From assembly GCA_032718475.1 (NCBI GenBank), contig JAUCBJ010003666.1, positions 1 to 51,875 of the forward strand: 51,875 nt of DNA. The letters are read 5' to 3'. How positions within the stretch are numbered: the stretch's first letter is position 1; each line of letters begins with the position of its first letter. The position numbers and the translations under genes are program-made. The notes beneath the pieces were generated by a model. It searched no databases. It had not been told where the DNA came from and saw nothing but the letters and a program-made list of their open reading frames with translations. The stretch comes from Nemertoderma westbladi. Taxonomy: Eukaryota; Animalia; Xenacoelomorpha. Positions 1 to 51,875 of the stretch are shown here, piece after piece.

Positions 1-90
1 ATGTCGCGTATCCGTACCACCCCTCTCGAACCCCTAAGGGTTCGGTCATCGAGAACCAGTACGGCTTGGCTAGGAGTCTGTCGTGTCGGT

Positions 91-174
91 GGACCCGTTC
101 GCGTGTCCGTTCCACCCCTCACGAACCCCGAAGGGTTCGATCATCGAGAACCAGAACGGCTTGGCTAGGGGTCC
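91..174 (-). ncRNA. Representative module A: putative kink-turn plus cUUCGg hairpin RNA motif
   Basis: The minus strand reads GGACCC-ctagccaag-CCGTTC-tggt-TCTC-gat-GA-t-CGAACCC-TTCG-GGGTTCG-t-GA-GGGG-tg-GAACGG-acacgcgaac-GGGTCC. This gives a closing stem, an inner stem, canonical K-turn geometry (3-nt GAU bulge, tandem G.A/A.G, U.U) and a UUCG loop. Folded by eye only; no expression evidence. Confidence 0.45.
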
Positions 175-726
175 GTCAGTTCATCACAGAAACCCAACCA
201 CCTAGGCTTTCCGAGTCCTTTTCAGGCTCGTAGTCGCTTCGGCAGCCGAGAAACTGCTCCGAACAGTCGGTAGGCCAGTAGAGTCTAGTCGAGTCTAGTC
301 CTTTGTCTTTCGACCCCATCGCGTGTCCGTTCCACCCCTCACGAACCCCGAAGGGAACGATCATCGAGAACCAGAACGGCTTGGCTAAGGGGTCTGTCGT
401 CGGTTCCCGTCGCGAATCACAGTCAAGCAGTCAGCGTTCCGAGTCCTTTTCAGGCTCGTAGTAGCCGCAGTTGACCCGAGACCGCTAAGGGCAGTCCTTG
501 TCAAACCAGTCCTGTGGCCAGCCCTTTCGCATGTCCGTCCCACCCCTCACGAACCCCGAAGGGATCGGTCATCGAGAACCAGTACGGCTTAGGTCAGGGG
601 GCAGTCTTAAGTTGGCCACCTGTTCGCGTGTCCGCTCCACCCCTCACGAACCCCGGGGTTCGATCATCGAGACCCAGAACGGCTTGGCTACTAAGGGGCC
701 GTCGGTGCCCGTCGCAAATCCCTGAC

Positions 727-805
727 ACAAGCAGTCAGCGTTCCGAGTCCTTTTCAGGCTCGTAGTAGCTGCCGTTGGCCAGGGACCGCTAAGGGCAGTC
801 CTTGT
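727..805 (-). ncRNA. Representative module B: putative multi-stem RNA motif with a GAAA tetraloop
   Basis: The minus strand has an ACAAG/CTTGT closing stem, a TTAGCG/CGCTGA stem (one G.U) and a CGAG-CCT-GAAA-AGG-a-CTCG hairpin. A second full copy is at 424-500 and a core-only copy at 209-234. Confidence 0.35.
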
Positions 806-889
806 CCTTTAGGCCTGGCGCATTACCAAATCCACCCCTACAGGCAGCAGGAAGTTGGCCAGGGCCTAATAGTACTCAGGCTAACCTGA

Positions 890-986
890 ATACTGCTTGC
901 ATTTTCCATCCCCCCTGGCCCTTATAACTATGAAATTATTCCCGTACCCTGTAAGTTGCCCCAAAGTTCGCCCATAAATCGCCCCC
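890..986 (-). promoter_or_regulatory. Possible Pol II core promoter pointing into the structured block
   Basis: Minus-strand TATAAG (926-921) lies 32 nt upstream of the A of an Inr-like GCAGTA (894). Three GC-box-like GGG(G)C(G)A motifs lie at 955-986. These are short motifs and could be chance. Confidence 0.2.
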
Positions 987-3900
987 AGTTTATTGAATGT
1001 GCCCAAAACCCATGGTCCCGCACCCAGTAGTAATATCGGAATAATCAATTTTAATAAAATACAAAAATATTCAACTCGCGTTATGGAAAGTTGAAATACC
1101 GCGAACAGTAGGACTGTCGAAACTATTACTGGTTGTACATGTAGGACTGTCGAAACTATTACAGGTTGTACATGTAGGACTGTCGAAACTATTACAGGTT
1201 GTACATGCAGTACTGTCGAAACTATTACAGGTTGTACATGTAGGACTGTCGAAACTATTACAGGTTGTACATGTAGGACTGTCGAAACTATTACAGGTTG
1301 TACATGTAGGACTGTCGAAACTATTACAGGTTGTACATGCAGGACTGTCGAAACTATTACAGGTTGTACATGTAGGACTGTCGAAACTATTACTGGTTGT
1401 ACATGTAGGACTGTCGAAACTATTACAGGTTGTACATGTAGGACTGTCGAAACTATTACAGGTTGTACATGCAGTACTGTCGAAACTATTACAGGTTGTA
1501 CATGCAGTACTGTCGAAACTATTACAGGTTGTACATGCAGTACTGTCGAAACTATTACAGGTTGTACATGTAGGACTGTCGAAACTATTACAGGTTGTAC
1601 ATGTAGGACTGTCGAAACTATTACAGGTTGTACATGCAGGACTGTCGAAACTATTACAGGTTGTACATGTAGGACTGTCGAAACTATTACTGGTTGTACA
1701 TGTAGGACTGTCGAAACTATTACAGGTTGTACATGCAGTACTGTCGAAACTATTACAGGTTGTACATGTAGGACTGTCGAAACTATTACTGGTTGTACAT
1801 GTAGGACTGTCGAAACTATTACTGGTTGTACATGTAGGACTGTCGAAACTATTACAGGTTGTACATGTAGGACTGTCGAAACTATTACAGGTTGTACATG
1901 CAGTACTGTCGAAACTATTACAGGTTGTACATGTAGGACTGTCGAAACTATTACTGGTTGTACATGTAGGACTGTCGAAACTATTACTGGTTGTACATGT
2001 AGGACTGTCGAAACTATTACATGTTGTACATGTAGGACTGTCGAAACTATTACAGGTTGTACATGCAGGACTGTCGAAACTATTACATGTTGTACATGTA
2101 GGACTGTCGAAACTATTACTGGTTGTACATGCAGGACTGTCGAAACTATTACTGGTTGTACATGCAGGACTGTCGAAACTATTACTGGTTGTACATGCAG
2201 GACTGTCGAAACTATTACTGGTTGTACATGTAGGACTGTCGAAACTATTACAGGTTGTACATGCCGGACTGTCGAAACTATTACAGGTTGTACATGTAGG
2301 ACTGTCGAAACTATTACATGTTGTACATGTAGGACTGTCGAAACTATTACTGGTTGTACATGCAGGACTGTCGAAACTATTACAGGTTGTACATGTAGGA
2401 CTGACGAAACTATTACTGGTTGTACATGCAGGACTGTCGAAACTATTACATGTTGTACATGCCGGACTGTCGAAACTATTACATGTTGTACATGTAGGAC
2501 TGACGAAACTATTACTGGTTGTACATGCAGGACTGTCGAAACTATTACATGTTGTACATGCCGGACTGTCGAAACTATTACTGGTTGTACATGCAGGACT
2601 GTCGAAACTATTACAGGTTGTACATGCAGGACTGTCTTAACTATTACTGGTTGTACATGTAGGACTGTCGAAACTATTACTGGTTGTACATGTAGGACTG
2701 TCGAAACTATTACAGGTTGTACATGTAGGACTGTCGAAACTATTACAGGTTGTACATGCAGTACTGTCGAAACTATTACAGGTTGTACATGTAGGACTGT
2801 CGAAACTATTACTGGTTGTACATGTAGGACTGTCGAAACTATTACTGGTTGTGCATGTAGGACTGTCGAAACTATTACAGGTTGTACATGTAGGACTGTC
2901 GAAACTATTACAGGTTGTACATGTAGGACTGTCGAAACTATTACTGGTTGTACATGCAGGACTGTCGAAACTATTACATGTTGTACATGCCGGACTGTCG
3001 AAACTATTACTGGTTGTACATGTAGGACTGTCGAAACTATTACTGGTTGTACATGTAGGACTGTCGAAACTATTACATGTTGTACATGCAGGACTGTCGA
3101 AACTATTACTGGTTGTACATGCAGGACTGTCGAAACTATTACAGGTTGTACATGCCGGACTGTCGAAACTATTACAGGTTGTACATGTAGGACTGTCGAA
3201 ACTATTACATGTTGTACATGTAGGACTGTCGAAACTATTACAGGTTGTACATGCAGGACTGTCGAAACTATTACATGTTGTACATGTAGGACTGTCGAAA
3301 CTATTACTGGTTGTACACGCAGGACTGTCGAAACTATTACTGGTTGTACATGCAGGACTGTCGAAACTATTACTGGTTGTACATGTATGACTGTCGAAAC
3401 TATTACAGGTTGTACATGCCGGTCTGTCGAAACTATTACAGGTTGTACATGTAGGACTGTCGAAACTATTACATGTTGTACATGTAGGACTGTCGAAACT
3501 ATTACTGGTTGTACATGCAGGACTGTCGAAACTATTACTGGTTGTACATGCAGGACTGTCGAAACTATTACAGGTTGTACATGCCGGACTGTCGAAACTA
3601 TTACAGGTTGTACATGTAGGACTGTCGAAACTATTACATGTTGTACATGTAGGACTGTCGAAACTATTACTGGTTGTACATGCAGGACTGTCGAAACTAT
3701 TACTGGTTGTACATGCAGGACTGTCGAAACTATTACAGGTTGTACATGCCGGACTGTCGAAACTATTACAGATTGTACATGTAGGACTGTCGAAACTATT
3801 ACTGGTTGTACATGCAGGACTGTCGAAACTATTACTGGTTGTACATGCAGGACTGTCGAAACTATTACTGGTTGTACATGCAGGACTGTCTTAACTATTA

Positions 3901-6900
3901 CTGGTTGTACATGCAGGACTGTCGAAACTATTACTGGTTGTACATGCAGGACTGTCGAAACTATTACTGGTTGTACATGTAGGACTGTCGAAACTATTAC
4001 TGGTTGTACATGCAGGACTGTCGAAACTATTACTGGTTGTACATGTAGGACTGTCGAAACTATTACAGGTTGTACATGTAGGACTGTCGAAACTATTACA
4101 TGTTGTACATGCAGGACTGTCGAAACTATTACTGGTTGTACATGCAGGACTGTCGAAACTATTACATGTTGTACATGTAGGACTGTCGAAACTATTACAT
4201 GTTGTACATGTAGGACTGTCGAAACTATTACATGTTGTACATGTAGGACTGTCGAAACTATTACATGTTGTACATGCAGGACTGTCGAAACTATTACTGG
4301 TTGTACATGCAGGACTGTCGAAACTATTACATGTTGTACATGTAGGACTGTCGAAACTATTACATGTTGTACATGTAGGACTGTCGAAACTATTACATGT
4401 TGTACATGTAGGACTGTCGAAACTATTACATGTTGTACATGCAGGACTGTCGAAACTATTACATGTTGTACATGCAGGACTGTCGAAACTATTACAGGTT
4501 GTACATGTAGGACTGTCGAAACTATTACTGGTTGTACATGCAGGACTGTCGAAACTATTACAGGTTGTACATGTAGGACTGTCGAAACTATTACTGGTTG
4601 TACATGTAGGACTGTCGAAACTATTACTGGTTGTACATGCAGGACTGTCGAAACTATTACTGGTTGTACATGCAGGACTGTCGAAACTATTACTGGTTGT
4701 ACATGTAGGACTGTCGAAACTATTACTGGTTGTACATGCAGGACTGTCGAAACTATTACAGGTTGTACATGTAGGACTGTCGAAACTATTACTGGTTGTA
4801 CATGCAGGACTGTCGAAACTATTACTGGTTGTACATGTAGGACTGTCGAAACTATTACTGGTTGTACATGTAGGACTGTCGAAACTATTACTGGTTGTAC
4901 ATGCAGGACTGTCGAAACTATTACTGGTTGTACATGCAGGACTGTCGAAACTATTACTGGTTGTACATGTAGGACTGTCGAAACTATTACAGGTTGTACA
5001 TGCAGGACTGTCGAAACTATTACAGGTTGTACATGCAGGACTGTCGAAACTATTACTGGTTGTACATGTAGGACTGTCGAAACTATTACTGGTTGTACAT
5101 GCAGGACTGTCGAAACTATTACAGGTTGTACATGTAGGACTGTCGAAACTATTACTGGTTGTACATGCAGGACTGTCGAAACTATTACTGGTTGTACATG
5201 TAGGACTGTCGAAACTATTACTGGTTGTACATGTAGGACTGTCGAAACTATTACTGGTTGTACATGCAGGACTGTCGAAACTATTACTGGTTGTACATGC
5301 AGGACTGTCGAAACTATTACTGGTTGTACATGTAGGACTGTCGAAACTATTACAGGTTGTACATGCAGGACTGTCGAAACTATTACTGGTTGTACATGTA
5401 GGACTGTCGAAACTATTACTGGTTGTACATGCAGGACTGTCGAAACTATTACTGGTTGTACATGTAGGACTGTCGAAACTATTACAGGTTGTACATGTAG
5501 GACTGTCGAAACTATTACAGGTTGTACATGCAGGACTGTCGAAACTATTACAGGTTGTACATGTAGGACTGTCGAAACTATTACAGGTTGTACATGCAGG
5601 ACTGTCGAAACTATTACAGGTTGTACATGTAGGACTGTCGAAACTATTACTGGTTGTACATGTAGGACTGTCGAAACTATTACAGGTTGTACATGTAGGA
5701 CTGTCGAAACTATTACAGGTTGTACATGCAGGACTGTCGAAACTATTACAGGTTGTACATGTAGGACTGTCGAAACTATTACTGGTTGTACATGTAGGAC
5801 TGTCGAAACTATTACTGGTTGTACATGTAGGACTGTCGAAACTATTACAGGTTGTACATGTAGGACTGTCGAAACTATTACTGGTTGTACATGTAGGACT
5901 GTCGAAACTATTACAGGTTGTACATGTAGGACTGTCGAAACTATTACAGGTTGTACATGTAGGACTGTCGAAACTATTACTGGTTGTACATGTAGGACTG
6001 TCGAAACTATTACTGGTTGTGCATGTAGGACTGTCGAAACTATTACAGGTTGTACATGTAGGACTGTCGAAACTATTACAGGTTGTACATGTAGGACTGT
6101 CGAAACTATTACTGGTTGTACATGTAGGACTGTCGAAACTATTACTGGTTGTACATGTAGGACTGTCGAAACTATTACTGGTTGTACATGTAGGACTGTC
6201 GAAACTATTACTGGTTGTACATGTAGGACTGTCGAAACTATTACATGGTGTACATGCAGGACTGTCGAAACTATTACTGGTTGTACATGCAGGACTGTCG
6301 AAACTATTACAGGTTGTACATGCCGGACTGTCGAAACTATTACAGGTTGTACATGTAGGACTGTCGAAACTATTACATGTTGTACATGTAGGACTGTCGA
6401 AACTATTACAGGTTGTACATGCAGGACTGTCGAAACTATTACATGTTGTACATGTAGGACTGTCGAAACTATTACTGGTTGTACATGCCGGACTGTCGAA
6501 ACTATTACTGGTTGTACATGTAGGACTGTCGAAACTATTACTGGTTGTACATGTAGGACTGTCGAAACTATTACATGGTGTACATGCAGGACTGTCGAAA
6601 CTATTACTGGTTGTACATGCAGGACTGTCGAAACTATTACAGGTTGTACATGCCGGACTGTCGAAACTATTACAGGTTGTACATGTAGGACTGTCGAAAC
6701 TATTACATGTTGTACATGTAGGACTGTCGAAACTATTACAGGTTGTACATGCAGGACTGTCGAAACTATTACATGTTGTACATGTAGGACTGTCGAAACT
6801 ATTACAGGTTGTACATGCAGGACTGTCGAAACTATTACTGGTTGTACATGCAGGACTGTCGAAACTATTACTGGTTGTACATGTAGGACTGTCGAAACTA

Positions 6901-9900
6901 TTACAGGTTGTACATGCCGGACTGTCGAAACTATTACAGGTTGTACATGTAGGACTGTCGAAACTATTACATGTTGTACATGTAGGACTGTCGAAACTAT
7001 TACTGGTTGTACATGCAGGACTGTCGAAACTATTACTGGTTGTACATGCAGGACTGTCGAAACTATTACAGGTTGTACATGCCGGACTGTCGAAACTATT
7101 ACAGGTTGTACATGTAGGACTGTCGAAACTATTACATGTTGTACATGTAGGACTGTCGAAACTATTACTGGTTGTACATGCAGGACTGTCGAAACTATTA
7201 CTGGTTGTACATGCAGGACTGTCGAAACTATTACAGGTTGTACATGCCGGACTGTCGAAACTATTACAGATTGTACATGTAGGACTGTCGAAACTATTAC
7301 TGGTTGTACATGCAGGACTGTCGAAACTATTACTGGTTGTACATGCAGGACTGTCGAAACTATTACTGGTTGTACATGCAGGACTGTCGAAACTATTACT
7401 GGTTGTACATGTAGGACTGTCGAAACTATTACTGGTTGTACATGTAGGACTGTCGAAACTATTACTGGTTGTACATGCAGGACTGTCGAAACTATTACAT
7501 GTTGTACATGTAGGACTGTCGAAACTATTACATGTTGTACATGTAGGACTGTCGAAACTATTACATGTTGTACATGCAGGACTGTCGAAACTATTACTGG
7601 TTGTACATGTAGGACTGTCGAAACTATTACTGGTTGTACATGCAGGACTGTCGAAACTATTACAGGTTGTACATGTAGGACTGTCGAAACTATTACTGGT
7701 TGTACATGCAGGACTGTCGAAACTATTACTGGTTGTACATGCAGGACTGTCGAAACTATTACAGGTTGTACATGCCGGACTGTCGAAACTATTACAGATT
7801 GTACATGTAGGACTGTCGAAACTATTACTGGTTGTACATGCAGGACTGTCGAAACTATTACTGGTTGTACATGCAGGACTGTCGAAACTATTACTGGTTG
7901 TACATGCAGGACTGTCGAAACTATTACTGGTTGTACATGTAGGACTGTCGAAACTATTACAGGTTGTACATGTAGGACTGTCGAAACTATTACTGGTTGT
8001 ACATGCAGGACTGTCGAAACTATTACAGGTTGTACATGTAGGACTGTCGAAACTATTACTGGTTGTACATGCAGGACTGTCGAAACTATTACAGGTTGTA
8101 CATGTAGGACTGTCGAAACTATTACTGGTTGTACATGCAGGACTGTCGAAACTATTACTGGTTGTACATGCAGGACTGTCGAAACTATTACAGGTTGTAC
8201 ATGCCGGACTGTCGAAACTATTACAGATTGTACATGTAGGACTGTCGAAACTATTACTGGTTGTACATGCAGGACTGTCGAAACTATTACTGGTTGTACA
8301 TGCAGGACTGTCGAAACTATTACTGGTTGTACATGCAGGACTGTCGAAACTATTACTGGTTGTACATGTAGGACTGTCGAAACTATTACTGGTTGTACAT
8401 GTAGGACTGTCGAAACTATTACTGGTTGTACATGCAGGACTGTCGAAACTATTACATGTTGTACATGTAGGACTGTCGAAACTATTACATGTTGTACATG
8501 TAGGACTGTCGAAACTATTACATGTTGTACATGCAGGACTGTCGAAACTATTACTGGTTGTACATGTAGGACTGTCGAAACTATTACTGGTTGTACATGC
8601 AGGACTGTCGAAACTATTACAGGTTGTACATGTAGGACTGTCGAAACTATTACTGGTTGTACATGTAGGACTGTCGAAACTATTACTGGTTGTACATGCA
8701 GGACTGTCGAAACTATTACTGGTTGTACATGCAGGACTGTCGAAACTATTACTGGTTGTACATGTAGGACTGTCGAAACTATTACTGGTTGTACATGCAG
8801 GACTGTCGAAACTATTACAGGTTGTACATGTAGGACTGTCGAAACTATTACATGTTGTACATGTAGGACTGTCGAAACTATTACTGGTTGTACATGCAGG
8901 ACTGTCGAAACTATTACAGGTTGTACATGTAGGACTGTCGAAACTATTACAGGTTGTACATGCCGGACTGTCGAAACTATTACAGGTTGTACATGTAGGA
9001 CTGTCGAAACTATTACATGTTGTACATGTAGGACTGTCGAAACTATTACAGATTGTACATGTAGGACTGTCGAAACTATTACAGGTTGTACATGCAGGAC
9101 TGTCGAAACTATTACATGTTGTACATGTAGGACTGTCGAAACTATTACATGTTGTACATGCAGGACTGTCTAACTATTACATGTTGTACATGTAGGACTG
9201 TCGAAACTATTACATGTTGTACATGTAGGACTGTCGAAACTATTACTGGTTGTACATGCAGGACTGTCGAAACTATTACTGGTTGTACATGTAGGACTGT
9301 CGAAACTATTACAGGTTGTACATGTAGGACTGTCGAAACTATTACATGTTGTACATGCAGGACTGTCGAAACTATTACATGTTGTACATGCAGGACTGTC
9401 GAAACTATTACATGTTGTACATGCAGGACTGTCGAAACTATTACATGTTGTACATGTAGGACTGTCGAAACTATTACTGGTTGTACATGCAGGACTGTCG
9501 AAACTATTACAGGTTGTACATGTAGGACTGTCGAAACTATTACTGGTTGTACATGTAGGACTGTCGAAACTATTACAGGTTGTACATGTAGGACTGTCGA
9601 AACTATTACAGGTTGTACATGCAGGACTGTCGAAACTATTACTGGTTGTACATGCAGGACTGTCGAAACTATTACAGGTTGTACATCCAGGACTGTCTTA
9701 ACTATTACTGGTTGTACATGCCGGACTGTCGAAACTATTACAGGTTGTACATGCAGGACTGTCGAAACTATTACAGGCTGTACATGTAGGACTGTCGAAA
9801 CTATTACAGGCTGTACATGTAGGACTGTCGAAACTATTACATGTTGTACATGCAGGACTGTCGAAACTATTACATGTTGTACATGCAGGACTGTCGAAAC

Positions 9901-12900
9901 TATTACATGTTGTACATGCAGGACTGTCTAACTATTACATGTTGTACATGTAGGACTGTCGAAACTATTACATGTTGTACATGTAGGACTGTCGAAACTA
10001 TTACTGGTTGTACATGCAGGACTGTCGAAACTATTACTGGTTGTACATGTAGGACTGTCGAAACTATTACAGGTTGTACATGTAGGACTGTCGAAACTAT
10101 TACATGTTGTACATGCAGGACTGTCGAAACTATTACATGTTGTACATGCAGGACTGTCGAAACTATTACATGTTGTACATGCAGGACTGTCGAAACTATT
10201 ACATGTTGTACATGTAGGACTGTCGAAACTATTACTGGTTGTACATGCAGGACTGTCGAAACTATTACAGGTTGTACATGTAGGACTGTCGAAACTATTA
10301 CTGGTTGTACATGTAGGACTGTCGAAACTATTACAGGTTGTACATGTAGGACTGTCGAAACTATTACAGGTTGTACATGCAGGACTGTCGAAACTATTAC
10401 TGGTTGTACATGCAGGACTGTCGAAACTATTACAGGTTGTACATCCAGGACTGTCTTAACTATTACTGGTTGTACATGCCGGACTGTCGAAACTATTACA
10501 GGTTGTACATGCAGGACTGTCGAAACTATTACAGGCTGTACATGTAGGACTGTCGAAACTATTACAGGCTGTACATGTAGGACTGTCGAAACTATTACTG
10601 GTTGTACATGTAGGACTGTCGAAACTATTACTGGTTGTACATGTAGGACTGTCGAAACTATTACTGGTTGTACATGTAGGACTGTCGAAACTATTACTGG
10701 TTGTACATGTACGACTGTCGAAACTATTACAGGCTGTACATGTAGGACTGTCGAAACTATTACATGTTGTACATGCAGGACTGTCGAAACTATTACTGGT
10801 TGTACATGCAGGACTGTCGAAACTATTACTGGTTGTACATGTAGGACTGTCGAAACTATTACTGGTTGTACATGCAGGACTGTCGAAACTATTACTGGTT
10901 GTACATGTAGGACTGTCGAAACTATTACTGGTTGTACATGTAGGACTGTCGAAACTATTACTGGTTGTACATGCAGGACTGTCGAAACTATTACTGGTTG
11001 TACATGTAGGACTGTCGAAACTATTACTGGTTGTACATGTAGGACTGTCGAAACTATTACTGGTTGTACATGCAGGACTGTCGAAACTATTACAGGTTGT
11101 ACATGCAGGACTGTCGAAACTATTACAGGCTGTACATGTAGGACTGTCGAAACTATTACAGGCTGTACATGTAGGACTGTCGAAACTATTACTGGTTGTA
11201 CATGTAGGACTGTCGAAACTATTACTGGTTGTACATGTAGGACTGTCGAAACTATTACTGGTTGTACATGCAGGACTGTCGAAACTATTACTGGTTGTAC
11301 ATGCCGGACTGTCGAAACTATTACTGGTTGTACATGCAGGACTGTCTTAACTATTACTGGTTGTACATGCAGGACTGTCTTAACTATTACTGGTTGTACA
11401 TGCAGGACTGTCGAAACTATTACAGGCTGTACATGCCGGACTGTCGAAACTATTACAGATTGTACATCCAGGAATGTCGAAACTATTACAGGTTGTACAT
11501 GCAGGACTGTCGAAACTATTACTGGTTGTGTACATGCAGGACTGTCTTAACTATTACTGGTTGTACATGCAGGACTGTCTTAACTATTACTGGTTGTACA
11601 TGCAGTACTGTCGAAACTATTACAGGCTGTACATGCAGGACTGTCGAAACTATTACTGGTTGTACATGCAGGACTGTCGAAACTATTACTGGTTGTACAT
11701 GCAGGACTGTCGAAACTATTACTGGTTGTACATGCAGGACTGTCGAAACTATTACAGGCTGTACATGCAGGACTGTCGAAACTATTACTGGTTGTACATG
11801 CCGGACTGTCTTAACTATTACAGGTTGTACATGCAGGACTGTCTTAACTATTACAGGTTGTACATGCCGGACTGTCGAAACTATTACAGGCTGTACATGC
11901 AGGACTGTCGAAACTATTACTGGTTGTACATGCAGGACTGTCGAAACTATTACTGGTTGTACATGCAGGACTGTCGAAACTATTACAGGCTGTACATGCA
12001 GGACTGTCGAAACTATTACTGGTTGTACATGCCGGACTGTCTTAACTATTACTGGTTGTACATGCAGGACTGTCTTAACTATTACTGGTTGTACATCCAG
12101 GACTGTCTTAACTATTACTGGTTGTACATGCAGGACTGTCTTAACTATTACTGGTTGTACATGCAGGACTGTCTTAACTATTACTGGTTGTACATGTAGG
12201 ACTGTCGAAACTATTACTGGTTGTACATGCAGGACTGTCGAAACTATTACTGGTTGTACATGCAGGACTGTCGAAACTATTACATGTTGTACATGTAGGA
12301 CTGTCGAAACTATTACAGGTTGTACATGCAGTACTGTCGAAACTATTACAGGTTGTACATCCAGGACTGTCTTAACTATTACTGGTTGTACATGCAGGAC
12401 TGTCTTAACTATTACTGGTTGTACATGCAGGACTGTCTTAACTATTACTGGTTGTACATGCAGGACTGTCGAAACTATTACTGGTTGTACATGCAGGACT
12501 GTCGAAACTATTACATGTTGTACATGTAGGACTGTCGAAACTATTACAGGTTGTACATGCAGTACTGTCGAAACTATTACTGGTTGTACATCCAGGACTG
12601 TCTTAACTATTACTGGTTGTACATGCAGGACTGTCTTAACTATTACTGGTTGTACATGCAGGACTGTCTTAACTATTACTGGTTGTACATGTAGGACTGT
12701 CGAAACTATTACATGTTGTACATGTAGGACTGTCGAAACTATTACAGGTTGTACATGCAGTACTGTCGAAACTATTACTGGTTGTACATCCAGGACTGTC
12801 TTAACTATTACTGGTTGTACATGCAGGACTGTCTTAACTATTACTGGTTGTACATGCAGGACTGTCGAAACTATTACAGGTTGTACATGCAGGACTGTCG

Positions 12901-15900
12901 AAACTAATACTGGTTGTACATGCAGGACTGTCTTAACTATTACTGGTTGTACATGCAGGACTGTCTTAACTATTACTGGTTGTACATGCAGGACTGTCTT
13001 AACTATTACTGGTTGTACATGCAGGACTGTCTTAACTATTACTGGTTGTACATGCAGGACTGTCTTAACTATTACTGGTTGTACATGCAGGACTGTCGAA
13101 ACTATTACTGGTTGTACATGCAGGACTGTCGAAACTATTACTGGTTGTACATGCAGGACTGTCGAAACTAATACTGGTTGTACATGCAGGACTGTCTTAA
13201 CTATTACTGGTTGTACATGCAGGACTGTCTTAACTATTACTGGTTGTACATGCAGGACTGTCGAAACTATTACTGGTTGTACATGCAGGACTGTCGAAAC
13301 TAATACTGGTTGTACATGCAGGACTGTCTTAACTATTACTGGTTGTACATGCAGGACTGTCGAAACTAATACTGGTTGTACATGCAGGACTGTCTTAACT
13401 ATTACTGGTTGTACATGCAGGACTGTCTTAACTATTACTGGTTGTACATGCAGGACTGTCGAAACTATTACTGGTTGTACATGCCGGACTGTCGAAACTA
13501 TTACTGGTTGTACATGCAGGACTTTCGAAACTATTACAGGTTGTACATGCCGGACTGTCGAAACTATTACTGGTTGTACATGCCGGACTGTCGAAACTAT
13601 TACAGGCTGTACATGCAGGACTGTCGAAACTATTACTGGTTGTACATGCCGGACTGTCGAAACTATTTCAGGTTGTACATGCAGGACTGTCGAAACTATT
13701 ACAGGCTGTACATGCCGGACTGTCGAAACTATTACAGGTTGTACATGCAGGACTGTCGAAACTATTACAGGCTGTACATGTAGGACTGTCGAAACTATTA
13801 CTGGTTGTACATGCAGGACTGTCTTAACTATTACTGGTTGTACATCCAGGACTATCGAAACTATTACTGGTTGTACATGCAGGACTGTCGAAACTATTAC
13901 TGGTTGTACATCCAGGACTGTCTTAACTATTACTGGTTGTACATGCAGGACTGTCTTAACTATTACTGGTTGTACATGCAGGACTGTCTTAACTATTACT
14001 GGTTGTACATGCAGGACTGTCTTAACTATTACTGGTTGTACATGCAGGACTGTCTTAACTATTACTGGTTGTACATGCAGGACTGTCTTAACTATTACTG
14101 GTTGTACATGCAGGACTGTCGAAACTATTACTGGTTGTACATGCAGGACTTTCGAAACTATTACAGGTTGTACATGCCGGACTGTCGAAACTATTACTGG
14201 TTGTACATGCAGGACTGTCTTAACTATTACTGGTTGTACATGCAGGACTGTCGAAACTATTACAGGTTGTACATGCCGGACTGTCGAAACTATTACAGGC
14301 TGTACATGCAGGACTGTCGAAACTATTACTGGTTGTACATGCAGGACTGTCTTAACTATTACTGGTTGTACATGCAGGACTGTCTTAACTATTACTGGTT
14401 GTACATGCAGGACTGTCGAAACTATTACAGGTTGTACATGCAGTACTGTCGAAACTATTACAGGTTGTACATGCCGGACTGTCGAAACTATTACAGGCTG
14501 TACATGCAGGACTGTCGAAACTATTACTGGTTGTACATGCAGGACTGTCTTAACTATTACTGGTTGTACATGCAGGACTGTCTTAACTATTACTGGTTGT
14601 ACATGCAGGACTGTCGAAACTATTACAGGTTGTACATGCAGTACTGTCGAAACTATTACAGGTTGTACATGCCGGACTGTCGAAACTATTACAGGCTGTA
14701 CATGCAGGACTGTCGAAACTATTACTGGTTGTACATGCAGTACTGTCGAAACTATTACTGGTTGTACATCCAGGACTGTCTTAACTATTACTGGTTGTAC
14801 ATGCAGGACTGTCTTAACTATTACTGGTTGTACATGCAGGACTGTCTTAACTATTACTGGTTGTACATGTAGGACTGTCGAAACTATTACATGTTGTACA
14901 TGTAGGACTGTCGAAACTATTACAGGTTGTACATGCAGTACTGTCGAAACTATTACTGGTTGTACATCCAGGACTGTCTTAACTATTACTGGTTGTACAT
15001 GCAGGACTGTCTTAACTATTACTGGTTGTACATGCAGGACTGTCGAAACTATTACAGGTTGTACATGCAGGACTGTCGAAACTAATACTGGTTGTACATG
15101 CAGGACTGTCTTAACTATTACTGGTTGTACATGCAGGACTGTCTTAACTATTACTGGTTGTACATGCAGGACTGTCTTAACTATTACTGGTTGTACATGC
15201 AGGACTGTCTTAACTATTACTGGTTGTACATGCAGGACTGTCTTAACTATTACTGGTTGTACATGCAGGACTGTCTTAACTATTACTGGTTGTACATGCA
15301 GGACTGTCGAAACTATTACTGGTTGTACATGCAGGACTGTCGAAACTAATACTGGTTGTACATGCAGGACTGTCTTAACTATTACTGGTTGTACATGCAG
15401 GACTGTCTTAACTATTACTGGTTGTACATGCAGGACTGTCGAAACTATTACTGGTTGTACATGCAGGACTGTCGAAACTAATACTGGTTGTACATGCAGG
15501 ACTGTCTTAACTATTACTGGTTGTACATGCAGGACTGTCGAAACTAATACTGGTTGTACATGCAGGACTGTCTTAACTATTACTGGTTGTACATGCAGGA
15601 CTGTCTTAACTATTACTGGTTGTACATGCAGGACTGTCGAAACTATTACTGGTTGTACATGCCGGACTGTCGAAACTATTACTGGTTGTACATGCAGGAC
15701 TTTCGAAACTATTACAGGTTGTACATGCCGGACTGTCGAAACTATTACTGGTTGTACATGCCGGACTGTCGAAACTATTACAGGCTGTACATGCAGGACT
15801 GTCGAAACTATTACTGGTTGTACATGCCGGACTGTCGAAACTATTTCAGGTTGTACATGCAGGACTGTCGAAACTATTACAGGCTGTACATGCCGGACTG

Positions 15901-17414
15901 TCGAAACTATTACAGGTTGTACATGCAGGACTGTCGAAACTATTACAGGCTGTACATGTAGGACTGTCGAAACTATTACTGGTTGTACATGCAGGACTGT
16001 CTTAACTATTACTGGTTGTACATCCAGGACTATCGAAACTATTACTGGTTGTACATGCAGGACTGTCGAAACTATTACTGGTTGTACATGCAGGACTGTC
16101 TTAACTATTACTGGTTGTACATCCAGGACTGTCGAAACTATTACAGGCTGTACATGCAGGACTGTCGAAACTATTACTGGTTGTACATGCCGGACTGTCG
16201 AAACTATTTCAGGTTGTACATGCAGGACTTTCGAAACTATTACAGGTTGTACATGCAGGACTGTCGAAACTATTACAGGATGTACATGCAGGACTGTCGA
16301 AACTATTACAGGTTGTACATGCAGGACTTTCGAAACTATTACAGGTTGTACATGCAGGACTGTCTTAACTATTACTGGTTGTACATGCCGGACTGTCGAA
16401 ACTATTACTGGTTGTACATGCAGGACTGTCGAAACTATTACAGGCTGTACATGCAGGACTGTCGAAACTATTACAGGTTATACATGCCGGACTGTCGAAA
16501 CTATTACAGGCTGTACAGTACATGCCGGACTGTCGAAACTATTACAGGCTGTACATGTAGGACTGTCGAAACTATTACTGGTTGTACATGCAGGACTGTC
16601 GAAACTATTACAGGTTGTACATGCAGTACTGTCGAAACTATTACAGGTTATACATGCCGGACTGTCGAAACTATTACAGGCTGTACATGCAGGACTGTCG
16701 AAACTATTACTGGTTGTACATGCAGGACTGTCTTAACTATTACTGGTTGTACATGTAGGACTGTCGAAACTATTACTGGTTGTACATGCAGGACTGTCTT
16801 AACTATTACTGGTTGTACATGCAGGACTGTCGAAACTATTACAGGTTGTACATGCCGGACTGTCGAAACTATTACAGGCTGTACATGCAGGACTGTCGAA
16901 ACTATTACTGGTTGTACATGCAGGACTGTCTTAACTATTACTGGTTGTACATGCAGGACTGTCTTAACTATTACTGGTTGTACATGCAGGACTGTCGAAA
17001 CTATTACAGGTTGTACATGCAGTACTGTCGAAACTATTACAGGTTGTACATGCCGGACTGTCGAAACTATTACAGGCTGTACATGCAGGACTGTCGAAAC
17101 TATTACTGGTTGTACATGCAGGACTGTCTTAACTATTACTGGTTGTACATGCAGGACTGTCTTAACTATTACTGGTTGTACATGCAGGACTGTCGAAACT
17201 ATTACAGGTTGTACATGCAGTACTGTCGAAACTATTACAGGTTGTACATGCCGGACTGTCGAAACTATTACAGGCTGTACATGCAGGACTGTCGAAACTA
17301 TTACTGGTTGTACATGCAGGACTGTCTTAACTATTACTGGTTGTACATGCAGGACTGTCGAAACTATTACTGGTTGTACATGCAGGACTGTCGAAACTAT
17401 TACAGGTTGTACAT

Positions 17415-18039
17415 ACTACTACTACTACTAGGATCGGCATGCTGCATTGCAGCTGCATTTTTAAGAATGCTGTGCCGGCTTATCGACAAAATCGCACCGC
17501 CACAACTCCCTATCACCCATGACATTTGCTAGATCATCCGCATCTTCAAGGCCAGTGTCCTTTAAGATGCGTCTCAAGAAAGTCATGGGTTGTCCACCAT
17601 GCTTATTCACTCCATGAGGCTGCCAAAGTACAAGATTATGCACTGGCTGGTCCTCACGGCGAAAGCAATGTCCTGCAAAGCGGAGCCGATTTTGTTCTAG
17701 TGTCAAGCTTGGGGGAACCAATGAGACACCTCCAATGTTATATAGTGTCTGGTTGGAGATGTGTGCATTGTACTTGACACAATGTACCCGGCGTAGCATT
17801 CTTGTGAATGTGCCATCCAGAGATTTGGTGTCCTCAGCAGTTAGAGCCCAGCATGGACTCCCGTAGAGGAGTACTGGAACTACTGCTGCTCTAAATAATC
17901 GGACCTTAAGTTTCCGATTAATTCTAGGTGACTTCCAAATCCTGGAAAGCCTATTCAAGGCTGCCCATGCCTTTCCCTTACGTATTCGAAGGTCCTCACC
18001 TGACTTCCGGATCCATGATCCCAGGTAACAGAAGTCGAC
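17415..18039 (-). mobile_element. 5'-truncated RTE-clade non-LTR retrotransposon (625 bp) with (TAG)n tail and 14-bp TSD
   Basis: TSD TACAGGTTGTACAT at 17401-17414 and 18040-18053. The (TAC)5TA run at 17414-17430 is a (TAG)n tail on the minus strand, preceded by a 30-nt 3'UTR (17431-17460). The coding remnant has RTE-like motifs. Confidence 0.93.
17461..18039 (-). pseudogene. C-terminal 192 aa of an RTE-type reverse-transcriptase ORF (end of RT, thumb and C-terminal region); 5' part missing
   Basis: VDFCYLGS...RIRKGKAWAALNRLSRIWKS...KLKVRLFRAAVVPVLLYG...RLRFAGHCFRR...LWQP.G...DRELWR matches the RTE-clade pattern (F.YLGS, VLLYG..W, RLR..GH..R, DR..WR). No internal stops; TAA at 17463-17461. 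The N-terminal 151 aa of the track ORF 17461..18492 is satellite read-through. Confidence 0.9.
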
Positions 18040-21000
18040 TACAGGTTGTACATGCAGTACTGTCGAAACTATTACAGGTTGTACATGCCGGACTGTCGAA
18101 ACTATTACAGGCTGTACATGCAGGACTGTCGAAACTATTACTGGTTGTACATGCAGGACTGTCTTAACTATTACTGGTTGTACATGCAGGACTGTCTTAA
18201 CTATTACTGGTTGTACATGCAGGACTGTCGAAACTATTACTGGTTGTACATGCAGGACTGTCGAAACTATTACTGGTTGTACATGCCGGACTGTCGAAAC
18301 TATTACAGGCTGTACAGTACATGCCGGACTGTCGAAACTATTACAGGCTGTACATGCCGGACTGTCGAAACTATTGCAGATTGTACATCCAGGAATGTCG
18401 AAACTATTACAGGTTGTACATGCAGGACTGTCGAAACTATTACAGGTTGTACATGCCGGACTGTCGAAACTATTACAGGCTGTACAGTACATGCCAGACT
18501 GTCGAAACTATTACAGGCTGTACATGCAGGACTGTCGAAACTATTACTGGTTGTACATGCAGGACTGTCGAAACTATTACATGTTGTACATGTAGGACTG
18601 TCGAAACTATTACAGGTTGTACATGCAGTACTGTCGAAACTATTACAGGTTGTACATGCCGGACTGTCGAAACTATTACAGGCTGTACATGCAGGACTGT
18701 CTTAACTATTACTGGTTGTACATCCAGGACTGTCTTAACTATTACTGGTTGTACATGCAGGACTGTCTTAACTATTACTGGTTGTACATGCAGGACTGTC
18801 TTAACTATTACTGGTTGTACATGCCGGACTGTCGAAACTGTTACAGGCTGTACAGTACATGCCGGACTGTCGAAACTATTACAGGCTGTACATGCCGGAC
18901 TGTCGAAACTATTACAGATTGTACATCCAGGAATGTCGAAACTATTACAGGTTGTACATGCAGGACTGTCGAAACTATTACTGGTTGTACATGCAGGACT
19001 GTCTTAACTATTACTGGTTGTACATGCAGGACTGTCTTAACTATTACTGGTTGTACATGCAGTACTGTCGAAACTATTACTGGTTGTACATGCCGGACTG
19101 TCGAAACTATTACTGGTTGTACATGCAGGACTGTCTTAACTATTACTGGTTGTACATGCAGGACTGTCTTAACTATTACTGGTTGTACATGCAGTACTGT
19201 CGAAACTATTACTGGTTGTACATGCCGGACTGTCGAAACTATTACAGGCTGTACATGCAGGTCTGTCTTAACTATTACTGGTTGTACATCCAGGACTGTC
19301 TTAACTATTACTGGTTGTACATGCAGGACTGTCGAAACTATTACAGGCTGTACATGCCGGACTGTCGAAACTATTACAGATTGTACATCCAGGAATGTCG
19401 AAACTATTACAGGTTGTACATGCAGGACTGTCGAAACTATTACTGGTTGTGTACATGCAGGACTGTCTTAACTATTACTGGTTGTACATGCAGGACTGTC
19501 TTAACTATTACTGGTTGTACATGCAGTACTGTCGAAACTATTACAGGCTGTACATGCAGGACTGTCGAAACTATTACTGGTTGTACATGCAGGACTGTCG
19601 AAACTATTACTGGTTGTACATGCAGGACTGTCGAAACTATTACTGGTTGTACATGCAGGACTGTCGAAACTATTACAGGCTGTACATGCAGGACTGTCGA
19701 AACTATTACTGGTTGTACATGCCGGACTGTCTTAACTATTACAGGTTGTACATGCAGGACTGTCTTAACTATTACAGGTTGTACATGCCGGACTGTCGAA
19801 ACTATTACAGGCTGTACATGCAGGACTGTCGAAACTATTACTGGTTGTACATGCAGGACTGTCGAAACTATTACTGGTTGTACATGCAGGACTGTCGAAA
19901 CTATTACAGGCTGTACATGCAGGACTGTCGAAACTATTACTGGTTGTACATGCCGGACTGTCTTAACTATTACTGGTTGTACATGCAGGACTGTCTTAAC
20001 TATTACTGGTTGTACATCCAGGACTGTCTTAACTATTACTGGTTGTACATCCAGGACTGTCTTAACTATTACTGGTTGTACATGCAGGACTGTCGAAACT
20101 ATTACAGGCTGTACATGCCGGACTGTCGAAACTATTACAGATTGTACATCCAGGAATGTCGAAACTATTACAGGTTGTACATGCAGGACTGTCGAAACTA
20201 TTACTGGTTGTGTACATGCAGGACTGTCTTAACTATTACTGGTTGTACATGCAGGACTGTCTTAACTATTACTGGTTGTACATGCAGTACTGTCGAAACT
20301 ATTACAGGCTGTACATGCAGGACTGTCGAAACTATTACTGGTTGTACATGCAGGACTGTCGAAACTATTACTGGTTGTACATGCAGGACTGTCGAAACTA
20401 TTACTGGTTGTACATGCAGGACTGTCGAAACTATTACAGGCTGTACATGCAGGACTGTCGAAACTATTACTGGTTGTACATGCCGGACTGTCTTAACTAT
20501 TACAGGTTGTACATGCAGGACTGTCTTAACTATTACAGGTTGTACATGCCGGACTGTCGAAACTATTACAGGCTGTACATGCAGGACTGTCGAAACTATT
20601 ACTGGTTGTACATGCAGGACTGTCGAAACTATTACTGGTTGTACATGCAGGACTGTCGAAACTATTACAGGCTGTACATGCAGGACTGTCGAAACTATTA
20701 CTGGTTGTACATGCCGGACTGTCTTAACTATTACTGGTTGTACATGCAGGACTGTCTTAACTATTACTGGTTGTACATCCAGGACTGTCTTAACTATTAC
20801 TGGTTGTACATGCAGGACTGTCTTAACTATTACTGGTTGTACATGCAGGACTGTCTTAACTATTACTGGTTGTACATGTAGGACTGTCGAAACTATTACT
20901 GGTTGTACATGCAGGACTGTCGAAACTATTACTGGTTGTACATGCAGGACTGTCGAAACTATTACATGTTGTACATGTAGGACTGTCGAAACTATTACAG

Positions 21001-24000
21001 GTTGTACATGCAGTACTGTCGAAACTATTACAGGTTGTACATCCAGGACTGTCTTAACTATTACTGGTTGTACATGCAGGACTGTCTTAATTATTACTGG
21101 TTGTACATGCAGGACTGTCTTAACTATTACTGGTTGTACATGCAGGACTGTCGAAACTATTACTGGTTGTACATGCAGGACTGTCGAAACTATTACATGT
21201 TGTACATGTAGGACTGTCGAAACTATTACAGGTTGTACATGCAGTACTGTCGAAACTATTACTGGTTGTACATCCAGGACTGTCTTAACTATTACTGGTT
21301 GTACATGCAGGACTGTCTTAACTATTACTGGTTGCACATGCAGGACTGTCTTAACTATTACTGGTTGTACATGTAGGACTGTCGAAACTATTACATGTTG
21401 TACATGTAGGACTGTCGAAACTATTACAGGTTGTACATGCAGTACTGTCGAAACTATTACTGGTTGTACATCCAGGACTGTCTTAACTATTACTGGTTGT
21501 ACATGCAGGACTGTCTTAACTATTACTGGTTGTACATGCAGGACTGTCGAAACTATTACAGGTTGTACATGCAGGACTGTCGAAACTAATACTGGTTGTA
21601 CATGCAGGACTGTCTTAACTATTACTGGTTGTACATGCAGGACTGTCTTAACTATTACTGGTTGTACATGCAGGACTGTCTTAACTATTACTGGTTGTAC
21701 ATGCAGGACTGTCGAAACTATTACTGGTTGTACATGCAGGACTGTCGAAACTAATACTGGTTGTACATGCAGGACTGTCTTAACTATTACTGGTTGTACA
21801 TGCAGGACTGTCTTAACTATTACTGGTTGTACATGCAGGACTGTCGAAACTATTACTGGTTGTACATGCAGGACTGTCGAAACTAATACTGGTTGTACAT
21901 GCAGGACTGTCTTAACTATTACTGGTTGTACATGCAGGACTGTCGAAACTAATACTGGTTGTACATGCAGGACTGTCTTAACTATTACTGGTTGTACATG
22001 CAGGACTGTCTTAACTATTACTGGTTGTACATGCAGGACTGTCTTAACTATTACTGGTTGTACATGCAGGACTGTCTTAACTATTACAGGTTGTACATGC
22101 CGGACCGTCTTAACTATTACAGGTTGTACATGCAGGACTGTCGAAACTATTACTGGTTGTACATGCAGGACTGTCGAAACTATTACATGTTGTACATGTA
22201 GGACTGTCTTAACTATTACTGGTTGAACATGCCGGACTGTCGAAACTATTACTGGTTGTACATGTAGGACTGTCTTAACTATTACTGGTTGTACATGCCG
22301 GACTGTCGAAACTATTACTGGTTGTACATGCAGGACTGTCGAAACTATTACAGATTGTACATCCAGGACTGTCTTAACTATTACTGGTTGTACATGCAGG
22401 ACTGTCTTAACTATTACTGGTTGTACATGCAGGACTGTCTTAACTATTACTGGTTGTACATGCAGGACTGTCTTAACTATTACTGGTTGTACATGCAGGA
22501 CTGTCGAAACTATTACTGGTTGTACATGCCGGACTGTCGAAACTGTTACAGGCTGTACAGTACATGCCGGACTGTCGAAACTATTACAGGCTGTACATGC
22601 CGGACTGTCGAAACTATTACAGGCTGTACATGCCGGACTGTCGAAACTATTACTGGTTGTACATGCAGGACTGTCTTAACTATTACTGGTTGTACATGCC
22701 GGACTGTCTTAACTATTACAGATTGTACATCCAGGAATGTCGAAACTATTACAGGTTGTACATGCAGGACTGTCGAAACTATTACTGGTTGTACATGCAG
22801 GACTGTCTTAACTATTACTGGTTGTACATGCAGGACTGTCTTAACTATTACTGGTTGTACATGCAGGACTGTCGAAACTATTACAGGCTGTACATGCAGG
22901 ACTGTCGAAACTATTACTGGTTGTACATGCAGTACTGTCGAAACTATTACAGGTTGTACATGCCGGACTGTCTAAACTATTACAGGCTGTACATGCAGGA
23001 CTGTCGAAACTATTACTGGTTGTACATGCAGGACTGTCGAAACTATTACTGGTTGTACATGCAGGACTGTCGAAACTATTACTGGTTGTACATGCCGGAC
23101 TGTCGAAACTATTACTGGTTGTACATGCCGGACTGTCGAAACTATTACAGGTTGTACATGCCGGACTGTCTTAACTATTACTGGTTGTACATGTAGGACT
23201 GTCGAAACTATTACAGGCTGTACATGCAGGACTGTCTTAACTATTACAGGTTGTACATGTAGGACTGTCGAAACTATTACAGATTGTACATCCAGGAATG
23301 TCGAAACTATTACAGGTTGTACATGCCGGACTGTCTTAACTATTACTGGTTGTACATGCAGGACTGTCTTAACTATTACTGGTTGTACATGCAGGACTGT
23401 CGAAACTATTACTGCTTGTACATGCCGGACTGTCGAAACTGTTACAGGCTGTACAGTACATGCCGGACTGTCGAAACTATTACAGGCTGTACATGCCGGA
23501 CTGTCGAAACTATTACAGGCTGTACATGCCGGACTGTCGAAACTATTACTGGTTGTACATGCAGGACTGTCTTAACTATTACTGGTTGTACATGCAGGAC
23601 TGTCGAAACTATTACTGGTTGTACATGCCGGACTGTCGAAACTGTTACAGGCTGTACAGTACATGCCGGACTGTCGAAACTATTACAGGCTGTACATGCC
23701 GGACTGTCGAAACTATTACAGGCTGTACATGCCGGACTGTCGAAACTATTACTGGTTGTACATGCCGGACTGTCGAAACTATTACTGGTTGTACATGCCG
23801 GACTGTCGAAACTATTACTGGTTGTACATGCCGGACTGTCGAAACTATTACAGATTGTACATCCAGGAATGTCGAAACTATTACAGGTTGTACATGCCGG
23901 ACTGTCTTAACTATTACTGGTTGTACATGTAGGACTGTCGAAACTATTACAGGCTGTACATGCCGGACTGTCGAAACTATTACAGGCTGTACATGCCGGA

Positions 24001-27000
24001 CTGTCGAAACTATTACAGATTGTACATCCAGGAATGTCGAAACTATTACAGGTTGTACATGCCGGACTGTCTTAACTATTACTGGTTGTACATGCAGGAC
24101 TGTCTTAACTATTACTGGTTGTACATGCAGGACTGTCGAAACTATTACTGGTTGTACATGCCGGACTGTCGAAACTGTTACAGGCTGTACAGTACATGCC
24201 GGACTGTCGAAACTATTACAGGCTGTACATGCCGGACTGTCGAAACTATTACATGTTGTACATGCAGGACTGTCGAAACTATTACTGGTTGTACATGCAG
24301 GACTGTCGAAACTATTACTGGTTGTACATGCAGGACTGTCGAAACTATTACAGGTTGTACATGCAGGACTGTCTTAACTATTACTGGTTGTACATGCAGG
24401 ACTGTCGAAACTATTACAGGTTGTACATGCAGGACTGTCTTAACTATTACTAGGTTGTACATGCAGGACTGTCGAAACTATTACAGGTTGTACATGCAGG
24501 ACTGTCGAAACTATTACTGGTTGTACATGCAGGACTGTCTTAACTATTACTGGTTGTACATGCCGGACTGTCGAAACTATTACAGGTTGTACATGCAGGA
24601 CTGTCTTAACTATTACAGGTTGTACATGTAGGACTGTCGAAACTATTACTGGTTGTACATCCAGGACTGTCTTAACTATTACTGGTTGTACATGCCGGAC
24701 TGTCGAAACTATTACAGGTTGTACATGCAGGACTGTCTTAACTATTACTGGTTGTACATGCCGGACTGTCGAAACTATTACTGGTTGTACATGCAGGACT
24801 GTCTTAACTATTACTGGTTGTACATGCAGGACTGTCGAAACTATTACTGGTTGTACATGCCGGACTGTCGAAACTGTTACAGGCTGTACAGTACATGCCG
24901 GACTGTCGAAACTATTACTGGTTGTACATGCCGGACTGTCGAAACTATTACTGGTTGTACATGCCGGACTGTCGAAACTATTACAGATTGTACATCCAGG
25001 ACTGTCGAAACTATTACAGGTTGTACATGCCGGACTGTCTTAACTATTACTGGTTGTACATGTAGGACTGTCGAAACTATTACAGGCTGTACATGCAGGA
25101 CTGTCTTAACTATTACAGGTTGTACATGTAGGACTGTCGAAACTATTACTGGTTGTACATCCAGGACTGTCTTAACTATTACTGGTTGTACATGCCGGAC
25201 TGTCGAAACTATTACAGGTTGTACATGCAGGACTGTCTTAACTATTACAGGTTGTACATGCAGGACTGTCGAAACTATTACTGGTTGTACATCCAGGACT
25301 GTCTTAACTATTACTGGTTGTACATGCCGGACTGTCGAAACTATTACAGGTTGTACATGCAGGACTGTCTTAACTATTACTGGTTGTACATGCCGGACTG
25401 TCTTATCTATTACAGGTTGTACATGCAGGACTGTCTTAACTATTACTGGTTGTACATGCCGGACTGTCGAAACTATTACAGATTGTACATGCAGGACTGT
25501 CGAAACTATTACTGGTTGTACATGCAGGACTGTCGAAACTATTACAGGTTGTACATGCCGGACTGTCTTAACTATTACTGGTTGTACATCCAGGACTGTC
25601 GAAACTATTACAGGTTGTACATCCAGGACTGTCTTAACTATTACTGGTTGTACATGCAGGACTGTCGAAACTATTACAGGTTGTACATGCAGGACTGTCG
25701 AAACTATTACAGGTTGTACATGCAGGACTGTCGAAACTATTACTGGTTGTACATGTAGGACTGTCGAAACTATTACTGGTTGTACATGCCGGACTGTCTT
25801 AACTATTACTGGTTGTACATGTAGGACTGTCGAAACTATTACAGGCTGTACATGCAGGACTGTCTTAACTATTACTGGTTGTACATGCCGGACTGTCGAA
25901 ACTATTACAGATTGTACATCCAGGACTGTCGAAACTATTACAGGTTGTACATGCCGGACTGTCTTAACTATTACTGGTTGTACATGTAGGACTGTCGAAA
26001 CTATTACAGGTTGTACATGTAGGACTGTCTAAACTATTACAGGTTGTACATGCAGGACTGTCTTAACTATTACTGGTTGTACATGCCGGACTGTCTTAAC
26101 TATTACTGGTTGTACATGCAGGACTGTCGAAACTATTACAGGTTGTACATGTAGGACTGTCTAAACTATTACAGGTTGTACATGCAGGACTGTCTTAACT
26201 ATTACTGGTTGTACGTACATGCAGGACTGTCTAAACTATTACTGGTTGTACATGCAGGACTGTCTTAACTATTACAGGTTGTACATGTAGGACTGTCGAA
26301 ACTATTACTGGTTGTACATGCAGGACTGTCTTAACTATTACAGGTTGTACATGCAGGACTGTCTTAACTATTACTGGTTGTACATGTAGGACTGTCGAAA
26401 CTATTACAGGTTGTACATGTAGGACTGTCTAAACTATTACAGGTTGTACATGCAGGACTGTCTTAACTATTACTGGTTGTACATGTAGGACTGTCGAAAC
26501 TATTACAGGTTGTACATGTAGGACTGTCTAAACTATTACAGGTTGTACATGCAGGACTGTCTTAACTATTACAGGTTGTACATGTAGGACTGTCTAAACT
26601 ATTACTGGTTGTACATCCAGGACTGTCTTAACTATTACAGGTTGTACATGCCGGACTGTCTTAACTATTACAGGTTGTACATGCAGGACTGTCGAAACTA
26701 TTACAGGTTGTACATGCAGGACTGTCGAAACTATTACAGGTTGTACATGCAGGACTGTCGAAACTATTACAGGCTGTACATGTAGGACTGTCTAAACTAT
26801 TACAGGTTGTACATGCAGGACTGTCTTAACTATTACTGGTTGTACATGTAGGACTGTCGAAACTATTACAGGCTGTACATGTAGGACTGTCTAAACTATT
26901 ACAGGTTGTACATGCAGGACTGTCTTAACTATTACTGGTTGTACATGCAGGACTGTCTTAACTATTACAGGTTGTACATGTAGGACTGTCGAAACTATTA

Positions 27001-30000
27001 CTGGTTGTACATCCAGGACTGTCTTAACTATTACAGGTTGTACATGCCGGACTGTCTTAACTATTACAGGTTGTACATCCAGGACTGTCGAAACTATTAC
27101 AGGTTGTACATGCAGGACTTTCGAAACTATTACAGATTGTACATCCAGGACTATCGAAACTATTACAGATTGTACATCCAGGACTGTCTTAACTATTACT
27201 GGTTGTACATGCAGGACTGTCGAAACTATTACAGGTTGTACATGCCGGACTGTCGAAACTATTACAGGCTGTACAGTACATGCCGGACTGTCGAAACTAT
27301 TACAGGCTGTACAGTACATGCCGGACTGTCGAAACTATTACAGATTGTACATCCAGGACTGTCTTAACTATTACTGGTTGTACATGCAGGACTGTCGAAA
27401 CTATTACAGGTTGTACATGCCGGACTGTCGAAACTATTACAGATTGTACATCCAGGACTATCGAAACTATTACAGATTGTACATCCAGGACTGTCTTAAC
27501 TATTACTGGTTGTACATGCAGGACTGTCGAAACTATTACAGGTTGTACATGCCGGACTGTCGAAACTATTACAGGCTGTACAGTACATGCCGGACTGTCG
27601 AAACTATTACAGGCTGTACATGCAGGACTGTCGAAACTATTACAGGTTGTACATCCAGGACTGTCTTAACTATTACTGGTTGTACATGCAGGACTGTCGA
27701 AACTATTACAGGTTGTACATGCCGGACTGTCGAAACTATTACAGGCTGTACAGTACATGCCGGACTGTCGAAACTATTACTGGTTGTACATGCAGGACTG
27801 TCGAAACTATTACAGGTTGTACATGCCGGACTGTCGAAACTATTACTGGTTGTACATGCAGGACTGTCGAAACTATTACAGGCTGTACAGTACATGCCGG
27901 ACTGTTACAGGTTGTACATGTAGGACTGTCGAAACTATTACTGGTTGTACATGCAGGACTGTCTTAACTATTACTGGTTGTACATCCAGGACTATCGAAA
28001 CTATTACTGGTTGTACATGTAGGACTGTCGAAACTATTACAGGTTGTACATCCAGGACTATCGAAACTATTACAGGCTGTACATGCAGGACTGTCGAAAC
28101 TATTACAGGTTGTACATGTAGGACTGTCGAAACTATTACAGGTTGTACATGCAGGACTGTCGAAACTATTACTGGTTGTACATGCAGGACTGTCGAAACT
28201 ATTACAGGTTGTACATGTAGGACTGTCGAAACTATTACAGGTTGTACATGTAGGACTGTCGAAACTATTACTGGTTGTACATGCAGGACTGTCGAAACTA
28301 TTACAGGTTGTACATGTAGGACTGTCGAAACTATTACTGGTTGTACATGCAGGACTGTCGAAACTATTACAGGTTGTACATGCAGGACTGTCGAAACTAT
28401 TACTGGTTGTACATGCAGGACTGTCGAAACTATTACAGGTTGTACATGTAGGACTGTTGAAACTATTACTGGTTGTACATCCAGGACTGTCTTAACTATT
28501 ACTGGTTGTACATCCAGGACTGTCTTAACTATTACTGGTTGTACATCCAGGACTGTCTTAACTATTACTGGTTGTACATCCAGGACTGTCGAAACTATTA
28601 CATGTTGTACATGTAGGACTGTTGAAACTATTACTGGTTGTACATCCAGGACTGTCTAACTATTACTGGTTGTACATGCAGGACTGTCGAAACTATTACA
28701 GGTTGTACATGCAGGACTGTCGAAACTATTACAGGTTGTACATGTAGGACTGTTGAAACTATTACTGGTTGTACATCCAGGACTGTCTTAACTATTACTG
28801 GTTGTACATCCAGGACTGTCTTAACTATTACTGGTTGTACATCCAGGACTGTCTTAACTATTACTGGTTGTACATGTAGGACTGTCGAAACTATTACTGG
28901 TTGTACATGCCGGACTGTCTTAACTATTACTGGTTGTACATCCAGGACTGTCTTAACTATTACTGGTTGTACATGCAGGACTGTCGAAACTATTACAGGT
29001 TGTACATGTAGGACTGTCGAAACTATTACTGGTTGTACATGCAGGACTGTCGAAACTATTACTGGTTGTACATGCCGGACTGTCTTAACTATTACTGGTT
29101 GTACATCCAGGACTGTCTTAACTATTACTGGTTGTACATGCAGGACTGTCGAAACTATTACAGGTTGTACATGTAGGACTGTCGAAACTATTACTGGTTG
29201 TACATCCAGGACTATCGAAACTATTACAGGCTGTACATGCAGGACTGTCGAAACTATTACAGGTTGTACATGCAGGACTGTCGAAACTATTACAGGTTGT
29301 ACATGTAGGACTGTCGAAACTATTACAGATTGTACATGTAGGACTGTCGAAACTATTACATGTTGTACATGCAGGACTGTCTTAACTATTACAGGTTGTA
29401 CATGTAGGACTGTCGAAACTATTACTGGTTGTACATGCAGGACTGTCTTAACTATTACAGGTTGTACATGCAGGACTGTCTTAACTATTACTGGTTGTAC
29501 ATGCAGGACTGTCGAAACTATTACAGGCTGTACATGTAGGACTGTCTAAACTATTACAGGTTGTACATGCAGGACTGTCTTAACTATTACTGGTTGTACA
29601 TGTAGGACTGTCGAAACTATTACAGGCTGTACATGTAGGACTGTCTAAACTATTACAGGTTGTACATGCAGGACTGTCTTAACTATTACTGGTTGTACAT
29701 GCAGGACTGTCTTAACTATTACAGGTTGTACATGTAGGACTGTCGAAACTATTACTGGTTGTACATCCAGGACTGTCTTAACTATTACAGGTTGTACATG
29801 CCGGACTGTCTTAACTATTACAGGTTGTACATCCAGGACTGTCGAAACTATTACAGGTTGTACATGCAGGACTGTCGAAACTATTACAGATTGTACATCC
29901 AGGACTATCGAAACTATTACAGATTGTACATCCAGGACTGTCTTAACTATTACTGGTTGTACATGCAGGACTGTCGAAACTATTACAGGCTGTACAGTAC

Positions 30001-33000
30001 ATGCCGGACTGTCGAAACTATTACAGGCTGTACAGTACATGCCGGACTGTCGAAACTATTACAGATTGTACATCCAGGACTGTCTTAACTATTACTGGTT
30101 GTACATGCAGGACTGTCGAAACTATTACAGGTTGTACATGCCGGACTGTCGAAACTATTACAGATTGTACATCCAGGACTATCGAAACTATTACAGATTG
30201 TACATCCAGGACTGTCTTAACTATTACTGGTTGTACATGCAGGACTGTCGAAACTATTACAGGTTGTACATGCCGGACTGTCGAAACTATTACAGGCTGT
30301 ACAGTACATGCCGGACTGTCGAAACTATTACAGGCTGTACATGCAGGACTGTCGAAACTATTACAGGTTGTACATCCAGGACTGTCTTAACTATTACTGG
30401 TTGTACATGCAGGACTGTCGAAACTATTACAGGTTGTACATGCCGGACTGTCGAAACTATTACAGGCTGTACAGTACATGCCGGACTGTCGAAACTATTA
30501 CTGGTTGTACATGCAGGACTGTCGAAACTATTACAGGTTGTACATGCCGGACTGTCGAAACTATTACTGGTTGTACATGCAGGACTGTCGAAACTATTAC
30601 AGGCTGTACAGTACATGCCGGACTGTTACAGGTTGTACATGTAGGACTGTCGAAACTATTACTGGTTGTACATGCAGGACTGTCTTAACTATTACTGGTT
30701 GTACATCCAGGACTATCGAAACTATTACTGGTTGTACATGTAGGACTGTCGAAACTATTACAGGTTGTACATCCAGGACTATCGAAACTATTACAGGCTG
30801 TACATGCAGGACTGTCGAAACTATTACAGGTTGTACATGTAGGACTGTCGAAACTATTACAGGTTGTACATGCAGGACTGTCGAAACTATTACTGGTTGT
30901 ACATGCAGGACTGTCGAAACTATTACAGGTTGTACATGTAGGACTGTCGAAACTATTACAGGTTGTACATGTAGGACTGTCGAAACTATTACTGGTTGTA
31001 CATGCAGGACTGTCGAAACTATTACAGGTTGTACATGTAGGACTGTCGAAACTATTACTGGTTGTACATGCAGGACTGTCGAAACTATTACAGGTTGTAC
31101 ATGCAGGACTGTCGAAACTATTACTGGTTGTACATGCAGGACTGTCGAAACTATTACAGGTTGTACATGTAGGACTGTTGAAACTATTACTGGTTGTACA
31201 TCCAGGACTGTCTTAACTATTACTGGTTGTACATCCAGGACTGTCTTAACTATTACTGGTTGTACATCCAGGACTGTCTTAACTATTACTGGTTGTACAT
31301 CCAGGACTGTCGAAACTATTACATGTTGTACATGTAGGACTGTTGAAACTATTACTGGTTGTACATCCAGGACTGTCTAACTATTACTGGTTGTACATGC
31401 AGGACTGTCGAAACTATTACAGGTTGTACATGCAGGACTGTCGAAACTATTCCAGGTTGTACATGTAGGACTGTTGAAACTATTACTGGTTGTACATCCA
31501 GGACTGTCTTAACTATTACTGGTTGTACATCCAGGACTGTCTTAACTATTACTGGTTGTACATCCAGGACTGTCTTAACTATTACTGGTTGTACATGTAG
31601 GACTGTCGAAACTATTACTGGTTGTACATGCCGGACTGTCTTAACTATTACTGGTTGTACATCCAGGACTGTCTTAACTATTACTGGTTGTACATGCAGG
31701 ACTGTCGAAACTATTACAGGTTGTACATGTAGGACTGTCGAAACTATTACTGGTTGTACATGCAGGACTGTCGAAACTATTACTGGTTGTACATGCCGGA
31801 CTGTCTTAACTATTACTGGTTGTACATCCAGGACTGTCTTAACTATTACTGGTTGTACATGCAGGACTGTCGAAACTATTACAGGTTGTACATGTAGGAC
31901 TGTCGAAACTATTACTGGTTGTACATCCAGGACTATCGAAACTATTACAGGCTGTACATGCAGGACTGTCGAAACTATTACAGGTTGTACATGCCGGACT
32001 GTCGAAACTATTACAAGTTGTACATGTAGGACTGTCGAAACTATTACAGATTGTACATGTAGGACTGTCGAAACTATTACATGTTGTACATGCAGGACTG
32101 TCTTAACTATTACAGGTTGTACATGCCGGACTGTCGAAACTATTACAGATTGTACATGTAGGACTGTCGAAACTATTACAGGTTGTACATGCAGGACTGT
32201 CGAAACTATTACTGGTTGTACATGCAGGACTGTCGAAACTATTACATGTTGTACATCCAGGACTGTCTTAAATATTACTGGTTGTACATGCCGGACTGTC
32301 GAAACTATTACAGATTGTACATGTAGGACTGTCGAAACTATTACAGGTTGTACATGCAGGACTGTCGAAACTATTACTGGTTGTACATGCAGGACTGTCG
32401 AAACTATTACATGTTGTACATCCAGGACTGTCTTAAATATTACTGGTTGTACATGCAGGACTGTCTTAACTATTACTGGTTGTACATGCCGGACTGTCGA
32501 AACTATTACAGATTGTACATGTAGGACTGTCGAAACTATTACTGGTTGTACATGCAGGACTGTCGAAACTATTACTGGTTGTACATGCCGGACTGTCGAA
32601 ACTATTACAGATTGTACATGCAGGACTGTCGAAACTATTACTGGTTGTACATGCCGGACTGTCGAAACTATTACAGGTTGTACATGCAGGACTGTCGAAA
32701 CTATTACTGGTTGTACATCCAGGACTGTCGAAACTATTACTGGTTGTACATGCAGGACTGTCGAAACTATTACATGTTGTACATCCAGGACTGTCTTAAA
32801 TATTACTGGTTGTACATGCAGGACTGTCGAAACTATTACTGGTTGTACATGCAGGACTGTCGAAACTATTACTGGTTGTACATGTAGGACTGTCGAAACT
32901 ATTACATGTTGTACATGCAGGACTGTCGAAACTATTACATGTTGTACATGCAGGACTGTCTTAACTATTACTGGTTGTACATGCCGGACTGTCGAAACTA

Positions 33001-36000
33001 TTACAGATTGTACATGTAGGACTGTCGAAACTATTACTGGTTGTACATGCAGGACTGTCGAAACTATTACATGTTGTACATGCAGGACTGTCTTAACTAT
33101 TAGTGGTTGTACATGCCGGACTGTCGAAACTATTACAGATTGTACATGCAGGACTGTCGAAACTATTATAGGTTGTACATGCAGGACTGTCGAAACTATT
33201 ATAGGTTGTACATGCAGGACTGTCGAAACTATTACATGTTGTACATCCAGGACTGTCTTAAATATTACTGGTTGTACATGCAGGACTGTCGAAACTATTA
33301 CTGGTTGTACATGCAGGACTGTCGAAACTATTACATGTTGTACATGCAGGACTGTCTTAACTATTACTGGTTGTACATGCCGGACTGTCGAAACTATTAC
33401 AGATTGTACATGTAGGACTGTCGAAACTATTACTGGTTGTACATGCAGGACTGTCGAAACTATTACATGTTGTACATGCAGGACTGTCTTAACTATTACT
33501 GGTTGTACATGCCGGACTGTCGAAACTATTACAGATTGTACATGCAGGACTGTCGAAACTATTATAGGTTGTACATGCAGGACTGTCGAAACTATTATAG
33601 GTTGTACATGCAGGACTGTCGAAACTATTACATGTTGTACATGCAGGACTGTCTTAACTATTACTGGTTGTACATGCCGGACTGTCGAAACTATTACAGA
33701 TTGTACATGTAGGACTGTCGAAACTATTACAGGTTGTACATGCAGGACTGTCTTAACTATTACAGATTGTACATGCCGGACTGTCGAAACTATTACAGAT
33801 TGTACATGCAGGACTGTCGAAACTATTATAGGTTGTACATGCAGGACTGTCGAAACTATTATAGGTTGTACATGCAGGACTGTCGAAACTATTACATGTT
33901 GTACATGCAGGACTGTCTTAACTATTACTGGTTGTACATGCAGGACTTTCGAAACTATTACTGGTTGTACATGTAGGACTGTCGATACTATTACAGATTG
34001 TACATCCAGGACTGTCGAAACTATTACAGGTTGTACATGCAGGACTGTCGAAACTATTACTGGTTGTACATGCAGGACTGTCTTAACTATTACTGGTTGT
34101 ACATGCCGGACTGTCGAAACTATTACAGATTGTACATGTAGGACTGTCGAAACTATTACATGTTGTACATGCAGGACTGTCTTAACTATTACTGGTTGTA
34201 CATGCAGGACTGTCGAAACTATTACTGGTTGTACATGTAGGACTGTCGAAACTATTACTGGTTGTACATGCAGGACTGTCGAAACTATTACTGGTTGTAC
34301 ATGCAGGACTTTCTTAACTATTACTGGTTGTACATGCCGGACTGTCGAAACTATTACAGATTGTACATGTAGGACTGTCGAAACTATTACTGGTTGTACA
34401 TGCAGGACTGTCGAAACTATTACAGGTTGTACATACAGGACTGTCTTAACTATTACAGGTTGTACATGCAGGACTGTCTTAACTATTACAGGCTGTACAT
34501 GCAGGACTGTCGAAACTATTACAGGTTGTACATGTAGGACTGTCGAAACTATTTCAGGTTGTACATGTAGGACTGTCGAAACTATTACTGGTTATACATG
34601 CAGGACTGTCGAAACTATTACTGGTTGTACATGCAGGACTGTCGAAACTATTACTGGTTGTACATGCCGGACTGTCGAAACTATTACAGGTTGTACATAC
34701 AGGACTGTCTTAACTATTACAGGTTGTACATGCAGGACTGTCGAAACTATTACAGGTTGTACATACAGGACTGTCTTAACTATTACAGGTTGTACATGCA
34801 GGACTGTCGAAACTATTATAGGTTGTACATGCAGGACTGTCGAAACTATTATAGGTTGTACATGCAGGACTGTCGAAACTATTACATGTTGTACATGCAG
34901 GACTGTCTTAACTATTACTGGTTGTACATGCAGGACTGTCGAAACTATTACTGGTTATACATGCAGGACTGTCGAAACTATTACTGGTTGTACATGCCGG
35001 ACTGTCGAAACTATTACAGGTTGTACATACAGGACTGTCTTAACTATTACAGGTTGTACATGCAGGACTGTCGAAACTATTACAGGTTGTACATACAGGA
35101 CTGTCTTAACTATTACAGGTTGTACATGCAGGACTGTCGAAACTATTATAGGTTGTACATGCAGGACTGTCGAAACTATTATAGGTTGTACATGCAGGAC
35201 TGTCGAAACTATTACATGTTGTACATGCAGGACTGTCTTAACTATTACTGGTTGTACATGCAGGACTTTCGAAACTATTACTGGTTGTACATGTAGGACT
35301 GTCGATACTATTACAGATTGTACATCCAGGACTGTCGAAACTATTACAGGTTGTACATGCAGGACTGTCGAAACTATTACTGGTTGTACATGCAGGACTG
35401 TCTTAACTATTACTGGTTGTACATGCCGGACTGTCGAAACTATTACAGATTGTACATGTAGGACTGTCGAAACTATTACATGTTGTACATGCAGGACTGT
35501 CTTAACTATTACTGGTTGTACATGCAGGACTGTCGAAACTATTACTGGTTGTACATGTAGGACTGTCGAAACTATTACTGGTTGTACATGCAGGACTGTC
35601 GAAACTATTACTGGTTGTACATGCAGGACTTTCTTAACTATTACTGGTTGTACATGCCGGACTGTCGAAACTATTACAGATTGTACATGTAGGACTGTCG
35701 AAACTATTACTGGTTGTACATGCAGGACTGTCGAAACTATTACAGGTTGTACATACAGGACTGTCTTAACTATTACAGGCTGTACATGCAGGACTGTCGA
35801 AACTATTACAGGTTGTACATGTAGGACTGTCGAAACTATTTCAGGTTGTACATGTAGGACTGTCGAAACTATTACTGGTTATACATGCAGGACTGTCGAA
35901 ACTATTACTGGTTGTACATGCCGGACTGTCGAAACTATTACAGGTTGTACATACAGGACTGTCTTAACTATTACAGGTTGTACATGCAGGACTGTCGAAA

Positions 36001-39000
36001 CTATTACAGGTTGTACATACAGGACTGTCTTAACTATTACAGGTTGTACATGCAGGACTGTCTTAACTATTACAGGCTGTACATGCAGGACTGTCGAAAC
36101 TATTACAGGTTGCACATGTAGGACTGTCGAAACTATTTCAGGTTGTACATGTAGGACTGTCGAAACTATTACTGGTTGTACATGCAGGACTGTCTTAACT
36201 ATTACAGGTTGTACATGCAGGACTGTCGAAACTATTACAGGTTGTACATACAGGACTGTCTTAACTATTACAGGTTGTACATGCAGGACTGTCTTAACTA
36301 TTACAGGCTGTACATGCAGGACTGTCGAAACTATTACAGGTTGTACATGTAGGACTGTCTAAACTATTACTGGTTGTACATGCAGGACTGTCTTAACTAT
36401 TACTGGTTGTACATGCAGGACTGTCTTAACTATTACAGGTTGTACATGTAGGACTGTCGAAACTATTACTGGTTGTACATGCAGGACTGTCTTAACTATT
36501 ACAGGTTGTACATGTAGGACTGTCGAAACTATTACAGGCTGTACATGTAGGACTGTCTAAACTATTACAGGTTGTACATGCAGGACTGTCTTAACTATTA
36601 CTGGTTGTACATGTAGGACTGTCGAAACTATTACAGGCTGTACATGTAGGACTGTCTAAACTATTACAGGTTGTACATGCAGGACTGTCTTAACTATTAC
36701 TGGTTGTACATGCAGGACTGTCTTAACTATTACAGGTTGTACATGTAGGACTGTCGAAACTATTACTGGTTGTACATCCAGGACTGTCTTAACTATTACT
36801 GGTTGTACATGCCGGACTGTCTTAACTATTACAGGTTGTGCATCCAGGACTGTCGAAACTATTACAGGTTGTACATGCAGGACTTTCGAAACTATTACAG
36901 ATTGTACATCCAGGACTATCGAAACTATTACAGATTGTACATCCAGGACTGTCTTAACTATTACTGGTTGTACATGCAGGACTGTCGAAACTATTACAGG
37001 TTGTACATGCCGGACTGTCGAAACTATTACAGGCTGTACAGTACATGCCGGACTGTCGAAACTATTACAGGCTGTACAGTACATGCCGGACTGTCGAAAC
37101 TATTACAGATTGTACATCCAGGACTGTCTTAACTATTACTGGTTGTACATGCAGGACTGTCGAAACTATTACAGGTTGTACATGCCGGACTGTCGAAACT
37201 ATTACAGATTGTACATCCAGGACTATCGAAACTATTACAGATTGTACATCCAGGACTGTCTTAACTATTACTGGTTGTACATGCAGGACTGTCGAAACTA
37301 TTACAGGTTGTACATGCCGGACTGTCGAAACTATTACAGGCTGTACAGTACATGCCGGACTGTCGAAACTATTACAGGCTGTACATGCAGGACTGTCGAA
37401 ACTATTACAGGTTGTACATCCAGGACTGTCTTAACTATTACTGGTTGTACATGCAGGACTGTCGAAACTATTACAGGTTGTACATGCCGGACTGTCGAAA
37501 CTATTACAGGCTGTACAGTACATGCCGGACTGTCGAAACTATTACTGGTTGTACATGCAGGACTGTCGAAACTATTACAGGTTGTACATGCCGGACTGTC
37601 GAAACTATTACTGGTTGTACATGCAGGACTGTCGAAACTATTACAGGCTGTACAGTACATGCCGGACTGTTACAGGTTGTACATGTAGGACTGTCGAAAC
37701 TATTACTGGTTGTACATGCAGGACTGTCTTAACTATTACTGGTTGTACATCCAGGACTATCGAAACTATTACTGGTTGTACATGTAGGACTGTCGAAACT
37801 ATTACAGGTTGTACATCCAGGACTATCGAAACTATTACAGGCTGTACATGCAGGACTGTCGAAACTATTACAGGTTGTACATGTAGGACTGTCGAAACTA
37901 TTACAGGTTGTACATGCAGGACTGTCGAAACTATTACTGGTTGTACATGCAGGACTGTCGAAACTATTACAGGTTGTACATGTAGGACTGTCGAAACTAT
38001 TACAGGTTGTACATGTAGGACTGTCGAAACTATTACTGGTTGTACATGCAGGACTGTCGAAACTATTACAGGTTGTACATGTAGGACTGTCGAAACTATT
38101 ACTGGTTGTACATGCAGGACTGTCGAAACTATTACTGGTTGTACATGCAGGACTGTCGAAACTATTACAGGTTGTACATGTAGGACTGTTGAAACTATTA
38201 CTGGTTGTACATCCAGGACTGTCTTAACTATTACTGGTTGTACATCCAGGACTGTCTTAACTATTACTGGTTGTACATCCAGGACTGTCTTAACTATTAC
38301 TGGTTGTACATCCAGGACTGTCGAAACTATTACAGGTTGTACATGTAGGACTGTTGAAACTATTACTGGTTGTACATCCAGGATTGTCTAACTATTACTG
38401 GTTGTACATGCAGGACTGTCGAAACTATTACAGGTTGTACATGCAGGACTGTCGAAACTATTACAGGTTGTACATGTAGGACTGTTGAAACTATTACTGG
38501 TTGTACATCCAGGACTGTCTTAACTATTACTGGTTGTACATCCAGGACTGTCTTAACTATTACTGGTTGTACATCCAGGACTGTCTTAACTATTACTGGT
38601 TGTACATGTAGGACTGTCGAAACTATTACTGGTTGTACATGCCGGACTGTCTTAACTATTACTGGTTGTACATCCAGGACTGTCTTAACTATTACTGGTT
38701 GTACATGCAGGACTGTCGAAACTATTACAGGTTGTACATGTAGGACTGTCGAAACTATTACTGGTTGTACATCCAGGACTATCGAAACTATTACAGGCTG
38801 TACATGCAGGACTGTCGAAACTATTACAGGTTGTACATGCAGGACTGTCGAAACTATTACAAGTTGTACATGTAGGACTGTCGAAACTATTACAGATTGT
38901 ACATGTAGGACTGTCGAAACTATTACATGTTGTACATGCAGGACTGTCTTAACTATTACAGGTTGTACATGCCGGACTGTCGAAACTATTACAGATTGTA

Positions 39001-42000
39001 CATGTAGGACTGTCGAAACTATTACAGGTTGTACATGCAGGACTGTCGAAACTATTACTGGTTGTACATGCAGGACTGTCGAAACTATTACATGTTGTAC
39101 ATCCAGGACTGTCTTAAATATTACTGGTTGTACATGCCGGACTGTCGAAACTATTACAGATTGTACATGTAGGACTGTCGAAACTATTACAGGTTGTACA
39201 TGCAGGACTGTCGAAACTATTACTGGTTGTACATGCAGGACTGTCGAAACTATTACATGTTGTACATCCAGGACTGTCTTAAATATTACTGGTTGTACAT
39301 GCAGGACTGTCTTAACTATTACTGGTTGTACATGCCGGACTGTCGAAACTATTACAGATTGTACATGTAGGACTGTCGAAACTATTACTGGTTGTACATG
39401 CAGGACTGTCGAAACTATTACTGGTTGTACATGCCGGACTGTCGAAACTATTACAGATTGTACATGCAGGACTGTCGAAACTATTACTGGTTGTACATGC
39501 CGGACTGTCGAAACTATTACAGGTTGTACATGCAGGACTGTCGAAACTATTACTGGTTGTACATCCAGGACTGTCGAAACTATTACTGGTTGTACATGCA
39601 GGACTGTCGAAACTATTACATGTTGTACATCCAGGACTGTCTTAAATATTACTGGTTGTACATGCAGGACTGTCGAAACTATTACTGGTTGTACATGCAG
39701 GACTGTCGAAACTATTACTGGTTGTACATGTAGGACTGTCGAAACTATTAAATGTTGTACATGCAGGACTGTCGAAACTATTACATGTTGTACATGCAGG
39801 ACTGTCTTAACTATTACTGGTTGTACATGCCGGACTGTCGAAACTATTACAGATTGTACATGTAGGACTGTCGAAACTATTACTGGTTGTACATGCAGGA
39901 CTGTCGAAACTATTACATGTTGTACATGCAGGACTGTCTTAACTATTAGTGGTTGTACATGCCGGACTGTCGAAACTATTACAGATTGTACATGCAGGAC
40001 TGTCGAAACTATTATAGGTTGTACATGCAGGACTGTCGAAACTATTATAGGTTGTACATGCAGGACTGTCGAAACTATTACATGTTGTACATCCAGGACT
40101 GTCTTAAATATTACTGGTTGTACATGCAGGACTGTCGAAACTATTACTGGTTGTACATGCAGGACTGTCGAAACTATTACATGTTGTACATGCAGGACTG
40201 TCTTAACTATTACTGGTTGTACATGCCGGACTGTCGAAACTATTACAGATTGTACATGTAGGACTGTCGAAACTATTACTGGTTGTACATGCAGGACTGT
40301 CGAAACTATTACATGTTGTACATGCAGGACTGTCTTAACTATTACTGGTTGTACATGCCGGACTGTCGAAACTATTACAGATTGTACATGCAGGACTGTC
40401 GAAACTATTATAGGTTGTACATGCAGGACTGTCGAAACTATTATAGGTTGTACATGCAGGACTGTCGAAACTATTACATGTTGTACATGCAGGACTGTCT
40501 TAACTATTACTGGTTGTACATGCCGGACTGTCGAAACTATTACAGATTGTACATGTAGGACTGTCGAAACTATTACTGGTTGTACATGCCGGACTGTCGA
40601 AACTATTACAGATTGTACATGTAGGACTGTCGAAACTATTACTGGTTGTACATGCAGGACTGTCGAAACTATTACAGGTTGTACATACAGGACTGTCTTA
40701 ACTATTATAGGTTGTACATGCAGGACTGTCTTAACTATTACAGGCTGTACATGCAGGACTGTCGAAACTATTACAGGTTGTACATGTAGGACTGTCGAAA
40801 CTATTTCAGGTTGTACATGTAGGACTGTCGAAACTATTACTGGTTATACATGCAGGACTGTCGAAACTATTACTGGTTGTACATGCCGGACTGTCGAAAC
40901 TATTACAGGTTGTACATACAGGACTGTCTTAACTATTACAGGTTGTACATGCAGGACTGTCGAAACTATTACAGGTTGTACATACAGGACTGTCTTAACT
41001 ATTACAGGTTGTACATGCAGGACTGTCTTAACTATTACAGGCTGTACATGCAGGACTGTCGAAACTATTACAGGTTGTACATGTAGGACTGTCGAAACTA
41101 TTTCAGGTTGTACATGTAGGACTGTCGAAACTATTACTGGTTGTACATGCAGGACTGTCTTAACTATTACAGGTTGTACATGCAGGACTGTCGAAACTAT
41201 TACAGGTTGTACATACAGGACTGTCTTAACTATTACAGGTTGTACATGCAGGACTGTCTTAACTATTACAGGCTGTACATGCAGGACTGTCGAAACTATT
41301 ACATGTTGTACATGCAGGACTGTCTTAACTATTAGTGGTTGTACATGCCGGACTGTCGAAACTATTACAGATTGTACATGCAGGACTGTCGAAACTATTA
41401 TAGGTTGTACATGCAGGACTGTCGAAACTATTATAGGTTGTACATGCAGGACTGTCGAAACTATTACATGTTGTACATCCAGGACTGTCTTAAATATTAC
41501 TGGTTGTACATGCAGGACTGTCGAAACTATTACTGGTTGTACATGCAGGACTGTCGAAACTATTACATGTTGTACATGCAGGACTGTCTTAACTATTACT
41601 GGTTGTACATGCCGGACTGTCGAAACTATTACAGATTGTACATGTAGGACTGTCGAAACTATTACTGGTTGTACATGCAGGACTGTCGAAACTATTACAT
41701 GTTGTACATGCAGGACTGTCTTAACTATTACTGGTTGTACATGCCGGACTGTCGAAACTATTACAGATTGTACATGCAGGACTGTCGAAACTATTATAGG
41801 TTGTACATGCAGGACTGTCGAAACTATTATAGGTTGTACATGCAGGACTGTCGAAACTATTACATGTTGTACATGCAGGACTGTCTTAACTATTACTGGT
41901 TGTACATGCCGGACTGTCGAAACTATTACAGATTGTACATGTAGGACTGTCGAAACTATTACAGGTTGTACATGCAGGACTGTCTTAACTATTACAGATT

Positions 42001-43549
42001 GTACATGCCGGACTGTCGAAACTATTACAAATTGTACATGCAGGACTGTCGAAACTATTATAGGTTGTACATGCAGGACTGTCGAAACTATTATAGGTTG
42101 TACATGCAGGACTGTCGAAACTATTACATGTTGTACATGCAGGACTGTCTTAACTATTACTGGTTGTACATGCAGGACTTTCGAAACTATTACTGGTTGT
42201 ACATGTAGGACTGTCGATACTATTACAGATTGTACATCCAGGACTGTCGAAACTATTACAGGTTGTACATGCAGGACTGTCGAAACTATTACTGGTTGTA
42301 CATGCAGGACTGTCTTAACTATTACTGGTTGTACATGCCGGACTGTCGAAACTATTACAGATTGTACATGTAGGACTGTCGAAACTATTACATGTTGTAC
42401 ATGCAGGACTGTCTTAACTATTACTGGTTGTACATGCAGGACTGTCGAAACTATTACTGGTTGTACATGTAGGACTGTCGAAACTATTACTGGTTGTACA
42501 TGCAGGACTCTCGAAACTATTACTGGTTGTACATGCAGGACTTTCTTAACTATTACTGGTTGTACATGCCGGACTGTCGAAACTATTACAGATTGTACAT
42601 GTAGGACTGTCGAAACTATTACTGGTTGTACATGCAGGACTGTCGAAACTATTACAGGTTGTACATACAGGACTGTCTTAACTATTACAGGTTGTACATG
42701 CAGGACTGTCTTAACTATTACAGGCTGTACATGCAGGACTGTCGAAACTATTACAGGTTGTACATGTAGGACTGTCGAAACTATTTCAGGTTGTACATGT
42801 AGGACTGTCGAAACTATTACTGGTTATACATGCAGGACTGTCGAAACTATTACTGGTTGTACATGCCGGACTGTCGAAACTATTACAGGTTGTACATACA
42901 GGACTGTCTTAACTATTACAGGTTGTACATGCAGGACTGTCGAAACTATTACAGGTTGTACATACAGGACTGTCTTAACTATTACAGGTTGTACATGCAG
43001 GACTGTCTTAACTATTACAGGCTGTACATGCAGGACTGTCGAAACTATTACAGGTTGTACATGTAGGACTGTCGAAACTATTTCAGGTTGTACATGTAGG
43101 ACTGTCGAAACTATTACTGGTTGTACATGCAGGACTGTCTTAACTATTACAGGTTGTACATGCAGGACTGTCGAAACTATTACAGGTTGTACATACAGGA
43201 CTGTCTTAACTATTACAGGTTGTACATGCAGGACTGTCTTAACTATTACAGGCTGTACATGCAGGACTGTCGAAACTATTACAGGTTGTACATGTAGGAC
43301 TGTCGAAACTATTTCAGGTTGTACATGTAGGACTGTCGAAACTATTACAGGTTGTACATGCAGGACTGTCGAAACTATTACAGGTTATACAAGGAGGTCT
43401 GTCGAAACTATTTCAGGCTGTACATGCAGGACTGTCGAAACTATCTCATTCTTTGTAAATTTTATTTTGGTAGGTGTTTGTTTGTAAATATAAATTGTCT
43501 GTGGGGTTGTAAAGTAGAAGAACATCTTGTTTTGAATAATAATGAATGT

Positions 43550-44650
43550 TGCTAAGTGATCCTATGTGGGGCGAGCGACGAAAGTAAGCGAGCTTAGCAT
43601 ACAGGTACCACTAACTCAATCGGTGTGTCGTTTGCTCTGTTGATCTGTTGTTCTGTTGTGTCCAATTCTAAACGTTAATAACTCAGCCAAATGTTAATGA
43701 AATTTAACCAAACTTGGTACACATGTAGTCTGGCAAAAGTTTAGAAATTTAACCAAACTTGGTACACATGTAGTCTGGCAAAAGTTTAGAAATTTAACCA
43801 AACTTGGTACACATGTAGTCTGGCAAAATTTAAGAAATTTAACCAAACTTGGTACACATGTGTCTGGCCAAAGTTTAGAAATTTACCAAACTTGGTACAC
43901 ATGTCTCTGGCAAAAGTTTAGAGATTTAACCAAACTTGGTACACATGTAGTCTGGCAAAAGTTTAGAAATTTAACCAAACTTGGTACACATGTAGTCTGG
44001 CAAAAGTTTAGAAATTTAACCAAACTTGGTACACATGTAGCCTGGCAAAAGTTTAGAAATTTAACCAAACTTGGTACACATGTAGTCTGGCAAAATTTAA
44101 GAAATTTAACCAAACTTGGTACACATGTGTCTGGCCAAAGTTTAGAAATTTACCAAACTTGGTACACATGTCTCTGGCCAAAGTTTAGAAATTTAACCAA
44201 ACTTGGTACACATGTAGTCTGGCAAAAGTTTAGAAATTTAACCAAACTTGGCACACATGTGTCTGGCCAAAGTTTAGAAATTTACCAAACTTGGTACACA
44301 TGTCTCTGGCCAAAGTTTAGAAATTTAACCAAACTTGGTACACATGTAGTCTGGCAAAAGTTTAGAAATTTAACCAAACTTGGCACACATGTGTCTGGCC
44401 AAAGTTTAGAAATTTAACCAAACTTGGTACACATGTAGTCTGGCAAAAGTTTAGAAATTTAACCAAACTTGGCACACATGTGTCTGGCCAAAGTTTAGAA
44501 ATTTAACCAAACTTGGTACACATGTAGTCCGGCAAAAGTTTAGAAATTTAACCAAACTTGGTACACATTTAGTCCGGCAAAAGTTTAGAAATTTTCCAAG
44601 TTGAGTTTCCGTGTGGCCTTCGAGAAGCTAAGATAATAGCAGTTAATTAG
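43550..44650. mobile_element. Probable non-autonomous Helentron/HINE-like element carrying a central tandem array (boundaries approximate)
   Basis: It has a left inverted pair TGCTAAG (43550-43556)/CTTAGCA (43593-43599), a CTGTTG microsatellite-like run (~43637-43660) and a central 45-bp array. AACTCAA (43613-43619) and TTGAGTT (44601-44607) form an inverted pair, and short palindromes (CTTC-GA-GAAG, GCTA-N6-TAGC) lie at ~44618-44640. The order matches DINE-1/HINE architecture. Family not confirmed. Confidence 0.45.
43699..44598. repeat. 45-bp minisatellite (~20 units, with 43/44-bp variants)
   Basis: Unit GAAATTTAACCAAACTTGGTACACATGTAGTCTGGCAAAAGTTTA, containing the internal palindromes ACCAA-AC-TTGGT and ACATGT. 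Confidence 0.97.
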
Positions 44651-45510
44651 TTAATTAAGTTTATTAGGGTAAAGTCAGCAATTTCCACCTGCCTCTTAAA
44701 GGATATTAATTATTTTCTAGTATAAGATTTAAATAATTATACTTCAAAATTATATAACTGCATTCCCAATACCCCATTCCATTATAGTTTTAAATTAGTT
44801 CAAGAGATTTGCTTTAAGAAATGTGTTTTTAATTGATCTAAATGTAATTAAGTTATCAAAATTCCACCGTATCTCTATACGTCCAGCTCCCTCATTCATT
44901 GACATGCTTGATATTGCCTAGCCTATCTGCTGGCGCTGGGAACCATAGTCCAACCACCTCAGCACTACTTGGCAACGGGTAATTACATCAATATAACATA
45001 GCCACTACAGTAGTGTAAGGTACCAGACTAATAAGTCAACTTGCTTTATCTGCCTTTCATTAATCCTCTGTGCTCCTTTGGGTTGGGGTGGTGCAGATTA
45101 AGAGGGCGGTTGAAGCAAGGGGGATCTTTCTTCTCTTCTTTGATTTATTTTTATTGGTTTTGGTTAAATTTTATTAATTATTTATTTAAATTTCTTAAGT
45201 ACCGATTTTGGGATAGAATTGCTCAATTTCAATCTGTATCTAATAACTGAGCCTCGTTATGCGCGATGGCCCCCACGAACATGTTCCTAATTGGCCAGAG
45301 AAAACTACAGATGTAATTAATTTGTTAGAAATGTTTGTTGATTTGGGGTCAATTATAGTTCTAGAATATTGCCTAATTCTTGTTAGTCTATCGATTAATT
45401 GTTAAAGGCCTCCACGGATTATTTTTCCGTATGGATGTCCAATAAGGTTGAAGTTTATACAGCTATATAGTAATTAATATTGTAGTCAGAACAAAAAGTC
45501 AGACAAAATA

Positions 45511-45752
45511 GGGTCAGAGTAAAACGCGGATCCGGATCCGGATCCGGATTCTACATTTAACATTGTCCCTACGGAAGTCGATATTTTTTTACATTTTTAT
45601 AACTCCCAAAAATAAAACTATAACCTGTTCTATTGACTTTAGTTTATTGTTTTGGTTAAAATAACGTGCCACTGTAACCTGCTCCTTTCCATTAATTCAT
45701 AATTTTGGAATATTTTGGAATCCGGATCCGGATCCGCGTTTTACACCTACCC
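45511..45752. mobile_element. 242-bp MITE with ~33-bp TIRs and a 9-bp TSD (Mutator/MULE-like by TSD length)
   Basis: The left end GGGTCAGAGTAAAACGCGGATCCGGATCCGGAT differs at 3 positions from the reverse complement of the right end, GGGTAGGTGTAAAACGCGGATCCGGATCCGGAT. GACAAAATA is duplicated at 45502-45510 and 45753-45761. The interior is AT-rich and non-coding. Confidence 0.9.
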
Positions 45753-45862
45753 GACAAAATACCCCTTTTTTACATCTCTTAAAATAATAAATGTGTATAA
45801 ATATATTTATGTTGCAGATTAATGTACTATACCTGCACAATGACTAACTCAATCTTCTTTAG

Positions 45863-45982
45863 CCATACAGGAGGGCACTGATGTTACCTGCCAGGGAAAT
45901 GAGATTAATCATATAGACTAACAGGTCTGTGGTTATGGACGTCGACTTTGTACCAGCAAGGTCCAATACTAGGATAGATGCG
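45863..45982 (+). other. Exon-like 120-bp segment (UTR exon or pseudo-exon)
   Basis: Branch-point-like TGACTAAC (45841-45848), acceptor TCTTCTTTAG (ends 45862) and donor G/GTAAGG (45983); GC content is higher than the flanks. All three frames contain a stop, and frame 0 has only one. Confidence 0.35.
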
Positions 45983-46112
45983 GTAAGGGACTCTTGTCAA
46001 TGTAGATTTATATATGTGTCGCAAGAATGAGAATTTATATCATTCCGAGGCACCATTTTGTGCTCTTGAAACTGGTTTATTTTAGTGCATGTTACTACTG
46101 TGGTTGGTTACT

Positions 46113-49100
46113 GGACTGTCCCAATATTACAGGTTGTACATGTAGGACTGTCGAAACTATTACAGGTTGTACATCCAGGACTGTCGAAACTATTACAGGT
46201 TGTACATGTAGGACTGTCGAAACTATTACAGGTTGTACAAGCAGGACTGTCGAAACTATTACTGGTTGTACATCCAGGACTGTCGAAACTATTACTGGTT
46301 GTACATCCAGGACTGTCGAAACTATTACAGGTTGTACATGTAGGACTGTCGAAACTATTACAGGTTGTACAAGCAGGACTGTCGAAACTATTACTGGTTG
46401 TACATCCAGGACTGTCGAAACTATTACAGGTTGTACATGCCGGACTGTCGAAACTATTACTGGTTGTACATCCAGGACTGTCGAAACTATTACAGGTTGT
46501 ACATGTAGGACTGTCGAAACTATTACAGGTTGTACAAGCAGGACTGTCGAAACTATTACAGGTTGTACATCCAGGACTGTCGAAACTATTACAGGTTGTA
46601 CATGCCGGACTGTCGAAACTATTACTGGTTGTACATCCAGGACTGTCGAAACTATTACAGGTTGTACATCCAGGACTGTCGAAACTATTACAGGTTGTAC
46701 ATGTAGGACTGTCGAAACTATTACAGGTTGTACAAGCAGGACTGTCGAAACTATTACTGGTTGTACATGCCGGACTGTCTTAACTATTACAGGTTGTACA
46801 TCCAGGACTGTCGAAACTATTACAGGTTGTACATGTAGGACTGTCAAAACTATTACTGGTTGTACATGCAGGACTGTCGAAACTATTACAGGTTGTACAT
46901 GTAGGACTGTCGAAACTATTACAGGTTGTACATGTAGGACTGTCGAAACTATTACAGGTTGTACATGTAGGACTGTCGAAACTATTACTGCTTGTACATG
47001 CAGGACTGTCTTAACTATTACTGGTTGTACATCCAGGACTGTCTTAACTATTACAGGTTGTACATGTAGGACTGTCGAAACTATTACAGGTTGTACATGT
47101 AGGACTGTCAAAACTATTACTGGTTGTACATCCAGGACTGTCGAAACTATTACAGGTTGTACATGTAGGACTGTCGAAACTATTACAGGTTGTACATGTA
47201 GGACTGTCAAAACTATTACTGGTTGTACATCCAGGACTGTCTTAACTATTACTGGTTGTACATGCAGGACTGTCGAAACTATTACAGGTTGTACATGTAG
47301 GACTGTCGAAACTATTACAGGTTGTACATGTAGGACTGTCAAAACTATTACTGGTTGTACATGCCGGACTGTCTTAACTATTACAGGTTGTACATGTAGG
47401 ACTGTCGAAACTATTACTGGTTGTACATGTAGGACTGTCAAAACTATTACAGGTTGTACATGTAGGACTGTCGAAACTATTACTGGTTGTACATGCCGGA
47501 CTGTCTTAACTATTACAGGTTGTACATGTAGGACTGTCGAAACTATTACTGGTTGTACATGTAGGACTGTCAAAACTATTACATGTTGTACATGTAGGAC
47601 TGTCGAAACTATTACTGGTTGTACATGCCGGACTGTCGAAACTATTACAGGCTGTACATGCCGGACTGTCTTAACTATTACAGGTTGTACATGTAGGACT
47701 GTCGAAACTATTACTGGTTGTACATGTAGGACTGTCGAAACTATTACAGGCTGTACATGCCGGACTGTCTTAACTATTACAGGTTGTACATGTAGGACTG
47801 TCGAAACTATTACTGGTTGTACATGTAGGACTGTCAAAACTATTACAGGTTGTACATGTAGGACTGTCAAAACTATTACTGGTTGTACATGCCGGACTGT
47901 CTTAACTATTACAGGTTGTACATGTAGGACTGTCGAAACTATTACTGGTTGTACATCCAGGACTGTCGAAACTATTACAGGTTGTACATGTAGGACTGTC
48001 GAAACTATTACAGGTTGTACATCCAGGACTGTCGAAACTATTACAGGTTGTACATGTAGGACTGTCAAAACTATTACTGGTTGTACATGCCGGACTGTCT
48101 TAACTATTACAGGTTGTACATGTAGGACTGTCGAAACTATTACTGGTTGTACATCCAGGACTGTCGAAACTATTACAGGTTGTACATGTAGGACTGTCAA
48201 AACTATTACTGGTTGTACATGCAGGACTGTCGAAAATATTACATGTTGTACATGCAGGACTGTCTAAACTATTACAGATTGTACATCCAGGACTGTCTAA
48301 ACTATTACTGGTTGTACATCCAGGACTGTCGAAACTATTACAGGTTGTACATGTAGGACTGTCGAAACTATTACAGGTTGTACATCCAGGACTGTCGAAA
48401 CTATTACAGGTTGTACATGTAGGACTGTCAAAACTATTACTGGTTGTACATGCCGGACTGTCTTAACTATTACAGGTTGTACATGTAGGACTGTCGAAAC
48501 TATTACTGGTTGTACATCCAGGACTGTCGAAACTATTACAGGTTGTACATGTAGGACTGTCAAAACTATTACTGGTTGTACATGCAGGACTGTCGAAAAT
48601 ATTACATGTTGTACATGCAGGACTGTCGAAACTATTACAGATTGTACATCCAGGACTGTCTAAACTATTACTGGTTGTACATCCAGGACTGTCGAAACTA
48701 TTACAGGTTGTACATGTAGGACTGTCGAAACTATTACTGGTTGTACATCCAGGACTGTCGAAACTATTACAGGTTGTACATGTAGGACTGTCGAAACTAT
48801 TACAGGTTGTACATCCAGGACTGTCGAAACTATTACAGGTTGTACATGTAGGACTGTCAAAACTATTACTGGTTGTACATGCCGGACTGTCTTAACTATT
48901 ACAGGTTGTACATGTAGGACTGTCGAAACTATTACTGGTTGTACATCCAGGACTGTCGAAACTATTACAGGTTGTACATGTAGGACTGTCAAAACTATTA
49001 CTGGTTGTACATGCAGGACTGTCGAAACTATTACATGTTGTACATGCAGGACTGTCGAAACTATTACAGATTGTACATCCAGGACTGTCTAAACTATTAC

Positions 49101-51875
49101 TGGTTGTACATCCAGGACTGTCGAAACTATTACAGGTTGTACATGCCGGACTGTCTTAACTATTACTGGTTGTACATGCCGGACTGTCTTAACTATTACT
49201 GGTTGTACATGCCGGACTGTCTTAACTATTACTGGTTGTACATGCAGGACTGTCTTAACTATTACTGGTTGTACATGCAGGACTGTCTAAACTATTACAG
49301 GTTGTACATGTAGGACTGTCGAAACTATTACTGGTTGTACATGCAGGACTGTCGAAACTATTACAGGTTGTACATGTAGGACTGTCGAAACTATTACTGG
49401 TTGTACATGCAGGACTGTCGAAACTATTACTGGTTGTACATGCAGGACTGTCGAAACTATTACAGGTTGTACATGCAGGACTGTCGTAACTATTACAGGT
49501 TGTACATGCAGGACTGTCTTAACTATTACTGGTTGTACATGCAGGACTGTCTAAACTATTACTGGTTGTACATGCAGGACTGTCTAAACTATTACTGGTT
49601 GTACATGCAGGACTGTCTTAACTATTACAGGTTGTACATGCAGGACTGTCTTAACTATTACAGGTTGTACATGCAGGACTGTCTAAACTATTACAGGTTG
49701 TACATGCAGGACTGTCTAAACTATTACAGGTTGTACATGCAGGACTGTCTAAACTATTACAGGTTGTACATGCAGGACTGTCTTAACTATTACAGGTTGT
49801 ACATGCAGGACTGTCTAAACTATTACAGGTTGTACATGCAGGACTGTCTAAACTATTACAGGTTGTACATGCAGGACTGTCTTAACTATTACAGGTTGTA
49901 CATGCAGGACTGTCTTAACTATTACAGGTTGTACATGCAGGACTGTCTAAACTATTACAGGTTGTACATGCAGGACTGTCTTAACTATTACTGGTTGTAC
50001 ATGCAGGACTGTCTAAACTATTACAGGTTGTACATGCAGGACTGTCTTAACTATTACTGGTTGTACATCCAGGACTGTCTTAACTATTACTGGTTGTACA
50101 TGCAGGACTGTCTTAACTATTACAGGTTGTACATGCAGGACTGTCTAAACTATTACAGGTTGTACATGCAGGACTGTCTAAACTATTACAGGTTGTACAT
50201 GCAGGACTGTCTAAACTATTACAGGTTGTACATGCAGGACTGTCTTAACTATTACAGGTTGTACATGCAGGACTGTCTTAACTATTACAGGTTGTACATG
50301 CAGGACTGTCTTAACTATTACAGGTTGTACATGCAGGACTGTCGAAACTATTACTGGTTGTACATGCAGGACTGTCGAAACTATTACAGGTTGTACATGC
50401 CGGACTGTCTAAACTATTACAGGTTGTACATGCAGGACTGTCTTAACTATTACAGGTTGTACATGCAGGACTGTCTAAACTATTACAGGTTGTACATGCA
50501 GGACTGTCTAAACTATTACAGGTTGTACATGCAGGACTGTCTTAACTATTACAGGTTGTACATGCAGGACTGTCTTAACTATTACAGGTTGTACACATGC
50601 AGGACTGTCTTAACTATTACTGGTTGTACATGCAGGACTGTCGAAACTATTACATGTTGTACATGCAGGACTGTCTTAACTATTACTGGTTGTACATCCA
50701 GGACTGTCTTAACTATTACTGGTTGTACATGACGGACTGTCGAAACTATTACAGATTGTACATGTAGGACTGTCTTAACTATTACTGGTTGTACATGCAG
50801 GACTGTCGAAACTATTACATGTTGTACATGCAGGACTGTCTTAACTATTACATGTTGTACATGCAGGACTGTCTTAACTATTACAGGTTGTACATGCCGG
50901 ACTGTCGAAACTATTACAGATTGTACATGTAGGACTGTCGAAACTATTACATGTTGTACATGCAGGACTGTCTTAACTATTACTGGTTGTACATGCAGGA
51001 CTGTCTTAACTATTACTGGTTGTACATGCAGGACTGTCGAAACTATTACATGTTGTACATGCAGGACTGTCTTAACTATTACTGGTTGTACATCCAGGAC
51101 TGTCTTAACTATTACAGGTTGTACATGCCGGACTGTCGAAACTATTACAGATTGTACATGTAGGACTGTCGAAACTATTACTGGTTGTACATGCAGGACT
51201 GTCGAAACTATTACAGGTTGTACATGTAGGACTGTCGAAACTATTACAGGTTGTACATGCAGGACTGTCGAAACTATTACAGGTTGTACATGTAGGACTG
51301 TCGAAACTATTACAGGTTGTACATCCAGGACTGTCTTAACTATTACAGGTTGTACATGCCGGACTGTCGAAACTATTACAAATTGTACATGTAGGACTGT
51401 CGAAACTATTACTGGTTGTACATGCAGGACTGTCGAAACTATTACAGGTTGTACATGTAGGACTGTCGAAACTATTACAGGTTGTACATGCAGGACTGTC
51501 TTAACTATTACAGGTTGTACATGTAGGACTGTCGAAACTATTACTGGTTGTACATGCAGGACTGTCGAAACTATTACAGGTTGTACATGTAGGACTGTCG
51601 AAACTATTACAGGTTGTACATGCAGGACTGTCGAAACTATTACTGGTTGTACATGCAGGACTGTCTTAACTATTACAGGTTGTACATGCAGGACTGTCTT
51701 AACTATTACTGGTTGTACATGCAGGACTGTCTTAACTATTACTGGTTGTACATGTAGGACTGTCTTAACTATTACTGGTTGTACATGCCGGACTGTCGAA
51801 ACTATTACAGATTGTACATGTAGGACTGTCGAAACTATAACAGGTTGTACATGCAGGACTGTCGAAACTATTACT
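46113..51875. repeat. 33-bp satellite array 2 (same family and orientation, roughly 175 units, continues past the window end)
   Basis: Same consensus as array 1, with a degenerate lead-in at ~46092-46125 and private variants TACAAGCAGG and CTGTCAAAAC. Confidence 0.99.

Follow-up and report, generated by a model that had tools for sequence, protein, structure and literature searches.

Five copies of a minus-strand module stand at the left end of a 51,875-nucleotide stretch of Nemertoderma westbladi DNA (hereafter the window). They raise the question of which genetic unit they belong to, whether they act as RNA and what such an RNA would do. A first-pass annotation had described them from the letters alone as canonical K-turn hairpins with UUCG caps, part of either a free-standing repeated non-coding RNA or the leader of a mobile element. 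We found the five modules (A1 to A5) where they had been placed, and in 5/5 we saw the TCTC/GGGG C-stem, a GAT bulge and the two GA dinucleotides. The inner and outer stems are likewise as described, as are the 3b.3n position (U.U in three modules, C.A in one and C.U in one) and the apical loops (UUCG in three, UUAG in one, deleted in one). At the position of the UUAG loop, 43,856 of a depth of 43,918 in sequencing run X1 carry another letter, a depth to which other A copies mapping there also contribute. The earlier description, set at 1..700, covers the five A modules but leaves out a terminus at 1109 and three hairpins of a second type, B, interleaved with them: in the 5′ to 3′ direction of the minus strand, the order of modules is B A A B A B A A (Table 1).

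On its minus strand, window 1-1109 begins a mobile element of high copy number that has inserted into a 33-bp satellite. The satellite (about 1,533 units, with two insertions) flanks the element and is not part of it. All five loci fetched with 930-1109 (L011-L015) share a sharp terminus at about 1109, beyond which the flanks are unrelated; the element ends in AACA immediately in four of them and after a short duplication in the fifth. Three of these copies (L011, L012 and L013) are nested in other mobile elements, with frames that look transposase-, integrase- and gypsy-type pol-like by eye. Summed contig depth of the element reached 2e4-2e5 in runs X1 and X3. Directly past 1109, C-runs of 5 and 7 nt were present among the listed loose ends of runs X4 and X6 (2/4 runs), that is, G runs on the element strand; they correspond to the polypurine tract, about 10 nt long, that precedes the 3′ LTR in BEL/Pao elements, although they are shorter. 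In X6, one 886-nt contig links the purine tract, 1109-674 and an A module, a path that a collapsed repeat could also give. We did not take this contig as evidence of transcription, because X6, presumed to be RNA although none of the listed runs is recorded as such, also contains satellite and a LINE.

The nature of the element is indicated by a homologue of the array in the same-species assembly (L003, 5930-6650, minus strand), which lies upstream of BEL/Pao gag-pol. Downstream of the array, the ORF pieces of L003 and L008 encode, in order, DUF1759, a zinc knuckle (zf-CCHC), Asp_protease_2, Peptidase_A17, integrase and DUF5641, the zf-CCHC and Asp_protease_2 Pfam matches being below cut-off. 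The L003 copy is broken into several frames, and two pieces of its RT region had no Pfam match. Several hundred bases of AT-rich sequence separate array and gag in this locus, and the link between the two is made by one contig and by the shared B motif. After the integrase comes an extra ORF, at L008:1-435 (minus strand) and in the same place in L009, which contains a B module; the stretch between pol and this ORF holds short tandem repeats and a tract with strong strand bias. Identity to the nearest integrases is 37-46% (among the best 120 of 662). When 1-830 was searched against a genome index, six genomes were ranked, and among those listed only the same-species assembly had matches.

BEL/Pao elements (Belpaoviridae, Semotivirus) have two LTRs in direct repeat around the ORFs, the 5′ LTR being followed by an 18-nt primer-binding site for tRNA-Arg or tRNA-Gly (PMC8742986). 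The present element resembles them in its gag-PR-(RT)-RH-IN order, which is that of Metaviridae, in the Pao-specific Pfam domains and in a purine tract adjoining the terminus. Its presumed LTR, at least 1.1 kb long, is at or above the stated range of 0.2-1.2 kb (PMC8742986). AATAAA and ATTAAA are absent from all four arrays; 3′ of the array, such a hexamer lies about 50 nt ahead of a TTGGTR in 2/3 loci. TTGGTR itself is found there in 3/3 loci, followed by non-conserved sequence; we recognised no primer-binding site, and no tRNA genes were detected in six loci. The same-species contig C2 stops inside the post-pol ORF, ahead of any 3′ LTR, and placing run contigs on L003 did not locate the 3′ end of the LTR. 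Taken together, window 1-1109 is likely the 5′ part of the LTR of a very abundant BEL/Pao retrotransposon. Hence, between the two options offered earlier, the mobile-element leader is borne out by the shared terminus and by the array upstream of gag-pol, and the free-standing non-coding RNA gives way to an array that belongs to the element. We infer minus-strand transcription from about position 895, with the array in R or in the leader.

Table 1. Features of the window (positions on the 51,875-nt stretch).
Feature	Position	Strand	Basis or remark
5′ part of likely BEL/Pao LTR	1..1109	-	shared terminus at 1109, C-run beyond, homologous array 5′ of gag-pol in L003; continues off the window at position 1
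Module A1	1..80, core 6-70	-	3b.3n C.A; outer stem cut by window end
Module A2	91..174, core 101-165	-	3b.3n U.U
Module B1, long hairpin	180..270 (outer limits approximate), core 213-229	-	fold, copy alignment
Module A3	311..394, core 321-385	-	3b.3n U.U
Module B2	429..469, core 441-457	-	copy alignment
Module A4	512..604, core 529-593	-	3b.3n C.U
Module A5	612..702, core 626-688	-	K-turn consensus hairpin, apical loop deleted
Module B3, long hairpin with loop-E-like internal loop, bulged A and GAAA tetraloop	702..797, core 745-761	-	z -5.7 sense, -2.3 antisense
10-bp hairpin, putative 5′ end of transcript	871..894	-	fold; stem core kept with differing 4-nt loops in 4/4 copies
Putative U3/promoter, begins TGTT, unstructured	896..1109	-	fold z +1.8 sense, +0.7 antisense; terminus
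Putative TATA-like box, points into array	921..927	-	T/A-rich heptamer and fixed flank, same place in 4/4 aligned copies
33-bp satellite	1110..51874	none	flanking repeat

Other features were seen in the window and around copies of the element. Within the satellite, window 17417-18029 (minus strand) is the end of a 5′-truncated non-LTR retrotransposon of about 610 bp, with an RT C-terminal-like frame and a short trinucleotide tail, which we take to be RTE-like. Its very abundant family also cuts the upstream end of the L003 array (98% identical) and adjoins L007. A 2.6-kb non-satellite insertion at 43463-46105 carries a 45-bp unit repeated in tandem about 20 times (43699-44594), together with a short inverted repeat; it matched neither loci L001-L015 nor window 1-1109. 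In L002, an intact 949-aa frame of a VPS50-like host gene (972-3818, minus strand; Vps54_N and Syndetin_C) lies about 1.6 kb from the element terminus.

To the five A modules of the window we added three from the same-species loci L002 and L003, giving a comparison set of eight copies; the best 80 of 539 other BEL/Pao loci yielded none. Two claims on the module did not survive this enlargement. The apical loops of the additional copies are UUUG, GUUA and GUAU, so that UUCG is confined to the sub-lineage of the window, and the inner-stem position reported as covarying is a purine-purine mismatch in 4/8 copies. The outer arms fared better: arms from the same copy paired at -9.4 kcal/mol vs -6.6 kcal/mol for arms from different copies (p 0.0004, 7 copies). 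The length of A differs by one base between sub-lineages, and the L003 A has an in-frame stop. Used as query, the divergent L003 A copy matched only itself in the same-species assembly.

The apical stem of module B has 7 bp and a bulged A and is capped by a GAAA tetraloop; below it, most copies have an NUA/GAA internal loop and then a long variable outer stem. We aligned 22 copies, setting aside L006:1229-1245 (treated as a chance match), L003:337-353 (doubtful) and L007:869-910 (insertion). The loop is GAAA in 21/22 copies, and 149/154 stem cells (96.8%) are paired, against 16-57% pairing when partners are slid by one to three columns. All 14 one-sided changes gave G.U, vs 2 A.C mismatches, and 3 cells changed on both sides. 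A two-sided change occurred in 2/7 pairs, which 75/500 shuffles also reached, and the covariation score was reached by 9/500; as the copies are related, these counts overstate independent events. B is conserved mainly in sequence. Its outer arms, tested by swapping between copies on 24 candidates (the two from L006 and L003, both doubtful, being retained here), paired at -17.1 kcal/mol within copies vs -11.0 kcal/mol between copies, a difference reached in 0/20,000 permutations. The lower internal loop of the B1 long hairpin (180-270, minus strand) has opposed GA dinucleotides, kept in L002 and L003, which may form tandem sheared pairs or a K-turn-like motif of reversed order.

B also occurs within coding sequence, with two copies in gag (phase 0) and one in the post-pol ORF (phase 2; L008 and L009). 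The two gag copies are without an outer stem (z -0.1 and -0.6), one of them with a stem mismatch. Since B recurs in two ORFs in different frames, it would act as nucleic acid; and because its frames differ and A varies by one base in length, neither module is a peptide repeat.

Folding of the array is strand-specific. With 25 shuffles each, local-fold z scores on the sense and antisense strands were -5.6 and -1.5 for the window, -5.3 and +0.1 for L002, -6.8 and -1.5 for L003, and -4.2 and -2.6 for L007. Control segments gave -0.9 (gag), -1.4 (pol) and +1.8 (U3). Folding is therefore predicted for the RNA strand of the element itself, and the minus-strand structured RNA postulated from the window is supported by computation. 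The predicted leader has -354 kcal/mol over 895 nt and contains 9 AUGs. A comparison with Rfam 15, which the first-pass annotation had proposed, gave no match for the window at the gathering score (no snoRNA, SECIS, ribozyme, IRES or export element), hence no described Rfam family. At E<=10, positions 1-1110 gave one weak snoRNA match (13.6 bits vs a cut-off of 55), and five related loci had none at E<=1. A box C/D-like pair near 175-190 was rejected, as it is not kept in L002 or L003.

Does module A form a K-turn? The motif is defined by a 3-nt bulge followed by tandem G.A and A.G pairs, according to the available text of PMC5689011. In sequence, 8/8 A copies conform to this rule. Both GA are invariant in all eight while the bulge varies (GAU in 6, AAU in 1, GUG in 1); L3 is U in 7/8, -1b.-1n is C-G in 5 and U-A in 3, and 3b.3n is U.U, C.A, C.U or C-G. 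The 4-bp C-stem is fully paired in 8/8 copies, with one two-sided change. A K-turn-hairpin descriptor, written after the motif was seen, matched 4/5 window copies on the minus strand and none on the plus strand. Its background was 15 matches in 3000 shuffles of one module, or a mean of 0.075 matches per shuffle of 1-1109 (200 shuffles); as the A copies are paralogues, the one-module figure is the fair one.

The same bases nevertheless allow a slid, non-kinked register with a 5-6-nt bulge, and it is this register that RNAalifold chooses. It is 0.8-6.0 kcal/mol lower in the five window copies; of the other three, two have it at a higher energy than the kinked register and one at the same energy. 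The K-turn loop is open in the predicted folds of both L003 copies, and the L002 copy has a third fold as its minimum. The slid register, too, shows two-sided changes. Thus the description as a canonical K-turn holds for the sequence rule and is not matched by the fold that these energies favour in the window copies. The energy models used here contain no K-turn term, and the K-turns of U4 and box C/D RNAs stay unfolded until protein binds (PMC5689011, in the part available); for both reasons the folding result fits a K-turn closed by protein, with which it is compatible, and is no proof of one.

The two modules differ in distribution. B is present in every array seen (3 copies in the window, 4 in L002, 5 in L003, 1 in L006 and 6 in L007), and A only in the window, L002 and L003. 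The L007 array (395-1001) has six B modules at a spacing of about 100 bp, with one longer gap, and no A; module number and type thus vary within the element family. In 80 other BEL/Pao loci from metagenomes (the best 80 of 539 confirmed, with 17/64 parts scanned; many short or without LTRs) neither A nor B modules were found. The A model had no match there; a weak match of the B model in L016 (E 0.058) was rejected, since it falls within the RT coding frame, and the K-turn descriptor gave 13 scattered matches in 458 kb on the sense strand. Searches with the B-core pattern returned 0 matches in viral contigs and 0 in metagenome contigs, an integrase search of viral contigs confirmed 0 of 3 candidates, and none of 7,997 candidates was a gag homologue at E<=0.001. 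The hairpin array is so far confined to one species.

Loop E, the sarcin-ricin bulged-G motif, has the form AGUA/GAA. B has exactly this form in 5/22 copies and ACUA or AUUA/GAA in 13; unlike loop E, it has C or U in place of the bulged G in most copies, the loop is a different one in three L003 copies, and one gag copy also departs from the form. For module A the closest relatives are the K-turns of U4 snRNA and box C/D snoRNA (PMC5689011, available text), with which it shares the 3-nt bulge, the tandem G.A/A.G, a hairpin-closed NC helix and, in three copies, the 3b.3n U.U. In contrast to a box C/D guide, as far as that source describes it, A has C-G or U-A at 4b.4n, is arrayed in a retroelement, and we saw neither a guide nor a terminal C/D pair. 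Among retroelements, the core encapsidation signal of MoMuLV is a set of stem-loops, SL-C of which has an 'A-minor K-turn' (PMC7599994, PMC5758548, in part). Several leader stem-loops, one of them kinked, are common to SL-B/SL-C/SL-D and to our array, and the multivalent NC binding of MoMuLV (PMC7599994, PMC7357161, accessible sections) is proposed here by analogy. Whereas MoMuLV in these sections has a non-standard 'A-minor K-turn' and kissing GACG loops, the present array has a standard K-turn sequence with tandem G.A, GAAA and non-conserved 4-mer loops and repeated modules, and lies within the putative R.

What the RNA would do can be proposed from its anatomy. Our first choice, held with rather less than even confidence, is that the array is a multivalent docking scaffold marking the element's genomic RNA for packaging; we prefer it because the element has to select its own RNA and has short hairpins that recur in its leader and elsewhere along its genome. 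Pol II would start near 895 and transcribe the array. B, which every array seen contains and which is dispersed over the genome of the element, would be the core site, read by Gag/nucleocapsid via the near-fixed apical stem, the bulged A and the GAAA loop. A would be an add-on of one sub-lineage, its K-turn closed by a host L7Ae-family protein (15.5K or eL30); closure would bend the arm and help to switch the RNA from translation to packaging. The idea of such a switch comes from the competing slid register and from the AUG found inside the K-turn bulges of all five window modules. Against packaging, a site in R is on every transcript and so discriminates less than the retroviral psi. The more specific proposal, that the LTR built a standard K-turn and loop-E/GAAA array recruiting host 15.5K or eL30 multivalently, with a slid/kinked toggle between translation and packaging, is possible and rather doubtful.

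Two rival functions rest on the same anatomy as packaging. The array could serve the nuclear export of unspliced genomic RNA, either by host factors, as a CTE does, or by the protein of the post-pol ORF in the manner of Rex/Rec. Export elements occur in retroviral U3/R; the putative position of the array in R, its multi-copy layout and an ORF of no assigned function that itself contains a B copy would suit this role. However, the Rfam search of 1-1110 yielded nothing beyond the weak snoRNA match, and the ORF, of which 138 aa are visible before the contig stops, had no Pfam match and three weak matches among 1.84 billion proteins, the one inspected being a repeat protein; we regard export as unlikely. 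Similar reserve applies to translation control, in which a very stable leader with upstream AUGs would block scanning and B, loop-E-like with a GNRA loop, would aid internal entry or shunting to gag or a downstream ORF. The predicted stability and AUGs of the leader and the NUA/GAA loop under most B stems speak for it, and loop E and GNRA motifs occur in viral IRESs. Yet B copies also lie inside ORFs and not just ahead of starts, AT-rich sequence intervenes between array and gag in L003, and no IRES family was matched, so that we give this role a small share of our confidence.

Other explanations dispense with a bound protein or with an RNA function. If the 4x4 loop of A were an 11-nt receptor for the GAAA tetraloop of B, the array could self-assemble or dimerise without protein. 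The A loop does read as an 11ntR variant (C2-G10, A4-A5, A8 and G6 kept in 8/8, position 7 being C or U against G6), the partner loop is nearly invariant, and the 1G11C swap occurs naturally, at a cost of 0.82 kcal/mol (PMC10243134, accessible part). But the receptor core (U3.A8, C2-G10, A4-A5 platform) is incomplete, with U3 in only 3/8 A copies and C at position 3 in 5/8, including 4/5 in the window; 3C receptor variants exceed the binding limit, 3C7C and 3C9C losing >4 kcal/mol for GAAA (PMC10243134, same part), and the six-B array of L007 has no A to dock with. This makes docking improbable. We give equally little credence to an array without function as RNA, be it the remnant of a coding repeat or an enhancer repeat that acts as DNA and whose folding is accidental. 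B does read as a short peptide twice in gag, A is an open frame in the window, and tandem duplication is common in LTRs; the one-base length difference and in-frame stop of A, the different frames of B, and the folding, G.U bias and arm-swap tests, all of which favour one strand, argue against it. Self-cleaving ribozymes, finally, are carried by retroelement repeats in hammerhead or HDV-like form, and the modules are ribozyme-sized. They are highly improbable here: no Rfam ribozyme family reached the gathering score in the window, 1-1110 had no relevant match at E<=10 and the five related loci had none at E<=1, and the consensus cores of hammerhead, HDV, twister and pistol did not fit by eye.

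Structured cis elements in retroelement leaders are already known; what appears to be new is a BEL/Pao LTR with a repeated array of two modules, one of them a standard K-turn by sequence. The open-access literature, as far as its accessible texts extend, yielded no description of arrayed standard K-turns within the LTR of a retroelement, and the available parts of PMC3118150, PMC4316175 and PMC7357161 do not contain a two-module array. Nor is such an array with standard K-turns, or any structured LTR array, mentioned in the BEL/Pao profile (PMC8742986). A repeat-library entry for this element family may exist. According to the ICTV profile, BEL/Pao replication is poorly understood, and the primer-binding site and the purine tract are the only cis-acting RNA features that it names (PMC8742986). 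If the K-turn proposal were true, an RNP signal of spliceosome/snoRNP type would have been co-opted by an LTR element, and binding of 15.5K or eL30 would amount to a new host dependency of LTR elements. The modules are short, naturally repeated, available in many variants and testable in vitro, and through them the selection and traffic of BEL/Pao RNA would become approachable.
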